The translations under genes and the position numbers were made by a program. A DNA stretch of 64,000 nt from contig CAYJKM010000002.1 of NCBI GenBank assembly GCA_964370805.1, positions 1,599-65,598 on the forward strand, given 5' to 3'. Under the pieces are notes generated by a model. It worked only from the letters and a program-made list of their open reading frames with translations, did not search any database and was not told the origin of the DNA. Every line of letters starts with the position of its first letter. Positions within the stretch are counted from its first letter, which is position 1. Of this stretch, positions 1 through 64,000 are shown piece after piece. Source of the DNA: an uncultured Alphaproteobacteria bacterium (GTDB taxonomy: Bacteria > Electryoneota > RPQS01).

Positions 1-74
1 AAATTATTCACAAGACGACCTGCACATCCGAATTCGACTCAAAATGTCATATTAAGTTATTTTTTTACAATAGC

Positions 75-103
75 TTGCAAAAATCACTCAGTGCACTTAT
101 ATT
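75..103 (+). promoter_or_regulatory. Candidate sigma70-type promoter (TTGCAA-N17-TATATT) upstream of the first gene
   Basis: TTGCAA at 75-80 and TATATT at 98-103 with a 17-nt spacer, in an AT-rich leader about 155 nt upstream of the ATG at 258. By eye only. Confidence 0.3.
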
Positions 104-257
104 ACTTCACATTTCGTATGGCCCCCGGATTTCTCCGCCCTTGGTCATCGGGAATTTGCCCGTACCACCCACCTTTGCTCAACAGACCGTATTTCGGTCA
201 CGAGCGCTCAGGGTTACCGCACTGACAAACTCGCACTCCGTTTCTCATTGACTATCC

Positions 258-1025
258 ATGTGGGATTGGATCACGGCGTTGTATGAACTGCGATGCGAAG
301 GGAAACCGGCCGTGTTTGTCACGGTGTCCGGCGTTTCAGGCTCAACGCCTCGCGAGCCGGGCGCGAAGATGATCGTACTGCCGGACGGGACAATTCAGGG
401 GACGATTGGCGGCGGTCAGATTGAACAGCATGCGATTCGTGATGCGCTGGACTGCCTTGCCAAACTCGCGGGTGGATCATTCGAGTATCCGCTTACCGCC
501 ACGTCCGGTCAATGCTGCGGCGGGACCATGGAACTGTTGATGGAAGTTGTGAATGCGAATCCGCAGCTTTACATCTACGGAGCCGGACACGTGGGGCAGG
601 CGCTCTGCCGGGTGCTCGCCAATACGGTTTTTGTTGCGCACGTGATTGACCGGCGACCGGAGTGGATTGCTCACCCTGAAATGCCAACGCACGTAATCCG
701 GCATGAAAAGGCCTGGCAGGAGTTCAACGAATCGGCCGTCTGGGATCAGGAGCGGACCTACGTGGCGATCATGACTCCGGATCATGCCGAGGATTTTGAG
801 ATTGTGGCAGAGTTACTCAACCGGCCCTTGCGATATCTGGGCCTGATCGGGAGCCGTGCGAAGTGGACGCGGTTTCAGCGATCCCTGCTCGATCAAGGAT
901 TTCAACAGAGCCAACTTGATGTCGTCAAATGCCCGATCGGAGTGGGCGATACCGGGAAAGCGCCGGCTGAGATCGCCATCAGCATAGCGGCGGAATTGCT
1001 GCGAGACTACCATGCAAATCACTAA
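258..1025 (+). CDS. xdhC: XdhC/CoxI-family molybdoenzyme maturation (Moco insertion) protein
   Basis: 255 aa. The N-terminal XdhC_CoxI-like region (GKPAVFVTV...GGG...E) is followed by a Rossmann-like XdhC C-terminal region (YIYGAGHVGQAL...IGSRAK). It sits upstream of MocA and in the same cluster as a XDH-family molybdoenzyme. Confidence 0.75.
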   Translation: MWDWITALYELRCEGKPAVFVTVSGVSGSTPREPGAKMIVLPDGTIQGTIGGGQIEQHAIRDALDCLAKLAGGSFEYPLTATSGQCCGGTMELLMEVVNANPQLYIYGAGHVGQALCRVLANTVFVAHVIDRRPEWIAHPEMPTHVIRHEKAWQEFNESAVWDQERTYVAIMTPDHAEDFEIVAELLNRPLRYLGLIGSRAKWTRFQRSLLDQGFQQSQLDVVKCPIGVGDTGKAPAEIAISIAAELLRDYHANH

Positions 1026-1674
1026 CGTGCCGTTGATCCTGCCGGCAGCGGGAAAGTCAAGCCGTTTGGGAAGCCCCAAAGGACTTAAAGAGCTGTATGG
1101 GCAGAAGTGGTTCGAGATTCAGTGCACGGCATTCCAGCAGGCGGGTGGACAAGCAGTATTTCTCGTTTTGGGTTATCACCGCGATGCCTATCTCGACGCG
1201 CTCGGCGCAACAGCAGAGCGCTTACCCGTAACACTCTCGATCAAGGGCTGCCAAGTTACAGTCCTGCACAATCCGCAGCCGGAATTGGGGCCCTTCTCTT
1301 CTCTGCAAGCTGCCTGCAGATTGATTGTGAAACACGAAAGCTCCCCGGCCGCCTTCTATTTGCCAATTGACACTCCGGCGCCGTCCTCGGAGGTTTTTGA
1401 GATGCTGGTCAAGGCGCTTGAACCGGGTGTCCACGCCGTAGAGCCCCGCCTGGGCGGCGCAGGCGGACATCCGGTTCTGATCGATCGCAAGTTCATTCAG
1501 GATATTTTGACATTACAAGTCGATCACCCGCAGTCAAGGCTTGACCTTCTGATGCGTAACGCTCGTGCCAAGGGAGAAGTGGCTGCCGTCGCGGTGGACG
1601 ATGAACGCGTGATCATGAATTTGAATGATGCCGAGGCCTGGGAGCTGTATTCCAACGTGGTGATCAATCGATGA
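1012..1674 (+). CDS. mocA: Molybdenum cofactor cytidylyl/guanylyl-transferase (MobA/MocA family)
   Basis: 220 aa. The N-terminal nucleotidyltransferase motif LILPAAGKSSRLGSPKGL is typical of the MobA/MocA family. It overlaps the xdhC stop. Confidence 0.75.
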   Translation: MQITNVPLILPAAGKSSRLGSPKGLKELYGQKWFEIQCTAFQQAGGQAVFLVLGYHRDAYLDALGATAERLPVTLSIKGCQVTVLHNPQPELGPFSSLQAACRLIVKHESSPAAFYLPIDTPAPSSEVFEMLVKALEPGVHAVEPRLGGAGGHPVLIDRKFIQDILTLQVDHPQSRLDLLMRNARAKGEVAAVAVDDERVIMNLNDAEAWELYSNVVINR

Positions 1675-2867
1675 GTACACAGACGCTGTCTGCATCCGGC
1701 CGCACGGTCGCGTTGAGCCATGCCGTCCGACAGGCCAAGGACCTGTTCGAGGATCTCTCGTTCGGCTATGCATCGCAGTGGAAATCAAAGGACTCCGCGC
1801 GGCGCGTGATCGGTTACCTTCCCATGTATGTTCCACGCGAGGTGATGCATGCGCTGAACATGCTGCCGGTGGGGCTGTTCGGCGCCGGCGACCGCATTCC
1901 GGTGGTGCGCGGCGACGCGTATTTCCAGTCCTACATCTGTCATTTGCCCCGCACGGTGATCGAAATGGCCATGAGCCGGCGGCTGGACGTCATGGACGGC
2001 TTTCTGTTCCCGGCCATCTGCGATGTGATCCGGAATCTGTCGGGAATCTTTCAACTCACGTACAAGGATAAGCTGATTCGCTATCTGGATTTCCCGCAGA
2101 ATTTTGAGGCCATCGTGGGAGGTGCATTCTACGAGCGGGAGTTGCTGCAGTTATGCGATGACTTGGGCCGGTTGAACGGGCAGAACATCCGGACGTCGAC
2201 ACTCAATCAGGCGATCACGCTCTACAACGAGAATCGCCGGTTGGTGAACGAACTCAGCGACTTCCGCTCGGAATATCCTCACAAGCTGGGCGCGGTGGAG
2301 TTTTACCTGATCACGCGGGCGGGCTGTGTCATGACGGTGGAAGATCACAACGATTACATCGGCCGGGTGCTGGAGCTGGCCGATCGCGTCGAAGCGGAAG
2401 CGGAAGACAAGATCCGCGTGGTGATTTCGGGCGCGTTCTGCGAGCAGCCGCCGCTGGGGCTGATCAAGACCATCGAGAACGCAGGCTGCTACATTGTGGA
2501 CGATGACTTTCAACTCGGTCTCAAGTGGATCAAAGGAATGATTCCCGACCATACGGACGATCCGATCGGCGCCCTGGTGGAAGCGTATCTTACGCGGAGC
2601 ACGTTCTCTTCAGCCGTCTATGACGGCAATGATCCCAAGGGTCAACACCTGGAAGAGCAAGTCCGCGATCGCCGCGCCGACGGAGTGATCTTCTGCGCGC
2701 CGAGTTTTTGCGATCCGGCCCTGCTCGACCGGCCGATTCTGGAAAAGGCCATGGATCGCAGTCACATCCGGCACATCAGTTTTCAATATCACGAGAACCT
2801 GGGACAGTTCCATGTGGTCAAGGAACAGGCCGGAACGTTTGCCGACATGATCAAACTCTGGGATTGA
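1671..2867 (+). CDS. bcrC: Benzoyl-CoA reductase subunit C-like (2-hydroxyacyl-CoA dehydratase HgdB/BcrC/BadD family)
   Basis: 398 aa from the HGD-D family (IGYLPMYVPREVMHA...). ATGA overlap with mocA. It is followed by a second HGD-D protein and two BadF/BadG/BcrA/BcrD ATPases in the CBAD order. Confidence 0.7.
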   Translation: MSTQTLSASGRTVALSHAVRQAKDLFEDLSFGYASQWKSKDSARRVIGYLPMYVPREVMHALNMLPVGLFGAGDRIPVVRGDAYFQSYICHLPRTVIEMAMSRRLDVMDGFLFPAICDVIRNLSGIFQLTYKDKLIRYLDFPQNFEAIVGGAFYERELLQLCDDLGRLNGQNIRTSTLNQAITLYNENRRLVNELSDFRSEYPHKLGAVEFYLITRAGCVMTVEDHNDYIGRVLELADRVEAEAEDKIRVVISGAFCEQPPLGLIKTIENAGCYIVDDDFQLGLKWIKGMIPDHTDDPIGALVEAYLTRSTFSSAVYDGNDPKGQHLEEQVRDRRADGVIFCAPSFCDPALLDRPILEKAMDRSHIRHISFQYHENLGQFHVVKEQAGTFADMIKLWD

Positions 2868-2869
2868 CG

Positions 2870-4159
2870 ATGGGAGTTCAAAAAGAACTCAGTATGATCA
2901 AGCAGAAGCAGATGCTCGCTGATCATTTTATGGCCCTGTCACAGGTGCGCGAGACCGGCAAGAAGATTGTCTATACTTTCGTTCCCGGAAACCTGACCGA
3001 GCTGATTACCGCTTTCGACACGCTGCCGGTCTATCCGGAGATCAATTCGCTGCAATCGGGAATGCGCCAGCGGTCACGCGACTTTATTCGCGAAGCGGAA
3101 GACGTCGGTTATCCCGAGGACGTTTGCTCGTATGTCAAGTGCGACATCGGCATGATGCTGCAAGGGAACGTCGGGCCGACCGATCAGCTGCTGCCCTCAC
3201 CCGACTTGCTGCTGCTCAGCTACACGGGCTGCTTCGTGTTCATGAAATGGTTTGAGAATCTGCGGCATTTGTATCCGAAGGCGGAAATCGCCATGCTGCA
3301 CATCCCCTATCAGGCGAATGGCCGCGTGGAACCGTCGGCCGTGCAGTATGTAGTGGATCAGTTGAAGACGGAAGTTATCCCCAAGTTCGAAAAAGTGTGC
3401 GGCTACAAATTTGATGAGCACGTGCTGGCGCAGTGCATGTCGAACTCTGCGGCGGCGGAGGATCTCCTCATCAAGGTCTTCGAATCGGCCAAGCACAAGC
3501 CCTCGCCGATTGACGCTTATTTCGGCGGCGTGTATTACATCGGGCCAATCTTCACGTCGTTTCGCGGCTCGCAGGAATGCGTGGAGTATTACGAAGAACT
3601 TTGGAAGGAAGTGCAGGAGCGCATCGCAAAGAAGGAAGGACCGATCACGCCGGATGGAGTTATCCCCGAGGAGAAGTACCGGCTGGTCGTGGAAGGGCCG
3701 CCGAACTGGACCCATCTGCGGGAGTTCTGGAAATTATTCTATGACCATGGAGCTGTGTTCGTGGGATCCACATACACGCGGGTGGGCGGCGTTTATGATT
3801 ACGGCTTCCGGCATTCGCCGGATGATCCGCTCCGCAGCTTGGCGGAATACTGCATGGGCTGCTACACGAACCGCAACCTGCCGCAGCGAATCGACCTGAT
3901 CGAAAAATTCATTGACGACGGCGACGCCGATGGACTCGTGATCAACTCCATCAAGAGTTGCAATTCCTTTTCGGCCGGACAGTTGGCGATGATGAGGGAT
4001 ATCGAGCAGCGCCGTGGCATTCCGGTGGGGTTCATTGAGACCGACTTGGTCGATCCGCGCTACTATTCCACTTCCAATGTCAAGAACCGTCTCGATTCGT
4101 TCTTTCAGATGCTGGAACAGCGCAAGGAACTGACGAGGCCCAAGAGGGTGACGGCATGA
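2870..4159 (+). CDS. bcrB: Benzoyl-CoA reductase subunit B-like (HgdA/BcrB/BadE family)
   Basis: About 430 aa from the true ATG at 2870 (MGVQKELSMIKQKQMLADHFMAL...). The longer listed ORF starting at 2708 overlaps bcrC and is an artefact. This is the HGD-D family partner subunit. Confidence 0.7.
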   Translation: MGVQKELSMIKQKQMLADHFMALSQVRETGKKIVYTFVPGNLTELITAFDTLPVYPEINSLQSGMRQRSRDFIREAEDVGYPEDVCSYVKCDIGMMLQGNVGPTDQLLPSPDLLLLSYTGCFVFMKWFENLRHLYPKAEIAMLHIPYQANGRVEPSAVQYVVDQLKTEVIPKFEKVCGYKFDEHVLAQCMSNSAAAEDLLIKVFESAKHKPSPIDAYFGGVYYIGPIFTSFRGSQECVEYYEELWKEVQERIAKKEGPITPDGVIPEEKYRLVVEGPPNWTHLREFWKLFYDHGAVFVGSTYTRVGGVYDYGFRHSPDDPLRSLAEYCMGCYTNRNLPQRIDLIEKFIDDGDADGLVINSIKSCNSFSAGQLAMMRDIEQRRGIPVGFIETDLVDPRYYSTSNVKNRLDSFFQMLEQRKELTRPKRVTA

Positions 4160-5439
4160 GTGTTTACCTCGGGATAGACCTTGGATCAACGACGTCAAAG
4201 GCCATCATGATTGACGAGCGCGGCGTGATCATCGGCCGGGGCATCACGAATACCCGTTCAGACTACACCGTGGCCGCGGAAATTGCGCGCATGGATGCCG
4301 AATTCGACTCGCGCTTCTCGCTGCTGCGCACGCGCGTGGCAGACCGCAACGGACTTGCGGTCTGGCCGGAGGTCTTCACACTGCTGGAGAATCGGTTTCA
4401 CTACTTCCAATTCCTGAAGCGCTTCGAGAGTCTTTCCACCGCGATGCTGGCGCATGCCCGCGAGCGCGGGAAAACGAATGCGCACCTTGCCGCCAAACTG
4501 GGCGACGTCCTGCCGCAGGTGCACGAGACGGTGCAGGCCCGGTTCCTGCGCGGGGAAGTACGCAGTTCGTCCGAGTTCTTCCGGGACCTGTTCAGCAGCG
4601 CGTTCATGAAGACGATTGAGCACTATGATCGCAGCCTCTTCGATGAACTGGTCGCCGTGTATGACCGCTCCATCAACCCGGTGGAGAATCAGTTGGTCGC
4701 GTTCGATTTTGCGGACTTGCTGAGTCACGCTCTTGATCTGCTGCCGGACGACTGCGCGCCGGCTCGGCCGGTGATTGCTCAGTATCTGCCCGAGGTGGCG
4801 GCGCAAACATTCGAACCCGATGATTATATCGGCACCGGCTATGGGCGGCAGCTGCTGCCGTTCGAACAAAAACATATCAAGTCCGAAATCCTGTGTCACG
4901 CGCTCGGCGCCCATGCCTTCTTTCCGCAGACGCGCACCGTTCTTGATATCGGCGGGCAAGACACGAAAGCGATTCAGGTGGATGAACATGGGCTGGTGAC
5001 AAGCTTCCAGATGAATGACCGCTGCGCCGCAGGCTGCGGGCGGTACCTCGGCTACATTGCCGACGAAATGAGCATCAGCGTCAGTGAACTCGGTCCGCTG
5101 GCGATGGACGCCGATCATGAAACAAATATTTGCAGTACGTGTACCGTGTTTGCCGGAGCCGAACTGCGCGAACAACTCAATCTGGGCGAGCGCAAGGAGA
5201 ACGTGCTCGCGGGCTTGCACCTGGCCATTGTGCAGCGCGCGTATGCCTTACTGGCGAGGTCGGGCGGCGTCCACAATGAATTTACGTTTACCGGCGGCGT
5301 GGCGCGCAATCAGGCTGTGGTCAAGTATGTGAGCCAGATGGCCCGGCAGAACTACGGCGACGTGACGATCAACATCCATCCGGACTCCATTTTCATGGGC
5401 GCGCTCGGAGCGGCGATCTTCTGTTTGAGAAGGACGTAG
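4156..5439 (+). CDS. bcrA: Benzoyl-CoA reductase ATPase subunit A-like (BadF/BadG/BcrA/BcrD ATPase family)
   Basis: 427 aa. N-terminal GIDLGSTTSKAIMID is an ASKHA-fold phosphate-1 motif. A central CAAGCGRYLG motif is typical of the Fe-S bridging Cys of this ATPase family. ATGA overlap with bcrB. Confidence 0.75.
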   Translation: MSVYLGIDLGSTTSKAIMIDERGVIIGRGITNTRSDYTVAAEIARMDAEFDSRFSLLRTRVADRNGLAVWPEVFTLLENRFHYFQFLKRFESLSTAMLAHARERGKTNAHLAAKLGDVLPQVHETVQARFLRGEVRSSSEFFRDLFSSAFMKTIEHYDRSLFDELVAVYDRSINPVENQLVAFDFADLLSHALDLLPDDCAPARPVIAQYLPEVAAQTFEPDDYIGTGYGRQLLPFEQKHIKSEILCHALGAHAFFPQTRTVLDIGGQDTKAIQVDEHGLVTSFQMNDRCAAGCGRYLGYIADEMSISVSELGPLAMDADHETNICSTCTVFAGAELREQLNLGERKENVLAGLHLAIVQRAYALLARSGGVHNEFTFTGGVARNQAVVKYVSQMARQNYGDVTINIHPDSIFMGALGAAIFCLRRT

Positions 5440-5443
5440 GCAC

Positions 5444-6265
5444 ATGAACTACACGCTGGGCATCGACGTCGGGAGCAGTTTCATCAAGTTTGCGCTGGTT
5501 GAGTACAGCGAGAATCCGCTCGTCGTCGAGATTATCAACGAGAAGGTGCGCAAGCGCAATCCGACGCACGTCATCGAACGGGTGGCGGGGGAATTGCTGG
5601 AACGGCACGACCTGACCTTCGACAGCCTGGCGTACGTCGCGTCAACCGGTGAAGGGGAGCTGGTCCCGCGGAAGCGCGGGCACTTCTACAGCATGACGAC
5701 TCACGCCCGGGGAGCATGGCACTACCATCCGGGGATCCGTTCGGTCGTTGACCTCGGGGCGTTGTTCAGCAGAGTCATTTCGCTGGAAGAAGGAGCCCGG
5801 GTGCACAACTATATGATGACGGGACAGTGTGCGTCAGGCTCAGGCCAATTTCTGGAGAACATCTCGCGTTACCTTGGTCTGACGCTCGAAGAAATCGGCC
5901 CGCTGTCGCTCGAGTCCACGAATCCCGCGGCAACCAGCGGAATCTGCGCGGTGCTGGCCGAGACCGATGTGATTAACATGGTGTCACAGGGAATTCCCAC
6001 CCCGGATATCATCAAGGGGATTCATCTTTCGGTAGCGCGGCGGATTGTGCGGCTGATGAGAAAACTTAAGGTGCAGTCACCGGTCGCGCTGACCGGCGGC
6101 ATGGCGATGGACATCGGACTGGTGGCCGCGCTGCGGGAATTGGTGGAGGAATCCGACATGGACGTGGAGATCTTTGCGGCCACGAACTGCGCGGCGGCCG
6201 GAGCCGTCGGAGCAGCCATTTGGGGCGGATACCGGTACGCCAAGCTGCAGGAAATAACGGCATGA
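5444..6265 (+). CDS. bcrD: Benzoyl-CoA reductase ATPase subunit D-like (BadF/BadG/BcrA/BcrD ATPase family)
   Basis: 273 aa. N-terminal GIDVGSSFIKFALV, and the size matches the small ATPase subunit. Confidence 0.7.
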   Translation: MNYTLGIDVGSSFIKFALVEYSENPLVVEIINEKVRKRNPTHVIERVAGELLERHDLTFDSLAYVASTGEGELVPRKRGHFYSMTTHARGAWHYHPGIRSVVDLGALFSRVISLEEGARVHNYMMTGQCASGSGQFLENISRYLGLTLEEIGPLSLESTNPAATSGICAVLAETDVINMVSQGIPTPDIIKGIHLSVARRIVRLMRKLKVQSPVALTGGMAMDIGLVAALRELVEESDMDVEIFAATNCAAAGAVGAAIWGGYRYAKLQEITA

Positions 6266-7992
6266 CGGTGCAACTGATGCAAGCCGAGCTGCCGCTGCGT
6301 GCGTATGCGCCGAATCTGGCGCGGATGCTCACAGACAATACCCTGCGTTTTGCAGACCGGCCGGTGTACAAGGAAATGCGCAACGGGCATTATGCAGCGC
6401 TGACGTGGCTGCAGCTCCATGCGGACATCGGGTCGATTCAATCCGCCTTGGCAGAGCGGGGACTGCGGCGCGGAGATCGCGTCGCGATTGTCTCACGAAA
6501 TCGCCGGGAGATGCTGGAGTTGGAACTGGCGGTGATGTCGATGGGAGCAGTGGCGGTGCCGATTTTTCCTGCATATACTCCCGAGCAGACAGAGACGCTG
6601 GTGCAATTCTGCGAGCCGCGGTTTGTGGCCGTGGCGGAGCCGGTGCATTTCGATAAGATCGGAGCGCCGGAACGCTACGAGGGCGTGATCGCCTTTGAGC
6701 CCGTGAACAGCGGGAACGCCAGGAACGTCATTTCCTTTGAAGGCTTGCTGCATGCGGCAGCCTCTCAGGGCATCGTCGGCCATGACGTTTCGACCGACGC
6801 CGTGTGCCTGATGATGTACACGTCGGGGACGATGGGGAAACCGAAGTGCGTTCAGCTTACGCATCGCAATATTCTGTCGCAGCAGGCAGCCGGCAAAGAA
6901 CTGTGGCCGATTTCCGAGCAGGACCGGCTGCTCTCTTACTTGCCGTGGCACCACAGTTACGGCGGGATTTTCGAGAAGTACTCGGCGCTCGTCAACGGCG
7001 CCGTATTGCACCTTGAACATGGTTATGGCAAGAACATAGACACACTGCTCGAAAATTGGGGCAAGGTGCAGCCCACGGTCTTCTTCAGCGTGCCGATGAT
7101 TTATCAGGCGCTGGTGACTCGCGCCCGGCAGAATGCCGAAATTGAACGGCTTCTGTTTAGAGGTAATCTGCGGTTCGTGTTCACGGCGGCGGCGCCTCTG
7201 CCCAAGGCCCTTTCGGATGAATTCGAGAGCCGGGGGATTCATGTGTTGGAGGGTTGGGGACTGACAGAAACGTCGCCCTGCTGCACCGTAACCCGGCACG
7301 GCGCACCGCGACAGCCCGGCGTGGTCGGCAAGCCGATCCCCGGCGTGCAGGTCAAGCTGGAAGACGACGGAGAGATTCTGGTCAAAGGCCCGAATGTGAT
7401 GACCGGCTACTTCAAGAATCCGGAAGAGACCAGCAAGGTCTTCACGAAGGACGGCTGGTTCCGCACCGGTGACGTAGGTGAGATTAACGATCTGGGCTTG
7501 AAGCTGATTTCCCGAAAGGATCGCATTTTCAAGCTCAGTAATGCAGAGAAGGTCGTACCCTCGGAGATCGAAACGGTCATCACGCACGAATGCCCGTACC
7601 TGGCCTGGGCCTTTGTGACCGGCAGCGGCCGTGATCAGCCGGTGGCGCTTTTGTTTCCGAATCGAGCGATGTTCGCGCACATTCCGGAAGATGCGCGGCT
7701 GCCCAGCGGCTGCCAGTTCCCGCGCAATGTCACTCAACTTGCGGCGTGCTTGGACCGCTGTCTGTGTCAAGCCAACAGTCATCTCGACGCGGAGTTCTGC
7801 CGCGTGAACCGGGTGATGTTGATTGACCACGAGTTGACGATTGAAGCGGAGGAACTCACACCTTCCATGAAGCTGGCGCCTAATACGATCTACAGGGCAT
7901 TCAAAGCGAACATCGAACGGCTCTATGCCTTAGATCATGCGTCGGATGAGGTGTTTGCTGATCCTGTTTACATCATCAGATTGGACAAGTGA
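6262..7992 (+). CDS. AMP-dependent acyl-CoA synthetase/ligase (long-chain-acyl-CoA-synthetase-like AMP-binding motif)
   Basis: About 576 aa from the ATG at 6262 (ATGA overlap with bcrD). The AMP-binding signature MMYTSGTMGKPKCVQLTHRNIL and GWGLTET...GEI...G..V..GY are present. Substrate unknown. Confidence 0.75.
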   Translation: MTVQLMQAELPLRAYAPNLARMLTDNTLRFADRPVYKEMRNGHYAALTWLQLHADIGSIQSALAERGLRRGDRVAIVSRNRREMLELELAVMSMGAVAVPIFPAYTPEQTETLVQFCEPRFVAVAEPVHFDKIGAPERYEGVIAFEPVNSGNARNVISFEGLLHAAASQGIVGHDVSTDAVCLMMYTSGTMGKPKCVQLTHRNILSQQAAGKELWPISEQDRLLSYLPWHHSYGGIFEKYSALVNGAVLHLEHGYGKNIDTLLENWGKVQPTVFFSVPMIYQALVTRARQNAEIERLLFRGNLRFVFTAAAPLPKALSDEFESRGIHVLEGWGLTETSPCCTVTRHGAPRQPGVVGKPIPGVQVKLEDDGEILVKGPNVMTGYFKNPEETSKVFTKDGWFRTGDVGEINDLGLKLISRKDRIFKLSNAEKVVPSEIETVITHECPYLAWAFVTGSGRDQPVALLFPNRAMFAHIPEDARLPSGCQFPRNVTQLAACLDRCLCQANSHLDAEFCRVNRVMLIDHELTIEAEELTPSMKLAPNTIYRAFKANIERLYALDHASDEVFADPVYIIRLDK

Positions 7993-9191
7993 TGCCGCGC
8001 CTCCAGTGTCAGAACGAGATGAAGCCGGTGCTCGCGGCGTACTTCAAGAGCCTGAACTCCCCGCTGGCCTGGTGTACCAGTGCGGGACCGGCGGAAATTC
8101 TCAGGGCGCTGGGGTTTCAGGTTTACTTTCCGGAAAATCACGGGGCAATGCTGGGGGCTTCGCGGACGGCGCAGAAGTATATCCCACGCGCGAATACCGT
8201 GGGTTACTCGGGAGAAATCTGCTCCTATCTGACTTCCGATATCGGTGCCTGGCTGGCCCAGGAAACGCCGCTCGGCGATTACGGACTGAATGCGGTTCCC
8301 AAGCCTGACCTGATCGTATTCAACACCAATCAGTGCCGCGAAGTCGCGGAGTGGTTCAACTTCTACGGACGCGCGTACAACTGTCCTGTCGTCGGGATTT
8401 TCCCGCCGCGTCATCTGGAAGACGTTACGACGGCGGATCTGGACAACGTGGTCACCCAGTTTCGGCGGCTGATCGAGACGGGAGCAGCGATCATTGGCCG
8501 CCGGCTTGATCCCGCGCGGCTGCGCGAGACGGTAGACCTCAGCCGGGAGGGGACGCTGCTCTGGAAGCAGGCGCTCGCGACCGCACGCCATCACCCGGCG
8601 GTGCTGACGTTTTTCGACAGCACGATTCTGATGGCGCCGATTGTGATGCTGCGCGGAACGTCGGAATGTGTGAATTTCTATCAATCCGCGCTTACTGAAC
8701 TCCAACAGCTGGCGGCACGCGGAGCGGGGGCCGTTCCGCACGAAGTCATCCGATTGTATTGGGAAGGAATGCCCGTCTGGGGACGGCTGCGCGCCTTGTC
8801 AGAATTATTTGCGGCCAATGACGCGGCGATCGTCGCGTCAACATACTGCAACAGTTGGGTATTCGAGCAGCTCGATCCCGATCATCCGCTGGAATCACTG
8901 GCCCGCGCCTACACCGAGATCTTCATCAATCGCGGCGAGAACGCGAAGCTTGAGTATTTGAAGCGCATGCTTGTCGAGTACGACGCACAGGGAGTCATTT
9001 TCCACGACGCCAAGACCTGCTTCAATAACTCCAACAGCCGGTTCGGGCTTCCGTTTCGGCTGCAACAGGAGACGGGCATCAGCACGCTCACGATTGACGG
9101 GGATTTGAATGACTTGAGATTCTATGCGGACGGCAGAAACCAGACCAAGATCGAGACTTTTATCGCGCAACTCGCAGCGTTGGTATCCTAA
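7992..9191 (+). CDS. Lone HgdB-like (2-hydroxyacyl-CoA dehydratase family) protein; possible double-cubane-cluster-type protein
   Basis: About 399 aa with HGD-D family features and many conserved-looking Cys residues. There is no partner HgdA-like gene adjacent, but an activase-type ATPase lies 1 kb downstream. Confidence 0.55.
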   Translation: MPRLQCQNEMKPVLAAYFKSLNSPLAWCTSAGPAEILRALGFQVYFPENHGAMLGASRTAQKYIPRANTVGYSGEICSYLTSDIGAWLAQETPLGDYGLNAVPKPDLIVFNTNQCREVAEWFNFYGRAYNCPVVGIFPPRHLEDVTTADLDNVVTQFRRLIETGAAIIGRRLDPARLRETVDLSREGTLLWKQALATARHHPAVLTFFDSTILMAPIVMLRGTSECVNFYQSALTELQQLAARGAGAVPHEVIRLYWEGMPVWGRLRALSELFAANDAAIVASTYCNSWVFEQLDPDHPLESLARAYTEIFINRGENAKLEYLKRMLVEYDAQGVIFHDAKTCFNNSNSRFGLPFRLQQETGISTLTIDGDLNDLRFYADGRNQTKIETFIAQLAALVS

Positions 9192-9221
9192 TTCGAGGCA
9201 GGACAACAGGTCCGGAGGTGC

Positions 9222-10181
9222 ATGGTGGCATTCGCGAACAACAATAATGGATTGAGAGTCGGAGTGATCGGGTTGGGGCCGGTCGGGTGTATCCTGGCGG
9301 CGCACCTGATCGAGGGCGGAGCGCACGTGGCCGTCTGTGATATTCTCATCGACCGCGTCGACGCCATTCGCAAGAACGGCATCGATCTTACCTACACGTT
9401 TGAAAAGCACGTAGACGTCCGGGAAGCCTGCTACTCGCCGCAAGAGTTGGAGATGTACGACCTGGATCTCATCGTGATTGCCGTCAAGACTCCCAACCTT
9501 AGAAAAGTGATCGGCCAACTCGGTGAAATCGGGTGCGACAAGTTCTACGTCATGTGCGCGCAGAATGGGATTGATAATGAGCTGGAGGTCGCGCGGGCGT
9601 TCGGCGATGCCCGGACGATGCGCATGGTGATCAATTTCGCCGGGAACATGGTGAATCAGCATACCGTGCACGCCAGCTTCTTCAATCCGCCGAACTACGT
9701 TGCGCCGCTGCTTTTGGACGGCGGCGGAACCGTAGCAACGCAATTTGTGGAGACTCTGAACCGCTCCGGGCTGCTGATGGACATCCCTGAAGACATCCAG
9801 GACTATGTCTGGGAAAAGGCGATCTTGAATTCGGCGCTGAGCGCGCTGTGCGCCATTGCGCGACGCACGATGAAAGACGTCATGGATTTTCCGTCGACGT
9901 TTGACCTGGTGGAAGCACTCATCGACGAATCGGTGCGGGTGGCCGAGGCCGAGGGCATCAACCTGGGCAAGAAATTCAGACGGTTTTCGATTCGCTATCT
10001 GAAGAATGCCGGTCACCACCGTCCCTCCATGCTGGTGGACCTCGAACTCGGGCACCCGACGGAGATCGATTTTCTGAACGGCCGGATCATGGAATACGGA
10101 CGCAAACACTGCGTACCGACGCCGCTGAACCAATCCGTTGCCGCGTTAATCTCCTTGCTTCAGAACTCGCGGAATTCATGA
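9222..10181 (+). CDS. 2-dehydropantoate 2-reductase (ApbA/PanE) family NAD(P)H oxidoreductase
   Basis: 319 aa. N-terminal Rossmann motif VGVIGLGPVGCILAAHL, and ApbA_C-like C-terminal half. Confidence 0.6.
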   Translation: MVAFANNNNGLRVGVIGLGPVGCILAAHLIEGGAHVAVCDILIDRVDAIRKNGIDLTYTFEKHVDVREACYSPQELEMYDLDLIVIAVKTPNLRKVIGQLGEIGCDKFYVMCAQNGIDNELEVARAFGDARTMRMVINFAGNMVNQHTVHASFFNPPNYVAPLLLDGGGTVATQFVETLNRSGLLMDIPEDIQDYVWEKAILNSALSALCAIARRTMKDVMDFPSTFDLVEALIDESVRVAEAEGINLGKKFRRFSIRYLKNAGHHRPSMLVDLELGHPTEIDFLNGRIMEYGRKHCVPTPLNQSVAALISLLQNSRNS

Positions 10182-10984
10182 TCTCAAGCAGGGGAGCGAT
10201 GAGCGGAGGTTCAGATAATTCACCGGCCGGGACGCCGTACGCGCTGGGCGTAGATATTGGTTCGCACTTCACCAAGCTGGCCGTCTGCGACTCCGCGGGA
10301 AACTTGTGCCAGCACGCGGTGCTGCCGACGCGCAGCCGCCGCCGCGAAGGGCTGCAGGAAGCGCTGGCGGACATCACGGCACGCTTCCCCGTTCGTGCGA
10401 CGTGTGCCACCGGCTATGGACGCAACACGATCGAATGTGACCGTAGAAGCACGGAAATCGTCTGTGCGTCAGTCGGCGTATCAAAGGACTTTCCCCATCG
10501 CAAATCCATCGTTGACATCGGCGGCGAAGACATCAAGATCATCGAAAGCGGGCCGCACGGTGAAGTGGAACATTTCTATATGAACGACAAATGTTCCGCC
10601 GGGACAGGCGCCTTCATCACGGAAATTGCCGAGAAGGCGGAGATTGAACTGAGCGAAATGAGTGAGTTGGCGCAGCAGTCGACGTCTGACCGGATCATGA
10701 ACAGCTTCTGCACGGTGTTTGCCAAGACGGAAATCCTGGGCTGGAAATTCGACGGCGTGCCGATTGAGGACATGTCACGCGGCATCTACCTTTCGATTAT
10801 CGATCGGATCTGCAAGCTGCCGATCCGGCCCGCATTGCCGGTCTACCTCTGCGGCGGCGTGGCGGCTCATCATCCCTACGTGCGGCAATTACTGGCGGAG
10901 CGGCTGGAAAGCGACGTCGTGATCACGGCTGATCCGCAGTTCATGATTGCGTATGGCGCGGCCCGGCTCGCCGCCGGTATTTAG
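10178..10984 (+). CDS. CoA-substrate-specific enzyme activase (HgdC/BadF-type ATPase)
   Basis: 268 aa. LGVDIGSHFTKLAV plus DIGGEDIKII plus the cluster-helix motif DKCSAGTGAF, all typical of HgdC-like activators. Confidence 0.7.
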   Translation: MISSRGAMSGGSDNSPAGTPYALGVDIGSHFTKLAVCDSAGNLCQHAVLPTRSRRREGLQEALADITARFPVRATCATGYGRNTIECDRRSTEIVCASVGVSKDFPHRKSIVDIGGEDIKIIESGPHGEVEHFYMNDKCSAGTGAFITEIAEKAEIELSEMSELAQQSTSDRIMNSFCTVFAKTEILGWKFDGVPIEDMSRGIYLSIIDRICKLPIRPALPVYLCGGVAAHHPYVRQLLAERLESDVVITADPQFMIAYGAARLAAGI

Positions 10985-11077
10985 TTCGCAGTGCGCAGCG
11001 ATGCAGCGGCGAGGTCCGTTTCGTCAAGAGAAATTCTTCACAACTACATTAGCTTTTCGATTTTCGGAGCAAGCATC

Positions 11078-12136
11078 ATGACGATGATTCACGCTTACCA
11101 AATGACGGCCAAAGACCAGCCGTTTGAACGAGTCTCCTATCCGGCACCGGAGCTGCAGAACGGAGACGTGCTTGTTCAAATTGCCGGCTGCGGTGTGTGT
11201 CACACGGACCTCAGCTTCTGGCATCAAGGAGTTCCAACGCGGCAGGCGCCGCCCTTGACACTGGGACATGAGATCAGCGGGACGGTCGTTGCCGGCCCCG
11301 CCGATCTCGTTGGAAAAAAAGTGGTCATTCCGGCGGTTTTGCCCTGCGGGGAATGTGAACTTTGCCGCTCCGGCCGCAGCAACATCTGCCAGAAACAGAA
11401 GATGCCGGGCAACGACTTTCATGGCGGCTTTGCGAGCCACGTCGTCGTTCCGTCGCGCTATCTGGCGGAAGTGCCGCGCGAGGTGCTTAGCCAATACGAT
11501 CTCGCCGAACTTGCCGTGATTGCCGATGCCGTCGCCACTCCCTATCAAGTGCTCGAGAAGAGCGGCCTCAGAGCCGGAGATTTTGCGATTGTGATCGGCG
11601 TGGGCGGTGTGGGCCTGTATGCGGCGCAGCTGGCCAAGATTCGCGGGGCCAAGGTCATTGCACTTGACATCTCGCAGCAGCGGCTTGAAAGTCTCGCACA
11701 GGCGGGAATTACATCCGTTCTGAATACGAAGGGGATGAGCGTGAAGGAGATCAAGGATGCCGTGAAGGCAGCGGCAAAGTCTCAAGGCGCGTCTGCCTTC
11801 GGGTGGAGGATTTTTGAAATGTCCGGTACGGCCGCCGGGCAGGAATTGGGTTTCGCGCTGCTGGGTATTGCGGGCGTCCTGTCCATCGTCGGCTTCACAC
11901 TGGACAAACTTGAACTGCGGCTCAGCAACGTGATGGCCTTTGATGCCGAGGTGATCGGCACGTGGGGATGCAAACCGGAGCTGTACGCCGACGTGCTGAG
12001 ATTGGTGGGCAGCGGCCAACTCAAACTGAAGCCATTTACCGAGCTGCATCCACTCTCGAAGATCAACGATATTTTCCAACAGGCGCTTGCTCACAGTCTG
12101 CTGAAGCGCGCCGTCCTCGTCCCCGATCTAAATTAG
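11078..12136 (+). CDS. had: Zn-dependent alcohol dehydrogenase (MDR family), candidate 6-hydroxycyclohex-1-ene-1-carbonyl-CoA dehydrogenase (Had-like)
   Basis: About 352 aa from the ATG at 11078 (MTMIHAYQM...). Zn-ADH motifs GCGVCHTDL and GHEISGTVV are present, with a Rossmann motif VIGVGGVGLYAAQLA. The functional call rests on context next to Oah and Dch. Confidence 0.6.
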   Translation: MTMIHAYQMTAKDQPFERVSYPAPELQNGDVLVQIAGCGVCHTDLSFWHQGVPTRQAPPLTLGHEISGTVVAGPADLVGKKVVIPAVLPCGECELCRSGRSNICQKQKMPGNDFHGGFASHVVVPSRYLAEVPREVLSQYDLAELAVIADAVATPYQVLEKSGLRAGDFAIVIGVGGVGLYAAQLAKIRGAKVIALDISQQRLESLAQAGITSVLNTKGMSVKEIKDAVKAAAKSQGASAFGWRIFEMSGTAAGQELGFALLGIAGVLSIVGFTLDKLELRLSNVMAFDAEVIGTWGCKPELYADVLRLVGSGQLKLKPFTELHPLSKINDIFQQALAHSLLKRAVLVPDLN

Positions 12137-12144
12137 GTGATGAC

Positions 12145-13281
12145 ATGACACAACCAACGGCAGTGCTCTCCCAGCAACCCACGCACAACGGCGTCGGCCG
12201 GCAGGATTTGATCGATCACAATCTCGTTCCGACCAATTTCACCGAGATTCTCTACGAACGCCGCCCCTGCCTGGATAAGAACGGTGCACCGGTAGAGGGC
12301 CTTTACAATGCCTGGATCTTTCTGAATAATCCCAAGCAATTCAACTCCTATACGACCGCCGCGGTCAAGGAGGTGATCCTGGCAGTCCGCAAGGCCTCGA
12401 TGGACCGTGCCGTCGTCGCCATTGTATTTACGGCAGTCGGTGACAAGGCGTTCTGCACCGGCGGCAACACCAAAGAGTACGCGGAGTACTATGCCGGGCG
12501 CCCGCTTGAGTACAAGCAATACATGCGTCTCTTCAACGATATGATCACGGCCCTGCTGTACTGTGACAAGCCCGTCATCTGTCGCGTCAACGGCATGCGG
12601 GTTGCCGGCGGGCAGGAGATCGGAATGGCATGCGATTTTACGATCGCGAGTGACTTTGCCGTGTTTGGCCAGGCGGGACCCAAGCATGGCAGCGCTCCCG
12701 AAGGCGGCAGCACGGATTTCCTGCATCTCTTTGTTGGCATTGAGCGCGCGATGCAAAGTTGTACGCTGTGCGAAATGTGGACTGCGTATGAAGCGGTCCA
12801 TCTCGGGCTGATTTCGCAGGCTGTGCCGGTACTCAAAGTGGATGGCAAATTCGTTCGCAATCCGCTCGTTATCACCGACCGCTGGTTAGACGAGTCTGGA
12901 GAAGTTGTTTACGGACGCAAGAAGACCGGCGCAGATCTCGATGCCGGAAAGGCCCGGCTTGCCGCCGGGGCGGTGGACCTGACCCCGTTGGACAATGCGG
13001 TGAACGCGCTCGCGACGAAGTTAATGTACATGATGCCGGACTGTGTGAACAAGACCCTTAACAGCATGCGCAAGAAGAAGCTCGAACATTGGGACAAGAA
13101 CCAGCAGTCGAACCGCGATTGGCTGGGTCTCAATATGATGACCGAGGCCAAAGCCGGTTTCCGGGCTTTCAACGAAGGCCCGAAAGACAAGCGCGAAATA
13201 GATTTCATCAAACTGCGTCTGATGCTCGCCGAGGGGCATCCGTGGGACGACGAGCTGGTGGAAGCGATTCTCCCGAGGTAA
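12145..13281 (+). CDS. oah: Crotonase-family ring-opening hydrolase, candidate 6-oxocyclohex-1-ene-1-carbonyl-CoA hydrolase (Oah/BamA-like)
   Basis: About 378 aa from the ATG at 12145 (MTQPTAVLSQQ...). Unusually long for a crotonase, with the oxyanion region AFCTGGNTKEY...VNGMRVAGGQEIGMACDF. The size is typical of Oah/BamA. Confidence 0.6.
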   Translation: MTQPTAVLSQQPTHNGVGRQDLIDHNLVPTNFTEILYERRPCLDKNGAPVEGLYNAWIFLNNPKQFNSYTTAAVKEVILAVRKASMDRAVVAIVFTAVGDKAFCTGGNTKEYAEYYAGRPLEYKQYMRLFNDMITALLYCDKPVICRVNGMRVAGGQEIGMACDFTIASDFAVFGQAGPKHGSAPEGGSTDFLHLFVGIERAMQSCTLCEMWTAYEAVHLGLISQAVPVLKVDGKFVRNPLVITDRWLDESGEVVYGRKKTGADLDAGKARLAAGAVDLTPLDNAVNALATKLMYMMPDCVNKTLNSMRKKKLEHWDKNQQSNRDWLGLNMMTEAKAGFRAFNEGPKDKREIDFIKLRLMLAEGHPWDDELVEAILPR

Positions 13282-13288
13282 ACCCACT

Positions 13289-14065
13289 ATGCCGCAAAAG
13301 GTAGCCAGCGAGACACGGCATGACGGCCAGGTCGTCCGACTGATTCTCGACGCGCCGAAAGCAAATGTGCTGGACGCGGAGATGATGGCGCAATTGCAGT
13401 CCGAACTTGATCGTCTGCAAACTCAGGAGCACCTGAAATGCATCGAGTTTACGGGCCGTGGCGATCATTTCAGTTTCGGCGCCAGCGTGGCCGAACACAC
13501 AAAGGATAAAGCGGGAGCGATGCTCACGCAGTTCCACAAGCTGTTTTACACGTTGGCGGATCTGGCTATTCCGACGGCGGCACTGGTGTCCGGACAGTGC
13601 CTGGGTGGGGCGATGGAACTGGGATTGATGTGCAACTTCCTGTTCGCGGATCGCACCGCCAAGTTCGGACAACCGGAAATCGTGCTGGGCGTGTTTCCGC
13701 CGCCGGCATCCCTCCTGCTGCCCATGAAAATCGGTCAGTCACGTGCCGACGACGTCATCCTGACGGGCCGCAGTTTGTCCAGTGAAGAAGCAGGGAACTT
13801 CGGCCTGCTGACGTTCAGCTATGGCGACCGCAGCGCATTGGAAAGCGGAGTGGACCAGTGGGTGTCGCAGCACATCCTTCCAAAGAGTGCCGCCGCACTC
13901 CGCTTTGCCGTTCGTTCGGCGCGCTGGCAATTCAACCGAATTTTGAAGCAGCAGCTCGACAGCCTGCAGCAATTCTATGTGAACGATCTGATGGCCACAC
14001 ACGACGCCAACGAAGGGATACAGGCATTCCTGGAGAAGCGGCCTCCGGTCTGGACAAACCGATAG
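13289..14065 (+). CDS. dch: Enoyl-CoA hydratase, candidate cyclohexa-1,5-diene-1-carbonyl-CoA hydratase (Dch-like)
   Basis: 258 aa crotonase fold (HFSFGASVAEH...GQCLGGAMELGLMCNF...FGQPEIVLG). Size and position match Dch. Confidence 0.6.
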   Translation: MPQKVASETRHDGQVVRLILDAPKANVLDAEMMAQLQSELDRLQTQEHLKCIEFTGRGDHFSFGASVAEHTKDKAGAMLTQFHKLFYTLADLAIPTAALVSGQCLGGAMELGLMCNFLFADRTAKFGQPEIVLGVFPPPASLLLPMKIGQSRADDVILTGRSLSSEEAGNFGLLTFSYGDRSALESGVDQWVSQHILPKSAAALRFAVRSARWQFNRILKQQLDSLQQFYVNDLMATHDANEGIQAFLEKRPPVWTNR

Positions 14066-14066
14066 C

Positions 14067-14804
14067 ATGAGCGACTTTCAAGGGAAGACCGTCATCGTAA
14101 CCGGGGGTGCACGAGGCATCGGCTATGCCATTGCACGGCGCTTCGCTGACCGGAGCGCAACGGTCTTTGTGCTTGATCGAGACTTTCCGGGTTCGTTCGC
14201 GGAAGACAACCGTCAGTTGCACCTGCAGACGGGAGACCTGACTTCGCGGGATGACATTGAGCAATGCGTTTTGCACGTGCTGTCCCGGAGCGGTCAGATT
14301 GACGTCCTTGTGAATAACGCCGGCATCATTCGCGACAATGTGATCTGGCGGATGAGCGAGGAAGATTTTGACGCCGTCATCGGCGTGAACCTCAAGGGCG
14401 CGTGGCTGATGTGTAAGAGTGTTGTGCCGCATATGCGCGAGCGAAAAAGCGGACGAATCATTAACATCGCGTCGCGGGCCTGGCTGGGAAATGCCGGACA
14501 GACAAATTATTCCGCGTCCAAGGGCGGCCTGGTGAGCATGACGCGGGCGCTGGCGCTTGAACTGGCAGCGTCGCGGATCACGGTGAATGCCGTGGCGCCG
14601 GGGTTGATTGACACGCCCTTGACGCAGGCGCTGCCGCCGGATACCTATCAAATGCTGGTTAAGGCGCAGCCGGGCAAGCGCGCCGGGACGCCGGAGGATG
14701 TGGCGGCGGCCGTCTGCTTTCTCGCTTCCGACGAGGCGAGTTTCATTACGGGACAGACGCTCTACGTGGACGGCGGCAAGAGCATCGGAGCGGGAATCGC
14801 GTGA
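14067..14804 (+). CDS. Short-chain dehydrogenase/reductase (SDR, FabG-like)
   Basis: 245 aa. TGGARGIGYAIA glycine motif, NNAG, and a YSASK catalytic tetrad region. Confidence 0.8.
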   Translation: MSDFQGKTVIVTGGARGIGYAIARRFADRSATVFVLDRDFPGSFAEDNRQLHLQTGDLTSRDDIEQCVLHVLSRSGQIDVLVNNAGIIRDNVIWRMSEEDFDAVIGVNLKGAWLMCKSVVPHMRERKSGRIINIASRAWLGNAGQTNYSASKGGLVSMTRALALELAASRITVNAVAPGLIDTPLTQALPPDTYQMLVKAQPGKRAGTPEDVAAAVCFLASDEASFITGQTLYVDGGKSIGAGIA

Positions 14805-15283
14805 CCCCAAATGCACTCATCCAACTGACGCTTACGGTAAACGGCGTCGAGCGCACGTTGCTCGTTCATCCGCACGAAACGCTTTCGCATGTGCTCCGCG
14901 AACAACTGGGATTGACGGGGACTAAGGAAGGATGCAAGGAGGGAAGCTGCGGCGCGTGCACGGTTTTGCTCGGCGGACGACCTGTGCTGAGCTGCATCAC
15001 CCCCGCGCTCCGCTGCCGGCACAAGGAGGTTGTTACCATCGAGGGTGTCGCACGAAATGGCGAATTACATCCGGTGCAAGCGGCATTGGTGGCCAGCGGC
15101 GGCATTCAGTGCGGTTTCTGCACTCCGGGAATGGTGATGGCGATTATCGCTTTCCTGAACGAGAATCCGCAGCCGACTGACGAGCAAATCCGCACAGCAC
15201 TGTCCGGCAATCTCTGTCGCTGCACCGGCTACACGAAAATCATCGCGGCCGTCAAGGACGCTGCGGAGGTGATGAGCGCGTGA
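14801..15283 (+). CDS. hcrC: [2Fe-2S]-binding small subunit of XDH-family molybdoenzyme, candidate 4-hydroxybenzoyl-CoA reductase gamma subunit
   Basis: 160 aa, GTG start overlapping the SDR stop. Plant-type ferredoxin motif CKEGSCGACTV and a second cluster motif QCGFCTPG...CRCTGY. Confidence 0.75.
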   Translation: MTPNALIQLTLTVNGVERTLLVHPHETLSHVLREQLGLTGTKEGCKEGSCGACTVLLGGRPVLSCITPALRCRHKEVVTIEGVARNGELHPVQAALVASGGIQCGFCTPGMVMAIIAFLNENPQPTDEQIRTALSGNLCRCTGYTKIIAAVKDAAEVMSA

Positions 15284-17556
15284 GCGGCATCGTAGGTAAA
15301 CCTGTGCCGCTTGTGGATGCCCGTGACAAAGTCACAGGGACAGCCAAGTACACCGATGATTTTCGCTTTGCGAATGCCCTGCATGTAGCGTTTCTTCGCA
15401 GCCCGTACGCGCACGCGCGAATCAGGAAGATCGATACGGCGTTGGCGGAAGCCCATCCGGCAGTGGCGGCCGTCACCACCGGCATTGAGATCCCCACCGC
15501 CTTCGGAATTCTCCCGATCAGTGCGGACGAAACCGCCATGGCCGTAGACAAAGTTCGTTTCATCGGCGAGATTGTCGCGGCGGCGGCGGCTGAAAGCAAA
15601 GAGGATGCCGAAGCGGCGGTGAAACTCATTCAGGTGGATTATGAACTGCTGGAACCCGTGCTCGATCCGGAAGTCGCCGTTCAGGAATGCGGGCCGGAGC
15701 AACAGATTCACAGCCACTCGCGGCACTCGAATATTCACAAAGTCGCCGAGCTGAGCTTCAACGACCCGCAGGGTGGAATTGAAGCGGCGCCGCACCGGCG
15801 CTCGGCGGAATTCAAATTCGCCGGCGTGACTCACGCCTTCACAGAGCCCCACGCCACGTGGGCGGTCCCGGAATCGGACGGATCGCTGACAGTCATCAGC
15901 GCCACCCAAGTCCCTCACTATTTGCAGCGAACGCTCAGCAGCGTGCTGAAACTGCCGCTGCACAAGGTGCGGGTGATCAAACCCGCTCTGGGGGGCGGAT
16001 TCGGCGGCAAGAGCGATCCCTTTCCGCATGAACTGATCACGGCCCACCTCGCGTGGAAGTCTCAGCGGCTGGTGCGCTGCAGCTTCAGCCGCGAAGAAGT
16101 CTTCCTCAACAATCACGGCCGTCATCCCACACGGATGACGATGACGTTGGGTTGTGATCACGACGGCAAACTCTCCGGTCTGTGGGGAGACATTATTATT
16201 GACGGTGGAGCCTTCGCCAGCTTCGGCGTCGTCACTACCTATTATAACGGCGTTCTGCTTCAAGGGCCGTACCGGATAGATCGTTTCGGTTTTCGCACGC
16301 GGCGTGTCTATACGAACAAACCGCAGTGCGGTGCGATGCGCGGGCACGGTGCCGTCAACTCGCGGTTTGCCGTCGAAACGCTGATCGACATGCTGGCGCA
16401 TGATGCGGGGATCGATCCCTGTGACTTCCGCTTGCGGAATTTCCTCCCCGCCAACACACTCACGGTGGGACAGCTTCGAATCACCAGCAACGGCGTCAGA
16501 GAGTGTTTGGAGAGCGTTCGCCGGAAGTCGGCTTGGGATCAGCGCCACGGCAAACTGCCATACGGTCGCGGTCTTGGCGTAGCCTGCGGGATGTACATTT
16601 CGGGCAGTGCATTGCCGATCTTGTGGAACCGTCAGCCGCAAACGGTTGTGCATGCGAAGCTCGATTATGACGGAAGCGTCGTCATCTTCAGCGGCGCCGC
16701 TGACATCGGCCAGGGCAGCGATACGATGCTGGCGCAGATCGCGGCGGAAGTGCTCGGAATTTCTCTCGACCGCGTGCGCGTGGTCTCCGCGGATACAAAG
16801 CTCACGCCCGTCGATCTGGGAAGTTATTCCAGCCGTGTGACGTTTATGGTCGGCAACGCTGCCAAGCATGCGGCCGCTAAGCTTCGCGATGAGATGACGT
16901 CGGCCATCGGCCGGGAAAAAGGTGTCGCTCCCGAGTCCTTGCGGTTTGAAGATGAGCGCGTCGTATCCACCGACGGATCAGTAAACCTGAGTTGGGACGA
17001 AGCGGTCGAGATCGCCACCGCGTTTCGGGGTTCGTTTGTCGAGAGCGGCTGCTATATTTCTCCCCGGCTCGGGGGGAATTTCAAAGGTTCCGGAGCCGGT
17101 TTAAGCCCGTCTTACAGTTTCGGTGCGTTTGTCAGTGAGGTCGAGGTCAATCCGCACTCGGGACATGTGCGCGTGGTCAAGGTGTGGGGCGCGCATGATT
17201 GCGGGAAGGCGCTCAACCCACTTGCCGCCGAAGGCCAGATTGAAGGCAGCATTCACATGGGGCTGGGCCAGACACTCAGCGAGGAAATGCGCTATCAAGA
17301 GGGTCGTCTGATGAATGCGAACTTCACGGACTATCGCATTCCCACCGCCGTCGACACTCCCGCCATGGATGTCACGCTGGTCGAATCCGGGGATCCCGAG
17401 GGACCGTTTGGAGCGAAGGAAGTGGGCGAAGGTGCGATTCATCCGGTTCTGCCGGCGATCGGCAATGCTATCTATGACGCCATTGGCGTGCGCATGTACG
17501 AACTTCCCATCACACCGGATAGGGTATTGAAAGCACTGCGGGAGCAGAAATCGTGA
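15280..17556 (+). CDS. hcrA: Molybdopterin-binding large subunit of XDH-family enzyme, candidate 4-hydroxybenzoyl-CoA reductase alpha subunit
   Basis: 758 aa aldehyde-oxidase/xanthine-dehydrogenase a/b hammerhead plus MoCo-binding domains (VDARDKVTG.AKYTDD, GGGFGGK, HMGLGQ...E). GTGA overlap with hcrC. Confidence 0.8.
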   Translation: MSGIVGKPVPLVDARDKVTGTAKYTDDFRFANALHVAFLRSPYAHARIRKIDTALAEAHPAVAAVTTGIEIPTAFGILPISADETAMAVDKVRFIGEIVAAAAAESKEDAEAAVKLIQVDYELLEPVLDPEVAVQECGPEQQIHSHSRHSNIHKVAELSFNDPQGGIEAAPHRRSAEFKFAGVTHAFTEPHATWAVPESDGSLTVISATQVPHYLQRTLSSVLKLPLHKVRVIKPALGGGFGGKSDPFPHELITAHLAWKSQRLVRCSFSREEVFLNNHGRHPTRMTMTLGCDHDGKLSGLWGDIIIDGGAFASFGVVTTYYNGVLLQGPYRIDRFGFRTRRVYTNKPQCGAMRGHGAVNSRFAVETLIDMLAHDAGIDPCDFRLRNFLPANTLTVGQLRITSNGVRECLESVRRKSAWDQRHGKLPYGRGLGVACGMYISGSALPILWNRQPQTVVHAKLDYDGSVVIFSGAADIGQGSDTMLAQIAAEVLGISLDRVRVVSADTKLTPVDLGSYSSRVTFMVGNAAKHAAAKLRDEMTSAIGREKGVAPESLRFEDERVVSTDGSVNLSWDEAVEIATAFRGSFVESGCYISPRLGGNFKGSGAGLSPSYSFGAFVSEVEVNPHSGHVRVVKVWGAHDCGKALNPLAAEGQIEGSIHMGLGQTLSEEMRYQEGRLMNANFTDYRIPTAVDTPAMDVTLVESGDPEGPFGAKEVGEGAIHPVLPAIGNAIYDAIGVRMYELPITPDRVLKALREQKS

Positions 17557-18527
17557 AGGTTGGCATTGCACCTCGTGAGCCGTTGGTGTCGTACGCAATG
17601 CCTCCGACCGTGGAGGAAGCGCTGAGCCTCGCGCAGGAATACGCGGGAGCATGTGAGTTCATTGCCGGGGGAACGGATTCAGAAATCCGGCGACGACTCG
17701 GTCTGCGCCGCCAGCCGATGATCATTGACCTTTCGGGCATCCGCGAGTTGAGACGGCTGGATGGATCCGGAGGTGCATTGAATGTCGGGGCGCTGGTTAC
17801 TCTGCACGAGTTGACCGTTGCGCCGGAAGTCACCGGACTGTTTCCCATGATCGCCGCCGCGGCCGCATCCGTTGCTACGCCCGTCATACGAGAGACGGCA
17901 ACGATCGGCGGCAACCTACTGGTGAGCAATCGGTGCACGTTCTACAATCAGTCGCAATTCTGGCGGAATTCGATCGGTTCGTGCCTGCGCGACATCGGTG
18001 ATACTTGTCTGGTGACAGGGATTCGAAATGGCCAGTGCTTTTCGCGCAATGTATCCGACCTGGCAGCGGCGCTGATTGCGCACAATGCAGAAGTCGTGGT
18101 TCAAAATTCGCGCGGCCGGGAGCAAATTTCGCTGAGCAGTTTGTATGCGATGGACGGCCTTCGTCCTGTGTGCGGTCTTGATGAGCATGCTCTGCTCACC
18201 GGCATTCACATCGGTGAGCCTGCGAAGGCCTGGGGTTTTCGCAAGCTCCGCCTGCGCGAGAGCCTCGATTTCACTTCTCTAACGGCGGCGGCCACGTTGG
18301 ATCGAAACGGCAACTTCCGGATCTGTCTCAATGGAATTGCGATGGCGCCGATTCTGGTCCAGGGGAGCATGACTGAGTTATCGCTGGATGAAACCAAGCG
18401 CCAACTGCGGCTGAAAGCAAAGCCTGTAAACAACGACCTGCTTCCGCTCGACTACCGGAAGCGAATGATGGATACTTACGTGGAGGAATTGTGGAATGAA
18501 CTCACGTCACCGGAGCGACACCCATGA
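17553..18527 (+). CDS. hcrB: FAD-binding medium subunit, candidate 4-hydroxybenzoyl-CoA reductase beta subunit with an extra 4-Cys ([4Fe-4S]) insertion loop
   Basis: 324 aa CoxM/XdhB-like FAD_binding_5 fold. It contains an inserted loop C128-x15-C144-x7-C152-x9-C162 (nt about 17934-18038), not present in ordinary XDH/CODH medium subunits. Confidence 0.75.
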   Translation: MKVGIAPREPLVSYAMPPTVEEALSLAQEYAGACEFIAGGTDSEIRRRLGLRRQPMIIDLSGIRELRRLDGSGGALNVGALVTLHELTVAPEVTGLFPMIAAAAASVATPVIRETATIGGNLLVSNRCTFYNQSQFWRNSIGSCLRDIGDTCLVTGIRNGQCFSRNVSDLAAALIAHNAEVVVQNSRGREQISLSSLYAMDGLRPVCGLDEHALLTGIHIGEPAKAWGFRKLRLRESLDFTSLTAAATLDRNGNFRICLNGIAMAPILVQGSMTELSLDETKRQLRLKAKPVNNDLLPLDYRKRMMDTYVEELWNELTSPERHP

Positions 18528-19738
18528 GTGACACCGCGCGTCTGTTTCCCCGTGCCAGGATTCCCTACGGGACCTGGGGCAGCAGCTACTTTCCCGCCTG
18601 GCAGTCATCGCCCCTGGCTGAAGTCAACATCGGGCAGTTTGCCGGCGAAGCGATGAATCGGATTCTTGGCAAACGCAGAGTCCCGCAATCTGCGCTTGAT
18701 TACTTGATCATCGGCTCAACCATTCCCTGGCACTGGAAATTCTGGAACGCGCCGCTGGTAGCCACCTGTGTCGGGCATCGCGTTCCCGGTTATCATGTGG
18801 AGCAGGCTTGTGCCACGGGGCTGCAAGCCATCATGCTCTCAGCGGCGCAAGTCGAAACCGCAGCCAGTGACGTGGTCGGCGTCCTGACGTTTGATCGTAC
18901 CAGCGATTCGCCTGTCGGCGTCTTTCCGGAACGCCGTGCCTACCGCCGCACCGAAGTGCTGGCCGACGTGTGGGACAACTTTGGCTTCGACCCGTCAACC
19001 GGCAAAGCAATGATTGCGACTGCCGGCACGACCGCGCGCAAGTACAAGATTGATCGCCGCGAAGTGGACGAGCTGACCTGCCAACGCTATCAGCAGTACT
19101 TTGATGCGAAAGACTCCGGCTTCCTTGATCGTGTCTTAATGCCGTTCGACATCCTTGGAGTCCAAGGGAAGTCGCTGGGCGTGGTGGACGAAGATACCGG
19201 AGTTCGCAGGATCAGCATGGCAGCGCTGCGGGAGATGCGCGAACTGGACACGTGTGTCACGGCGGGCACGCAAACTCATGCCGCGGACGGAATGGCGGCC
19301 ATGCTGGTCACGAGCGAAGCGAAAGCGCGCGAACTCAGCACGCGACCCGAAATCAATATCGAGTTTGTCGGCAAGATGGAGATCCGAACCTCGCCCGGCA
19401 TGATGCCCGAAGCGCCCGGCCTGGCGGTCGGCAAACTGCTGGAGCGGACGGGATTGAACGTATCGGATATGGCGGTGATCAAGAATCACAATCCGTTCGC
19501 GGTCAACGACGCGATTTTCGCCAAACAATTCAACTACGACTGGCACAACATGAACAATTCGGGTTGTTCTCTGGTCTGGGGTCATCCCCAGGGCCCGACG
19601 TTGACGCGAATCGTCATTGAAGCACTGGAAGAAGCGGTGGATCTTGGCGGCGGATATGTGCTGGTGTTTGGCTGCGCCGCCGGCGACGTCGGCATTGCGG
19701 CCATGCTGAAAGTAACGGACAGGGGGACATCGAAATGA
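18524..19738 (+). CDS. Thiolase-family acyl-CoA acetyl/acyltransferase
   Basis: 404 aa. N-terminal active-site Cys region VEQACATGLQAI and C-terminal GHPQGPT...FGCAAGDVGIA thiolase signature. ATGA overlap. Confidence 0.7.
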   Translation: MSDTARLFPRARIPYGTWGSSYFPAWQSSPLAEVNIGQFAGEAMNRILGKRRVPQSALDYLIIGSTIPWHWKFWNAPLVATCVGHRVPGYHVEQACATGLQAIMLSAAQVETAASDVVGVLTFDRTSDSPVGVFPERRAYRRTEVLADVWDNFGFDPSTGKAMIATAGTTARKYKIDRREVDELTCQRYQQYFDAKDSGFLDRVLMPFDILGVQGKSLGVVDEDTGVRRISMAALREMRELDTCVTAGTQTHAADGMAAMLVTSEAKARELSTRPEINIEFVGKMEIRTSPGMMPEAPGLAVGKLLERTGLNVSDMAVIKNHNPFAVNDAIFAKQFNYDWHNMNNSGCSLVWGHPQGPTLTRIVIEALEEAVDLGGGYVLVFGCAAGDVGIAAMLKVTDRGTSK

Positions 19739-21813
19739 AATTCTTGAGACAGCCCACTCTGCAGACGCTCGGACTCGGCTCGGTCATTGAGATCTTTCAA
19801 CAAGGCCGCCTGCCGCAGGATGCGGCTCAGCTCGTGGATCAGGTCTTTGGCAACTCCGGCCAGCGCGGCGCGCTCGTCATTTCGGGCGTCAATGGCATTG
19901 TCGGCGCGGGGAAAGCCATGCAGCTCGGCACTCGCCTTGCCCCTTACGGCGTCCCGATGATCGGCCTTGACTTTCCCGGCGCGGCGGACGGTCTCAGCCG
20001 GCAATACGAAGGACTCCTGCGCGCCTTTGGAACGGAAGGCGCGGGACGCGTTATGTCGAATCTGATTCGACTGAGCTATGACGGCAAGCATCTGCCCGCG
20101 TCACTCAAGGACTTCCGTCCGCGTTTTCTGCTCGAAGCCATTCCGGAAATTCTCAGCATCAAGCGCTCGCACTACGAACTCTTCCGGCAGAGCTTTCCGG
20201 ATATTGAAATTCGCTCCGTTACTTCCGGATTTCCGAGTTCCGAATTAGGCGTCGCGGTTGCACATCCATCCTTCCCGCACGAAATCAACAAGGTCTGGGA
20301 AATCGTTGAATCGAGACCATCCAAGATCACGCAGTTGTATTGGGCGCTTGGCCTCATCCCGGTCCCCGTCTCGGACAACTGGTCCTTTGTTCTGGACGTG
20401 CTTTTCTGCGGCGTGACGCTGGCCGCGCTGCGTTACCGGCAGGCCACGAACATGCCGCATTGGAAAGTGGACAAAGTCGTGCGCCGCCTGCTCGGACCGA
20501 ACCCATTCCGTGCGCATGATGCGATTGGCGCGGCAGGAGCCAACTTCCTGACGTGGTCATGCCTGCACCATCTTGCTGAGCACTACGGAGACGTCTTCCG
20601 CCCCACGCCCGAACTGGTCGATCGAAAGACGACCGGCATGGATTGGTATCCGCTTAATCACTTCCGCCCTGTCGTGAACTGGAGCGTTGATAACGAAGAG
20701 GAATTTACAACCTGGATCTGCGGGCCGCTCTTCCAAATGACCAGCCTGATCCTGCATGAGCAGCGCGGTCATCTTGCGCACATCAATGCGATCGGCGAAC
20801 TTTGCGCGCAGTTCCGCCGCGGAATCGTGGCCGTGATTCGCAGCGTGGGTGTGGATGAAGCCGTGAAACGCGTGGAAGCCTATCACAAACTGGATGCGCA
20901 AACCGCCAAATCCTGCTGGTACCCTGATGCGCTCGCCGCCGTGGAAACCACCGCGGGACAGCAACTCTACGTCAACGCCGAACACGACGGAAACGTGGGC
21001 GTGATCACGCTCAGCCGTGAAAGCTACAACTGGGATGTGGACACGGAGCTGAACCGTGCTATCAACTGGTTGAACGCCGAAGGAATCAAGCGCGTCATTG
21101 TCACTGGCGACTTTCATCTTTCGACGCAGATGGTCGGCGCGGATACCAGCGATTTCTTTTCCTCACTGGGAAATGCCCGGCAGGGGCAGGCGATTTCCAG
21201 CGCGTGGTCGCGCACGGCGCGCCGGCTCAATGATGAGTTTGAAATCTCCGTCGGCTTCATTAATGGCAAGCGCTGTCTCGGCGGATTTCTGGAATTGCTC
21301 ATGCACTGCCACTTCCTCGTTTCACTGGAAGATGCGCAGGTCGGAATGCCGGAAGCAACGTTGCCGGTCGTGCCGGGGATGGAAGGGTGTCATTGGGCCT
21401 TTCGCAAGGCGAATTCTGCACATTGGCCGAACTTGATGCAGCTGCTGCTCGGCGGTGCGCCGGTCAAGGCCCGGGAGGCCGTCGGCTGGATGATCGATTA
21501 CTCCGGCTCACTCGAGGATTGTCTCCAGATGACCTGGAGGATCGCCGCCGGTCAGCAACACAACCTGCAGCGGCGAGCCGTGGCGACCGGAGCGTTATCC
21601 GGATTGCCGGCTGACTTCCGCCTTCCTGAATGGGAGAACGGTGCAGCCGAAGCGGCGCGCAAAGCAATTCTTGACACGATCCGCGACTCCTGCGGCGTGA
21701 CTATCAACGAGGCACTCGACGTACAGGCGAGACATTCCGCCGACTTTATGTCCTCCTCACTGTGCAAGGCAGGACGGATCGGTCAGGAATACTCCAAAGT
21801 GATGATCGTGTAG
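19735..21813 (+). CDS. Fused 3-hydroxyacyl-CoA dehydrogenase-like / enoyl-CoA hydratase (crotonase) protein
   Basis: 692 aa. The N-terminal Rossmann-like GVNGIVGAGKAMQ and 3HCDH-like middle region are weaker. The C-terminal third is clearly crotonase fold (VGVITLSRESYN...VTGDFHLSTQMVGADTSDFF...CLGGFLELLMHCHF...GMPEATLPV). Confidence 0.55.
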   Translation: MKFLRQPTLQTLGLGSVIEIFQQGRLPQDAAQLVDQVFGNSGQRGALVISGVNGIVGAGKAMQLGTRLAPYGVPMIGLDFPGAADGLSRQYEGLLRAFGTEGAGRVMSNLIRLSYDGKHLPASLKDFRPRFLLEAIPEILSIKRSHYELFRQSFPDIEIRSVTSGFPSSELGVAVAHPSFPHEINKVWEIVESRPSKITQLYWALGLIPVPVSDNWSFVLDVLFCGVTLAALRYRQATNMPHWKVDKVVRRLLGPNPFRAHDAIGAAGANFLTWSCLHHLAEHYGDVFRPTPELVDRKTTGMDWYPLNHFRPVVNWSVDNEEEFTTWICGPLFQMTSLILHEQRGHLAHINAIGELCAQFRRGIVAVIRSVGVDEAVKRVEAYHKLDAQTAKSCWYPDALAAVETTAGQQLYVNAEHDGNVGVITLSRESYNWDVDTELNRAINWLNAEGIKRVIVTGDFHLSTQMVGADTSDFFSSLGNARQGQAISSAWSRTARRLNDEFEISVGFINGKRCLGGFLELLMHCHFLVSLEDAQVGMPEATLPVVPGMEGCHWAFRKANSAHWPNLMQLLLGGAPVKAREAVGWMIDYSGSLEDCLQMTWRIAAGQQHNLQRRAVATGALSGLPADFRLPEWENGAAEAARKAILDTIRDSCGVTINEALDVQARHSADFMSSSLCKAGRIGQEYSKVMIV

Positions 21814-21919
21814 GTTCGGCACCGCAGCCACAACGTCATCCGCTCCCATTGCAAAAGGAGCCCGCAAGTTTGAACACGGACGGGCTCCTTATTGCTTCTA
21901 CTATCCGAGAGGAAAGAGC

Positions 21920-22909
21920 ATGCCACGCTGGGTGGACCACTACGGCCGCATTCACGATTACTTGCGAATCTCGCTGACGGATCGCTGCAATCTGAGTTGT
22001 TCATATTGCAAGCCGTTACAAAGACCGGAGCCGCAACCGGCCGGCCAGTTGCTTTCGGCCGATGAGATTGTTCGCCTTGTTGCCATCCTGGCTCGTCACG
22101 GCGTGCGCAAGCTGCGCTTCACCGGCGGCGAACCGACGCTTCGCCACGACCTGCCCGAATTGATCCGGCGCTGCACGCGCATTCAGGGAATCGAGACGAT
22201 TGGGCTGACCACAAACGGAGTCCGATATTCGGAACGTGCCATTGAATTGAAACAAGCCGGTTTGACAGGCGTCAACATCAGCCTTGACAGCCTGAGTCCC
22301 GCGACGTTTGCACAAATCGCCGGACGGAATGAGCTAAAGCATGTCCTCCGCTCGGTTGAAACGGCGATCGGTCTTGGTTACCGTCCGGTGAAAATCAATA
22401 CCGTGATCATGCGAGGGCTAAACGACCACGAAGTACTCGATTTCGTAGAATGGACGCGCGCTCTGCCGGTCAATGTACGTTTCATCGAGTATATGCCCTT
22501 TCGCGGCAACAAGTGGGATTCCGCAAACCTCGTAACATACGACGAGCTTCGCGAACGGATCGAGACTCGCTACGATTTGCATGCGCTTCCGGAAACGTAT
22601 ATCGCGAACCGCATGGCCGAAGACTTCGCGATTCCCGGACATCAGGGCTCAGTAAGCATCATTGCCTCCATGACTCGTTCCTTTTGCCGAAGCTGTTCGC
22701 GGCTGCGCCTGACGGCGGATGGGTCTTTGAAGGCCTGTCTGTTCTTCCCTGCGCAGATCAACCTGCGTGAAGCGCTGCGTGCGGGCAAGACGGACTACGA
22801 ACTTGCGGCCATGCTGCGTGCCGGAATCGCGGCGAAACCGGCCGGCCATCCTGATCCTGCCAGCCTCTCGCACACCAATGACTTGAGTATGATTGAAATC
22901 GGCGGATAA
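21920..22909 (+). CDS. moaA: GTP 3',8-cyclase (Moco biosynthesis protein A), radical SAM
   Basis: 329 aa. CNLSCSYC radical-SAM motif near the N-terminus, and C-terminal Cys residues for the second cluster (CRSCSRLRL). Confidence 0.85.
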   Translation: MPRWVDHYGRIHDYLRISLTDRCNLSCSYCKPLQRPEPQPAGQLLSADEIVRLVAILARHGVRKLRFTGGEPTLRHDLPELIRRCTRIQGIETIGLTTNGVRYSERAIELKQAGLTGVNISLDSLSPATFAQIAGRNELKHVLRSVETAIGLGYRPVKINTVIMRGLNDHEVLDFVEWTRALPVNVRFIEYMPFRGNKWDSANLVTYDELRERIETRYDLHALPETYIANRMAEDFAIPGHQGSVSIIASMTRSFCRSCSRLRLTADGSLKACLFFPAQINLREALRAGKTDYELAAMLRAGIAAKPAGHPDPASLSHTNDLSMIEIGG

Positions 22910-22911
22910 CC

Positions 22912-23856
22912 ATGCGCGACATCTCACACAAGACGAATACCCTGCGCACTGCCTTTGCCCAGGCCACCCTTGCCATGGCTCCCGAGACCGTGAAGCGAGC
23001 CGTCAGCGGTGACCTGCCCAAAGGATCACCGTTTGACGTCGCCAAAGTCGCAGCGATCATGGCCGCGAAAAACACCGGCGCCATCATTCCCTATTGTCAC
23101 CCGCTGCAAGTGGATTTCGTGGGAGTCAATTTCGAAACGGCCGTGGACTCGATTTCAGTAACGGTAGAAGTGAAAGCGGTCTATAAGACCGGTGTCGAAA
23201 TGGAGGCGCTTACGGCCGCCGCCGTCGCCGCGCTGACGTTGTACGACATGCTGAAATCGGTGGATGACTCGCTGGTCATCAAGGACGTACGGTTGCTGGC
23301 AAAAAGCGGCGGCAAATCCGATTACGAGGAAGAACAGCCCCTCGAACTTCGCGCCGCCGTACTGGTGTTGTCCGATTCAATCTCGGCCGGAAGGCAATCA
23401 GACCGGTCCGGGCAAGCGATCGCAGAGCGCTTGACGTTAGAGGGGATTCATGTCGCCGAGTCCCGCGTCATCCCTGATGATCGGAATGTCATTACATCGG
23501 TCGTCCGCGAGTGGTGCGACGTTCAACACTATGATCTCATTATTACCACCGGCGGCACCGGCTTCAGTCCGCGGGACAACACGCCGGAAGCGATGCAGGA
23601 TGTTTTCGAGCGGGAAATCCCCGGAATTCCCGAAGCCCTGCGCGCCTACGGCCAGAACCGCACTCCCTTCTCCATGCTTTCCCGTGGCACGGCGGGGATT
23701 CGTGGAAATTCGATCATCGTCAATCTTCCGGGTTCGACTCGCGGCGTGCAGGATTCGCTCGATGTACTTTTCCCGGCGTTAAAGCATGCTTTTCGCATGA
23801 TCCGCGCGCAGAGTCACGCGTCTCGCTTAGAAGGCCCGGCAGAGCAGCAATCATGA
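22912..23856 (+). CDS. moaC: Bifunctional MoaC (cPMP synthase) / MoaB-MogA-like protein
   Basis: 314 aa. The N-terminal half matches MoaC (AKVAAIMAAKNTGAIIPYCHPL...KTGVEMEALTAAAVAALTLYDM...KSGGKSDY). The C-terminal half is MogA/MoaB-fold (VLVLSDSISAG...IITTGGTGFSPRDNTPEA). Confidence 0.8.
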   Translation: MRDISHKTNTLRTAFAQATLAMAPETVKRAVSGDLPKGSPFDVAKVAAIMAAKNTGAIIPYCHPLQVDFVGVNFETAVDSISVTVEVKAVYKTGVEMEALTAAAVAALTLYDMLKSVDDSLVIKDVRLLAKSGGKSDYEEEQPLELRAAVLVLSDSISAGRQSDRSGQAIAERLTLEGIHVAESRVIPDDRNVITSVVREWCDVQHYDLIITTGGTGFSPRDNTPEAMQDVFEREIPGIPEALRAYGQNRTPFSMLSRGTAGIRGNSIIVNLPGSTRGVQDSLDVLFPALKHAFRMIRAQSHASRLEGPAEQQS

Positions 23857-25049
23857 TTCGTTTCGCCGAAGCTCAAGAGATCGTTGTCAGCCATTTACCC
23901 GCTCCGCGGTTTGAGTATGTCGGTTTGGAGCAGGCTTGCGGGTGCGTTCTTGCGGAAGATGTTCTGGCGCTGGCGGACTCGCCTCGTTTTGACTGCTCGT
24001 CCGTTGATGGCTTCGCAATCGCCGTAAATGGCGGACCTCCGGTACACGAATTCGTGCTCGGGGAAACGATTGCTGCAGGTGCCCCCTCGTCAACGCGTTT
24101 GCCGCTCGGCTGCGCTGCGCGCATTCTCACGGGGGCCGTTGTCCCGGAGGGCAGCAACGCCGTGGTTATGAACGAGGCATGTCGTGAGTGCAATGACCGG
24201 GTGTATATGGACACGGTTCCTTGCCCCGGCGACAATATTCGACGGCGTGGCGAAGAATATCAGCGCGGAGATCTGATCCTGCAATTCGGTGCCAAGCTTA
24301 ATCCCGCCGCCATCGGAACGCTTGCATTCAATGGGATAACGACCGCAAGGGTTTTCAGCCGACCGCGGGTGGTGTTGATCACAACAGGTAGCGAGATCGT
24401 CGAACCCGGTGCCACTCTCCGCGCCGGCCAGAACTACAATGCCAATCGATGGAGTCTGGTCGCGGCGCTGCGCTCGTTAGATGTTACTCCGGCGGCCATT
24501 CAGCATGTCCGGGATGACAAAGCCGAGGTCCTTGCCGTGCTGGAAGCGGCGTCAGCGTCAGCGGACATTATGATCACCACCGGCGGCGTATCCGTCGGCA
24601 TGACGGATTATCTTCGCCCGGTAATGCAGGAATTGGGTTGGAATATTCGTTTCGATCAGGTTGCCATCAAACCCGGTAAGCCGACATGTTTCGGTACGCG
24701 CGGCCAGCAGCTTTGGTTTGGTCTGCCCGGCAATCCGCTCGCCGCCCAGATTTCCTTTCAGCACTTTGTTCGCCCGACCATCCGCAAACTGACGAGACAG
24801 ACAGACGATTCGCTGAGACTTCAACCGGCTGCACTGACGCATCCACTGTCCAAACGACCGGGGCGCTTGGAGTTTGTACGGGGCATGGCGTGGGATGAAG
24901 GTGAAGTCCTGCTCGTCAAACCTCACAGTCACCGCGAATCGCACATGCTGAGCAGTTTGGTGACGTCCAACTGTCTGATTCACTTTCCGGAGGAAGCCGA
25001 ACATCTCCCGGCGGGGGAGTGCGTTGAAATCGAATTCCTGACATGGTGA
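23853..25049 (+). CDS. moeA: Molybdopterin molybdotransferase
   Basis: 398 aa MoeA fold (SPRFDCSSVDGFAI..., TTGGVSVGMTDY, GLPGNPLAA). Confidence 0.8.
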   Translation: MIRFAEAQEIVVSHLPAPRFEYVGLEQACGCVLAEDVLALADSPRFDCSSVDGFAIAVNGGPPVHEFVLGETIAAGAPSSTRLPLGCAARILTGAVVPEGSNAVVMNEACRECNDRVYMDTVPCPGDNIRRRGEEYQRGDLILQFGAKLNPAAIGTLAFNGITTARVFSRPRVVLITTGSEIVEPGATLRAGQNYNANRWSLVAALRSLDVTPAAIQHVRDDKAEVLAVLEAASASADIMITTGGVSVGMTDYLRPVMQELGWNIRFDQVAIKPGKPTCFGTRGQQLWFGLPGNPLAAQISFQHFVRPTIRKLTRQTDDSLRLQPAALTHPLSKRPGRLEFVRGMAWDEGEVLLVKPHSHRESHMLSSLVTSNCLIHFPEEAEHLPAGECVEIEFLTW

Positions 25050-25528
25050 AGACAGCTCAAGGCCGCGTGGTAGCCCTCTCGATCAGTGCGCGACGCGGTA
25101 TTCCCAAAGGCAATGTTTCCGTTGTTGAGCTCGTCGCAGATTGGGGAATTGAAGGTGACGCTCACGCGGGAAAATGGCATCGCCAAGTCAGCCTGCTCCC
25201 CATCGAGAGCATCGCGAAAATGCACCTGAAAGGAATTCATGTCCGCCCCGGAGGATTTGCGGAGAACATCACGACCGAATTCGTCGAATTGCCGCAGCTT
25301 CACATCGGCGACACTCTGAGGATTGGTGAGGCCGAGCTGGAGCTCACTCAAATCGGCAAAGAATGCCACAACAAGTGCGCTATCTATTTCCGTGCCGGCG
25401 ACTGCGTGATGCCGCGAGACGGTGTGTTTGCCATCGTGAAACGCGGGGGACGCGTGCAGATCGGAGATGGCATCATCGTGAAATCCCCGGAAAGAAGCGA
25501 GACGGCGTTGAGCGAGGTCAGCGGCTGA
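25043..25528 (+). CDS. MOSC-domain protein (YiiM/YcbX-like)
   Basis: 161 aa MOSC beta-barrel signature (GIEGDAHAG...RQVSLL...GENIT...L.IGD.L.IGEAELELT...C). Confidence 0.65.
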   Translation: MVKTAQGRVVALSISARRGIPKGNVSVVELVADWGIEGDAHAGKWHRQVSLLPIESIAKMHLKGIHVRPGGFAENITTEFVELPQLHIGDTLRIGEAELELTQIGKECHNKCAIYFRAGDCVMPRDGVFAIVKRGGRVQIGDGIIVKSPERSETALSEVSG

Positions 25529-26280
25529 TGCTCACGGGATCTGAAGGGCTGCTCGCTGCCGGGGTGTTCGTCATCGCCGCGCTCTATAGTTCCGTGGGAC
25601 ATGGCGGTGCATCCGGTTATCTGGCGCTGCTGGCGCTGCTCTCCTATGCTCCCGCCCAAATGGCCACAACGGCGCTCACGCTCAACATTCTGGTAGCATC
25701 GGTGGCCGCTTACAGCTATTGGCGTGGCGGACACTTCTCGTGGCGGCTGACCTGGCCGTTCCTCCTGACGTCCATGCCATTCGCTTTTTTGGGCGGCACG
25801 CTGCAAGTGTCACAGGGTGCGTACAGCTTGCTGCTGGCGTTCGCTCTTGCCGTGGCCGCACTGCGACTTGTGTTTGCCAAGCGGTTTGCCAACCACGAAT
25901 CGAGACCGGTGCGCATCTCCGTGGCGCCGGCAATCGCAGCGGGTTCCGGGATCGGGTTGATCTCCGGCATCGTGGGAGTCGGCGGCGGGATCTTTCTGAG
26001 TCCGCTGCTCATTCTGCTCGGGTGGGCTGCCGTCAAGCCGACCGCTGCGACGGCTGCGGTCTTTGTCGCCCTCAATTCTGCAGCCGCACTTGCAGCGCGA
26101 TCCATGTACGGCACGATTAACGTGGACGCTATCGGCTGGCTGCCGGTCGCGGCTTTCGCCGGGGCAATCGTCGGTTCACAGATCGCTGTCACTCGCTTCC
26201 GTCAGCCGGCGCTATTGCGCGCGCTTGCTGTCGTGTTGCTGATTGCGACAGCGAAGTTGGTCTTGATCGCTGTGCACTGA
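25528..26280 (+). CDS. TauE/SafE (DUF81) family permease
   Basis: About 250 aa from the ATG at 25528 (overlapping the MOSC stop). Multi-TM with duplicated GxGGG motifs (VGHGGASGY / VGVGGGIFLSPLL). Confidence 0.6.
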   Translation: MLTGSEGLLAAGVFVIAALYSSVGHGGASGYLALLALLSYAPAQMATTALTLNILVASVAAYSYWRGGHFSWRLTWPFLLTSMPFAFLGGTLQVSQGAYSLLLAFALAVAALRLVFAKRFANHESRPVRISVAPAIAAGSGIGLISGIVGVGGGIFLSPLLILLGWAAVKPTAATAAVFVALNSAAALAARSMYGTINVDAIGWLPVAAFAGAIVGSQIAVTRFRQPALLRALAVVLLIATAKLVLIAVH

Positions 26281-27150
26281 CCTTCTCAATTTAGTAGGTT
26301 TCGCGGCGCCGGAAGCGCGAAAGATTGTGGTTTGAGAGGTTGTTTCGCTCGCGCCGGTCTTCGATCTGCCCTCTGAGGAGTGCCACCGATTGTGACTGAG
26401 GTTGGGCTGCAAAGTCTCCGCCCGTTCAGTGAGTGCGCGACTCTCTGAAGCATAACGCTTCGCCAAATTAGAATCAGGGCCGCTCAGGGGCGGCTTTGAT
26501 CATACAGCCGGAGATCGGTGTATGCCGCAGCGAATCACTCATTCAACATCCGACGAGGCGTGCAGACCGACTTAGGCAAGATCGCGATCAAGCAACCCTT
26601 ACGAAGCAAGGTTTCTGCGCGGATCAGGACCAAGAAAGGCTGCTTGGCTAGAGGGAGTCTTTTCCCCTGTCCGAATACCGGGCTTATTACCGCCTGCGCT
26701 CGTCTTGGAGTCAACGGGTGAGGTGTGCCGGTACGTCTTGACGGAAGTTGATAGAGATTGGTTCTTGTTTCCATATGGCGGCCTTCTACATAGGAGGCTG
26801 TTTTTGTAAAGGTTAAGTCATTCTATCGGCTCGCGTCGACATTCTGGTATTTGGGGAAATGTTGTGTAATCAGATAGCTACGGTAGAGTTCACTTATTTT
26901 GCATCAAATCCTTGCAATCTTCCACGAAGCGTGTATATTCTGAAACAAGCGTGGAGACCATAGGTTTACGCTCAGATTTGCGATTATTTTAATCTCAGGG
27001 CTTGTCTTATTCGTCCGGGAATATGAAACTGCATCGCGACAGAAAACGAACTATATATGACAGCCTGCAAGTACGAGTAGTTGGTATCGTGCACGGCGCG
27101 GGCCAATCGTCCGCTCAGACCCATTCCCGCAGGTTTCCACATCAATAAAA

Positions 27151-27191
27151 GACCGCCGTCAAGCCTGCGTTGACGGCGGTTCCTATCTTTT
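27151..27191 (+). terminator. Rho-independent terminator-like hairpin (possibly bidirectional) in the leader of the island's first gene
   Basis: GACCGCCGTCAA - 7-nt loop - TTGACGGCGGT (11-12 bp GC-rich stem) followed by TCCTATCTTTT and preceded by AAAA. It lies 40 nt upstream of the ATG at 27234 and at the end of a roughly 950 bp ORF-free gap. Confidence 0.55.
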
Positions 27192-27233
27192 GAAGTCTCC
27201 GCGACGGCAGCATATTAGAAGCAGTGTCGCTAC

Positions 27234-28979
27234 ATGAACAGCGAGCTCAAGGCGTCAATGGCAAACGTCGACAACGCGGGTACGACCCGTCTGCAATTCC
27301 ATTATCGCGTTAAAGTCGGCGTGACCGGCCACCGAGTTTTGCCGCAGGATAGTGAATTAGCGGGACGGATTCAGGATGTCCTTACCGACATCGAGCAGAT
27401 TGTCGGACCATCGGGCGGGGTTGCCATCCAATGGGAAATTCTCAGTTCGCTGGCAGATGGTGCAGATCGTCTTGTGGCCCGTGAAGTGCTGAAGCGAGGC
27501 GATGCGCGGCTGCGGGCTGTTATTCCGATGATGATCGCGGAATACAAAACAACGTTTGGTCTGGACGCTCATGGTAGTCCCATGTCAGACCGCTCAATCG
27601 AAGTCTCGCATCGAGAGTTCGATGAGTTGATCGCGGACTCTCGCACTCGCCCGGTCTTTCTTCATGGGAAACCGATTGCCGAGGATGCGGCACCCGCTGA
27701 GGCAACTCAAAAGGCACGTCACGACGCTTACCGCGAAGCAGGAGAATACATCCTGCGCCACTGTGATTTCCTGATCGCATTGGTTGATCCCAATCGTCCG
27801 AAGCGACGGGGTGGGACACATGACATCCTGGGCGAAGCTCGCAAGCTCCGCGTGCCGACGTATGTGATTGATCTCCGGCAGGCTCCGTTCCCCGTGCGGC
27901 GCAAACGATTGGGGCACTTCGACCACTCCGGAATTCGCGCCATCAACGCCTTTGCTGCCCCGGCCGTTCGCAAGGCTGGGAGCGAAACGGAATTTGACGA
28001 GTGGTTGCGGCCGTTCCGGAAATCGACGAGCGCAGATCTGAATGCGGAGTTGCTTATACAAGTTGAGAAGCGCCTGATCCCCTACTACACCAAAGCGTCG
28101 CAGCTGGCAAAGACCAATCAACACGCTTACCGCACAACCGGGATTGCCATCTATCTCTTTGCGATCGTCGCCATACTGCTGGTGACGGTTGGGGCGATGG
28201 TGGAGAAATGGAGTCTGGGATTCTTCACCGCTGAAGCCATCGCTCTTGCCGGAATTATCCTGCTGATTGGAGTGGCGCGCAAGCAGGGATACCACCGTCA
28301 ATGGATCACGTTGCGGTTTCTGGCTGAGCGCTTGCGTGCAGCATCTTTTCTAACCGCGGTTGGTGTTCGCCCGTCGCAGTTGCGCCGCGGCCCTGCGCCC
28401 ACGGGGATTGTGGCGCAATGTGACTGGACGGCTCACGTCTTCAATCGCATCATCGCTCAGGTGGTGTTTCCTATTTCCGGCGACGCGGCCCCGCTGGAGG
28501 CAAAACGACGGTTTATCACGGAGCAATGGCTGCGGGACCAACAACGCTGGCACCTTCGGAGAGCCGTAGAGCATATCGTGCGAAATCGCTGGTTCGAGAC
28601 TCTGGGGAGTCTCTTATTCTATGCGACTCTGATCACGGCCTTCGTGCACGCCATTGCACATATGGAATCAAGATTCCTGCGCCAATTCGCGACCCTGGCC
28701 GCACTTGCATTCCCTGCGATCGGCGCGGCCTTCAGCTGGTTCCGCAGCCACCGCGAATACGAACGACTCGCAACGCGCAGCCGAGAAATGTCGGATCAGC
28801 TCTTGGAGCTGGCATTTGAAGCGGACACCGCTACGGAGCAGAAACATGAATCCGACCGCGAGTCACCTCCGATGACGCAATTTGAAAACATCGTTCGGCG
28901 AATCGACGACATCATGCTGACTGAATCGCAGGACTGGCGTGGACTGGTTCGGTTTCTCAACGTGACCAAACCGCATTAA
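27234..28979 (+). CDS. SLOG-like (DprA/LOG-superfamily Rossmann) domain fused to a two-TM (SLATT-like) membrane effector domain
   Basis: 581 aa. The N-terminal roughly 230 aa has SLOG-like motifs (VGVTGHR, SSLADGADRLVAREVL, RRGGTHDILGEARKLRVPTYVI). Two adjacent TM helices at about aa 300-350 (IAIYLFAIVAILLVTVGAMV / FFTAEAIALAGIILLIGVA) are followed by a cytoplasmic C-terminal domain. Confidence 0.5.
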   Translation: MNSELKASMANVDNAGTTRLQFHYRVKVGVTGHRVLPQDSELAGRIQDVLTDIEQIVGPSGGVAIQWEILSSLADGADRLVAREVLKRGDARLRAVIPMMIAEYKTTFGLDAHGSPMSDRSIEVSHREFDELIADSRTRPVFLHGKPIAEDAAPAEATQKARHDAYREAGEYILRHCDFLIALVDPNRPKRRGGTHDILGEARKLRVPTYVIDLRQAPFPVRRKRLGHFDHSGIRAINAFAAPAVRKAGSETEFDEWLRPFRKSTSADLNAELLIQVEKRLIPYYTKASQLAKTNQHAYRTTGIAIYLFAIVAILLVTVGAMVEKWSLGFFTAEAIALAGIILLIGVARKQGYHRQWITLRFLAERLRAASFLTAVGVRPSQLRRGPAPTGIVAQCDWTAHVFNRIIAQVVFPISGDAAPLEAKRRFITEQWLRDQQRWHLRRAVEHIVRNRWFETLGSLLFYATLITAFVHAIAHMESRFLRQFATLAALAFPAIGAAFSWFRSHREYERLATRSREMSDQLLELAFEADTATEQKHESDRESPPMTQFENIVRRIDDIMLTESQDWRGLVRFLNVTKPH

Positions 28980-29316
28980 AGCAACTTTGCATGTTATTCC
29001 GGCGGAAGCCGGGAGTGTTTGGTAGTGAATCGCAAGAGAAGGACATCCGGCCGGGGATTGTCAGCAGATCGAGTTTAGGGTCTGAGATTTGACCAGATCA
29101 ACCTCGCGTACAATTGATGACGATCGAGAGCTTGCAGTAGGTGTTGCAGCTGAAAGTGAAGCGAGTCACGCAGTGCAGGCAGACCCGATGGCGATGCCGG
29201 CCCGCAGAGAAGTTCTCCAACAGAAAGCAAACGGCGGCAAGCAGGAGACCGTGCGATAGCCTCGGCGCCCATCATGATCATTTCAATGAACCGGCAGCGA
29301 GTTAAATTTCGAGGCC

Positions 29317-31728
29317 ATGAACAGCGAACAGCATAAACAATTTCTAACCAAGTACGCGCTTGAAAGAGGCGCGTATGCAGAGTTCGCGGCACAATTAGAG
29401 ACCATATTGGGCCGAGCAGCAAGCCTTTATGCTCCTCTGGCTGTCATTCAGACCCGTGCCAAGAGTCTCTCGAGCTTTTCTGAGAAGGCGGTGCGAAAAG
29501 GAGACAAGTATCGAGACCCGCTGCGCCAGATGACGGATCTGTGCGGGGCACGTGTGATCGTACATACGCTTGAGGAAGTGGATCGAATCTGTGAATTTAT
29601 CAAGGCGAATTTCGAGATCGACGAAACGAACAGCCTGGACCTGCGCACGCGACTGTCCGCAAGTGAATTCGGCTATCTCTCTGTGCACTACGTTGTTTCC
29701 CCGAAACGGGCGGAAATCCTGGGAGTGCCGATTCCGCCGGGGATCCGTGATCGAAAAGCGGAGATCCAGGTGCGAACCATTCTGCAGCATGCCTGGGCCG
29801 ATATCAGTCACGACCGGATCTACAAGAGCACGTTCAAAATCCCGGAGCGTTGGATCCGGGAATCCGCTCGCCTGGCTGCCGTCCTGGAAAATGCGGACGC
29901 CGCCTTTGCGCGGCTGACAAGCGTGATGGACGATCTTGCAGCCCATTACGGTGCTCTGCTGACGCAAGATGAGTTCGAGCAGGAGACAGACATTCTGAAA
30001 ACCGTGCTGGCAAATGAGCCGGATCCTGAGAACAGACCACGGATTGCTCTGCGTCTGGCACGGCTCTTTGCGGCCAGTGAACAGTGGTCGCGGGCAATCA
30101 CAGTTCTCGAGGAATATGTTGACAACCAGGCTTCAGTGTTGCCCCAGATGCAAAGCGAATTAGGCCGAGCTTACTGTGAGGCTCATCGGGGCCTACCCGA
30201 CCACGAACTGTTTCGCCGGGGAACATTGTTGCTGCGGGCGGCCGCGGAAAGACAGGCCGATCCGCTGCGTCCGTCAGGTGAAGATGCGAACAGTCTGCGG
30301 GCAGCATCCTTATCTTATCTTGCCAAGTCGTACCGGTACGCAGACAACCCGGCGACCGACATACGTGACGTGCTGCTCGAAGCTCACCGGCTGCACCCCG
30401 CTAATCCGTATTACTTTGCGGCGTTTATCGAGTCGGATATCATTGCCCGAGGCGACACCGCTTCACTGCCCTTGCTGGGAAATGCTATTGGCGCCGCAAT
30501 TCGTACGTGCCAGGAACACATCGAATTCGGATTAGAACTGCCCGAGGCGTTTTTCACGATTGGAAAACTTCGGATTCTCCTGCATCAGCCGTACCAGGCG
30601 CTAAGTGCCTATGCAAAGGCTGTGGATGTGAGCCGATCGGGCAAGAACCGTGTCTCAAGGGCCAAACTTCAGGATGAAATCGAACGTCTTCAGAGTCTTC
30701 AAACTTATCTGCCGCGTTCCGAAGCGTTAGAGTGGGCTTTGCGGTTCTTGCACGTTGCAGTGAAGGCGTTTTGTGATGCGCCGCAAAATGAAGGCACAAG
30801 CACAGCGACATCCTTGCCTGTCGTTTACCTTGCCGGGAGTCTTCAGCCGCCAGCGGGATATTCCGACAACTTCTACCGCGAGATGCTGGCGGCAGTATTT
30901 CACAAGTATGATGGGTTGCTGATTACGCCAGTGGCCATCCCGCCGGAGCATCTCGGTAAGCACCCGGTGCGCAAATGCGATGGAACGGTGCCCGAGATAC
31001 TGAGCATTCTGGCTGAGTTGGTTGACAGCGGCAACGCGGTGGCTAAAGTCCCAGTAATCTGTATCGGCGGCGACGCCAATGCGGCCGCGGCGTGTCACGT
31101 TGCCCTTGCACTGGGGGCAACGGTCGGCGCTGTCGCATCCAGCGGCGGAGCCGCTTCTAACTTGATGCACGACGACGACTGGCATGATCATGACCGGCTC
31201 CTGGCGCTTCCGCACGATCGCATGACGCTCTGGGCCTTTATTAATGCAAGCGGCAAGTCTCCCTGGACGGCGGCTCAACTTGAAGCTGCGGCGCGGAGCG
31301 TGCATGAGCACTATTTGCAAATGAGAACTGAGGGGCAGCCAGAGCTTTCGCTGGTCCCCTGGTCATTCTTGGACGAGTCCCTCAAGGAATCGAATCGGCA
31401 ACAAGTGCTGAACATGAGTCAAGCACTCGCATACGCGGGAGTCATTACTGATTTCGGCCGGCCATCAACATCTGTCCCGGAACTTACACCAGCGCAAGTG
31501 GAATTAGTTGCGGAACTGGAACATGGCCGCTGGAATGTGGAACGATTGAAGGATGGGTGGAGGCCTGGACCAAAGAAGGACATTGCCGGGAAAATCAGTC
31601 CTTACCTGGTGGGTTGGAAAGATCTCCCTGAACAGATCAAAGATTATGATCGAAATGCGGCCAGGCAGTTTCCGGCAATCGTCTCAGCGTCAGGCTTGGA
31701 AATCACGTACCCGGTTCCCCACACTTGA
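29317..31728 (+). CDS. RelA/SpoT-like nucleotide pyrophosphokinase (alarmone-synthetase fold) fused to TPR-like helical region, SLOG-like domain and C-terminal RyR domain
   Basis: 803 aa. The synthetase motifs RAKSLSSFSEKAVRK, DLCGARVIV and EIQVRTILQHAWADISHDRIYK lie at aa about 40-170. A helical TPR-like middle follows. A Rossmann-like VVYLAGS...VICIGGDANAAAACHVALALGATVGAVASSGGAASNL segment (SLOG/LOG-like) follows that. The C-terminal LAELEHGRWNVERLKDGW.PGPKKD..GKISPYLVGWKDLPEQIKDYDR matches the RyR domain consensus. Confidence 0.65.
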   Translation: MNSEQHKQFLTKYALERGAYAEFAAQLETILGRAASLYAPLAVIQTRAKSLSSFSEKAVRKGDKYRDPLRQMTDLCGARVIVHTLEEVDRICEFIKANFEIDETNSLDLRTRLSASEFGYLSVHYVVSPKRAEILGVPIPPGIRDRKAEIQVRTILQHAWADISHDRIYKSTFKIPERWIRESARLAAVLENADAAFARLTSVMDDLAAHYGALLTQDEFEQETDILKTVLANEPDPENRPRIALRLARLFAASEQWSRAITVLEEYVDNQASVLPQMQSELGRAYCEAHRGLPDHELFRRGTLLLRAAAERQADPLRPSGEDANSLRAASLSYLAKSYRYADNPATDIRDVLLEAHRLHPANPYYFAAFIESDIIARGDTASLPLLGNAIGAAIRTCQEHIEFGLELPEAFFTIGKLRILLHQPYQALSAYAKAVDVSRSGKNRVSRAKLQDEIERLQSLQTYLPRSEALEWALRFLHVAVKAFCDAPQNEGTSTATSLPVVYLAGSLQPPAGYSDNFYREMLAAVFHKYDGLLITPVAIPPEHLGKHPVRKCDGTVPEILSILAELVDSGNAVAKVPVICIGGDANAAAACHVALALGATVGAVASSGGAASNLMHDDDWHDHDRLLALPHDRMTLWAFINASGKSPWTAAQLEAAARSVHEHYLQMRTEGQPELSLVPWSFLDESLKESNRQQVLNMSQALAYAGVITDFGRPSTSVPELTPAQVELVAELEHGRWNVERLKDGWRPGPKKDIAGKISPYLVGWKDLPEQIKDYDRNAARQFPAIVSASGLEITYPVPHT

Positions 31729-31859
31729 CACGAGTTTCCCGATCTTGTCCGGGACTACAGAGTGGTTGCGCGGGCTGGCCTGAATGATCCGATTCTCAGC
31801 CACTGAAGAGTGGTTATCCCAAACAGCGTATTTCATCTCAACCGAATGATGCAGCGAAT

Positions 31860-32408
31860 ATGAAACCTCCGAAGACGGAAGGTTTATTCGACTATCCATT
31901 GCCGATCCCGCGTCACACGCTCTACGAAGAGCTGGGCCTGGGCCCCGAGGCGACGCCGGAAGAGATCCGGGAGGCCAAGGCTGAAGCCGTGCGGAAACTT
32001 CGTGCGCGCCGTGCAGCCATTCAGACGAGGATGGCGAGCCTGACCGCCGGTTCGCACCCCTCGCGAACGCAGCACGCAGAGCAAGAACAGCATGAGCGTG
32101 AGCTTCGACAGCTCCGCGCGGAGCACAAGAAGCTCGAGGAGCGGGAAGTGCAGATCAATACCATTGGCTTGGAATCCACTGAAAAGCGACGCCAGTACGA
32201 TGCGGAACATCCACCGCTCGCTCTGTTGAAACTCGCGCCGCCGGCGGGGGATGTGTTCAAAGATAATCGCCTCGTAATCGTTCTTCTGCGCCGGGAATTG
32301 TCAGCGTTTCTCCAGCAGCGCGGCATGGATGTGTTTCATCCCTCGGATCTGACACGCATCGATTTCACGTCTGACTTCACTTATTTTGAAATTCTGGACG
32401 GAGAATAG
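31860..32408 (+). CDS. Divergent J-domain-like protein (HPS instead of HPD), otherwise hypothetical
   Basis: 182 aa. N-terminal LYEELGLGPEATPEEIREAKAEAVRKL...SHPS resembles J-domain helices II and III but is non-canonical, with no Zn-finger or C-terminal domain. First gene of a tightly packed operon. Confidence 0.35.
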   Translation: MKPPKTEGLFDYPLPIPRHTLYEELGLGPEATPEEIREAKAEAVRKLRARRAAIQTRMASLTAGSHPSRTQHAEQEQHERELRQLRAEHKKLEEREVQINTIGLESTEKRRQYDAEHPPLALLKLAPPAGDVFKDNRLVIVLLRRELSAFLQQRGMDVFHPSDLTRIDFTSDFTYFEILDGE

Positions 32409-32411
32409 ATC

Positions 32412-33203
32412 ATGACGTCTCGAACGCCCAAAGCCGGTCGCAAGCGACCTTCTGCGGCCGGGAAGAAAGCCGGGCGCCTTGCCGGGGACAGACCGGATTC
32501 GCAAAACACGGCGACGAGTCTGCCTCTTGGCGGCGACTCAATCCCGTTGCCATCGGAACCTGAGATTTACCGGGTGGATGCGGCGGTGGTGGCTGAAAAG
32601 TATGCACACCGGCCACCGCGCGGTGATCACGGCTCAACCCGCTTCCCGTGGCGCGAGCACGTGCACCGGCTGGAAGCCGGCATCGAAGAAATGAACGATG
32701 ACATGCTTGTGCAGTTGAAGCAGCTGCAGGGACTTCAGTCACAGCTGTCAGAACTGTCGGAATTGGTGCATGCTCTGCGCGTGACGCATTTGAGCGAGTT
32801 GCGCAGCATGGCGATCTCGCTGGACAATCTCCGCCGCGATCTGATTTCCGAACGCCAGGCATTCTCGGCACGGAGCACGTTTAACGCCGTCCTGCCGTGC
32901 CTCGACTCGCTGATGCGGATGCAAAGTGCCGCCAACCGGAATTCGCAGTCCGAATTTGAAGCACAACTTGCCGCCACAGTAGACACACTGAGGCGAGCGT
33001 TAAGTGGGTTGGGATTTACAGAATTTACCTGCTCACCTGGAGAGCGATACGACCCCGTACTGATGGAATGCCTGGGTGAGGCGGACGGTGAGAACGGTGT
33101 TGTGCTTGCGATTGTCCGGCCCGGATACCGGGTCGGTACAATCATCGCTCGGCCCTGCGGAGTCTTGATCTCATGCTCATCAAACGAAACTGAAATCCAA
33201 TAG
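32412..33203 (+). CDS. GrpE-like nucleotide-exchange-factor homolog
   Basis: 263 aa. A basic disordered N-terminus, a coiled-coil middle, and a C-terminal beta-domain GENGVVLAIVRPGYRVGTIIARPCGVLIS resembling the GrpE C-terminal signature. Confidence 0.5.
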   Translation: MTSRTPKAGRKRPSAAGKKAGRLAGDRPDSQNTATSLPLGGDSIPLPSEPEIYRVDAAVVAEKYAHRPPRGDHGSTRFPWREHVHRLEAGIEEMNDDMLVQLKQLQGLQSQLSELSELVHALRVTHLSELRSMAISLDNLRRDLISERQAFSARSTFNAVLPCLDSLMRMQSAANRNSQSEFEAQLAATVDTLRRALSGLGFTEFTCSPGERYDPVLMECLGEADGENGVVLAIVRPGYRVGTIIARPCGVLISCSSNETEIQ

Positions 33204-33214
33204 AGGAATGGACG

Positions 33215-35215
33215 ATGTGGCACACAGTCATTGGAATTGATTTGGGAACTACGTACAGTGCGGTGGCCTCCTATCATGCTGGTCAGGAACAGGCGATGTT
33301 GATTGAAGACCATAATGAAGGGAACGCACTGACCACCCCTTCCGTAGTGGGATGGGATTCCGGCGCCGGCAGAGTCATTGTGGGGCGAACCGCCCGACGA
33401 ACCGTTCGTGCATTGCAGAAGCCGATCATCGAAATCAAGCGTGAAATGGGAGAAGTATTCGATGAGAAGTTGCTCGACCGCTTTAATGCCCGCGGGGTGT
33501 ACAATGTCGGCGACCCGGTCCGCGTCTTCTTTGCCGGCGAATGGCTGCTGCCGCAGGAGATTAGTGCGTTCACGCTGACCCGAATGCGGCAGATTGCTGA
33601 ACAGGAACTCCGTACGGAGATCCGGGACGCGGTGGTCACGGTTCCGGCCTATTTTACCGACAAACAAAAGAGTGCGACATATGAAGCGGCGCTGCTGGCA
33701 GGACTGTACCCGCGGCAGTTAATCGCAGAGCCGACGGCGGCGGCAATCTGTTACGGCGTGGACACGTGGAACCCTGACCGTCGAGTCTACCTGGTCTACG
33801 ATCTGGGCGGAGGCACATTTGATGTTTCGATTATCGAGGTGGAGGGCGAGCGGATTGATGTTATTGCCACGTCGGGGGACCGCCGCCTGGGCGGCAGCGA
33901 TTTCGATAACGCCATTACCGAATGGGCCATGAACGAGCTGAAGCGGGATGGATTGGACGTGCTGCAGGTTCCCGCAGGCAGGGAACTGCTCAAGCAGGCC
34001 GCGGAAGAGGCCAAGATCCTTCTCAGCTCGTATCAAGAGACGAAGCTGAATCTGGCAGAAGTCTATCCCAATCGGCCGCCGCAACTCATTTTGACCCGCG
34101 AGAAATTCCTGGAGCTGATTAATGCGGACCTGCGAAAGTCCCTGAGCTTTGTCGATGACGCGTTGGAGCGTGCGCAACATAATCGCAATATTGCCCGCGA
34201 GGACGTCTCGGCAGTACTTCTGGTGGGTGGATCAACACGGATTCCTAAAGTCCGCGAGATGCTCGCCGAACATTTTCTCAAAGATGCATCATTTGTGCGA
34301 GCCGATGCGGATCCTGACGCCGTGGTGGCGCGTGGCGCGGCTGTCGTAGCCCACCGGTTTGAGCCCACGCCGCCACCCTTCGACATTACCCGGCCAACGG
34401 ACGACGCGTCGAATATTCGACTGGCGGATGACGGCTTGGTGATCGGGCTAATTACGGAGCATTCGCTCGGCGTCGGGACTGCTAACCACGATCTCGTGGA
34501 CAAGATCGTCACTCAGGGCACCAGTATTCCGGTCACGGTGACCAAGAGCGGCTACACCAATTCGGGCCAGGGAAGCTATACCATGGTTCCCGTTTGTCAA
34601 GGCGAAGGCGATTACCTGCCGCAGAACACCAAAATCGGTGAATTAAAAATTGGGCCTCACGCCGCGTCTCCACCGGGAACGCATCAGTTTGAAGTAACCT
34701 TTGCGTTGGACGTGAATGGACTTTTGACGGTGAGCGTTCGTCACATCAATGAGAACAAGACGTACACAGATCAATACGTTCGCAAGACCAGCGTCGGCGG
34801 CCTGGCCGCGCTGGTTCCGCTTTACAACCGCATCCTTCGTTATTATTTTGGAGCCGGAGGCGCCACTGATTTGAACCTTCCGCCGCCACAGCTTGATGAT
34901 CACCGAGCCCCAACCGATGACTCCACCACGCCGCGGGAAACTCCGCCCTATCCGGGCACGGAGGGCAAGAGTCTTCCACGTCCCGGGGCAGCAGCTTCAC
35001 CCACGCTTGTTGAGGTTTCCGGAAATGTCCCGGAAGCTTTCAAGAGCCTTGTGCGGCGATCCCAGAAACTTCTGCTGTCCAAACTGGATGTTCAACTCGC
35101 GGAGCGCTTTAATCGGTTTGTCAGTGCGCTGAATGCGAGTGCATCCAACGAGAAGCTGGAGGAACTGGCTGACGAACTTGAGGATGCCTATCACGATGCC
35201 CGCACGCAGTCCTGA
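33215..35215 (+). CDS. Hsp70 (DnaK-like) paralog, non-housekeeping
   Basis: 666 aa. NBD motifs IGIDLGTTYSAVA, DLGGGTFDVSI and LLVGGSTRIPKV are present. The SBD-beta is recognisable (CQGEGDYLPQNTKIGELKIG...EVTFALDVNGLLTVS). The canonical lid is replaced by a Pro-rich divergent C-terminus. Confidence 0.8.
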   Translation: MWHTVIGIDLGTTYSAVASYHAGQEQAMLIEDHNEGNALTTPSVVGWDSGAGRVIVGRTARRTVRALQKPIIEIKREMGEVFDEKLLDRFNARGVYNVGDPVRVFFAGEWLLPQEISAFTLTRMRQIAEQELRTEIRDAVVTVPAYFTDKQKSATYEAALLAGLYPRQLIAEPTAAAICYGVDTWNPDRRVYLVYDLGGGTFDVSIIEVEGERIDVIATSGDRRLGGSDFDNAITEWAMNELKRDGLDVLQVPAGRELLKQAAEEAKILLSSYQETKLNLAEVYPNRPPQLILTREKFLELINADLRKSLSFVDDALERAQHNRNIAREDVSAVLLVGGSTRIPKVREMLAEHFLKDASFVRADADPDAVVARGAAVVAHRFEPTPPPFDITRPTDDASNIRLADDGLVIGLITEHSLGVGTANHDLVDKIVTQGTSIPVTVTKSGYTNSGQGSYTMVPVCQGEGDYLPQNTKIGELKIGPHAASPPGTHQFEVTFALDVNGLLTVSVRHINENKTYTDQYVRKTSVGGLAALVPLYNRILRYYFGAGGATDLNLPPPQLDDHRAPTDDSTTPRETPPYPGTEGKSLPRPGAAASPTLVEVSGNVPEAFKSLVRRSQKLLLSKLDVQLAERFNRFVSALNASASNEKLEELADELEDAYHDARTQS

Positions 35216-36704
35216 TCTTCCTCGCGAGTTGGACATTGACTTTATGGGTGACGGGCGCAAACGCGTGGTTCGTGTCGGTTCGGCCATGTGGGGTCACGTG
35301 TTCGCGGCAGAGCCAGAGCGCACGTTCTACCGGATTATTCCGTTGGCATACCTGCCAACTTGGGAGATGCGGCAAAAGGCTGTGGCTCTTGTCGGTCGCG
35401 ATCCGTTGCCGGGATTGCCGCGCTACCTGCGGGCGGAGCAAGTTACCATCGCGGACGATGACGGGTATTTTGTGATCGAGTATCAGGTGGTGTCCGCAAG
35501 CGCGCCAGCTTTCGACTTAGAGACGGCTGACCCGCTTCGCAGGCTGGAACGGGTGTGTGCAGTGATGAATGAGCTTGGGGCCTGGCGCCAGCGGTTGGAT
35601 CAGGCGCTCTTTCTCATGCCGTCGGATATTGTCTTCGTAGACAACATTCCCATCCTGCTGTTTACGCCGGATTGGGGGCTGCCGCCCCTTGACGCGATCT
35701 TTCAAGAGCCGATCCGATCCCGCTATCTGCCGCCGGAGGCCATCACGGGCAAGGATTCAATTCTCTGGCGTGGCAATAGCGACGTCTTTTCGCTGGGGAT
35801 GATCGCGCTGCAGTGTTTTTACACCCTTCCTCTTGCCGACGATTCTGAAACGGCGTTGATGCTTGCAGCAGCGGGTTCAGTCCCCGAACTGTCCAGTCAG
35901 CCGGGCACATTGCCTTACTGGATGTACAAGGCTCCGGGCTTGCAGGAGGCGCTGAAACTATTGTCCCGGACCGTTTCCTCTGCTCGCGTGCGCAGCGCCG
36001 TCGAACCCTTTTCGCTGGCCCGGTCGCTGAATCAATGCCGTACCCGCATGCTGCCGGAGCGCGCCGCCGAAGAACTGCGCCAGATGGGACAGTCGCGCGA
36101 GGCCTTCAACCTGCTTCATGATGCGATGCTGGTCCAAACCACGCATGAGCTTGCGTTACTGGCGGGCGAGATCGCGCTGCACGATCTGAATGATCCGCTG
36201 GAAGCCATTGACATTCTCGAAAAAGCCATCGAGCGGGATCACCATCGCGTCGCCGCTTACGTGCACCAGTTTGAGGCGATCAGCAAGCTGACTCGATTAC
36301 TCAATGAATTTCGGCTGCTTGAACAGGCTCCGTCCGCGCGAGAACGCATGGACGACCTGATCTGGCGCGACTTCAACCGGATGGACGCGGATCAGCAGCG
36401 GGATAATGAGGTCGCGATGAGTCGGTATTTTCTCTTTCGCCGTCAGTATGAGGCAGCGGCTCATTTTATCTTCCCGCGGTTGCGCATGGGCGCGACACAC
36501 ATGTGGTGGAAGTTTGACTTGAATCTCAATTACGTACGCGCATTGGCCGGGCAGCAGCGAATCGCCGAGGCGTCAGCGTTGCTGCGGTACGTTGCCGGCA
36601 AACTGGACTTTGCCCGCCAGGGCAAGACCCTGGCTCATCATGAAATCACGCGTTTAGATGCCGACGTGCGCGAACTGGCCGACCAACTGAGTGTCGAATT
36701 GTGA
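35184..36704 (+). CDS. Protein-kinase-like (probable pseudokinase) domain fused to helical/TPR-like C-terminal region
   Basis: About 507 aa. Kinase-like subdomains are degenerate: SDIVFVDN in place of HRD..N, DWG in place of DFG, YLPPEAITGK for the APE region, and DVFSLGMIALQCF for subdomain IX. Catalytic His/Arg/Lys are missing. It overlaps the Hsp70 stop. Confidence 0.45.
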   Translation: MPITMPARSPDLPRELDIDFMGDGRKRVVRVGSAMWGHVFAAEPERTFYRIIPLAYLPTWEMRQKAVALVGRDPLPGLPRYLRAEQVTIADDDGYFVIEYQVVSASAPAFDLETADPLRRLERVCAVMNELGAWRQRLDQALFLMPSDIVFVDNIPILLFTPDWGLPPLDAIFQEPIRSRYLPPEAITGKDSILWRGNSDVFSLGMIALQCFYTLPLADDSETALMLAAAGSVPELSSQPGTLPYWMYKAPGLQEALKLLSRTVSSARVRSAVEPFSLARSLNQCRTRMLPERAAEELRQMGQSREAFNLLHDAMLVQTTHELALLAGEIALHDLNDPLEAIDILEKAIERDHHRVAAYVHQFEAISKLTRLLNEFRLLEQAPSARERMDDLIWRDFNRMDADQQRDNEVAMSRYFLFRRQYEAAAHFIFPRLRMGATHMWWKFDLNLNYVRALAGQQRIAEASALLRYVAGKLDFARQGKTLAHHEITRLDADVRELADQLSVEL

Positions 36705-38545
36705 AGCACTTATGTTCTCGCATGTTTTCCTTCCGGCGGCTTGCAGCGTCTGCATTAATACTGTTGTGCCTGTTTTCATTGTCGCGCATCCGGGCTGCGG
36801 ATTCAACCCTCGGAATTCATTCCACGACACAGTCCGCGGACTCAATATGTGGATGCTGCGGCCGATCGCTCAAGACTGCCGCGCGGCTTTCCGATACCAC
36901 CCTTACCCCATTGCTGGAGCAGAGAGCCCGGCAGGTTGCAAGCCGGGAGCGATGGACAACCATACTGGCCGGGGCTGGACTGCTGGCCCTGGTCGTGTTC
37001 TATTTTGCAGTGCTGGTCCCACACCGTCGCCGCCGGCCTCTGACAGAGGCCCTGCGGCGGCTAACGGCTGCTTCACTCTCGGAAGCAGAACTTCAGGCCA
37101 TTGAATCGCTGTTGGATCGGGCTCTGACGGCCGGGTTGCGCCGAACCGATATCGCGGAGGTGCGCTTTCATCTGGCGTTTGTCCGAACACAACTCGGGCG
37201 GTACAAAGAAGCCTTGGGGGTGCTGAGTGACTTGAAGGGCGAGCCCAAACGGCGCAAGGAGATTGTCTATCTCGAACTGTATCTGCACTCCCGTCTGGAA
37301 GAGTATGTCGAGATGGAGCAGATTTTCGAGCAGCGCGGTAGTGTCCTCGATGGTTATCTAGACACCGCGCTGATGATGGGGATCGCGCTGCTGCATCTCG
37401 GGCGGCAAAACTGGAAACGGAGGGATATCGAGCAAGCCGTGCGCTATTTCGAGCGCGTCCGATCTCTGGGCGTATTGCTGGATGAAGTCCCTGCTAACGT
37501 CGGTGATCACCAGATTCTCCTCGGAGTGCTGGTCTTATTTGACAAGGATGTTGTCGGTGCACGAGCGCACTTCGACGGCGCGAAAACGTCGGCGGAAGCG
37601 AACACTGTCACGTCGTTGCAGGCCGAATTAGGGCTGCTGCTCTGCGATTGGATTTCCGAGGAGATGCCGGACATTGACGGCGGGCTGCTCCAAGCCGTAG
37701 GGATGATGGAGCAGCAATTCGGCTTCCCGCGCGATTCGCAACATGAAGGCGAAGCCGCTGACACCGCAGAGCATCTGGCCGGCGAGAATTTGGAGCGGCT
37801 TTATGTAGCGCTGCTGCTTTGGCATGCCGTCTCTTTGATTTACACGTGGTTCCGGCTTCCCGCGAAGACCCGACTGCCCGAGACAGAACTGAGACAACTG
37901 GATGAGCGCGTGGAAAAAGTAAAGCAGGCCGACCCAGAGCTCGGAGATCCATACCTAATCCAAGGATTAATCCGCTACTACTTTGCCACGGACAATGATT
38001 CCAAGTGGCGTGCGGTGGAGTGCTTGGACACGGCTGTTCAGAAAGGGGCCCAAGTCCCGGAGGTCATAAGTTTGGTCGCCAGCGAAAAGCGGCTGGATGA
38101 ACTGGAGCGCGACCGGCTCGGGCGATTCTTGGCGCTGGTAAAGTCATGGTTGTCCAATCGTACGGTGCCGGATTCGATTCGCCGCCATCTGCAGGAAGAG
38201 CTGGCGAGATTCGACCGCTTCCATGTGCTTCAAGATGTCGAAATAGCCGGGGCGGATGAAGATATCGAGCCGTCGGTAAAGGATATCCGGAATCGCAGCG
38301 AGATTGTTCGGAAGCGAGTGCAGACCATCATCGGACAACTCCTCAAAACCGCGGAAACGACAGAGGCCACGGCCATCAACGAGCATCTCACACAGATATC
38401 CTCCGAAACAACAAAGATTGAAGAAGCAGTGAAGCAACTCGACAATCTGGAAGGGGAACTCATGCTGCAGGCCGGGCAATTCCTTTTGAAAGAAGAAGAT
38501 GAGCTGCCGCCAATCCTGCCGCAAGCGGGGGAGTCCGAGCCATGA
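36701..38545 (+). CDS. Membrane-anchored TPR/helical-repeat protein, hypothetical
   Basis: 614 aa. N-terminal hydrophobic signal-like segment plus a TM helix (ILAGAGLLALVVFYFAVLV), then long alpha-helical repeats. ATGA overlap upstream. Confidence 0.45.
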   Translation: MKHLCSRMFSFRRLAASALILLCLFSLSRIRAADSTLGIHSTTQSADSICGCCGRSLKTAARLSDTTLTPLLEQRARQVASRERWTTILAGAGLLALVVFYFAVLVPHRRRRPLTEALRRLTAASLSEAELQAIESLLDRALTAGLRRTDIAEVRFHLAFVRTQLGRYKEALGVLSDLKGEPKRRKEIVYLELYLHSRLEEYVEMEQIFEQRGSVLDGYLDTALMMGIALLHLGRQNWKRRDIEQAVRYFERVRSLGVLLDEVPANVGDHQILLGVLVLFDKDVVGARAHFDGAKTSAEANTVTSLQAELGLLLCDWISEEMPDIDGGLLQAVGMMEQQFGFPRDSQHEGEAADTAEHLAGENLERLYVALLLWHAVSLIYTWFRLPAKTRLPETELRQLDERVEKVKQADPELGDPYLIQGLIRYYFATDNDSKWRAVECLDTAVQKGAQVPEVISLVASEKRLDELERDRLGRFLALVKSWLSNRTVPDSIRRHLQEELARFDRFHVLQDVEIAGADEDIEPSVKDIRNRSEIVRKRVQTIIGQLLKTAETTEATAINEHLTQISSETTKIEEAVKQLDNLEGELMLQAGQFLLKEEDELPPILPQAGESEP

Positions 38546-38790
38546 AGCTGATGCGCAAGCAGACTGTTCCTGCGAAGACGTGGTTGCTCGAGCAGCTTGA
38601 ACGCATCGAGTATCAGCGCAAGGACAGCCACGAAGAGATCCAGGCTGAGCAGATGAATCTCGCGGGTTCGTTGTTGCTCCTGACGGGTATCAACCATGAG
38701 CACGAATATGAGGTTTGCACTCAGCTCGCGTCCCATCTTCTCGAAAAGCTCCCGACTCCCAGGCTGAGCGATGAATTCGACGAAGAATAA
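38542..38790 (+). CDS. Small hypothetical protein (82 aa)
   Basis: ATGA overlap with the upstream gene. Acidic C-terminus and no recognisable motif. Confidence 0.35.
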   Translation: MKLMRKQTVPAKTWLLEQLERIEYQRKDSHEEIQAEQMNLAGSLLLLTGINHEHEYEVCTQLASHLLEKLPTPRLSDEFDEE

Positions 38791-38813
38791 GTGATTGGAC
38801 AAGTAAGCAGATC

Positions 38814-40601
38814 ATGGCGAAGTTCAGCAAAAAGATGCCCGATCTTCTCGCCTCTGTGCCGGAATCGGTGCTAACCCCGGAGGCGCTGCCGGGCGCGCCG
38901 TCTTTCGAGGCGGAGCTGGATAAGCCCGCCGTCGATTTTCGGGCGGCCGTCGAGGCAATCTTTGAAGCGGCCCGCGCCGCACGCGACCCCGAGCAAGACA
39001 ACCGGCCGGTGCCGGCACCGGGTGCGGACGGCGGCATCGTCGTCGAAGCGGGGCCCGCCGGGGCAAAACCGGCCGCAGAGCAGGTGTTGGAAGAAGCCAA
39101 GCAACACATGGTCCGAAGCGAGTGGATGGAGGCGCTTGCTCTGCTGGCAAAGCTTCTGGCGACGGATCCACGGCACGGGGAAGCTCGCTATTTGCGAGCG
39201 TACTGTCAAGCCGCGTTGAACGAACCGAAGGAGGCGCTGCGCGAACTTGCATGGCTTGATGTGACGGCGGCAAGCAAAGCGCTTGCGGAACAGGCGATGG
39301 CTCTACGCGTGCACGTCCGCACGATCCTGCTGCTCGGCGCACTATACGAGTTGGTGATGTCCACTGATGCAGCCACCTCGAAGGGAATTCGCGAGTTAAA
39401 GCAACTTATCGAACTCGATCCGGAATGCGGACAATTCCACTTTTTGTTGTGCGCGCTTTATGTCAAAGAGAAGCGATTCAAGGAGGCATTGCGTGCGCTG
39501 GACGCTGCCGAGCAATTTGCCGATGCCGCCGCACACGAGGCCCTGGGACAAGCACGGCGCCAGATCCTCAGGCAGCACCTTGTCGAATTGTTGCAGCCGG
39601 CCGTGGAACAGTTCAAGCGGGAACGCTTTGCTGCCGCCCGGAAGGCTCTCGCGGCGGTGCCGGAATCGTATCGATCGCTTCCGCTGTTCGCTCGCTTTGA
39701 CCGCCACATCGCCACCTTCGAGCGTGGTCTGCTGGGCATCTTTCACCGCAAAGTCAGCAACTGGCGCCAGTCGGTGCCGGACTCCGGCCAGCGCGAGGAG
39801 TTGTATCAGCTCTTGGTCGGCACGGAGCTCGACCAAGCCAAGCAAGCCATTGCAGAGAAAAAATTCCCTGAGGCGGTCCAGAGCATGCGCAGTGCTCTGA
39901 CGTATGCGCCGGATTTCCCGCAGGCGCATTTTCTCTTAGCACTCGCGCTGCATAACGATTTGGGTCAACAGATTGGTACGCGTCGGCCGCCGCCGCCGAT
40001 TGAAACCGCGATTGCCGGTTTCGAGGAGGCTCTGCAGCATGCCCGACAAAGCACGACCGATGACCAAATCACGCTGGCGCGGCCGCTGGTTGATGCTATC
40101 GAAGACATTCTGGCCAAGCTTGGCGAGCAAAAGCTTGTCAACGATCTCCTGGCTTCCTTTCGCGAATTGGCGGAACGTCTTAAGCCCGGAATTCGGTCGG
40201 TGGAGGATCACCAATGGGCTTGCCGCAAGGTGAAAGAGCTGCGCGAGCGAATTCAGCGGGAATCGCCGCAGGTCCGGTCTGCCGATGCGGTGAAGAGCTT
40301 GAAGGAATTGGAAAAGGCCTGCGCGCACAGCGCATCGCAGCTTGAATCCATGAAGGGAGCCATCCGCGAAGCGGAGACGGTCAAAGCTCGCTATGAGGAG
40401 TTCAAGCAATGCATGGAAATCCTTAAAGCATTTCACGGACAATTGCCGCCCCAGGTTTTTTATCAGACCCGGCAGGATCTGCAGAACCTGCTCGAGAAAG
40501 TGAACAAAGATATCGCCCGCGCGGCGACGTCCGAAGCGCGGCGTGCTCTGCAGGAACTTCAGGCCGCGATCGCAACGACATTGTCTCATTTCGTCGGCTG
40601 A
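38814..40601 (+). CDS. TPR-like all-helical hypothetical protein
   Basis: 595 aa, Ala/Leu/Glu/Arg-rich helical repeats. It sits in the same operon between the membrane TPR protein and the TIR protein. Confidence 0.45.
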   Translation: MAKFSKKMPDLLASVPESVLTPEALPGAPSFEAELDKPAVDFRAAVEAIFEAARAARDPEQDNRPVPAPGADGGIVVEAGPAGAKPAAEQVLEEAKQHMVRSEWMEALALLAKLLATDPRHGEARYLRAYCQAALNEPKEALRELAWLDVTAASKALAEQAMALRVHVRTILLLGALYELVMSTDAATSKGIRELKQLIELDPECGQFHFLLCALYVKEKRFKEALRALDAAEQFADAAAHEALGQARRQILRQHLVELLQPAVEQFKRERFAAARKALAAVPESYRSLPLFARFDRHIATFERGLLGIFHRKVSNWRQSVPDSGQREELYQLLVGTELDQAKQAIAEKKFPEAVQSMRSALTYAPDFPQAHFLLALALHNDLGQQIGTRRPPPPIETAIAGFEEALQHARQSTTDDQITLARPLVDAIEDILAKLGEQKLVNDLLASFRELAERLKPGIRSVEDHQWACRKVKELRERIQRESPQVRSADAVKSLKELEKACAHSASQLESMKGAIREAETVKARYEEFKQCMEILKAFHGQLPPQVFYQTRQDLQNLLEKVNKDIARAATSEARRALQELQAAIATTLSHFVG

Positions 40602-40630
40602 GTCAGGAAACGCGTGGAGTAGATTGCCGG

Positions 40631-42364
40631 ATGGATCAGCAACCCGCCGCTTACGACATTTTTATCAGCTACGCTCACGAAGACGCAGATTGGGTGAAGT
40701 CAAATCTCTACGAGCCGCTGCTCCGCTGCCGCACGGCCGAGAACCGGCGGCCCCGGGTATTTTTTGATGAAGACGGCGTCCTGCACGGCCATAGTTTCGT
40801 GGACGTACTGGCAAGCGCAATTCAGCACAGCTGCAGAGTGGTGCCCGTCTACTCCAAAGCCTATTTTCAGAGCGCCATGACAGAGTGGGAGTTGAAGAAG
40901 TTCTTTCAACGCGCGCCAACGAACGCGGACGGCGTCATCTGTCCGCTGCTGATCGAAGAAGATGCCGAACGGCAGATCTGGTTCTTCATTGATCACATTC
41001 AATACCGCCGCGTGATGCTCCATCCGGACTGGTTTCAGAATCTTGCCGCCACACTCGATTTGAGAATTGATGACGCCGCGCGGACATCGCTGCGTTTTAT
41101 CGAGGAGCCCTCGCCCGCGACCGTCAACCTCACGATGCCGCCCGTAAAAGTGGCCGTGACCGGCGATGGCCAGACCATGGACTATAACGACGAGATCTGC
41201 CTGGTCTCGGAAAAGGGGACGCTCCAGGGGACGACGGCCCAGCGCGCGCAAAACGGTCATGCTACCTTTAGAGATTTGTCCTTTCGCGAACCGCTGCAGG
41301 CGACGCGATTGATTGCTTTCTCCAGCGGTCACGAGGCGGCAATGAGTCAACCGTTTGACGTGATCACACCGCAGGAAATCGCGAGCAATGCGCAGCCGGG
41401 AGTCCCGATTGCGGCTCACGGCCAAGCTTTCTTCTTCGAAAACGGCCAGGCGCTGGCGGTGTTGGAGCAGAGTCACATCTCGATCTGGGACATCGCGGGC
41501 AATCGGCTGGGCCGGAAGGAAATTCAGGGCCATCCGCGTTTCATTCGATTTTCCGAAAGCCTTGCTGCAGTCGCGACGTGGGAAGGACAGGTTTACGTGC
41601 TCAATGCCGATGGCAGATGCTCTGATTATGGCCCGGCAGGTAACCACGTGAGTTCGTCACTGCGCGTGCCGGGGAGCATGATCATCCGGAACGAAGCCGC
41701 ATTCGTCGGCTACTGGAACGGTGAGATCATTCGGTTTGAGTTGGAAGGTAAGCAAGAGAAGTGTTTCGCGCATGACGCGGGCGTACAAGCGATGGCCATG
41801 GACGGAGATGCTGTCTACGTGGCGGGCTTGGATGCTCAGCTCAGTGTCTATCGGGGTGCCATGCAAGTGTTCAGTGCCCCGCTGGACCCCGTACTCCTTT
41901 TCATCAAAGTCTGGGAAGCGTGCGTGCTCATTGTAGGGCGTGAAAGGGTTTTCCGCTATGCACCGTTCGGCGGGCAAATTCACACAGTGACGGCGCCTGT
42001 ATCTCCCATTACTCAGGTTATCGAGGATGGCGAGTTTCTGATGCTCATGAACCGCGAGGGCACGGGCGTACGTTACGACTCTCAATTGGCCGTACGCGGC
42101 CGCTTCGCGACGACTCCCGGGGCAAAGCCGGTTGCTGTTTCCCGCCGCCACGGTACCAATTGCGCAGTGTTCACCTATCCGGATGGAACGAATGCTCTGC
42201 TCATCGGGCGACGCATCGTCTATTGTCAGGCCGGCGGCACCCTTGCACTGGCTCCGGAGGCTCGATTGATTGCCGTCGGCGGTCAACACGGCATCCGCAT
42301 ACTTGATGGAAGTCACCTGGATGAGCTGATTCAGGGAGGAGTACGTGAGGCTGCCGCCGACTAA
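40631..42364 (+). CDS. TIR-domain protein fused to beta-rich (propeller-like) C-terminal region
   Basis: 577 aa. N-terminal YDIFISYAHEDADWV...VPVYSKAYFQSAMTEWELKKFF is a clear TIR signature including a conserved Glu. The remaining roughly 420 aa shows repeated beta-strand blade-like segments (ISIWDIAGNRL, VYVLNADGR, IIRFELEG, IRILDGS). Confidence 0.7.
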   Translation: MDQQPAAYDIFISYAHEDADWVKSNLYEPLLRCRTAENRRPRVFFDEDGVLHGHSFVDVLASAIQHSCRVVPVYSKAYFQSAMTEWELKKFFQRAPTNADGVICPLLIEEDAERQIWFFIDHIQYRRVMLHPDWFQNLAATLDLRIDDAARTSLRFIEEPSPATVNLTMPPVKVAVTGDGQTMDYNDEICLVSEKGTLQGTTAQRAQNGHATFRDLSFREPLQATRLIAFSSGHEAAMSQPFDVITPQEIASNAQPGVPIAAHGQAFFFENGQALAVLEQSHISIWDIAGNRLGRKEIQGHPRFIRFSESLAAVATWEGQVYVLNADGRCSDYGPAGNHVSSSLRVPGSMIIRNEAAFVGYWNGEIIRFELEGKQEKCFAHDAGVQAMAMDGDAVYVAGLDAQLSVYRGAMQVFSAPLDPVLLFIKVWEACVLIVGRERVFRYAPFGGQIHTVTAPVSPITQVIEDGEFLMLMNREGTGVRYDSQLAVRGRFATTPGAKPVAVSRRHGTNCAVFTYPDGTNALLIGRRIVYCQAGGTLALAPEARLIAVGGQHGIRILDGSHLDELIQGGVREAAAD

Positions 42365-45300
42365 GGACTCGACGCGACTATCCGAGCGAATCAAATGGCT
42401 GGACGCACGGTGTCGTACGGAAGACAAGACCGCAACCGATATCGAGGCGCTGGCCGAAGCGCATTTCCGTTTTGCGCTTTGTCCGGACACCACGCCGGCG
42501 GAAACCGTTCGTCGTCTTCGCCGCGCTATCCGGCTCGATTCGACCAATCCCAAATTCCCTTACCATCTCGCGCGTGTGTTGTTGAGTCACGGCAAGCTCA
42601 GCGTGGCCTCCAAATGGATCAGGCGTGCCGCAGACCTCTGTCCGACCAGCCATCGCATTTGGACGCACGTGTGTCTCTTACAGCTTGAGCTCAATTTCCA
42701 ATACTACGGAGATCGAAAGTACGAACCCGATGACCTCCGCCGACGGGCATCACGGATTTTTGAGGCCGTGCGAAACGGGGAGGACGCAATTGACCGCGAG
42801 CTTCTGACGTTTAAGCCCCCGGAGAGTCGGGCATATCGCGAAGAGCGTATGCACCGGACAGACCATCACGCTCCCGAGGAAAGCCGGGCAGCGGTCAGCG
42901 CGGAGACAGTCGCAGAGGTGCCGAACGATGCTGGACTGAAGGATAGCGCGAAGTTGCTTCGCACAACGGTCAACAGAATGCTTGATCCGAGGCGTTGTCG
43001 CTGGAGTGGTCTGTATGAACTTGAGATCGAGTCACATCTTGAAGCGGAGGCAAACCAGGCCTCCGCTCATAAGATGCTGCCCCTGCTGCAACAAGTGGCG
43101 GCACTGGCGACCGCCTCACCGCGCCGCGCTGCATCCTTTGCAATTCTTGCCGTACAGTGGCTCGTCTGTGGATATCCGGTGCGAACCATCCGGGAGCTTT
43201 GCCCGCCTGATCCCGACGGGGCATCCAATCCTGCCGCGGAGCTTCTTGATCTTGTCTGTCGAATTCGCGAAGCAAAGGACTCCGACGTCCTCGCGATGCT
43301 GGCTCAGGCCGCGCGGACCGAAATGTTGCCGCCATATCTGATTGCTGCCCTGCACCGGCGATACGTGCTGGGTAGGAGCCTCGAGTTCAAGCTCTATTCG
43401 AGTTATCGCCGCATGCAGCGACAACTCAGGGCCCTGTCTCAGATTCCAGCCGGTACCGCCATGCCGGATGCATTGAAGCGGGAGGCCGGTGCCAGTGTGA
43501 AACGCGTGGAGCATGCCATCGAGTCGCTGAATGTCTCATCCTTCAAGACACTGGACAGCGACGACATATTCGCCGTGACGGAAGCTCTTTCGCCGGAGGA
43601 AGCATGCCGTCAACTAAAACGCCTAACCGATACTGCGGAACGCCTGAAAACACAATCCGACCGGCTGTTTGAATCTGCAAAAGCAGACAGCTCGTGGACC
43701 GGGGCGCAACTCCGCACAGCTCATGATATCATCCCTTTGCTCACGCGGAAGGCAGGGGAGGGACTGAGCGAACTTGACAAGATACAGGAGGGTTTGCGGG
43801 CCCTCGAACTATTGGAATGCCGTGCGGAGATCAGCACGCAGATTCAGCAATGTCAAAGAGTCTTCAGAGAAGTCGCAATGACCGGAAGGCTGAGCAAGGC
43901 ACTGCGGCGAATTGAGAAAGATCTAAATCTTACGCCTCCACTCGGCGAAGGCGACGACGAGCTGGAACGGCTGGAGTCTCGGGCCCGGGACATAACTCAG
44001 CGAATCCACGGGCGTCTTGCGGCGGCGCAAGAAGCCTTGACCATCTACCCACAAGACGTGCAGGTTGCGCCCCCCATAAGAAGACTTCGCGCGCTGATTG
44101 AGCAACAAGCTGCGGAAGCCCAGTATCGTCTTGGGCATCTCGATGTCGCTCGGCGGCTATGGTTGGAGATTCTCCGAACCGATGCCACGCATGTGTCTAT
44201 ACTGCGGAATCTCGCCGTAAGTGACTCCTGCAGCATGGATACCGGGCGGAGTTCCGCGTCCTGGTCACGTTACGCGGAAGCGCTGTATTACCTCGACGTC
44301 GTGGCCGGCGATCCCGTGTTGCATGCTAAGGAACGCGTCGACCTTCACCGGCAGATTGCCCGCGCGTACGGATCAACCTTCCTCAACAGCAAGCGCGACC
44401 CACGTTGGATCGACAGCATCGATGAGCGGGATGTGATTGCCGGCTTCACAAACGTCGCGCGCATCCGAGCCTATGCCAATCACCGGCTGCTCGAAGCGTT
44501 CAATGCCAAGCTGCTTTTCCGTAGCCCGGTGCTCTCCCTGGGTGTGGGAAGGACCGAATCGGCAGATCAGTTCGATGCGGCAAACCAACAGCTCCACGCA
44601 TTCGCCGAAGCCTGCCGATCCATGTTTCCGCCCCGGACGCGTGATTCGTTCGTCAAGCTGTGCCAAGACCATTTCGACCGAGCGCGTGACTCATGTCGAA
44701 AGGTCGACAGTCTGACGCTCCAGGCCGACCCCGGTTATGACGGAGAAAAAGATCGGCAGAAGGAATGGCTCGGAGACGTGCTCGACTTACGATACCGGTT
44801 GAGCGTTATCGGATCGGTCTGCAAAACGCTGGTCGGAAGCAGTGCACTAATCGGGTTGATTGAATTGGCTTTCCGGCTGGAAGAGATTCCGCTGGGTCTC
44901 AGTCGAACGCTTCTTGACGAGGTGGCACGGACGTTCGCTCCGCAAAACCCAGATCAATTTGTCGCCAACCTGAACCGGACGAGAGAATCATTGGTTGTTA
45001 ATCTGGCCGCGTACCTGTTCCGCGAGGATCATGATGCCGCCGACAGGAAGCAGCGAGATGTCCAATATCTTCGCCTGATCAACCGCTGGATCCGCAATCC
45101 CGCTCTGGAGAAGTATCTGCCTTTCCTCGATGATCCGGTGCAATTCTACTCTGAAGATATATCTTTCTGCGTTCAGAACGGGGCACGGTTTGCTTCCATG
45201 TCGGATACGGAGCGAAAAAAGTTCGAGCATGGAATGTCGGAACTACAACGGTGGTGCGACCACTGGCCGCATATCACGGGCCCGGCCCGGCGGCTTGGTC

Positions 45301-45422
45301 CTCTGCTGGCGATGGCAAAGAAACCGACGGCAGCCGTCGCGGTGTTAAAGAACGCCGAACAAAACGGTTTCTATTCTGAGGGAGTGGCGGAGTGCCGGTC
45401 ATTCCGAAAGCGCATTCAGTGA
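42345..45422 (+). CDS. Large (1025 aa) all-helical hypothetical protein with N-terminal TPR/Sel1-like repeats
   Basis: The start overlaps the TIR gene by 20 nt. No catalytic motif recognised. Last gene of the first island operon. Confidence 0.45.
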   Translation: MRLPPTKDSTRLSERIKWLDARCRTEDKTATDIEALAEAHFRFALCPDTTPAETVRRLRRAIRLDSTNPKFPYHLARVLLSHGKLSVASKWIRRAADLCPTSHRIWTHVCLLQLELNFQYYGDRKYEPDDLRRRASRIFEAVRNGEDAIDRELLTFKPPESRAYREERMHRTDHHAPEESRAAVSAETVAEVPNDAGLKDSAKLLRTTVNRMLDPRRCRWSGLYELEIESHLEAEANQASAHKMLPLLQQVAALATASPRRAASFAILAVQWLVCGYPVRTIRELCPPDPDGASNPAAELLDLVCRIREAKDSDVLAMLAQAARTEMLPPYLIAALHRRYVLGRSLEFKLYSSYRRMQRQLRALSQIPAGTAMPDALKREAGASVKRVEHAIESLNVSSFKTLDSDDIFAVTEALSPEEACRQLKRLTDTAERLKTQSDRLFESAKADSSWTGAQLRTAHDIIPLLTRKAGEGLSELDKIQEGLRALELLECRAEISTQIQQCQRVFREVAMTGRLSKALRRIEKDLNLTPPLGEGDDELERLESRARDITQRIHGRLAAAQEALTIYPQDVQVAPPIRRLRALIEQQAAEAQYRLGHLDVARRLWLEILRTDATHVSILRNLAVSDSCSMDTGRSSASWSRYAEALYYLDVVAGDPVLHAKERVDLHRQIARAYGSTFLNSKRDPRWIDSIDERDVIAGFTNVARIRAYANHRLLEAFNAKLLFRSPVLSLGVGRTESADQFDAANQQLHAFAEACRSMFPPRTRDSFVKLCQDHFDRARDSCRKVDSLTLQADPGYDGEKDRQKEWLGDVLDLRYRLSVIGSVCKTLVGSSALIGLIELAFRLEEIPLGLSRTLLDEVARTFAPQNPDQFVANLNRTRESLVVNLAAYLFREDHDAADRKQRDVQYLRLINRWIRNPALEKYLPFLDDPVQFYSEDISFCVQNGARFASMSDTERKKFEHGMSELQRWCDHWPHITGPARRLGPLLAMAKKPTAAVAVLKNAEQNGFYSEGVAECRSFRKRIQ

Positions 45423-45637
45423 CCTTGATGAAGATCACACAGTCGATTGTTTGTGCGCTTTGCAGCGCTCGTGAAAGATGGGCAGGACATGAGATTTTCG
45501 ATCATGCCTTGCCATCCAGAAAGGCGTGATCAAAAGTGTGATGCGATCGTAGCAGCCCTGGAGCGATTCTCTCACACAGGCAAAATAACCGGTGTGTTCT
45601 GCAAGGCAGCTTCATCAGCTGCCCTATTCATTTACTG

Positions 45638-45901
45638 ATGTCCAGCCGGTGGGATCTTGGCGGAATCATGCTGAATCCAATGCCGCACGAGGTCCGCGAG
45701 GACGACCAGCTTGTTGACCTGACGTTGATGGAGTTTCGGATCCTGATGGCACTCGTCTTGCGACCGGGTCGGGTCTTCTCCCGCGAACAGACTCAGTTAG
45801 CTGAATCGAGGTCCTCACACCGACTCGCAGAAAAAGCCGATCCGCTGTCCAACGATAACATCCATATTTACAACATTTTTCGTATAATTCTTCGTGACTG
45901 A
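45638..45901 (+). pseudogene. Remnant of an OmpR/PhoB-type response-regulator DNA-binding (winged-helix) domain
   Basis: The 87-aa ORF contains LTLMEFRILMALVLRPGRVFSREQ, matching the trans_reg_C recognition helix region. There is no receiver domain. It sits in an AT-richer ORF-poor seam (45423-46533). Confidence 0.35.
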
Positions 45902-46533
45902 CTGCCCCGAGTGCCCCGAGTCGATTCTCGGCGGCTGACGGCAACCTTTGTTCAAATGCGTAGCGATGAGTAGCAGCCAATGAATTGTGGCCAGCCAATT
46001 AATCCGCGGCACGATAACTCTGACAAAATCCGTCATATTGTACTCGTTTGCGATCCTTCATTGACTTTCCTTTTCAAGTTGGTTAACTTCTAAGGAATGC
46101 TGTAATTCTCGAATTCTCCGTTCTGCAGATACTCTTTGACTTACGAAGTCTTTTCTCCGTGAAACACTACCAAAGAGCAGAACACGCCGCTGCAGCATCC
46201 ATATATTCTTGATTACATTGAAGTTATCAGTAGTTAGTCTGCTCTGAACGTCGCCGTTCGTTCCTTCACTGTCCGCAGAACCTGTCTTCCCTCCATGCAC
46301 TCCGACCCCCTGCCATCTCATTCGTCCGTAGATCTTATCACCCGTCTGCTGATCCGTTGGGTGCGATCTTATCAAGTTCTGCGCGCACCCTTTGGTCCGA
46401 GCAAGTGCAAGTTCCACCCGACGTGTTCCGAGTATATGCGCTTGTCCTTACTGCGTTATGGCTGGTGGAGAGGAACATGGAGGGGCTTGTGCCGCATCGC
46501 GCGTTGCCGGCCGGGGACGGTCAAAGGTGAGGA

Positions 46534-47034
46534 TTGGCCATGAGTTTCTGGCGAGAAACCGAGTTTGTCGGGCGCGTCGTTTCGGTGCCTGAGGTCTACG
46601 AGTTTCAGTCGCGCCCGCAGAGCGGACAAACCGGCAGCGTACGCCGCTTAATGTTTCGTCTGGAAGAACCTTCCGGCCGAGTTTGGGCCGTGCGTTACGA
46701 AGGACCCATTGAGGGCAGCCTGCAGCTTGGTGACTTGATCGCTGTGTTTGGTTACACCCGCGCCCACGGTACGATTCGCGCCACGCGAATCTTTCATGAC
46801 GGCGGCGCTCGACCCGTCCGTATCACCGGCATGAGCCGGATGTGCCTTTTGGCGCTGGTTTGCACGCGCTGCCCGGGACTATTGCTGCCGTTCTACGCAG
46901 TGCGAGATTCACTGCTCTCCCGTAGTCACGTCGGACGATACGTCATCTCCCGCTACTATCAAATCAGTCAAACCCTCTGCCTGCTCTGGTTGGATCTTGC
47001 TATAGACCCGCACACAGATGGCACGCGAGCCTGA
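46534..47034 (+). CDS. Hypothetical protein (166 aa)
   Basis: First ORF after the AT-rich seam and overlaps the next gene's start. Hydrophobic C-terminal segment. No motif recognised. Confidence 0.3.
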   Translation: MAMSFWRETEFVGRVVSVPEVYEFQSRPQSGQTGSVRRLMFRLEEPSGRVWAVRYEGPIEGSLQLGDLIAVFGYTRAHGTIRATRIFHDGGARPVRITGMSRMCLLALVCTRCPGLLLPFYAVRDSLLSRSHVGRYVISRYYQISQTLCLLWLDLAIDPHTDGTRA

Positions 47035-49927
47035 GCGCATTCACAAGCGGTTTGCGGATTTGAAGCCGACTCAGGAGCCTGAGCCGGATTTTGTCGCGGC
47101 GCGTCGCATACTGCTGAGGGGCGATTCACCATCGCCGCCCGATGCCGCATTCCCCGTGCAGCACGACGAAAGAGGATGGTGGCGCATCCGCGAATGTGCG
47201 GTCGCCATGGATCCGGCTAATCCCGAAACGGAAGCCCTTGCGGGGTCGTGGTTGCCGGTGTTGGCGCAACGCGAGCGGCCGGTGACGTTGGCTCTGAGCC
47301 GCCTGTCGTCAGAATACGTACTTGCGGTAAGTGAATCACCGCACGGTGAAGCAACGCGTCTGGCTTTGGAAAGCGCGTATCCCGGCATCGTGCTCGCGCC
47401 GTGGTCACCGCCACGCTTGAGCGGCGGCGCGTGGGGGCGGATAACCGGAATTCCGGCCGCCGATCACAAACCCGCTCAACTGCCGCTCAACCGAATCCTT
47501 GACAGCTCATTATCCGTTGATTTTGTGCTGTGGGTGCAGCTCGTGCCGCTGTCGTCAGGCGAGATGGTGTCGCTGGTCGAGCAGCTTAAGCGCGCGGAAG
47601 CGCTGGCCCGCCGTTACGCGTCCGGAACGCTAACGATCTCGCAGCAACAAGCGAGTCTGCGGAGTGTGAGCGAGCAGCGCGATCAGGCGAACGCCGAAGC
47701 GGCGCTGTTTCTTGATCAGGTCACGCGTGCCTTGAAACGCATGCAAAATGGACTGGCAACGGGTTTGTGGCGTTGGAGCGGAGTGCTCTGGGCGCCGACC
47801 CGTTCACTTTGTGATCAACTGGGTGGTTTATGCCGCGGACTCTGGGGAAGCACAACGTCGGAAGGCGAAACCGTGGAATACGCTCCCATACGGCTTGCAT
47901 CTTCCACCGTGAGCACCGGCAGTATCGTGCAGATCCCTGCAAGCCAATCCGTCGGCGATACCCCGTCCATTCAGTCCATTGTCACGTCGGACGAATTGCG
48001 AAGCGTGAGCCACCTGCCCACTCGCGACGCCCCCGGTTACACAACATATCCGCTGGTACGCTTTGCTACGGCTGTGATGAGTGTACCCGCCGGAGCGGCA
48101 GCTGTAAACGTGGGAACGGTGCTGGACATCTCGCGGGAGACCGGACTCTCCTGGTCACTGACGTTAAGCGCCCTGACGCACCATTGTTTTGTCACCGGCA
48201 CCACCGGCTCGGGCAAAAGCAATACCTGCCGTTATCTACTCGAGCAGCTGCATGCTCATGGCATTCCGTTTTGGGTACTGGAGCCGGCCAAACGCGAGTA
48301 TCGCAGCCTGCTCAAGCACCGCGCACTGCGCGACCGCGTGCGAGTCTACACGCCGGGCAACGAGCGGGTTGCCCCGTTGCGCTTGAATCTGTTTCAGCCT
48401 CCGGCCGGCACGCTGCTGTCTGAGTGGATTGGCGGCTTGAAAACAGTCATTTCGAGCAGTTTTGCTTTGTATGGATCTATGCCGCAATTGCTCGAACGGT
48501 CGCTGTACCAAGCCTATGAGGAGCAGGGGTGGAATACGGCGCGCGACGTGGTCTCGGCGAAAGAGTCGCGTGCGTTTCCGACATTGACGTCCTTCGTTGC
48601 CACTCTGACGACGGTCATAGATGAAGCCGGGTATGGCCGCGAACTTTCGGCCGACTTTCACGGCGCGCTTACCACGCGCATCCGAAGCTTGACATTAGGC
48701 AGTACCGGGGCGATGCTTAACTCAACGGTTCGCTGTGACGTGCGCGAGCTGCTGTGCTATCCCACGATCTTTGAATTCGCATCGGTCACGAACGATCAGG
48801 AGCTGTCGCTGCTGATGGGGGTGTTGCTGTTAAATCTCGCCGCCGTGCGACGCAGCGACGGGTCAAGCGCAAACCTGAAGCACCTGCTCGTATTGGAGGA
48901 AGCGCATCGCCTGTTGCCGGCATTGGGGCCGCTTGCCGAGACCAGCGAAGTGGCGCAAACGCGAAGCCAGGCCGTCAACCTGTTCGTGAATATGCTTGCC
49001 GAGCTGCGTGCATCAGGGCAGGGCTTTGTTCTGGCCGATCAATCGCCGGAGAAAATCGTCAGCGACGCTTTGAAGAACACTGGCACCAAGATCGTCCATC
49101 GTTTGCCGGATCTTCCTGACCGGAACGCAGTCGGCAATACCATGGCGCTTACGGCTATCCAGAAAACCGCGCTGGCGCGACTGAACAAAGGGGCGGCGGT
49201 TGTTTATACGGAAGGCCCCACTCCGGCCGCGCTGGTGCATGTACCGCTGATGCTAACGCTGCCGCCTGTGACGGATGAAGAGATCCGCAAGAGCATGGCT
49301 CCGCATCTGCTCGTGGAGCAGACCGCTTCTGCCGGCCCGGCCTTGTCAGCGAAGATCACAACGCCCGAACGACCGGAACAAAGCGAGACGGGATTGTTTC
49401 GCGGCGTGGAGTTGCTGCGCTGCTTGCTTTCCGGCAAGACCCCTGATGACCTGCAGCCGGATCAAGTCCGTCAGTACGTCGCCGACCGCGCTGCATTTTT
49501 GCGGATCGAAACGGGGGAAGCTGATCGGCTTCAACATCTGCTCTTGGATGCCGCTGATCGAACATTGACAAATGACCAGAACAGGCGGGCCTGGGAGCAG
49601 TTTGCGGCCGACATGTCCCGGCTGATGCTGGCGAAGCGCCACGAGCAAACCCGCTGCGCGGATTGCCCGTCGCATGTTTGCTATGGCGCAGAGACGGAAG
49701 GCATGATGGCTTCCGTAGCCTGGTGGCAAGCCCTGCGTCAATCGCTGGAGAGCGGCGATGCCGCCGCTCTGCGCGAATTCTCGACGGCAGTTGCGCATCA
49801 TCCGGACATGACCATGGATTCATCGACGGAACCTGTGCGCAGCGCACTCGTGCGGTGTCTGGGCATCCGCGTGCTCGCGGAGTTTGACTTTGCCGAACCA
49901 TGGGCCACATTCAACCGGTTAGGATAG
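47018..49927 (+). CDS. HerA/FtsK-superfamily P-loop ATPase (DUF87-like) with long N- and C-terminal extensions
   Basis: 969 aa. Walker A in the HerA-typical context HHCFVTGTTGSGKSNTC, then WVLEPAKREYRSL (HerA DPHGEY-like). Walker B HLLVLEEAHRLLP, and IVHRLPD (Arg-finger-like). Confidence 0.65.
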   Translation: MAREPERIHKRFADLKPTQEPEPDFVAARRILLRGDSPSPPDAAFPVQHDERGWWRIRECAVAMDPANPETEALAGSWLPVLAQRERPVTLALSRLSSEYVLAVSESPHGEATRLALESAYPGIVLAPWSPPRLSGGAWGRITGIPAADHKPAQLPLNRILDSSLSVDFVLWVQLVPLSSGEMVSLVEQLKRAEALARRYASGTLTISQQQASLRSVSEQRDQANAEAALFLDQVTRALKRMQNGLATGLWRWSGVLWAPTRSLCDQLGGLCRGLWGSTTSEGETVEYAPIRLASSTVSTGSIVQIPASQSVGDTPSIQSIVTSDELRSVSHLPTRDAPGYTTYPLVRFATAVMSVPAGAAAVNVGTVLDISRETGLSWSLTLSALTHHCFVTGTTGSGKSNTCRYLLEQLHAHGIPFWVLEPAKREYRSLLKHRALRDRVRVYTPGNERVAPLRLNLFQPPAGTLLSEWIGGLKTVISSSFALYGSMPQLLERSLYQAYEEQGWNTARDVVSAKESRAFPTLTSFVATLTTVIDEAGYGRELSADFHGALTTRIRSLTLGSTGAMLNSTVRCDVRELLCYPTIFEFASVTNDQELSLLMGVLLLNLAAVRRSDGSSANLKHLLVLEEAHRLLPALGPLAETSEVAQTRSQAVNLFVNMLAELRASGQGFVLADQSPEKIVSDALKNTGTKIVHRLPDLPDRNAVGNTMALTAIQKTALARLNKGAAVVYTEGPTPAALVHVPLMLTLPPVTDEEIRKSMAPHLLVEQTASAGPALSAKITTPERPEQSETGLFRGVELLRCLLSGKTPDDLQPDQVRQYVADRAAFLRIETGEADRLQHLLLDAADRTLTNDQNRRAWEQFAADMSRLMLAKRHEQTRCADCPSHVCYGAETEGMMASVAWWQALRQSLESGDAAALREFSTAVAHHPDMTMDSSTEPVRSALVRCLGIRVLAEFDFAEPWATFNRLG

Positions 49928-49931
49928 TGAT

Positions 49932-50774
49932 ATGATTCGAAAAGATCTGCCGGAGTCTCGCGTTGAGCGAGAAGGGCAAGCCGTTGAACGCCGGGAGACC
50001 GAACGACCGGAACACTCGCTGCAAACGGAAAAACGTCATGTGGAGCAGCGCCTGCGCCTCTCTATGGCGGACGCCGTCGCGGATCGCCGCGGCCTTTCCC
50101 CGGCGGAGCGCGGAATGCTGCGCTCCGATGCCCTGCGTACCCGGAACCGTCCGCGCGAAGGAGCCTGGCAGCCGGATCAGCAGAAAGTGGATTGGCATGA
50201 CTTCCGCGATGAAGAACGGGCGATGGGCGAGGTAACCGATTTCCTGCATCAGGAAGATGCTTTTAAGCGGGAGAATTGGGTCAAAGCGTCTCCGCTCGAA
50301 CGCGAACTGGCATTGAACCGCTTGAACCAGACCTGCGAGCGCGCGCACCGCGTGGCAGGGCCGATTGACGTGCGCGGAAAAGATCTTGCTGAAGGCGGTG
50401 GTTTGATCGAGCGCGGCAACTTCGACCCGGAAGAATGGGGGACTGAGGTAAACCGCAAATTGCTCAGGGAAGATGATCCGCGCGCCGCGATTGAAGTCAC
50501 GCTGCACGAGTTTCGCCATTCGATGCACGAAACGGCGTATCAGCGCGGGCTTCGCCCGCCCTACAGCGACGGCACGGACGTGCTTCCGAACTCGGCCAAA
50601 TCGGAAGCCGTGCGCCGTAATCTGGAGACGGGCTATGTGGATCCGGTGCGGGCGGATGCGGATCCCACCGGTCAATCGTGGCAGCATTATGAGGGACAAC
50701 CTTCCGAACAGGACGCCCGCGCTTACGCTCGCCGCGTCATGCAGGAATGGCAATCGCGAGGTTTTGAAGCGTGA
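49932..50774 (+). CDS. HExxH-motif (zincin-like?) hypothetical protein, Arg/Glu-rich
   Basis: 280 aa with LHEFRHSMHE. Starts 5 nt after the HerA-like stop. The antisense 340-aa ORF over the same region is Arg-rich low complexity and was rejected. Confidence 0.4.
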   Translation: MIRKDLPESRVEREGQAVERRETERPEHSLQTEKRHVEQRLRLSMADAVADRRGLSPAERGMLRSDALRTRNRPREGAWQPDQQKVDWHDFRDEERAMGEVTDFLHQEDAFKRENWVKASPLERELALNRLNQTCERAHRVAGPIDVRGKDLAEGGGLIERGNFDPEEWGTEVNRKLLREDDPRAAIEVTLHEFRHSMHETAYQRGLRPPYSDGTDVLPNSAKSEAVRRNLETGYVDPVRADADPTGQSWQHYEGQPSEQDARAYARRVMQEWQSRGFEA

Positions 50775-51121
50775 GCGGCCTTGTGCGCGGTCCCTCGAAT
50801 TGCTTGGGCGCATTCTTCTTCGCGTTCGTGTGGCAAGTGGTCGCCGCCGTGTTTCACGGCTTGACTCGCGCCTATGTGATGGTACTGGAGTTGGCAACGG
50901 GGGTAGTGAACTGGCCGGCTTACGCAACATCATGGCTTAAGGTGCTGGGAGTCATGACCGGGATGGTTGCCTTTCTCGGCATGATTGCGCTCTGTTTGCA
51001 GCTCCTGGCGGCGGGAGTCAGTACACGCATCGAAGTACCGCTGGCGGCGTTCGGTTTGCAATTGGGAATGATTATCGTGCTCTTATTCGTGACGCGATTC
51101 TGCTTTCGGCGAATGATATGA
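50771..51121 (+). CDS. Small integral membrane protein (116 aa)
   Basis: Three predicted TM helices and a GTGA overlap upstream. Confidence 0.4.
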   Translation: MSGLVRGPSNCLGAFFFAFVWQVVAAVFHGLTRAYVMVLELATGVVNWPAYATSWLKVLGVMTGMVAFLGMIALCLQLLAAGVSTRIEVPLAAFGLQLGMIIVLLFVTRFCFRRMI

Positions 51122-51143
51122 AACTATTGTTGAAGGGTCTGGC

Positions 51144-52535
51144 ATGAGTTCAGAAGTCTCATTTGAGGTAGCCGTGCCGGCGGTTGTGGTCGCCGGAGTT
51201 GTTGTCGGCGGGACCTATGCCGCAATTGCGCTCGGCAGCGCCGTCAAGGAGGGATTGGATTGGATTTCTGACGGCATTGCCGACGAAATCAACAAGCAGC
51301 GCGAAGCCGAGTTAGCGCGACGGCGCGAGTTCGAACAGCACCGCGCAGCCTTGGGAGCGGCCGCGACGACCCACCAACAGGAACTCCGCGCGGCAGCCGG
51401 CACTCTTGCCGACGCGCAGAGTCCGGAACAGTCGGAAGCCGAAGCTCAGGCGGCGCGCGCCGAGTTGCAGCTGCTGCTTGTGGCGAACACTCATGACCGC
51501 TCGCGGCTCCAAACCGAATTGCAGGAGATCTTGGCGGCCATGCGCGGCGCAGCGACACTCGATAGTACCCTGCGGCCCCGGCTGCAACGGCTGCGCGACC
51601 AAATTGAGCAGGCCGTTGCCTCCCCGCGCTCCGGCGCCGCTGGATCGTCATCCCCGGACCTTCGGCTCTTTGCGGCGAGACTGAGGGAATTGCTCGAAAC
51701 TAGTCCGCTGGCCAAACTTGCGGAGATTCACGTCGCTTGTACGAGCGCTCTGGCCGCTGTCAAGAGCCTGGAAGAACTGGCGGCCAAGGAACCGCAGCTG
51801 GCTCACCAGCAATTGATTGCTCTGGAACACCGCGTGTCTGATCTGTTCAAGCAGGCCCACAAGCGCGAACGGGAACGCGCGGCAACGCGCGCGCGGAATC
51901 ATGAGGAAGCATTGGTTATCCGGGCGGTGGCATTGGCCGTGCTTCGGATGAGCCCGGTGGAATCGTTGCGGACAGAAGCGCGCACGCTGCTTGAGCAGCT
52001 TGAGGATGACCTGCGACGCGGCGCCGCGAGTCTTGCCCACCGGAGCAAACAAGCCGCGGAACTCGAGCTCCGGCTGCGAAAAGCCATCCGCGAGCGCGAC
52101 GTCATTGCCGCGTTGCTGGAGTCAGCACGAGAGCTGGGATACGAAGCCACGGAGCTTCCGGCGGCCGAAGCTGTTCCCGCCTTTCTGGTACGGCTCAGTC
52201 AGGAAATCGGTGTGCACTACGCAGCAACCAAGGATGGTAAATTCACTGCGGAACTCGTGCACACGGTCAGCGCCGGTGCGAGCTCACACCCCGGGGAATT
52301 ATCGCCGGCGGCGGTGGAACAGCACGAACAGAAAGCTTGCGGTTTCGCCGATCTCGTCATCGCGAAGGCAAGACGCAGCGGTTACCAGATCAAGTCGCAA
52401 ACCCGGCGCAAGGCCAGATCCGGAAAGTTCCAGACGTTCGTCATGCCCGCGAGCGCACGCTTCCCGCATCGCGACGACGAAGAAGACAGCGGCCGGGAAC
52501 AACACGTGATGCGTAATCCGGGAGATGAATCATGA
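51144..52535 (+). CDS. N-terminally membrane-anchored coiled-coil protein, hypothetical
   Basis: 463 aa. N-terminal TM (VAVPAVVVAGVVVGGTYAAIALG), then Ala/Arg/Glu/Leu-rich heptad-like sequence. Confidence 0.4.
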   Translation: MSSEVSFEVAVPAVVVAGVVVGGTYAAIALGSAVKEGLDWISDGIADEINKQREAELARRREFEQHRAALGAAATTHQQELRAAAGTLADAQSPEQSEAEAQAARAELQLLLVANTHDRSRLQTELQEILAAMRGAATLDSTLRPRLQRLRDQIEQAVASPRSGAAGSSSPDLRLFAARLRELLETSPLAKLAEIHVACTSALAAVKSLEELAAKEPQLAHQQLIALEHRVSDLFKQAHKRERERAATRARNHEEALVIRAVALAVLRMSPVESLRTEARTLLEQLEDDLRRGAASLAHRSKQAAELELRLRKAIRERDVIAALLESARELGYEATELPAAEAVPAFLVRLSQEIGVHYAATKDGKFTAELVHTVSAGASSHPGELSPAAVEQHEQKACGFADLVIAKARRSGYQIKSQTRRKARSGKFQTFVMPASARFPHRDDEEDSGREQHVMRNPGDES

Positions 52536-54568
52536 GCACGACAGCGGAATACCGGGAGCCTTTCTGGGTGCGCGACATCATCCGGTCGTCTCCTTACACG
52601 AGCCAATATTACTTGTACGGCAACGTGCATGACCTGCAGCTGCTGCGTACGGAGCAGGACGGCGAAGCCCGCTGGCATGTCGGTTCGCTCGTGGACACGC
52701 TGATAAAAATCTGGAGTCATTGTCTTCCCGGCTACGGTCTGTTGGGAACCTATGATATTGTTGATGGCCTGCAATTCGAGGCGCAGGATCCACAGGACGG
52801 AAGCGGGAGCGGCAGCGCGAAGCCCAAGGACGCAGCAAATGCTTCATCCCAGTTGACGACGGGCCAATCGCTCTATGAACAGCTACTCAAAGGAACGTCC
52901 GGACGGGCCGAGAAGTTGGCCGCTGTGCCGCAGAACGCCGATGAAGTGGACCGAACCCTGATCCAGAGACTGGATGAATTTCGCCGCGTGTTTCGTAATC
53001 AAAGCGTTCCCTGCGCATTCTTCGTGCAGCATGCGTCGCAATGGACGTCGAACCCCAACGGCCCGCGCCCGGTGGAACGGCAGCATTTCGTACGCTTGCT
53101 GAAGATGTCGCGGGAAGCGCAGCAGGTGCGGATCAAAGTCGGCGAGCAGCATGTCACCCGCTACAATACGCTGGCGCTGGTCTGTGAGAAGATCACGGAT
53201 ATCCCGGCCTGGCTCTATCTGGGCAACCCCTATGTCCGCTGCATTGAAGTGGGATTGCCCACGCCGGATGACCGGCGGCAGTTCTTCCGCTTGCATAGCG
53301 CCGGCTGCCATTGGTTGCCCGAAGAGAGCGGGATCCGGTCGTATGCGCTCGAATTGGCGCTGGAAAAAGAACCGTCGTCTCCAGCCGTCGACAAGTACTC
53401 GAACATTCAAGAACGGTTTGTGGATCTGACGGATGGAATGCGACTGAAGGACCTGTTATCTCTGATCTATGTGTCGCGAAGCGATCAGATTCCGATCAGC
53501 AGCGCGGCGACGCTGATCGACCGATTCAAATACGGCGTGCGGCTCAGTCCGTGGGACAGTTTGAGTCCGGAGCGCGTGACGGAAATCGAAGCCAAGCTGC
53601 GCACCCGCGTGAAGGGCCAGGACGCGGCCATTGCGAGCGTGATGGATATTATTGTGCGCGCCAAGGTGGGACTTTCCGGAGCGCAGCACTCGTCAGCCGC
53701 AAAACCGCGCGGCGTACTGTTCTTCGCCGGACCGACCGGCACGGGCAAAACCGAGATGGCCAAAGCCTTGGCGGAAGGTCTATTTGGGACGGAAGATGCC
53801 TGCATTCGCTTTGATATGAGCGAGTATTCCCAAAGTCACAGCGATCAGCGGCTCCTAGGCGCGCCGCCCGGGTACGTCGGCTACGAAGAAGGCGGCCAAT
53901 TGACCAATAAGGTCAAGCAGCACCCGTTTTGCGTGCTCCTGTTCGATGAAATCGAGAAGGCGCATCGTAACATCATGGACAAGTTTCTGCAGATTCTCGA
54001 AGATGGCCGGATGACCGATGGGAAAGGGGAGACGGTCTATTTTTCGGAGGCTGTGATCATCTTTACCTCCAACCGTGGTGCAGCCAACGTGGACCCGCGG
54101 CAGGAGAAAGATCCTTTGGCCGTGCGCTATAAGATCATGCAAGCTTTACGTTCGTACTTCAATGAAGAGCTGGGCCGGCCGGAGTTGCTGAATCGTTTTG
54201 GCAATAACTTTGTGATTTTCGACTTTGTACGGGCCCCGGTGATGGGATTGATTATTGACAAAGTGCTGCACAACATTACCACTCGAGTCCGTGAGAAACA
54301 CCATATCCTGCTGAGCTTCTCGGCTGAGGTCCGGCAATGGATGCTTGATCAGTGCGGCGAGAATGTCGAACAAGGCGGGCGCGGCGTGACGAATTTCGTC
54401 GAAACGGTATTGCTGAACCCGCTGGGCGAGTATCTGTTTCATCATCCGGTTCATGAAGGCTCTCATCTAATAGTCAATGATGTTACCATGGTCCAGCATG
54501 AGAACATGACCCGGTATCAGCTTGACATCTCGCCGGCGCCCGTGGATAATCAGGCCGTGTCCGCATGA
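52532..54568 (+). CDS. Clp/Hsp100 D2-type AAA+ ATPase with novel roughly 330-aa N-terminal domain
   Basis: 678 aa. The C-terminal half matches ClpA/B D2: GVLFFAGPTGTGKTEMAKALAEGLFG, IRFDMSEY, LLGAPPGYVGYEEGGQLT, VLLFDEIEKAH, FLQILEDGRMTDGKG.TV.F...VIIFTSN. There is no D1 or M-domain. Confidence 0.7.
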   Translation: MSTTAEYREPFWVRDIIRSSPYTSQYYLYGNVHDLQLLRTEQDGEARWHVGSLVDTLIKIWSHCLPGYGLLGTYDIVDGLQFEAQDPQDGSGSGSAKPKDAANASSQLTTGQSLYEQLLKGTSGRAEKLAAVPQNADEVDRTLIQRLDEFRRVFRNQSVPCAFFVQHASQWTSNPNGPRPVERQHFVRLLKMSREAQQVRIKVGEQHVTRYNTLALVCEKITDIPAWLYLGNPYVRCIEVGLPTPDDRRQFFRLHSAGCHWLPEESGIRSYALELALEKEPSSPAVDKYSNIQERFVDLTDGMRLKDLLSLIYVSRSDQIPISSAATLIDRFKYGVRLSPWDSLSPERVTEIEAKLRTRVKGQDAAIASVMDIIVRAKVGLSGAQHSSAAKPRGVLFFAGPTGTGKTEMAKALAEGLFGTEDACIRFDMSEYSQSHSDQRLLGAPPGYVGYEEGGQLTNKVKQHPFCVLLFDEIEKAHRNIMDKFLQILEDGRMTDGKGETVYFSEAVIIFTSNRGAANVDPRQEKDPLAVRYKIMQALRSYFNEELGRPELLNRFGNNFVIFDFVRAPVMGLIIDKVLHNITTRVREKHHILLSFSAEVRQWMLDQCGENVEQGGRGVTNFVETVLLNPLGEYLFHHPVHEGSHLIVNDVTMVQHENMTRYQLDISPAPVDNQAVSA

Positions 54569-55230
54569 AGTCGGCACGAATCGCGTGGGGCGGACTGGCG
54601 CGAAACGTCAAAGGGCTGGGCCCCGGCGAACGCACCGTTGTCTGGGTCGCCGGCTGCCGTCGGCGTTGTCCGCACTGCATGACGCCTGAACTCCTGCGTT
54701 TTCAGGAACCGAACATTGATGTGGCTGCAGTTGTCAAGTTGATCAGCGCGTCACCGGATTGGAACGGGCTGTTGAGCATATCCGGAGGCGAGCCCTTTGA
54801 GCAAGCGGCCTCACTGTACGAATTGCTCGCGGGCTTGCAGCACGTCGGACTGTCGGAAACGCTGATCTATAGCGGGTACACGCTTGAGCAATTGCAGCGG
54901 CTGGGTGGAGCACGCACCCGGCTGCTGGAGTTGACTGATATTCTGATTGACGGAGTGTACCGGCACGATCTGCCGCAAACCCTCCCTTGGCGGGGATCGG
55001 ACAATCAGCGCGTGCATCTGTTGTCGCCGCGCGTGCAAGGCTATCGCGCCTTCGCCGATACGCCCAGCGATGCCACGGTTCCGCTCGGCATTCAACCCAT
55101 CCCCGATGTAGGGTTCCGCTTGATCGGTATCCCGCGCCGCGACTTCTTCAAGCGTTGGCGCGATACGCTTACCGCCAACCAACTGACAACCGCAAATCAT
55201 GACAACAAGACATCCATTCATCCGCACTGA
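54565..55230 (+). CDS. NrdG/glycyl-radical-enzyme-activase-like small radical-SAM 4Fe-4S protein (orphan)
   Basis: 221 aa. GLGPGERTVVWVAGCRRRCPHCMTPE (the CxxxCxxC context typical of NrdG/PflA-type activases) plus ISGGEPF. ATGA overlap with the AAA+ gene. No glycyl-radical enzyme is nearby. Confidence 0.55.
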   Translation: MKSARIAWGGLARNVKGLGPGERTVVWVAGCRRRCPHCMTPELLRFQEPNIDVAAVVKLISASPDWNGLLSISGGEPFEQAASLYELLAGLQHVGLSETLIYSGYTLEQLQRLGGARTRLLELTDILIDGVYRHDLPQTLPWRGSDNQRVHLLSPRVQGYRAFADTPSDATVPLGIQPIPDVGFRLIGIPRRDFFKRWRDTLTANQLTTANHDNKTSIHPH

Positions 55231-55248
55231 GCGCGCGAGGCTCCATCA

Positions 55249-55752
55249 ATGACGGTACGCCTCGCCAAGAAATGCCCGCAATGCGATCAGGAAAACGTGG
55301 TCGACGCCAAAATCTGTTTTAAGTGTGCGGCGCCGCTCCACGGAGTGCGGGCTGTTGCGATTTCAGACGAGCCGCCCGTCTCAGCCAATACGCTGGCTGC
55401 GGCAGAACCGACTCCAGTCGTTGGAGTGACCCGCGTCGTGCAGAGCGACGATGGGTTCCTCGAGTCTTTTTCCGATCCAACCCTGCGTTTCCGGGTTTGG
55501 CACGGAGCGGTGGTCGGACGCGAACCCGCCGACGTGAATCTGACGAAAGCCCGGAATTCGGATACCATTTCACGGCGGCATGCCCGTTTTCTGCGGCGCG
55601 GCCCCGACTGGTTTATCTGTAATGAGCCGCACATCACCAATTTTACCGAGGTGAACGGCGAACGTGTTGAGGAAGCTGACGAACGTGGTTTGCAGGATGG
55701 AGACGAAGTCTCGCTGGGATTGTCGCGGTTTGTTTTTCGCGCAGGAGCTTAA
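55249..55752 (+). CDS. Zn-ribbon + FHA-domain protein
   Basis: 167 aa. CPQC...CFKC zinc ribbon, then an FHA signature (VVGREPADVNL...ISRRHARF...WFICNE.HITNFTEVNGERV). Confidence 0.7.
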   Translation: MTVRLAKKCPQCDQENVVDAKICFKCAAPLHGVRAVAISDEPPVSANTLAAAEPTPVVGVTRVVQSDDGFLESFSDPTLRFRVWHGAVVGREPADVNLTKARNSDTISRRHARFLRRGPDWFICNEPHITNFTEVNGERVEEADERGLQDGDEVSLGLSRFVFRAGA

Positions 55753-55754
55753 GC

Positions 55755-56615
55755 GTGGGCATGCACATTCTCGCCGCGGCGCAAAGCAATTCCGGCAAGG
55801 TACGTGACCGGAACGAGGATTGTTTTCTTCTGGGTCGGTACGTGGAGCGAGCCGCCGCGATGAGCTTTGGCTTGTCCACGCAGGGCGACGTCTTTCAACG
55901 CTACGGCTTCATCGCCGCGGTCGCCGATGGCGTCGGCGGAGAACAAGGCGGGGCCGAAGCCAGCCGCATCGCGCTGGATACGCTGAGTAGTCTCTATTAC
56001 AGCGAAACCCGCGACCAAGTGACGGAAGAGGAAAGCGCGTCACTGCTGGAGCGGCTGCTTGCGCAAACGCAGGATTTATTGGTCAAAACACTGGCACGCG
56101 ACAACAAACTTGAGCGCGCGGCTACAACCATTGCCGGGATTGCGATGCTGCCCTGCGGAGCATGCGTCGTTTATCATGCCGGAGACACACGCGTACTGCG
56201 ATTGGCGGCCGGTTTTATGGATGCGTTGACGAGAGACCACTCGGTGGCCGCAGCCGTGATTGAGAGCGGCCAACTGACGGAAGAGCAGGCGCTGGGACGC
56301 CCGGACGCCCGGCATCTGACGAGCGCGATGGGTTCCGGCGGACACTTTAACCCGGAGATTAATGCCCGCTCCCGCTTTGTGCCGGGGGACCGACTGCTGC
56401 TCTGCACGGATGGCATCTACACGTATTCCGGACCGTTGTCCAAAGAGACGCTGAAAGGCATCCTGCAGCGGCCGGTTTCGCCAACGGAAGTGGTTGCAGA
56501 GTTGATCGCGGCTGCGCATGACGTCAGCCGGGATAATTTGACGGCACTGGTGATTGATTTTGCCGAGAGTGAACGCGGCAACGCGTTACTCGTCAAGGGC
56601 ACCATAACTAAGTGA
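55755..56615 (+). CDS. PP2C-family Ser/Thr phosphatase
   Basis: 286 aa. GKVRDRNED, FIAAVADGVGGEQGG, and LLLCTDGI motifs. Confidence 0.75.
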   Translation: MGMHILAAAQSNSGKVRDRNEDCFLLGRYVERAAAMSFGLSTQGDVFQRYGFIAAVADGVGGEQGGAEASRIALDTLSSLYYSETRDQVTEEESASLLERLLAQTQDLLVKTLARDNKLERAATTIAGIAMLPCGACVVYHAGDTRVLRLAAGFMDALTRDHSVAAAVIESGQLTEEQALGRPDARHLTSAMGSGGHFNPEINARSRFVPGDRLLLCTDGIYTYSGPLSKETLKGILQRPVSPTEVVAELIAAAHDVSRDNLTALVIDFAESERGNALLVKGTITK

Positions 56616-56631
56616 ACGGGAAGGAGAACCC

Positions 56632-59118
56632 ATGGCCGATGCCAGACCCGGTTCCGGCGATGACAAGACCCGGCAAGTAACAGGGACATCTGCAGACGAA
56701 AGGCGGATGACGATCGATGCCGCTCGTCACACTCGCGAGGTCGGTGGCGGCCGCGCCGGTGCGCTCACAGTTCAGGTTGCCGGGTCCGGCGCTGCCCGGC
56801 GCGGCAAGTTGCTGGAGTACCGCAGCGGCGATGTCATTGACGGCAAGTATAAAATCTGGGAGACCGTGCGGTTTCACGATGCCGTCCATGCCGGGATTTA
56901 TTTCTGCACCGTTCAAGCGGGTGAGCTTGCAGGGCGGCGCGTCGTCTTGAAAGTGCATGGCCGCGACCGCGCTCCCGATCCGCAGCTGCTCGAGCGCGTG
57001 CAACGGCTCGCCGTGGACGACATCGTGCGAGTTTACGATGCCTTCGAATTGGAAGGCAACGTCGCGGAATTGATTGAGTATTGCGAAGGTGGGCCGGTGT
57101 CTCATTATGCGGCTGATTCGCCGCAGGTGCGCGGCCTGTCTGGCGATTTGCCCTGTGAGCCGCTGACGGAGGGACGAATCATCGAGGAAATCGTGCCGGA
57201 AGTCAACAATGCATTGGGGCTGCTGCACGAAGCCGGAATCGTTCATCGCGACATCAAACCGGATAACATTTTCTTTCGGCGTTTCGAGACCGTGAATGGG
57301 CGGCGCCGGGGCCGTGACGTCGTGATCGGCGATTTTGACATTTCCTACGCGCTCGGTGAAGACACAACGTCGCGCATCACGAGTTTAGGCGCCTTCACCG
57401 ACAAGTACTTGCCGCCCGAAAGTTTCATCCACTACTTCACTCCGGACGGAAAATCCGCGGGCTGGCGCGTGAGTCGCGAAATGGACTACTATGCGCTCGG
57501 AATCACCATTCTGGAACTGCTGGGCATCCCGATTTTTCGCGGCATGGATTACAATTCCATCGCAAAGTTCTACACCAGTGAACGACTGACGATTCCCCAA
57601 CAGTTTTCGCAGCGCTTGCGCGTGTTGCTGCAGGCCCTGTTGCTGCGCGATTATCGGCGGCGCTGGACCGCCAAACAAGTGGCACTGTGGGCGCGCGGAG
57701 AACTTAACGAAGCTCCGGCCGAGACCTGGGTGCCGATGGAGCAGGGACTCAAGCCGCGCCGGTATCAGGGCCGTGATTGCAGAACGTTTGCCGACATGGC
57801 GGCGGTGATGGACACGAATCCCGATGCGGCCATCAAAGACTTGATGGAGCAGGCGTGGGTCGAGGGTTGGGTCGCAGATGTGGACATGGATCGCGCGGCA
57901 CAGATCCGTGACGCTAAAGAGCGCTTTCGACATCAGCCGCCCTTGGTGCTGCTGGCCACGCGCTTGATTCTGGATCCGTTGACGCCCTTGGCGCTCACCG
58001 GCGGAAAGTCGGTTTCGTCGCCACCGGAGTTCTCGGCATTCGCGGGAGAAGGCCGCTGGTCCGGTACTCCCTGGCAGGCCGCCTTTGAAGCCTTTGAAAG
58101 CGGACGTCTGGAAGTCTGGCTGGAGTACAGTGCGAATGGTTCGCCGGAATTGGCACGACGCATCCGCGAACTGCGCAAGCAGTCGCGCGACCACCATCAC
58201 CTGCTTGAAGAAGCGCTGTACATTTGTTATCCACATCGGCCATACTTCTTCCAACCCGGCCGTCCGGCGGAGACCCCGGAACAATTAGCCGAACTGATCT
58301 TGGGCTCGGAGTCCGATTGGTCACGGTCCGGCAACGACCTGCCCGCGTGCTATCAGGAAGGACTGAAGCAAGTCAAAGAGGGTCGGCCGCTGGGCTGGTT
58401 GCGCGTGAACTATCATCATCTGCACGAGCAATACGCGCAGTTACTCAGCGCTTCCGAGGATGAGATCCTGCTGCTCGAATCGTTTCTCCGTCAATGCAAG
58501 CCGGACTTGCCGCTGCTCGACATTACGTTGACTCTACCAACTGCCGTATCCGGCGAGTGGTCCGTCGCTCATGGCCGCGAAGATGAGCAGCTCATTGCGT
58601 GCCGCACCTCGGGACGCGGCGTTCCGGCGGTTTCGCTGACTCTGGAGCATCCGGACACCGTGTTGCTTGCGGAAACGGTTTCGATTCGGGAACGGCAAGC
58701 GCAGATCCGGCTGCGCGTTAACGCCCGGCACAACGACGTGAAAGCAAACTACACGGCTCGTAATCAGCTTCACTTTGCGTCTGTCAATTGCCGCATTGAC
58801 GGACAGGCTGCGCCGTTCGCGCTTCCGCTGCGTTATCGTGTCACCTACCCATTTTTGAAGTCTCTGGCTGTGCTGGTGACGTGGGCCGCCGGCGGTGCGG
58901 CGGCGCTGGGATTGCTGCGGCTGATGATCACCGGCATTTCCGGACCCGGTTGGCTGTTTGAAGACAAGTCGCGTCTGCTCGATATCGATAAACTGTACGA
59001 CACGATCTACGGCGAAGCCTTCGTCGGAGTGCAGATTGAGTACTTCTTCTACCTGATTCTGCTCACGGCCATGGTGTATATGTTCATTCGAGTTCGGCGG
59101 CGACTGGTCAAGACATAG
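56632..59118 (+). CDS. Hanks-type Ser/Thr protein kinase with large C-terminal region and two C-terminal TM helices
   Basis: 828 aa. VVLKV (VAIK-like), HRDIKPDNIFF catalytic loop, IGDFDISYAL (a DFD variant), and APE-like region. The C-terminus has hydrophobic helices (AVLVTWAAGGAAALGLL / YFFYLILLTAMVYMFI). Confidence 0.7.
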   Translation: MADARPGSGDDKTRQVTGTSADERRMTIDAARHTREVGGGRAGALTVQVAGSGAARRGKLLEYRSGDVIDGKYKIWETVRFHDAVHAGIYFCTVQAGELAGRRVVLKVHGRDRAPDPQLLERVQRLAVDDIVRVYDAFELEGNVAELIEYCEGGPVSHYAADSPQVRGLSGDLPCEPLTEGRIIEEIVPEVNNALGLLHEAGIVHRDIKPDNIFFRRFETVNGRRRGRDVVIGDFDISYALGEDTTSRITSLGAFTDKYLPPESFIHYFTPDGKSAGWRVSREMDYYALGITILELLGIPIFRGMDYNSIAKFYTSERLTIPQQFSQRLRVLLQALLLRDYRRRWTAKQVALWARGELNEAPAETWVPMEQGLKPRRYQGRDCRTFADMAAVMDTNPDAAIKDLMEQAWVEGWVADVDMDRAAQIRDAKERFRHQPPLVLLATRLILDPLTPLALTGGKSVSSPPEFSAFAGEGRWSGTPWQAAFEAFESGRLEVWLEYSANGSPELARRIRELRKQSRDHHHLLEEALYICYPHRPYFFQPGRPAETPEQLAELILGSESDWSRSGNDLPACYQEGLKQVKEGRPLGWLRVNYHHLHEQYAQLLSASEDEILLLESFLRQCKPDLPLLDITLTLPTAVSGEWSVAHGREDEQLIACRTSGRGVPAVSLTLEHPDTVLLAETVSIRERQAQIRLRVNARHNDVKANYTARNQLHFASVNCRIDGQAAPFALPLRYRVTYPFLKSLAVLVTWAAGGAAALGLLRLMITGISGPGWLFEDKSRLLDIDKLYDTIYGEAFVGVQIEYFFYLILLTAMVYMFIRVRRRLVKT

Positions 59119-59126
59119 CCCTGCCG

Positions 59127-60026
59127 ATGCAGCCCTGGTTCTGGTTAGAATGTTATGTGCAAGGGTTTCGCCTGGCGCTGCGGACGCCGACCTTTCCGCT
59201 GATTGCTGTGATCTCCGTCGTTACGGGCAAGTACGGCGAGGAGCGAATTCTGGGGGCGCTGGCGCAACAACAACTGTCCTTTGCCGGGATGAGCTGGGTG
59301 GAGATTGTGCGCTGGATCCAGCACCCGCCGCCGGCCGTCGTCGCGCAGCTGGCGCCGCTGCTCGTTCTGGGGCTGGGTTTGATGCTCGTGGCCGGCGGGA
59401 ATAATCTGGGTCTCATGGGAATCATCCGCGATTATCTGGTACGGCGGGTGTATCGTTTGCGCGACGTGGCAAGCTGGGCCGTGCGAGTGCTCGTGCCGGT
59501 GTTGCTTTACCGCGTGTGGCTCGCAGTGTTTCTGACGGTCGCCGCCCTGCTTTGCTTGGCGCTGTTTGCGGGTGTCTATTTCGCCAGCGGTCGCCATGCA
59601 TGGACGGTTTGGCTGGCCGCCACCCTCCCCGCTGCGGCGGTTTTGGTTGCTTATCGTATCTACGTTTCCATGGGATCAAAAGCGGTGATCGTCCTCGGCA
59701 TCCATCGGCCGCAAATGCTGCTCCGAATTTGCTCGCGGCTGACATCCGCCTATCCTGCGCAAGTCATTCCCTTCTACGCAAGTATGTGGCTGCTGTTTGC
59801 AATCGTGGCCGCGGCCGGATACGTGTCCGTGCGCTATTGGCATCTTCCGCTCTGGGTGATCTGGTCGGTCGTGATCACCGCGGGAGCGCTTGGCACTGCT
59901 GCGCTGAAATCGGCCGGTCTGCTTTTCTTCATGAAGTTGTGCGAGGATTCCCCCCATCTCGTCGCGGACGTGCCGCCGGCATCGGCTCGTCCGGCGTCCG
60001 CATCTCCACTCGACCCGGTCTCCTGA
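59127..60026 (+). CDS. Polytopic membrane protein, hypothetical
   Basis: 299 aa with 6 or more predicted TM helices. No motif recognised. Confidence 0.4.
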   Translation: MQPWFWLECYVQGFRLALRTPTFPLIAVISVVTGKYGEERILGALAQQQLSFAGMSWVEIVRWIQHPPPAVVAQLAPLLVLGLGLMLVAGGNNLGLMGIIRDYLVRRVYRLRDVASWAVRVLVPVLLYRVWLAVFLTVAALLCLALFAGVYFASGRHAWTVWLAATLPAAAVLVAYRIYVSMGSKAVIVLGIHRPQMLLRICSRLTSAYPAQVIPFYASMWLLFAIVAAAGYVSVRYWHLPLWVIWSVVITAGALGTAALKSAGLLFFMKLCEDSPHLVADVPPASARPASASPLDPVS

Positions 60027-60049
60027 CCGCTGTTATCAGCAGGTGAATT

Positions 60050-61930
60050 ATGGAAGATTGTCTCGGCTCGGGATTTGGCGTAGTGATTGTCATTGGCTTA
60101 GTCATTGCCGCAATCTACTGGGCGGTTAAGCTGCTGCTCATGTTGCTGGCCGGCATCTGGGCGGTCATCATTGCCATTTCGGTTAACTTGGTGTCGGGTG
60201 TAGACTGGGTGCTGTGTCTCGCCAGCGGCATGCATCCGGCTGTCGCCTGGGCACTTGTTGGCGCTGCTGTCGCTCTGATCTGGGGTATTCGCGAGGCCTT
60301 TCGCATCTATCATTTCAAGCAATGGCTGCCGGTGCTTGCGTTCGTACCGCTGGTCGTTGTCGTTCTGGTTCGCTTCGCCGTCGGCGTGACGGTGCCGGCT
60401 GATCGCGCGGGCGTGCTGCTCGAAAAGGGTGAGTACGAACAGCTGATCGCGCAATTCGGTTCGGACTCAAGCGCGGCCCGATCCGTTCGCACGGCGCGAG
60501 ACACGCTGGCCGCGCGCCTGTTCGCCGCCGGAGAATATCAGAAAATTGTCGAAGCGTGGGCAGGCACCAGTGTGGCTCCGGCGGCACGAGACTGTGTCGC
60601 GACGCGGCTGCTGCGTGCGGGAAACCTGACGGAAGCGGCGGCCAAGTTTGCCGACACTCCGTCCGGGGCCACGGCCAGAAACCGGATCGCGGATGATCAT
60701 CTCAAGCGCGGCAACGTTGACCTGGTCCTGCGCGAGTATATGCAAACCCCTGCCGGCGCCAAGGCCGTACAGAGTGTTCGGCGTTTGTTTCGACCCGGCA
60801 GCGTATGGGAAGGCCGCATCGCTTACGATCCTCAGTTCAAGCGGCCCGGAGAGCAGTTACATATCAAGATCACCTCGGCTAAGGGACTCAGTTTTACTGG
60901 GGTGAGTTCTTACGGCAATAGCGGCAATTACACGTGCAGCGTAAACTTCAGCGGCAGTTTCAAAGACAGCAACCACTTCATTTTTGTCAATAACCAGCGC
61001 GTAACGGGCAACTGCATGATTCCTTGCACATACGATGGATCGGCCTTGGCGTCTTCCCTTAACGGCCGATGGAGCTGTCCGTCGTTTTCAGGTACGTTCG
61101 AACTGATGCTGCGCAAAGGACAAAAAGCCGAAGCTGAGGGAGCCCTGATATCCTCGGACTCGACGGTCTCAGGCCAGCAGGCAAGCGTGTTGGACAGCGC
61201 CGCGACCGGGGAGCAGGAAAGTGGTGCAACTCAGGAAGCCGCGGCGGGCAACAACGTATTGGTGCTTGGCGGCAGCGGATCTTATGTCTCCATCCCACAC
61301 ATCTCTCCCTACGATTTGCGTTCGTCCATGACGATTGAGGCTTGGGTGTACCTGAAGAGTTATGGGGACTGGCGAGGAGTGGTCACAAAAGGCACGCAAT
61401 GGGGTGTGTATTCGATGCGGCTGGCAAAACACCGCATCAACTTCTATCTTAATGACGGTCGGTCTGATCGCTGTTCCGCCTCGTCAAATCGCGAGATTCC
61501 TCTCAAGCAGTGGCACCATTGGGCGGTGACATACGATCAAGGAGCTATGAAGGTTTACGTAGACGGGGAATTGGACGGCAGTGTCACCTGCACAAAACCA
61601 ATCCACAATAACAGCGAAGCGCTGATCCTGGGAGCAGACTTGCCCGAAGGCGACGAGTATCTGCACGGCGAAATTGACGACGTTTGCTTGTGGTCCGTCG
61701 TTCGCTCGGCAGAGGAAATCAAGCAGGACATGACCGGGATGCCGACGGGATCGAACAAGAATGTGGTAGGATTATGGCGCTTCGACGATGACACCGACTC
61801 AGGGGTGGCCGTAGATGGCTCGCGCTTCAAAAATATTGGCAGGGGGCATCGGGCTCAGATCACAGCCCCGCAAGCGACTCGACCGGTCAATCTCCGCGCT
61901 GCCAATCCAATTACATCCCCGACCAAATAG
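60050..61930 (+). CDS. Membrane protein with helical (TPR-like) region and C-terminal LamG-like (concanavalin-A-like lectin) jellyroll domain
   Basis: 626 aa. Three to four N-terminal TM helices. The C-terminal segment SMTIEAWVYLKS...WHHWAVTYDQGAMKVYVDGELDGS...GEIDDVCLWS matches the Laminin_G_3 pattern. Confidence 0.55.
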   Translation: MEDCLGSGFGVVIVIGLVIAAIYWAVKLLLMLLAGIWAVIIAISVNLVSGVDWVLCLASGMHPAVAWALVGAAVALIWGIREAFRIYHFKQWLPVLAFVPLVVVVLVRFAVGVTVPADRAGVLLEKGEYEQLIAQFGSDSSAARSVRTARDTLAARLFAAGEYQKIVEAWAGTSVAPAARDCVATRLLRAGNLTEAAAKFADTPSGATARNRIADDHLKRGNVDLVLREYMQTPAGAKAVQSVRRLFRPGSVWEGRIAYDPQFKRPGEQLHIKITSAKGLSFTGVSSYGNSGNYTCSVNFSGSFKDSNHFIFVNNQRVTGNCMIPCTYDGSALASSLNGRWSCPSFSGTFELMLRKGQKAEAEGALISSDSTVSGQQASVLDSAATGEQESGATQEAAAGNNVLVLGGSGSYVSIPHISPYDLRSSMTIEAWVYLKSYGDWRGVVTKGTQWGVYSMRLAKHRINFYLNDGRSDRCSASSNREIPLKQWHHWAVTYDQGAMKVYVDGELDGSVTCTKPIHNNSEALILGADLPEGDEYLHGEIDDVCLWSVVRSAEEIKQDMTGMPTGSNKNVVGLWRFDDDTDSGVAVDGSRFKNIGRGHRAQITAPQATRPVNLRAANPITSPTK

Positions 61931-62015
61931 ACGTGACAAAAGGTCATAGACGATTGTCCACAACCACATTTGGCGTCGTTGGCCATGAAGCATTGATGAT
62001 GAGATTTTGGCGTAA

Positions 62016-62045
62016 GTGCAGTCGGAAGGTCCGGCTGCACTTTTT
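62016..62045 (+). terminator. Rho-independent terminator after the LamG-domain gene
   Basis: GTGCAGTCGGA-AGG-TCCGGCTGCAC (11-bp stem including one G-U pair, 3-nt loop) followed by TTTTT at 62041-62045. Confidence 0.6.
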
Positions 62046-62140
62046 GTGCACGTGCCGGCAGAGACACGATTGCTTTCAAAACCGGCTGGCTACGTATGTC
62101 AAGCTTGTTCGAAGGCACGATTGAACTCAAGTTCACGCCG

Positions 62141-64000
62141 ATGAAGCGCACCAACCGGCATTGGAAGTGTATCGCCGGTTCGCTCCTGATGCTGGCCATT
62201 CTTGCTCTGACCGGATGCATGTCGGCTCCCGAACCGTACCTGTTGGAAAGAACGACGTCCGGCGGCGGGGATAACGATGTCACCTCATCAGCTTCATGCT
62301 TCGACCCGTCGCGTTCGGGTTGGGACTGGATGCTGCATTCTGTGAGTGTTCCACCGCGCGCCGCAAAGGGTTGGGTCAGCCATGTCCTCGTGATTGACTC
62401 TTCCGGCGGTCTGTTCCACCAGTTGAACTTTGACGCCGCGCTGGGTTGGGCAAGCGGCCAGGACGTCACCGGCGATGATCTTCCTGATATCCTTGTGGCG
62501 TCGCACACGGACAGCGTTTGCGGCATTTCCGCCTTTCGCTGGCCGGATCTTGAATTCGTCGGCCGCATCGAGATTAATTCGAGTCAATTCCCGCCCGCCC
62601 CCGGCAGGAAATGGGATGCGCAGCTTGCTCTGCTCGGACGAGTGCCAAGTATTTCAGACGACAGCGACTTGCTCCTGTCGGTCAAGTCAGGCTCGGGTTT
62701 AACGCCGCGAGGCCTGATGCGGGCGAATGTCATCAGTGGAGAAATCTGTTGGTACCAAGAGACGGCGGTCTATGTGGAGTCTTCTGTCATTGTCCCGGTC
62801 TCTGCCGATTCAACTTCGCTGCTGATTGTGGGAAATTATGCTCCCACCAACGGGGCTGTCTGCGGACAACTCAACGATGCTACCGCTTATCTGCGGGCCA
62901 TGTCATGGGATGGCGCCGAACGGTGGCTCTGGTCGAGGGCAGAGGCGTTCGCAGGCTACCAATTCGTGGAGTGTCGTTCCCCGGAACCGTCTTTTCGAGG
63001 AGCGCCGTTCATCCAAGTCCTGTCCTCCACGAATCACATCGCGGGCGCAACGCAGCTAATGACCGTAGCCGCCGCGACCGGAACCGTAATCTCGCAGACC
63101 GACCTGGCGCAGCCTGTTACTGACAATCGCATCTTTCCGTGGCTTTCCCGTGACCATAACGCAAACACGTGCGTGTTCCTCATCAAGGATTCGACCGTGG
63201 CCTTCGCAAATGCGCAATCACGCACTACGGCCACGGCCCTGAGAGCAAATCGAATCCTCTCGACCGATGATTTGAATCAGGATGGCAGCAGCGAACTGGT
63301 CGTCGCGAACGATGAGTCTGTTTCCATCCTTGACCATGAGTTGCGCGTGCTGGCAGTGCTTCCCGAAAGTCTGAAGGGAAACCATCTGCTGCTGCAAAGG
63401 CGCTCCCGAGAGTGGGGCTTGCTTTGGAGCATCGACCGTTCAGCCTTACATCGCTACCGGATGCTGGCGAACCCGGCTTATCCGAATTGGCGTGTGCGGC
63501 GCGCGCTCACAATCATGATCGCAGGGGTGCTCGTCGTGGCGGGCCTGCTGGCGGCCTGGCGTGGAATCCTGTGGATCGTCGCGCTGCGCCGAGCGGAGCA
63601 GCGCGCGAAAAAGGAGCTGACGCAAATCAAAGCCATTGAGTCGGTCGTGCGGGACATCGGCCACAACATGAAGAACACGCTCGCTCGCGCGCGAAATCTG
63701 GTCTGGAACATGCGTGCCGAAGTTGGCCAATCCGCGGCTGTGTTGTCCCCGCAGGTGGAAGCCTATTTTAACGATCTTGATCTGTACAACGAAGCGCTGG
63801 CCGATGCCGCCTTGCGGATCGAGAAATACGCCGGGCTGACTCCCCTGACTCGACAAGCGACCCGCATCGGGCCGCTCATCAACGAGGTGGTAACGACACG
63901 CTCAGTGCCGCCCAATATTACGGTTGTCTGCAACATCGATGACAACCTGCCGGCGATTATGGTGGACAGAAAACAATTTCGCTGGGTGATGCACAATTTG
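62141..64000 (+). CDS. Sensor histidine kinase, lipoprotein-anchored periplasmic domain with FG-GAP/VCBS-like repeats (5' partial: runs off window end)
   Basis: Hand translation of frame 2 from the ATG at 62141 is open to position 64000. It is absent from the ORF track because it has no stop in the window. Lipobox LALTGC. Periplasmic DxNxDG-type repeats (DLNQDGSSELVV, TGDDLPDILV). TM helix ALTIMIAGVLVVAGLLAAW. HisKA-like DIGHNMKNTLA and the start of an N-box (QFRWVMHNL). Confidence 0.55.
   Translation, partial: MKRTNRHWKCIAGSLLMLAILALTGCMSAPEPYLLERTTSGGGDNDVTSSASCFDPSRSGWDWMLHSVSVPPRAAKGWVSHVLVIDSSGGLFHQLNFDAALGWASGQDVTGDDLPDILVASHTDSVCGISAFRWPDLEFVGRIEINSSQFPPAPGRKWDAQLALLGRVPSISDDSDLLLSVKSGSGLTPRGLMRANVISGEICWYQETAVYVESSVIVPVSADSTSLLIVGNYAPTNGAVCGQLNDATAYLRAMSWDGAERWLWSRAEAFAGYQFVECRSPEPSFRGAPFIQVLSSTNHIAGATQLMTVAAATGTVISQTDLAQPVTDNRIFPWLSRDHNANTCVFLIKDSTVAFANAQSRTTATALRANRILSTDDLNQDGSSELVVANDESVSILDHELRVLAVLPESLKGNHLLLQRRSREWGLLWSIDRSALHRYRMLANPAYPNWRVRRALTIMIAGVLVVAGLLAAWRGILWIVALRRAEQRAKKELTQIKAIESVVRDIGHNMKNTLARARNLVWNMRAEVGQSAAVLSPQVEAYFNDLDLYNEALADAALRIEKYAGLTPLTRQATRIGPLINEVVTTRSVPPNITVVCNIDDNLPAIMVDRKQFRWVMHNL

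Follow-up and report, generated by a model that had tools for sequence, protein, structure and literature searches.

Immunity depends centrally on TIR domains in organisms ranging from bacteria to humans, and for each system that contains them the key question is what holds their enzymatic activity in check and what turns it on. In SARM1, plant TIRs, and AbTir a conserved tryptophan, located four residues before the glutamate in the WxxxE motif, is part of the NAD+ pocket. The described proteins closest to the one considered here include the oligomerisation-activated TIR NADases, namely SARM1, AbTir, TIR-STING of CBASS, TIR-APAZ/SPARTA, TIR-Avs, and the plant TNL resistosomes, in which an N-terminal TIR carrying the glutamate of helix alpha-C is combined with a C-terminal assembly module and which are expected to cleave NAD+ and arrest growth. 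Thoeris (ThsB with ThsA or other effectors, types I-XI) is instead a two-gene operon in which the TIR is accompanied by an adjacent receptor effector (10.64898/2025.12.03.692087). The same work lists TIR+SLATT pairs as putative Thoeris types, proposes a TPR domain as the ThsI sensor of cADPR, and indicates that the bacterial TIR domains tested to date are overwhelmingly NAD+-processing enzymes (10.64898/2025.12.03.692087).

Conflict systems with TIR effectors that are thresholded by chaperones or NTPases are established in comparative genomics (PMC7159879). In the MoxR-vWA and DO-GTPase-GAP1 systems described in 2020 by Kaur, Burroughs, Iyer, and Aravind (PMC7159879), which prefer complex or multicellular bacteria, a constant NTP-driven core is associated with highly variable death-type effectors such as TIR and caspase-like domains; HSP70 is accessory, and about 14% of the GAP1-N2-type DO-GTPase systems carry HSP70 and GrpE together with DnaJ- or TPR-fused proteins. 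EACC1-caspase modules, on the other hand, are directly fused to DnaK-like lid-less chaperones, which have been suggested to sense misfolded or phage-associated proteins (PMC12642450). In eukaryotes, the HSP90-SGT1-RAR1 machinery, an ATP-driven chaperone with TPR co-chaperones, governs whether TIR-bearing immune proteins, the plant TIR-NLRs, are stable or become activated.

The gene under study lies in a window of 64,000 nucleotides, the whole stretch of DNA that was analysed, at positions 40631-42364 of the + strand; it starts with ATG and encodes a 577-aa protein with the domain order TIR, Ig-like, eight-bladed propeller, for which a sequence scan revealed neither a signal peptide nor a transmembrane helix. 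It belongs to a cassette of 8-10 genes encoding, in order, a J-like protein, GrpE (sometimes absent), Hsp70, a kinase-like/TPR protein, a membrane TPR-like protein, a protein of about 80 aa, a TPR protein, an M48 peptidase (sometimes), the TIR-Ig-propeller protein, and a giant TPR scaffold. In the window all its genes run on the + strand, with no more than 30 nt of gap or overlap between neighbours except at the kinase-like gene, whose start is uncertain. About 60 loci of at least six phyla carry the cassette, with unrelated flanks, and content and order are kept in 42 genome loci; these belong to KSB1, Chloroflexia, Planctomycetota, Desulfobacterota/Deltaproteobacteria, Pseudomonadota, Bacillota, and many Actinomycetota. 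Actinomycetes, Chloroflexia, and planctomycetes are prominent among the carriers, whereas within Streptomyces only some species have it. Each cassette has one TIR gene, which is an obligate and positionally fixed member: when metagenome loci were collected with p1025, the scaffold gene, as anchor, the TIR gene was directly upstream in 21/21, and the idea of a swappable or variable effector was rejected on this count. Of the 150 clusters (50% identity) that score best, about 100 represent full-length members of the family. No description of the cassette was found in the literature searched, and no dedicated model for the TIR-Ig-propeller family was found in the defence-system libraries PADLOC and NCBIfam.

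The TIR domain extends over aa 8-145 (40652..41065, + strand), as delimited by Pfam TIR_2 and by the beta-alpha fold of the AF2 model (pLDDT about 85-94). TIR_2 (PF13676) covers aa 10-126 at E=8.1e-14 and scores 52.6 bits (cut-off 28), and TIR (PF01582) scores 33.2 bits (cut-off 21.3) at E=5.7e-8; by these Pfam scores, far past chance, the domain is a member of the TIR superfamily. The family profile matched the solved structures of TLR6/2/1, TRR-2, RUN1, MyD88, TcpB, and AbTIR, among which RUN1 and AbTIR are NADases; the top-ranked matches were the non-enzymatic TLR-type TIRs (TLR2/6/1, TRR-2, and MyD88), and a phmmer search of the PDB with the TIR alone returned TLR2/15 only.

The catalytic-position glutamate is E87 (nt 40889-40891), which aligns with the glutamate of TLR2 'WCKYEL', i.e., the alpha-C Glu, and whose column presumably corresponds, following established alignments, to the catalytic SARM1 E642 and RUN1 E100. 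An hhalign comparison with the SARM1 TIR, using an approximate SARM1 sequence, aligned beta-A to beta-C and ended at residue 86, before alpha-C. E87 is kept in 21/21 and 43/43 genomic homologues and in 107/109 divergent representatives (less than 50% identical to each other); the single substitution is to Val, in a protein (P0163) that has also gained an N-terminal DUF4145 domain. Each of the residues D9, S13, D46, S75, E87, P105, and W134 is shared by at least 93% of the 109 representatives. In contrast to the glutamate, the WxxxE tryptophan, the other feature of NAD+-cleaving TIRs, is missing: the window protein has Met at this position, the family has M/N/I/Y/V with Met in 66/109, and a Trp is common instead at position -1 relative to the glutamate. 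NAD+ cleavage is the predicted output of the 577-aa protein.

The first-pass annotation had recognised in this region a textbook bacterial TIR with a conserved catalytic-type Glu, ending at about nt 40930 and followed by a roughly 420-aa repeat-rich beta domain, a possible propeller sensor. Both motifs on which it relied, DIFISYAHED (aa 9-18) and SAMTEWELKKF (aa 81-91; nt 40874-40903 translates AMTEWELKKF), are present in the ORF, and the alignment of the glutamate, named there as a check able to overturn the assignment, bears it out. The word textbook is not entirely apt, the WxxxE Trp being replaced by Met, Val, or Ile in this family, and the fold goes beyond the proposed end to about aa 145 (nt about 41065). 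The fold prediction advised for the C-terminal region does contain a propeller, preceded, however, by a second domain, the Ig-like sandwich, and no support was found for a sensor role of the propeller, whose rate of evolution is discussed below.

The AF2 model of the whole protein has a mean pLDDT of 86.8. The first of the two C-terminal domains is a predicted bacterial Ig-like beta-sandwich at aa 150-248 (41078..41374, + strand), with eight modelled strands between aa 152 and 245; giant proteins of 1300-7000 aa contain this same domain in 12-52 copies arranged in tandem, and they match Big_1, Invasin_D3, and Glyco_hydro2_C5. The second is an eight-bladed BamB/PQQ-type propeller at aa 255-560 (41393..42310, + strand), followed by a C-terminal helix at aa 560-575. 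In the model, its 32 strands form eight groups of four between aa 258 and 559, and Foldseek against the PDB retrieves BamB, the designed eight-bladed Tako8/Ika8/Cake8, and Fbw7 with E of about 1e-13 and target-normalised TM-scores of 0.5-0.7 (0.58-0.70 for BamB, Tako8, and Cake8); its sequence profile matches Cake9/10 (E about 1e-12) and the PQQ propeller 3hxj. As modelled, the domain is thus a PQQ/BamB-like eight-bladed propeller, sharing fold and blade number with this group. BamB, however, is a lipoprotein located in the periplasm and belongs to the outer-membrane assembly machine, whereas the present propeller is cytoplasmic, lacks a signal peptide, is fused to TIR and Ig-like domains, and has a sequence identity to BamB of about 13%. 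The propeller has an evolutionary rate close to those of the TIR and Ig domains, without hypervariability and therefore without an arms-race signature, and this rate fits docking on constant partners as well as ligand sensing.

The Hsp70-headed operon that the first-pass annotation had described around the TIR gene is confirmed, the co-chaperone genes being located 5' of Hsp70; that annotation had not recognised the 8-10 genes together as a conserved unit to which the TIR protein obligatorily belongs. The divergent Hsp70 (33215-35215, + strand; PF00012 E=3.5e-106, profile positions 1-491 of 599) has the nucleotide-binding and the beta substrate-binding domains, while a Pro-rich linker and a family-specific helical tail replace the canonical lid. 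Conservation across 38 orthologues extends to the ATPase motifs, namely DLGTTYS, DLGGGTFD, and LVGGSTRIP. The protein scores 345 bits against a cut-off of 648 for the DnaK equivalog and 303 against 709 for HscA; on these profile scores it is a member of the family, but a separate Hsp70 paralogue. Its gene is found in every locus that extends far enough upstream. The GrpE-like nucleotide-exchange factor (32412..33203, + strand; Pfam GrpE E=1.2e-10) falls far under the cut-offs of the NCBIfam GrpE models; its gene is present in non-actinobacterial cassettes (7 genome loci as well as L086, L094, L096, and L107) and absent from those of actinomycetes.

The first cassette gene encodes u182, a J-domain-like protein (31860..32408, + strand), located directly 5' of GrpE/Hsp70 in 35 loci. 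Positions 10-74 of its family profile match solved J-domains over their full length (DNAJA1 with E=4.4e-5, DnaJ2, and E. coli DnaJ), the match to Pfam DnaJ having E=0.025 only. The HPD motif is replaced, by 'ARG' or 'RRA', in 36/36 orthologues; judged by sequence, the protein is therefore J-like and not a canonical J-protein, and it is doubtful whether it stimulates the Hsp70 ATPase in the classical way. The C-terminal domain of u182 is conserved and carries an HPxD motif. No P-loop motif and no GTPase family match were detected in nine cassette proteins, so that Hsp70 is the only NTPase of the cassette.

Between Hsp70 and the TIR gene, p523 (35133..36704, + strand, probably starting at Met18, nt 35184) combines a kinase-like N-terminus with C-terminal TPR-like repeats, both assigned from weak profile matches, and is conserved in 39 loci. 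Its profile gives weak matches in the PDB to kinase C-lobes (IRAK4 with E=0.017, RIPK4, PknE, and Chk2) and to TPR proteins, and weak matches to PADLOC MkoA and NCBIfam MAD6 kinases; the family keeps the motifs G.G.WG, PADIV, and L.PE and lacks HRD, DFG, and VAIK, and these matches and motifs suggest that the kinase-like domain is probably inactive. The following p614 (36701..38545, + strand) is predicted to cross the membrane once, through a hydrophobic helix at aa 85-103 that precedes a conserved basic stretch P.RWR, and has a large helical TPR-like C-terminal domain, probably cytoplasmic, with weak TPR_2 and TPR_6 matches; it is conserved in 41 loci at about 30-36% identity. The small p82 (38542..38790, + strand), whose start overlaps the p614 stop by 4 nt, is a conserved protein of about 80 aa with an acidic C-terminus (DEFDEE), which occupies the same position in at least 24 loci and has no family match in Pfam or NCBIfam.

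The TPR protein p595 (38814..40601, + strand; Pfam TPR_19 E=9.6e-11, TPR_16 E=6.4e-9) has a coiled-coil-like C-terminal half and was found by tblastn in 14 genome loci; in actinomycetes its slot is taken by a diverged 678-aa TPR equivalent (e.g., L016 7919-9955). The last gene, always immediately 3' of the TIR gene, encodes p1025 (42345..45422, + strand), a giant all-alpha TPR/helical scaffold according to profile and AF2: the profile matches only TPR proteins in the PDB, the model (4 sequences, pLDDT 70) is wholly helical, Foldseek proposes the TPR scaffolds Ski3, IFT-A, Ctr9, and Naa15 with low TM-scores, and no Walker A motif is present. The two genes overlap by 20 nt, which indicates probable translational coupling. 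The cassette thus includes four TPR or helical-repeat proteins. Beside Hsp70, the TIR is the only enzyme-type domain in most cassettes, and others are added in some. In particular, a caspase-like CHAT domain with His and Cys present is fused N-terminally in some members (CHAT-TIR-Ig-propeller, in the same cassette), and an M48 peptidase gene is inserted beside the TIR gene in 6 loci. A scan for promoters and terminators gave nothing above shuffled expectation.

Clustering of 125 flanking ORFs revealed almost no recurrence, which points to sharp cassette boundaries and to a unit that moves whole. In the flanks of about 50 other loci (125 ORFs, Pfam and PADLOC) no enrichment of defence genes was detected, additional TIR proteins amounting to 2/125, and searches of viral contigs and plasmids yielded no relatives. 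The patchy distribution over at least six phyla, the conserved synteny, and the unrelated flanks argue for horizontal transfer of an accessory module. In the window, the cassette is flanked by genes of conflict type, encoding a SLATT protein, a RelA/SpoT-RyR protein, and a HerA-like ATPase; the SLATT membrane protein (27234-28979) is 11 kb upstream, and the adjacent RelA/SpoT-type synthetase is likely its own partner.

Compared with the TIR NADase effectors, the 577-aa protein shows the same N-terminal TIR with alpha-C Glu and a C-terminal module, but has none of their STING, APAZ/Argonaute, STAND NTPase, ARM, or SAM partners; its control would depend on the Ig-like domain and propeller in cis and on Hsp70/TPR proteins in trans, and Met replaces the WxxxE Trp. 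As in Thoeris, a bacterial TIR is part of a multigene operon, and it is distantly similar to ThsB-type and SLATT-associated TIRs; here, however, the genes are 8-10, no adjacent receptor effector is present, and the TIR is fused to the Ig-propeller. Assignment to Thoeris was rejected (no adjacent SLOG/Macro-type effector; ThsB1 E=0.0045; type III ThcB4 18 versus 220 bits), in agreement with the earlier remark that the layout is not that of ThsA/ThsB, since the cassette has no SIR2, SLOG, or Macro effector. Three further assignments were rejected: CBASS, as no cassette protein matches a SMODS/CD-NTase in Pfam, PADLOC, or NCBIfam; STAND/Avs, as Walker A, NB-ARC, and NACHT are absent and about 100 aa of Ig-like domain separate TIR and propeller; and DO-GTPase-GAP1 (PMC7159879), as P-loop/GTPase matches are absent, GAP1 itself having no model in the libraries searched.

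The systems of Kaur et al. share with the cassette the constant NTP-driven core with death-type effectors, the preference for complex bacteria, and the co-occurrence of HSP70, GrpE, J-domain, and TPR proteins. In contrast, MoxR, vWA, DO-GTPase, and P-loop proteins are absent here, as presumably is GAP1, Hsp70 belongs to the core, and the effector is essentially fixed. The EACC1-caspase modules are similar in coupling a lid-less Hsp70 relative to a cell-death effector module; no EACC1 was detected in the cassette, whose Hsp70 is encoded separately, alongside J-like and GrpE partners of its own, and whose effector is a TIR. The likeness to eukaryotic NLR chaperoning, that of the TPR proteins included, is only an analogy: the chaperone is Hsp90 there and Hsp70 here, and no NLR is present. 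Overall, the cassette resembles a chaperone-controlled module of cell death or immunity not yet described, and it is rated here as a variant of the chaperone-regulated conflict systems that is new relative to the literature searched.

The reading preferred here, held tentatively and at somewhat less than an even chance, is that the 577-aa protein provides the enzymatic output of a self-contained, chromosomal, horizontally spread, Hsp70-gated, and TPR-scaffolded conflict cassette, whose TIR cleaves NAD+. The Ig-propeller half would dock the protein on the TPR scaffolds, one of which is membrane-anchored, the likeliest partner being p1025, the product of the overlapping downstream gene; in this docked state the N-terminal TIR domains would be held apart and inactive. 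Hsp70, the J-like targeting factor, and their own exchange factor would constitute an ATP-driven switch that remodels the complex when triggered, e.g., by proteotoxic stress or by a protein that is foreign or aberrant. The freed TIR domains would then pack head-to-tail, an arrangement that in other TIR enzymes creates a composite active site, and would cleave NAD+, leading to depletion and to growth arrest or death, as in abortive infection. The analogy is with the TIR effectors of STAND/Avs, SPARTA, and MoxR-vWA, the Hsp70 triad replacing the switch that in those systems is a STAND, AAA+, or GTPase protein. A signal derived from ADP-ribose would be a less likely product; depletion is favoured because nucleotide-receptor domains (SLOG, Macro, SAVED, STING) were not detected in any cassette protein. 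The reading is supported by the TIR assignment and the conserved E87, by the kept gene order and sharp boundaries, by Hsp70 as sole NTPase with conserved motifs and dedicated co-chaperones, by the effector-type additions, CHAT and M48, that sit at the TIR position, by the conflict-type neighbours in the window, and by the established concept of thresholded conflict systems (PMC7159879); against it are the Met at the WxxxE site, the non-enzymatic TLR-type TIRs as best structural matches by sequence, the flanks without defence enrichment, the negative searches of viral contigs and plasmids, the propeller without hypervariability, the missing HPD of the J-like protein, and the weakness of the kinase-like assignment. 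The more specific proposal that the lid-less Hsp70 with J-like protein and GrpE is an immune or death switch in the position occupied elsewhere by STAND, MoxR, or GTPase switches, which senses foreign or aberrant proteins as clients and licenses TIR (in some cases CHAT/M48) effectors held on a membrane-tethered TPR scaffold, is regarded as rather doubtful. Phage proteins that normally exploit DnaK are a possible trigger of such a switch.

Among the alternatives, the one that survives best, although unlikely, is a Thoeris-like signalling in which the TIR produces a cADPR isomer, His-ADPR, or a similar molecule read by a TPR protein of the cassette or by the upstream SLATT protein. The strict conservation of E87 and the four TPR/helical-repeat proteins agree with it, as does a genome scan in which the nearest TIR-only relatives adjoin homologues of the SLATT N-terminal domain in about 12 Eremiobacterota/Vulcanimicrobiota loci (L072 checked), in line with the TIR+SLATT pairs and the TPR cADPR sensor already proposed (10.64898/2025.12.03.692087). 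However, none of the about 60 other loci has a SLATT homologue within 10 kb of the cassette, known signal-binding domains are absent from the cassette proteins (Pfam, PADLOC, NCBIfam), and the ThcB4 and ThsB scores are those that led to the rejection of Thoeris; in addition, the N-terminus of the window SLATT protein gave no confirmed SLOG likeness, and this protein has its own likely partner in the synthetase.

A non-catalytic adaptor, quite improbable, would nucleate or stabilise the TPR/Hsp70 complex as in TLR/MyD88, the glutamate being structural and the lethal or regulatory output coming from membrane perturbation by p614, from the CHAT/M48 proteases, or from Hsp70 sequestration. The TLR-type proteins and MyD88 that lead the solved-structure matches also carry the glutamate, the WxxxE Trp is missing, one family member tolerates Glu-to-Val, and propeller and Ig domains are typical interaction modules; yet a single TIR gene per cassette leaves no obvious homotypic partner, the acidic residue conserved in 107/109 with D9, S13, D46, and S75 has the pattern of an active site, and tested bacterial TIRs are overwhelmingly enzymes. 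A role outside conflict, as a specialised proteostasis, stress/dormancy, or developmental module in which Hsp70 assembles a membrane TPR complex and the TIR tunes NAD+ or signalling on endogenous cues, has an equally small probability: ordinary metabolic/regulatory flanks without defence-island enrichment, chromosomal location only, similar moderate rates of all components, propeller included, prominence in bacteria with complex lifestyles, and the example of Myxococcus, in which social behaviour and oxidative stress involve specialised DnaK paralogues that have a GrpE of their own (PMC11019930), speak for it, but the sporadic distribution, extending to only some Streptomyces, with kept synteny and unrelated flanks indicates horizontal transfer, the CHAT, M48, and DUF4145 fusions or insertions are typical of conflict effector shuffling, and the window cassette sits among conflict-type genes.

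In each of the about 60 loci considered, from at least six phyla, a TIR is linked to a dedicated Hsp70 machine (J-like protein, exchange factor, sometimes absent, and Hsp70) and to four TPR/helical scaffolds. If the chaperone is the sensor or switch, a new principle would be added to prokaryotic immunity, namely the recognition of clients by Hsp70 as a trigger, and the cassette would offer an experimentally tractable bacterial model of chaperone control over TIR signalling. The Hsp70 switch, if true, would introduce a class of immune sensor new to prokaryotes and would be the bacterial counterpart to the chaperone-guarded TIR immunity of plants.

The TIR-Ig-propeller gene (40631–42364) is part of a cassette built around a dedicated Hsp70, and this cassette, rather than the TIR gene alone, is the main finding. 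Its genes in the window are all on the + strand and are separated by gaps or overlaps of at most 30 nt, except around the uncertain start of p523. The first, u182 (31860–32408), encodes a J-domain-like protein (profile against solved J-domains, E = 4.4e-5) in which the HPD motif is replaced in all orthologues and whose C-terminal domain (aa 144–181) carries a near-invariant 'HPxD...TR.DFT.DF' signature (H160, P161, D163, R166, F169). It is followed by a GrpE-like nucleotide-exchange factor (32412–33203) and by the Hsp70 (33215–35215; PF00012, E = 3.5e-106), which keeps the ATPase motifs, has no canonical lid and scores under the DnaK and HscA equivalog cut-offs. The next genes encode p523 (35133–36704), a TPR protein that shows weak kinase C-lobe similarity but has no catalytic motifs; p614 (36701–38545), with a single membrane helix preceding a helical TPR-like domain; the small p82 (38542–38790), which has no family match; the TPR protein p595 (38814–40601); the TIR protein; and p1025 (42345–45422), an all-alpha TPR scaffold whose gene has a 20-nt overlap with the TIR gene. 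The Hsp70-headed operon proposed in the first-pass annotation is real. No cassette protein of the window contains a P-loop, and the Hsp70 is the sole NTPase; most cassette versions have no further enzyme-type domain besides the TIR, and the other parts are repeat or scaffold proteins, including one anchored in the membrane. A terminator-like hairpin (45605–45623) lies about 180 nt beyond the p1025 stop, and an 87-aa ORF just past the cassette (45638–45901, +) is possibly a gene remnant, as its match to the OmpR-type Trans_reg_C domain (E = 6.8e-5) is limited to the beginning of that domain.

The TIR protein consists of 577 aa, of which residues 10–126 match Pfam TIR_2 (E = 8.1e-14, 52.6 bits against a cut-off of 28) and Pfam TIR (E = 5.7e-8). 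A profile of 21 full-length homologues (30–36% identical, each 560–600 aa) retrieves the solved TIR domains of TLR6/2/1, TRR-2, RUN1, MyD88, TcpB and AbTIR. E87 (codon 40889–40891) falls in the same column as the Glu in TLR2 'WCKYEL', which, from established alignments, we take to be where enzymatic TIRs have their catalytic Glu; E87 is invariant in 21/21 and 43/43 homologues, and 107 of the 109 representatives less than 50% identical to each other retain it. The TIR assignment and the conserved catalytic-type Glu of the first reading are both confirmed in this way. The Trp of the WxxxE motif, four residues before E87, is Met in the window protein and M/N/I/Y/V across the family, a substitution that stands out in the alignment as a departure from the textbook motif.

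The rest of the protein had been described as a repeat-rich, propeller-like beta domain of about 420 aa. A confident AlphaFold2 model (mean pLDDT 86.8), computed from the alignment of the family, retains the propeller and resolves the single domain into two: after the TIR fold (aa 8–145) come an eight-stranded Ig-like sandwich (aa 150–248) and a propeller of eight four-stranded blades, 32 strands in all (aa 255–560), closed by a terminal helix. Foldseek matches include BamB, the designed eight-bladed Tako8/Ika8/Cake8 and Fbw7 (E ~ 1e-13, target-normalised TM-score 0.5–0.7), and the family sequence profile matches Cake and PQQ propellers. The Ig-like domain is also the repeat unit of giant proteins (1300–7100 aa, 12–52 tandem copies; library representatives P0036–P0048 and similar), which match Big_1 and invasin-type Ig domains. 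The three domains differ little in evolutionary rate, with pairwise identities averaging 0.50 for TIR, 0.42 for Ig-like and 0.43 for propeller. Neither a signal peptide nor a membrane helix was found in the TIR protein, which is therefore cytoplasmic.

When genomes were scanned with the TIR family, 42 loci with a full-length homologue emerged, in KSB1, Chloroflexia, Planctomycetota, Deltaproteobacteria/Desulfobacterota, Pseudomonadota, one Bacillota MAG and many Actinomycetota; in a library of 1.84 billion proteins, about 100 of the best 150 clusters at 50% identity are full-length members. As far as contigs reach, these loci share the gene content and order of the window cassette (tblastn with window proteins); GrpE is confined to non-actinobacterial versions and in actinomycetes a diverged TPR protein takes the p595 slot. 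The TIR as a swappable effector is ruled out by a metagenome scan anchored on p1025: the TIR-propeller gene is directly upstream in 21/21 loci and is thus a fixed member, and the Hsp70 was found wherever sequence was available. The variation consists of additions only. An M48 peptidase gene, absent from the window, lies between p595 and the TIR gene in one subclade, at six independent loci (L007, L010/L087, L011, L012, L043, L088), as at L007 9064–9930 (288 aa, HExxH; Peptidase_M48, E = 1.2e-8). Two representatives, P0119 and P0137 (L107 10001–12307), bear an N-terminal caspase-like CHAT domain keeping the 'GHG' His and 'NAC' Cys, and one of them was verified within the same cassette. P0163 has an extra N-terminal DUF4145 and is the sole member in which the E87-position Glu is replaced, by Val. 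In five loci one in-frame stop falls inside a single cassette gene (L006 4391–5950, L021 6250–8331, L026 5995–7869, L008 1390–2019, L011 6743–7126), which could reflect pseudogenisation, assembly errors or a coordinate-projection artefact.

The 125 ORFs surveyed beside the cassette at about 50 loci hardly recur; they are ordinary metabolic and regulatory genes, with no more than a handful matching defence models. Since the flanks are non-recurrent and no relatives were found in the viral contigs and plasmids searched, the cassette is a chromosomal accessory unit with sharp boundaries and a patchy distribution, one that cannot be shown to reside in defence islands. In the window the cassette lies between conflict-type genes. 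Directly upstream are a SLATT protein (27234–28979, +; 581 aa, two membrane helices, C-terminal SLATT_1/DUF4231), whose N-terminal domain (aa 28–260; 'GVTGHR...SLADGADRLVA') looks SLOG/YpsA-like by eye, and a nucleotide synthetase of the RelA/SpoT type that has a RyR domain at its C-terminus (29317–31728, +; 803 aa), which together look like a separate pair of nucleotide signal and membrane effector. RyR-domain proteins echoing the latter occur a few kb from the cassette at L012 (18098–20683, −), L041 (17295–19511, +) and L007 (~16200–16660, −), and near TIR-only genes at L060, L073 and L085. Several genes downstream may belong to additional modules of conflict or regulation: a HerA/DUF87-type ATPase (47018–49927, +; 969 aa) that matches PADLOC mad8 (E = 1.9e-15) as well as several HerA models, a ClpB-like AAA_2 ATPase (52532–54568, +) overlapping a small radical-SAM/4Fe-4S protein gene (54565–55230, +), and a PP2C phosphatase followed by an 828-aa Ser/Thr kinase (55755–59118, +).

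In the favoured, though tentative, model the Ig-propeller half would dock the TIR on TPR scaffolds, most likely on p1025, whose translation is probably coupled to that of the TIR gene; upon a trigger, the dedicated Hsp70 triad would remodel the complex as an ATP-driven switch, after which the TIR domains would associate with one another and cleave NAD+. Since nucleotide-receptor domains were undetectable in the cassette proteins, bulk loss of NAD+ is a more parsimonious output than a signal. One rival reading, which seems unlikely, is Thoeris-like signalling, with either a TPR protein or the SLATT protein nearby as the receiver. The closest TIR-only relatives (~580 aa, C-terminal TIR), in about 12 Eremiobacterota/Vulcanimicrobiota loci (L057, L059, L062, L064, L066–L068, L071, L072, L076, L078), are indeed divergently paired with homologues of the window SLATT protein, as at L072 6936–8693 (−) and 8735–10480 (+), and such pairs are listed among putative Thoeris types (10.64898/2025.12.03.692087); however, within 10 kb of the cassette no SLATT homologue was seen at any of the ~60 other loci. 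Even less probable is a non-catalytic adaptor role of the TIR, supported by the lack of the WxxxE Trp and by best matches of TLR type, and the same low probability applies to a non-conflict module for proteostasis or dormancy, which the ordinary flanks support.

In its working the cassette most resembles oligomerisation-activated TIR effectors and the chaperone- or NTPase-thresholded conflict systems of Kaur et al. 2020 (PMC7159879), where HSP70 and GrpE with DnaJ- or TPR-fused proteins are an accessory theme of DO-GTPase-GAP1 systems. Membership of the latter is rejected for want of a GTPase, and that of Thoeris, CBASS and STAND/Avs because their defining parts are absent, in agreement with the earlier remark that the layout is not that of ThsA/ThsB. 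A 2025 preprint (PMC12642450) offers a conceptual parallel: it notes EACC1-protease death modules fused to DnaK-like domains that lack the lid, and suggests that misfolded or phage proteins are sensed by the chaperone. The systematic 2025 survey of TIR systems (10.64898/2025.12.03.692087) mentions no Hsp70, chaperone or propeller, and no description of the cassette was found in the full-text literature searched. The first-pass reading stands for the TIR architecture, the conserved Glu and the Hsp70 operon, with NADase activity and a sensor role of the propeller as putative features, and is extended to a conserved multi-gene cassette with an obligate TIR protein. The cassette, a TPR-scaffolded system centred on Hsp70 in which the TIR-Ig-propeller protein is an obligate subunit, is placed among regulated conflict systems with TIR effectors and has apparently not been described before; its interest would be greater if the Hsp70 acts as the sensor or switch.

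Follow-up and report, generated by a model that had tools for sequence, protein, structure and literature searches.

The locus examined here lies in a 64,000-nucleotide stretch of contig CAYJKM010000002.1 (the window). It raises the question of whether a run of closely spaced genes for two ATPases, an HExxH protein and a radical-SAM (rSAM) enzyme forms a single system, and what such a system might do.

Extent and coupling of the operon

The first-pass annotation had described one coupled operon at positions 46534–55230. The coupling was retained, but both ends had been cut: the operon comprises 13 genes, mostly membrane-linked, and runs from 46295 (YidD-like gene) to 61930 (end of the gene for the LamG membrane protein). 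Missing from the earlier gene list were YidD, FHA, PP2C, the kinase and two membrane proteins (Table 1).

The ORFs that it did name are real. All were present on the + strand at the coordinates assigned to them, showed a coding-type profile (GC1>GC2 and high GC3), and matched the genes called independently on two ENA contigs from this organism. The tight coupling was equally evident, with overlaps of 4 and 17 nt and spacers of 4 and 22 nt at the junctions, and with spacing of 2–23 nt through the downstream FHA, PP2C, Ser/Thr kinase, 5-TM and TM+LamG genes. The stop codon of the YidD-like ORF overlaps the ATG at 46540 (ATGA), which is the likely start of p166. This YidD-like ORF, absent from the gene calls in the ENA records, is the probable first gene of the operon. 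The gene arrangement is not due to chance, for these families are found side by side again in other genomes.

Table 1. Genes of the operon, with their supporting evidence and the junction to the following gene as read from the coordinates.
Feature	Coordinates	Strand	Evidence	Junction to next gene
YidD-like small protein (membrane-protein insertion efficiency factor family)	46295..46543	+	Pfam YidD E 3.4e-19, 68.8 bits vs cut-off 27	
p166, small, OB-like beta segment and one C-terminal hydrophobic helix	46534..47034	+	ORF; TM helix predicted 105-123	17-nt overlap
969-aa ring ATPase, HerA/VirB4/DptH assemblage	47018..49927	+	DUF87/HerA central domain E 2.4e-10, 41.3 bits vs cut-off 23.2	4-nt spacer
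280-aa Arg/Glu-rich HExxH protein, putative anthrax-lethal-factor-like gluzincin	49932..50774	+	HEFRH at 192	4-nt overlap
116-aa protein (TM116), three predicted TM helices	50771..51121	+	hydropathy; coding-type GC profile	22-nt spacer
463-aa protein (CC463)	51144..52535	+	TM helix 5-23; long charged helical (coiled-coil-like) region; C-terminal alpha/beta segment	4-nt overlap
678-aa two-tier AAA+	52532..54568	+	AAA_2 E 1e-49; ClpB_D2-small E 3.7e-7	4-nt overlap
221-aa rSAM, glycyl-radical-activase (NrdG/PflA) type	54565..55230	+	Fer4_12 E 6.7e-26	18 nt
167-aa zinc-ribbon + FHA phosphothreonine-reader protein	55249..55752	+	FHA E 1.2e-9; zinc-ribbon matches	
286-aa PP2C Ser/Thr phosphatase	55755..56615	+	PP2C_2 E 2.7e-11; Stp1-type model E 1.7e-35	
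828-aa Hanks-type Ser/Thr kinase	56632..59118	+	Pkinase E 7.2e-23	
299-aa polytopic membrane protein, about 5 TM	59127..60026	+	hydropathy	
626-aa membrane protein, LamG/concanavalin-like domain	60050..61930	+	Laminin_G_3 E 7.4e-33; 3 TM helices	

Composition of the three sub-modules

In the best reading, sub-module A joins YidD and a small OB/TM protein to a hexameric ATPase of the HerA/VirB4/DptH type, followed by an LF-like zinc peptidase and a protein with three TM helices. A YidD-like ORF was likewise found upstream of the HerA/HExxH pair in locus L026. Residues 58–86 of p166 weakly match DUF5666, and the protein shows weak homology to the product of an ORF that precedes HerA in L021 (33% identity, 120 aa). 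Its position is taken in L008 by a TM-containing 276-aa protein (Zn-ribbon, TM and a 'GDxVxVFG' segment), and in L043 also by a TM-containing protein.

The 969-aa ATPase carries Walker A (GTTGSGKS at 394) and Walker B (LLVLEEAH at 624) motifs, an N-terminal domain of its own (about 1–320) and a helical, Cys-containing C-terminal domain (about 770–969); hydropathy indicated no TM segment. The DUF87/HerA domain and Walker motifs agree with the HerA/FtsK superfamily proposed earlier. The label 'HerA' holds for the superfamily, but DptH/DndH-C and VirB4-CTD are at least as close to the protein as HerA proper is; structural comparison of the core placed those two nearest and HerA next. The protein is one member of a very large clade whose ATPases are ~1000 aa long, and its best relatives are 35–39% identical. 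On the ATPase tree it occupies a long isolated branch, and rSAM-bearing loci form no clade. NurA, Sir2 and DUF4297 partners are absent, as had been reported. Assignment as a conjugation or T4SS ATPase (VirB4/TraC) was considered and rejected; conjugation genes were not found nearby.

The HExxH gene follows the ATPase gene after 4 nt, in line with the pairing noted earlier, and also stands directly after HerA in L026, L043, L049, L062, L067 and L079. Downstream of HEFRH lies a 'PSEQDARAYAR' segment, and E259 is a candidate for the third ligand. Only two database relatives were found, plus the L026 protein (28% identity, E 3e-5). The window protein weakly matches DUF3920, and its L049 counterpart matches Pfam ATLF (E 6.8e-4); a putative peptidase fold is suggested by these sub-threshold matches. 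Small multi-TM proteins also follow the HExxH gene in L043 (85 aa, 3 TM) and L062 (300 aa, 3 TM). TM116, p166 and the coiled-coil proteins showed no statistically supported homology to their positional counterparts in other loci.

Sub-module B is best read as a membrane-anchored coiled-coil adaptor, a two-tier AAA+ unfoldase and an NrdG/PflA-type rSAM, three genes that travel as a cassette among different conflict operons. The N-terminal TM helix and long, charge-rich helical region of CC463 bear out its description as a membrane coiled-coil protein. Coiled-coil-like proteins of 370–530 aa were also encoded upstream of the Clp-like gene in L008, L091 and plasmid operons.

The 678-aa AAA+ combines a degenerate, P-loop-less AAA D1 (1–~345) with a Clp/Hsp100-type D2 that has intact motifs, a GYVGY pore loop and a D2-small lid; motif inspection revealed no ClpP-docking loop. 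The description 'ClpB-D2-like' was correct for D2, but the protein is two-tiered with a dead D1. Comparison with the PDB gave ClpB D2 (E 3e-59), while the ClpV model yielded 228 bits against a cut-off of 885. The AF2 model (pLDDT 88.8), of which ~690 columns aligned to D1+D2 of ClpC/ClpA/ClpB, supports a two-tier Clp-like ring. The N-domain family is rare, with 314 representatives among 1.8 billion, and its profile matches classical AAA ATPases only (e.g., VAT, E 6e-4).

The rSAM contains CRRRCPHC at 31, GGEP at 74 and GSDNQ at 144, followed by a family-specific C-terminal extension. It reached 80 bits with TIGR02491 NrdG (cut-off 126) and is about 38% identical to a plasmid NrdG over residues 19–150. 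For the family profile, the best solved relative was PFL-activase (E 7.5e-17), ahead of QueE (1e-4) and viperin (3e-3). None of the module proteins contains a glycyl-radical motif (RVxG[YFW]). The enzyme had been called an orphan NrdG-like activase; its type was upheld, but genomically it is one member of a conserved AAA+/rSAM pair. The genes of this pair were adjacent in 12 of the 13 loci with the N-domain family and ≤10 kb apart in the thirteenth, and the rSAM is almost always translationally coupled to the Clp-like AAA+, after the coiled-coil protein.

Sub-module C is best read as an FHA reader, a PP2C eraser and a TM-anchored Ser/Thr kinase writer, with the polytopic and LamG membrane proteins. 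FHA orthologues (30% identical) adjoin the rSAM gene in L008 and L049, where PP2C orthologues also occur; the metal-binding DGxGG / DG / DN motifs of PP2C are intact. The kinase displays VLK, HRDIKPDN, DFD and PPE motifs and a long C-terminal region with two C-terminal TM helices (744–762 and 797–815), and is 27.5% identical to the L008 kinase over 741 aa. As judged from intact motifs, the kinase, PP2C, both ATPases and the rSAM are enzymatically competent. The 299-aa protein is collinear with, and weakly matches, a 6-TM protein after the L049 kinase (23% identity, 221 aa). A TM + BON-domain protein occupies the position of the LamG protein in L049. The LamG protein is probably extracytoplasmic, and is tentatively regarded as part of the system and a candidate sensor.

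Recurrence and genomic context

Co-occurrence in other genomes had been set beforehand as a test of the unit. The HerA-like ATPase, Clp-like AAA+, rSAM, FHA, PP2C and kinase were found together in metagenomic contig L008 and in Desulforhabdus sp. TSK (L049), so that the set is kept in three gene orders across three distant genomes. Identities between L008 and the window were 38% for HerA, 41% (full length) for the Clp-like protein, 42% for rSAM, 30% for FHA, 31% for PP2C and 27.5% for the kinase. The L008 genes form two divergent operons, and the L049 order is Clp-rSAM-FHA-PP2C-kinase-6TM-TM/BON, then HerA-HExxH. Partial sets were observed in Bosea L039 (HerA, Clp-like fusion, rSAM, PP2C), L026 (vWA-PP2C-kinase-YidD, then HerA-HExxH), and L043 and L062 (HerA-HExxH-multiTM with rSAM). 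The AAA+ N-domain family lay ≤10 kb from the ATPase clade in four independent loci.

Neighbours of the ATPase clade varied by lineage: of 84 loci, 22 had FHA proteins, 15 had kinases, 14 had dynamin-like GTPases and 5 had Hsp70. Such changing partners are typical of conflict hubs. In Acinetobacter piscicola, a WYL regulator was present upstream.

The AAA+/rSAM pair was also found without HerA, beside Mokosh-like helicase/PIN genes or Hsp70/TPR genes. Plasmid operons encoding an MkoA-like helicase, PIN, coiled-coil, Clp-like and rSAM proteins occur in Acinetobacter, Polaromonas, Moellerella, Photobacterium and Leisingera, and adjoin ArdA, integrases and toxin-antitoxin genes. An Aristaeella plasmid carries a DUF4011 helicase, kinase, FHA, rSAM, Clp-like, PP2C and kinase, and one IMG/VR contig holds the cassette. 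Directly upstream in the window are SLATT, RelA/SpoT-RyR, Hsp70/GrpE, TPR and TIR genes; no integrase, tRNA or compositional break was detected in the window. PADLOC v2 returned generic matches only, to HerA/mad8 (ATPase) and PDC-M37B/DolB (AAA core); the rSAM, HExxH and coiled-coil proteins gave no match. No description of the system turned up in PADLOC v2, in NCBIfam or in the literature open to searching, and the operon looks like an undescribed anti-invader system. The chaperone-rich content would also fit a proteostasis role.

Competing readings and a proposed mechanism

A phospho-regulated, membrane-tethered conflict system (anti-phage/anti-invader type) of three linked sub-modules is the preferred reading, held with about even confidence. 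Four others were weighed against it.

An unlikely one is a membrane-protein/envelope quality-control and stress-response machine. The kinase/PP2C/FHA switch, whose components all appear catalytically or functionally competent, would detect envelope damage via the extracytoplasmic LamG or BON proteins. The ring ATPase, Clp-like protein, zinc protease, YidD and nearby Hsp70/GrpE would extract, unfold and degrade or repair membrane proteins. YidD, the Clp-type unfoldase, the upstream Hsp70/GrpE, the recurrence of Hsp70-like genes beside the ATPase clade and the TM helices of many components are consistent with this. However, the distribution is patchy (two relatives of the HExxH protein, ATPase relatives at 35–39% identity), the ATPase-clade partners differ between lineages, and the AAA+/rSAM cassette is plasmid-borne beside PIN nucleases and Mokosh-like helicases. 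An activase-type rSAM would also be needless in a housekeeping system.

Somewhat less probable still is a secretion or translocation apparatus with a logic akin to T4SS, T7SS or T6SS, in which the VirB4/FtsK-like ATPase would power DNA or protein transport through the TM proteins and the AAA+ would be an EccA/ClpV-like recycling factor. FHA, PP2C and kinase would have the roles that they play in threonine phosphorylation in T6SS. In T6SS regulation, a Clp-family ATPase does co-occur with FHA, kinase and PP2C, EssC has FHA domains, and the flanking TM proteins are positionally conserved. Yet these TM partners are tiny and non-homologous between loci, the ATPase lacks a TM segment, and VirB, Tra, Ess, Ecc and Tss core components were all undetected in the window. 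The VirB4 model gave 17 bits against 590, ClpV likewise fell short, and the cassette also stands beside purely cytoplasmic helicase/nuclease pairs.

It is quite improbable that HerA+HExxH, AAA+/rSAM and kinase/PP2C/FHA are functionally unlinked systems, neighbours only by location in a defence/variable island. AAA+/rSAM does occur without HerA, HerA occurs without either other sub-module, rSAM-bearing loci do not group as a clade in the ATPase tree, and a kinase/PP2C/vWA triad is known to stand alone (TerY-P; Kaur et al. 2020). Against this, the combination is kept across the window, L008 and L049, coupling in the window crosses sub-module borders (22 nt at TM116/CC463, 18 nt at rSAM/FHA), and so rare an N-domain family repeatedly lies close to the ATPase clade.

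A peptide natural-product (RiPP-like) maturation cluster, with the rSAM modifying a small precursor peptide, the HExxH protein cutting its leader, the kinase modifying Ser/Thr and the membrane proteins serving export or immunity, is scarcely credible: these genes share one operon, the kinase domain alone weakly matches class III/IV lanthionine synthetase models (E 9e-7) and rSAM modification of a peptide effector has been proposed for FtsH ternary systems (Kaur et al. 2020), but the rSAM is a minimal NrdG/PflA type without SPASM or RRE domain, domains for lanthionine cyclase and lyase are absent, a conserved short ORF or precursor was not observed, and two large ring ATPases are foreign to known RiPP logic.

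Under the conflict-system reading, the kinase, perhaps together with the LamG protein, would sense a membrane or infection cue. FHA would read the resulting Thr phosphorylation and so license assembly, and PP2C would reset it. The ring ATPase may then act on DNA or protein at the membrane, while the Clp-like ring would thread a target polypeptide; the unfoldase-type machine suggested by the first-pass annotation is a reasonable reading. The polypeptide would be passed to the rSAM instead of a ClpP protease, and abstraction of a backbone (Gly C-alpha-type) hydrogen would damage it irreversibly, whether through cleavage, epimerisation or cross-linking. A second proteolytic activity may come from the zincin. 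In the end, either an invader protein would be neutralised or the infected cell would stop growing. The rSAM substrate could also be a small molecule.

Extent and conservation of the module

From 46.3 to 61.9 kb, the window carries an unbroken series of genes on the + strand, referred to here as the module. All six genes named in the first-pass annotation were found at the positions proposed for them, with a coding-type GC content by codon position, and the independent ENA gene predictions for two contigs of the same organism agree with these calls. The tight coupling described for the genes was likewise observed, adjacent genes meeting in 4-nt overlaps or lying no more than 22 nt apart. The proposed boundaries did not stand, as the operon extends past both ends. 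At the 5′ end, a YidD-like ORF overlaps the ATG of the gene previously taken as the first. Downstream of the radical-SAM (rSAM) gene, the same tight spacing continues through genes for a zinc-ribbon/FHA protein, a PP2C, an 828-aa Ser/Thr kinase, a 5-TM protein and a TM+LamG protein, with which the operon ends.

YidD is usually linked to rnpA/yidC, and the window copy is therefore unusual in standing alone; this ORF is missing from public gene predictions. The 116-aa protein TM116 has three predicted TM helices, while the 463-aa protein CC463 has a TM helix at its N-terminus followed by a long charged helical region.

In a scan for promoters and terminators, sites were no more numerous than in shuffles, and neither a tRNA nor a compositional break was found at the module borders. 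The module is preceded by a 1.1-kb gap, in which an 87-aa ORF is probably a response-regulator remnant. All credible genes in the ~62 kb from 258 to 61930 lie on the + strand, with numerous 4-nt overlaps; long antisense ORFs were dismissed as GC-driven artefacts. The host is probably an anaerobic degrader of aromatic compounds, and the closest relative of its module is found in a Desulforhabdus.

Coordinates of the features in the window and in related loci
Sequence	Position	Strand	Feature	Remarks
Window	258-26280	+	Benzoyl-CoA-reductase/2-hydroxyglutaryl-CoA-dehydratase-like genes (HGD-D, BcrAD), CoA ligase	Also beta-oxidation-like genes, molybdenum hydroxylase, Moco biosynthesis genes
Window	27234-45422	+	SLATT, RelA/SpoT + RyR, GrpE-like, Hsp70, three TPR proteins, TIR	Immediately upstream of the module; presumed first module of the first-pass annotation
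Window	45638-45901	+	87-aa ORF	Partial OmpR-type winged-helix (Trans_reg_C) match
Window	46295-61930	+	Module	
Window	46295-46543	+	YidD-like ORF (membrane-protein insertion efficiency factor)	Pfam E 3.4e-19; coupled (ATGA) to next gene
Window	47018-49927	+	969-aa ring ATPase	
Window	49911-50933		Antisense ORF, 340 aa	Example of GC-driven artefact
Window, L008, L039, L049, IMG/VR contig L091			AAA+/rSAM pair	
Plasmids of Rhizobium, Aristaeella, Moellerella, Polaromonas, Acinetobacter, Photobacterium, Leisingera			AAA+/rSAM pair	
L026	4909-5115		YidD-like ORF	
L049	14717-16192 and 19682-21949	-	AAA-AAA-trypsin fusion, WD40 proteins, Hsp70-like, Lcl_C-domain protein	On the opposite strand
L097 (Acinetobacter pNDM1_010055)	2335-12054		MkoA-like/PIN/cassette operon	
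L097	12325-14307		Small AAA ATPase and 'radical SAM protein' pair	Beside the five-gene operon
L104	2711-11886		Second operon type of the ATPase clade	

The possibility that the module is conserved as a unit nowhere else was contradicted, as its gene families recur together in L008, a metagenomic (Logan) contig, and in L049 from the culturable Desulforhabdus sp. TSK. In L008, where the genes are arranged in two divergent operons, the orthologues beside the ATPase include a Clp-like AAA+ with 41% identity over its full length, N-domain included, together with an rSAM (42%), an FHA protein (30%), a PP2C (31%) and a kinase (27.5% over 741 aa). In L049, the order is Clp-like, rSAM, FHA, PP2C, kinase, 6-TM and TM/BON, followed by HerA and HExxH. 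That the same families are kept in three different gene orders argues for a functional link and not mere adjacency.

Parts of the set were observed elsewhere. HerA, a Clp-like fusion, rSAM and PP2C occur in a Bosea MAG (L039), and rSAM stands near HerA in L043, L062 and L021. Locus L026 carries vWA, PP2C, kinase and YidD, then HerA and the closest homologue of the HExxH protein. In L043, a WD40 protein immediately precedes rSAM.

For the small membrane proteins, conservation was positional. The position of a TM/OB protein before the ATPase is conserved and homology is not demonstrable; p166, the small OB/TM protein of the window, and its L008 counterpart (L008_276) are positional analogues only, homology being unsupported by BLAST, pairwise comparison and HMM. 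The same applies to the small multi-TM protein that follows the HExxH protein in the window as well as in L043 and L062, and to the polytopic membrane protein after the kinase, whose 23% identity over 221 aa does not demonstrate homology.

The ring ATPase, the putative zincin and the predicted phospho-switch

The 969-aa ATPase contains a DUF87/HerA central domain (Pfam E 2.4e-10; 41.3 bits, cut-off 23.2), with Walker A GTTGSGKS at 394 and Walker B LLVLEEAH at 624. Its earlier designation as HerA-like holds for the HerA/FtsK-type P-loop core with DUF87 and does not extend to HerA proper. Scores were far under the cut-off of every curated HerA, anti-phage HerA, CedD and VirB4 model, with 30.6 bits against 800 for NF042943 (HerA_antiphage) and 16.9 bits against 970 for NF040819 (helicase_HerA). 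HerA was not recovered as the closest structural relative. The core fold resembles the VirB4 C-terminal domain; the VirB4 family model stayed below its cut-off, and a VirB4 N-terminal domain was not found. Since all these models remain far below their cut-offs, the protein is a member of the HerA/VirB4/DptH assemblage outside all named families. The PADLOC mad8/mad6 matches of window proteins were attributed to generic similarity of P-loops and kinases.

As the first-pass annotation had stated, the partner of the ATPase is not NurA, Sir2 or DUF4297, none of which was found in the window or, by clustering, in 84 related loci. T4SS, relaxase and conjugation genes were likewise absent among the ~45 window genes and from L008 and L049. 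Because the window holds no T4SS or conjugation gene, reassignment of the protein to a conjugation ATPase with conjugative neighbours fails.

Relatives with 30-39% identity were identified, among them the one in L008, and more than 588 relatives were obtained in a scan of one genome per species. These ~1000-aa proteins occur in Actinomycetota, Chloroflexota, Bacillota, Pseudomonadota, Planctomycetota, Spirochaetota and archaea. Neighbourhoods were inspected for the best 80 loci of the >588 relatives, and neighbour clustering over 84 loci showed that partner sets are lineage-specific. An FHA protein is encoded directly upstream of the ATPase in 22 of the 84 loci, and a ~220-aa family of unknown kind directly downstream in 20. 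Kinases are found nearby in 15 loci and dynamin-like GTPases in 14, the latter often with a hexapeptide transferase and a large radical-SAM enzyme. An HExxH protein directly follows the ATPase in six, and a WYL regulator adjoins one relative. In a neighbour-joining tree of ATPase cores, the window protein lies on a long branch, and no sub-clade unites the rSAM- or HExxH-bearing loci.

A second operon type was observed on the same clade (L006, L057, L069, L086, L104), consisting of the ATPase, a ~210-aa protein, a ~160-aa protein, a dynamin-like GTPase, a hexapeptide-repeat transferase, a ~248-aa protein and a large radical-SAM enzyme (430-460 aa), which is unrelated to the NrdG-type enzyme. 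No description of this ATPase/dynamin/large-rSAM operon was found, as far as searched.

The 280-aa HExxH protein is a near-orphan with two database relatives. Its segments HEFRH (at 192) and SEQDARAYAR (258-267) are kept in P0032 and L026, where a Glu in an ExxAxA[FY]-type helix is the candidate third ligand, assigned by inspection only; the window protein and the post-HerA protein of L026 share HEFRHS and QPxEQDARA[YF]. The family profile had no match in PDB. The protein is likely an anthrax-LF-like gluzincin, given the sub-threshold matches of its L049 counterpart to ATLF (Pfam E 6.8e-4; 19.8 bits, cut-off 27.4) and of the window protein to DUF3920 (E 0.002; 18.6 bits, cut-off 27.3).

The three signalling proteins scored above their cut-offs, namely the kinase (Pkinase, 81.7 bits against 31.7), the PP2C (PP2C_2, 43.9 against 24) and the FHA protein (38.9 against 20.7). 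VLK, HRDIKPDN, DFD and PPE motifs were identified in the kinase, the metal-binding motifs of the PP2C are present, and the FHA pattern GR...SRxH...NG was found. As these motifs are intact, the phospho-switch should be active.

The Clp-like AAA+ and radical-SAM cassette

The 678-aa AAA+ protein matches AAA_2 (E 1e-49) and ClpB_D2-small (E 3.7e-7). Residues 335-650 correspond to the second AAA domain (D2) of Clp/Hsp100 proteins, with ClpB D2 matched in PDB at E 3e-59. As in ClpB, ClpV, human CLPB (Skd3) and DolB, this domain combines Walker A/B, a GYVGY threading loop (GYVG at 447) and a D2-small lid; the protein also matches the DolB model of the Dodola system (PADLOC E 2.5e-17). The description 'ClpB-D2-like' was therefore appropriate for the D2 module with its pore loop and lid, and not for ClpB proper, since TIGR03346 (ClpB) gave 263.7 bits against a cut-off of 1232, in an alignment covering D2 only.

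In contrast to Clp/Hsp100 unfoldases, the P-loop of the first domain (D1) is lost, the single Walker A lying at 400, and no Clp_N match, M-domain or active D1 was found. Between sensor-1 (512) and the lid there is no [ILVM]G[FLM] tripeptide, so that the IGF/IGL loop for ClpP docking is absent, as in ClpB and ClpV.

Neither PADLOC nor NCBIfam has a model that covers the N-domain. Residues 1-355, used in an exhaustive search, yielded 314 representatives at 50% clustering, nearly all of 600-690 aa and identical in architecture, with the conserved motifs GN[IV]xD, YDxVDGL, LICDKLNDLPxWLYLNNP, PDxxERRRFF and YKYGxxESxWD. In PDB, the profile matched classical AAA ATPases only (VAT at E 6e-4, p97, paraplegin, spastin), the match falling at the junction of alpha/beta subdomain and lid. 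GN[IV]xD stands at the N-terminal position equivalent to the lost D1 P-loop. In an AF2 model (pLDDT 88.8, pTM 0.82), ~690 columns align with D1+D2 of ClpC, ClpA and ClpB. From the profile match and this alignment, the protein is predicted to be a two-tier ring ATPase with a dead D1.

The 221-aa rSAM matches Fer4_12 (E 6.7e-26) and carries GPGER...GCRRRCPHC at 31, GGEP at 74 and GSDNQ at 144, in line with the family motifs GPGxR...GCxxxCxGC, GGEP and W/RGSxNQ. The best solved relative of the family is PFL-activase (E 7.5e-17, compared with 1e-4 for QueE and 3e-3 for viperins), and identity to a plasmid-borne NrdG is 38% over residues 19-150. Scores were below the cut-off for TIGR02491 (NrdG; 80 bits against 126.1) and TIGR02493 (42 against 232), and the family has its own conserved C-terminal extension of ~60 residues. 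By its CX3CX2C, GGEP and GSxNQ motifs, the PFL-activase match, the NrdG identity, and the sub-threshold NrdG score with the extension, the enzyme is assigned to the glycyl-radical-activase type. A motif scan found no RVxG[YFW] glycyl-radical motif in any module protein or related locus, and no NrdD, PFL or other glycyl-radical protein is encoded near the gene.

The enzyme had been called an orphan activase, which does not agree with its linkage: in 12 of 13 loci of the N-domain family, the AAA+ and rSAM genes are adjacent and usually overlapping, and in the thirteenth they lie within 10 kb. Coupling to a radical-SAM gene in all these loci distinguishes the Clp-like gene from Clp/Hsp100 genes. 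The gene before the AAA+ usually encodes a charged coiled-coil protein of 370-530 aa with a C-terminal alpha/beta segment, to which, in L008 and the window, a TM anchor is added. Between loci, these coiled-coil proteins showed no significant homology (BLAST, pairwise comparison, HMM) and are positional and architectural analogues only. The three genes are referred to as the cassette.

On proteobacterial plasmids, the cassette closes a five-gene operon opened by an MkoA-like helicase (PADLOC E 9e-96) and a PIN protein, adjoining ArdA, integrases, transposases and toxin-antitoxin genes. This operon is kept in five proteobacterial genera (L095-L098, L103). In Aristaeella, the cassette lies among a DUF4011 helicase, two kinases, FHA and PP2C, and in Rhizobium upstream of a 2086-aa kinase-helicase. 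No match to the cassette was found in the phage collection or in complete E. coli genomes.

On a Calothrix plasmid, the rSAM occurs alone, after Hsp70 and a TPR protein, echoing the genes upstream of the window module. Since Hsp70-like genes also recur near ATPases of the window's clade (5 of 84 loci; L019, L025, L034, L049, L089) and Calothrix pCAL6303.02 (L101) carries an Hsp70-TPR-rSAM-AAA operon, the two window modules may be functionally connected.

Relation to known systems and proposed function

No description of the gene set of the module was found in the literature searched, and PADLOC v2 and NCBIfam name its key proteins only generically. The HerA-centred anti-phage systems SIR2-HerA/Nezha and DUF4297-HerA were reportedly introduced by Gao and colleagues in 2020 and followed by later structures. 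The window ATPase differs from them in lacking a Sir2, DUF4297 or NurA partner, in being ~400 aa longer with its own N- and C-terminal domains, and in the effector candidates around it: a zincin and an AAA+/rSAM pair, with a kinase/PP2C/FHA switch and membrane anchors. Its core is closer to DptH-C and VirB4-CTD than to anti-phage HerAs, at 15-17% identity in an alignment limited to a ~340-residue core. DptH/DndH is the ATPase of the phosphorothioate-dependent restriction module DndFGH; only its C-domain fold matches, and the large N-terminal DptH domains are lacking. DndF/G and Dnd modification genes are absent from the window, as are T4SS genes. Ophion (rSAM + PHP + PRTase), MADS and Dnd were compared and are different systems.

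Mokosh is said to consist of an MkoA helicase and an MkoB nuclease (attributed to Millman and colleagues, 2022), and we know of no AAA+/rSAM genes in published Mokosh. The window kinase matches the MkoA kinase region (PADLOC E 1.5e-21), and on five plasmid lineages the cassette is appended to genes for an MkoA-like helicase and an MkoB-like PIN protein; the window itself lacks an MkoA-type helicase and nuclease, which adjoin the cassette only on plasmids. The TerY-P triad reportedly comprises vWA, PP2C and Ser/Thr kinase (attributed to Gao and colleagues, 2020), and the threonine-phosphorylation pathway of T6SS comprises PpkA, PppA and Fha1, with ClpV. The module resembles both in that a single operon encodes an active-type Hanks kinase, a PP2C, an FHA protein and a Clp-family ATPase. 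It differs in that the triad lies inside a larger ATPase operon, without T6SS structural genes or a TerY-type vWA in the window; in L008 and L026, the triad is found together with vWA genes. The rSAM resembles NrdG and PflA in its GxGxR...GCxxxCxxC N-terminus, GGEP and (R/W)GSxNQ, and differs in having an AAA+ unfoldase as partner.

The closest published theme is that of the FtsH ternary and GAP1-N2 GTPase-centric systems of Kaur, Burroughs, Iyer and Aravind 2020 (eLife 9:e52696). The former combine an AAA+ with an inactive N-terminal and an active second AAA domain with a 'distinctive radical SAM' effector; the latter, membrane-proximal, have variable partners including Hsp70/GrpE/TPR, active kinase + PP2C + vWA, and SLATT (eLife 9:e52696). 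These shared features were found in or beside the window or related loci, the likeness of the rSAM to the effector being one of description and not a family-level comparison. In contrast, the window lacks MoxR, vWA, GAP1 and GTPase, its active AAA+ is of Clp/Hsp100 D2-type (AAA_2 E 1e-49) and not FtsH-type, and it centres on a HerA/VirB4-type ATPase, with an activase-type rSAM and a zincin.

Several features are conflict-system-like: a patchy distribution, partners that can be exchanged, location on plasmids next to nuclease and toxin-antitoxin genes, the WYL regulator by one relative, and the SLATT-, TIR-, Hsp70- and TPR-rich neighbourhood in the window. The module is rated as a putative HerA-hub, kinase-regulated conflict system. 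The chaperone-rich content (YidD, Hsp70, Clp) would also suit an envelope or membrane-protein quality-control machine, a reading that is doubtful and at odds with the patchy, plasmid-borne and nuclease-linked distribution. Still less probable is a secretion apparatus, for which the VirB4-like fold and the TM proteins would speak, whereas neither a channel nor any core secretion component was found and TM segments are missing from the ATPase. Given a minimal rSAM of the NrdG type and no sign of a precursor, a RiPP cluster is unlikely, and pure juxtaposition of unrelated genes is contradicted by the three conserved gene orders.

For the conflict-system reading, a mechanism was drawn from the observed gene content, linkage and catalytic-motif competence, with substrates, order of events and outcome being what we infer. 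The TM kinase and the LamG or BON membrane proteins would sense a membrane or infection cue, FHA would read the phospho-mark and PP2C would reset it, and the ring ATPase would act at the membrane. Predicted targets of the kinase are the ring ATPase, the adaptor with its coiled coil or the N-domain of the Clp-like AAA+. The Clp-like ring, held by the coiled-coil adaptor, would thread a target protein to the rSAM, whose abstraction of a C-alpha hydrogen could lead to cleavage, epimerisation or cross-linking.

With low confidence, it is further suggested that the cassette could be a mobile 'thread-and-radicalise' protein-targeting effector, plugged into different sensors, in which an activase-type rSAM would replace ClpP below the unfoldase ring and irreversibly damage polypeptides. 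The sensors may be the HerA/VirB4-type ATPase and kinase switch here, and Mokosh-like helicases or Hsp70/TPR elsewhere. If this idea holds, the effector arm would be new in kind. To our knowledge, glycyl-radical-type activases are known solely as dedicated partners of metabolic enzymes; they would then double as effectors coupled to an AAA+ unfoldase. Immunity would thereby gain a new biochemical logic, and AAA+ proteins a client enzyme of a new kind.

If the conflict-system reading is true, a very large, unstudied clade of ~1000-aa HerA/VirB4/DptH-like ATPases would be a hub of conflict systems with at least four partner sets (FHA; dynamin and large rSAM; the 220-aa unknown family; zincin and NrdG-like rSAM). 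Even if the defence reading fails, a kinase-controlled membrane machine with two ring ATPases, an rSAM and a zincin would represent unexplained biology. The hypothesis is directly testable, as the cassette is carried on plasmids of culturable Acinetobacter, Moellerella, Photobacterium, Polaromonas and Rhizobium. The five-gene plasmid operon is a tractable model of the cassette.
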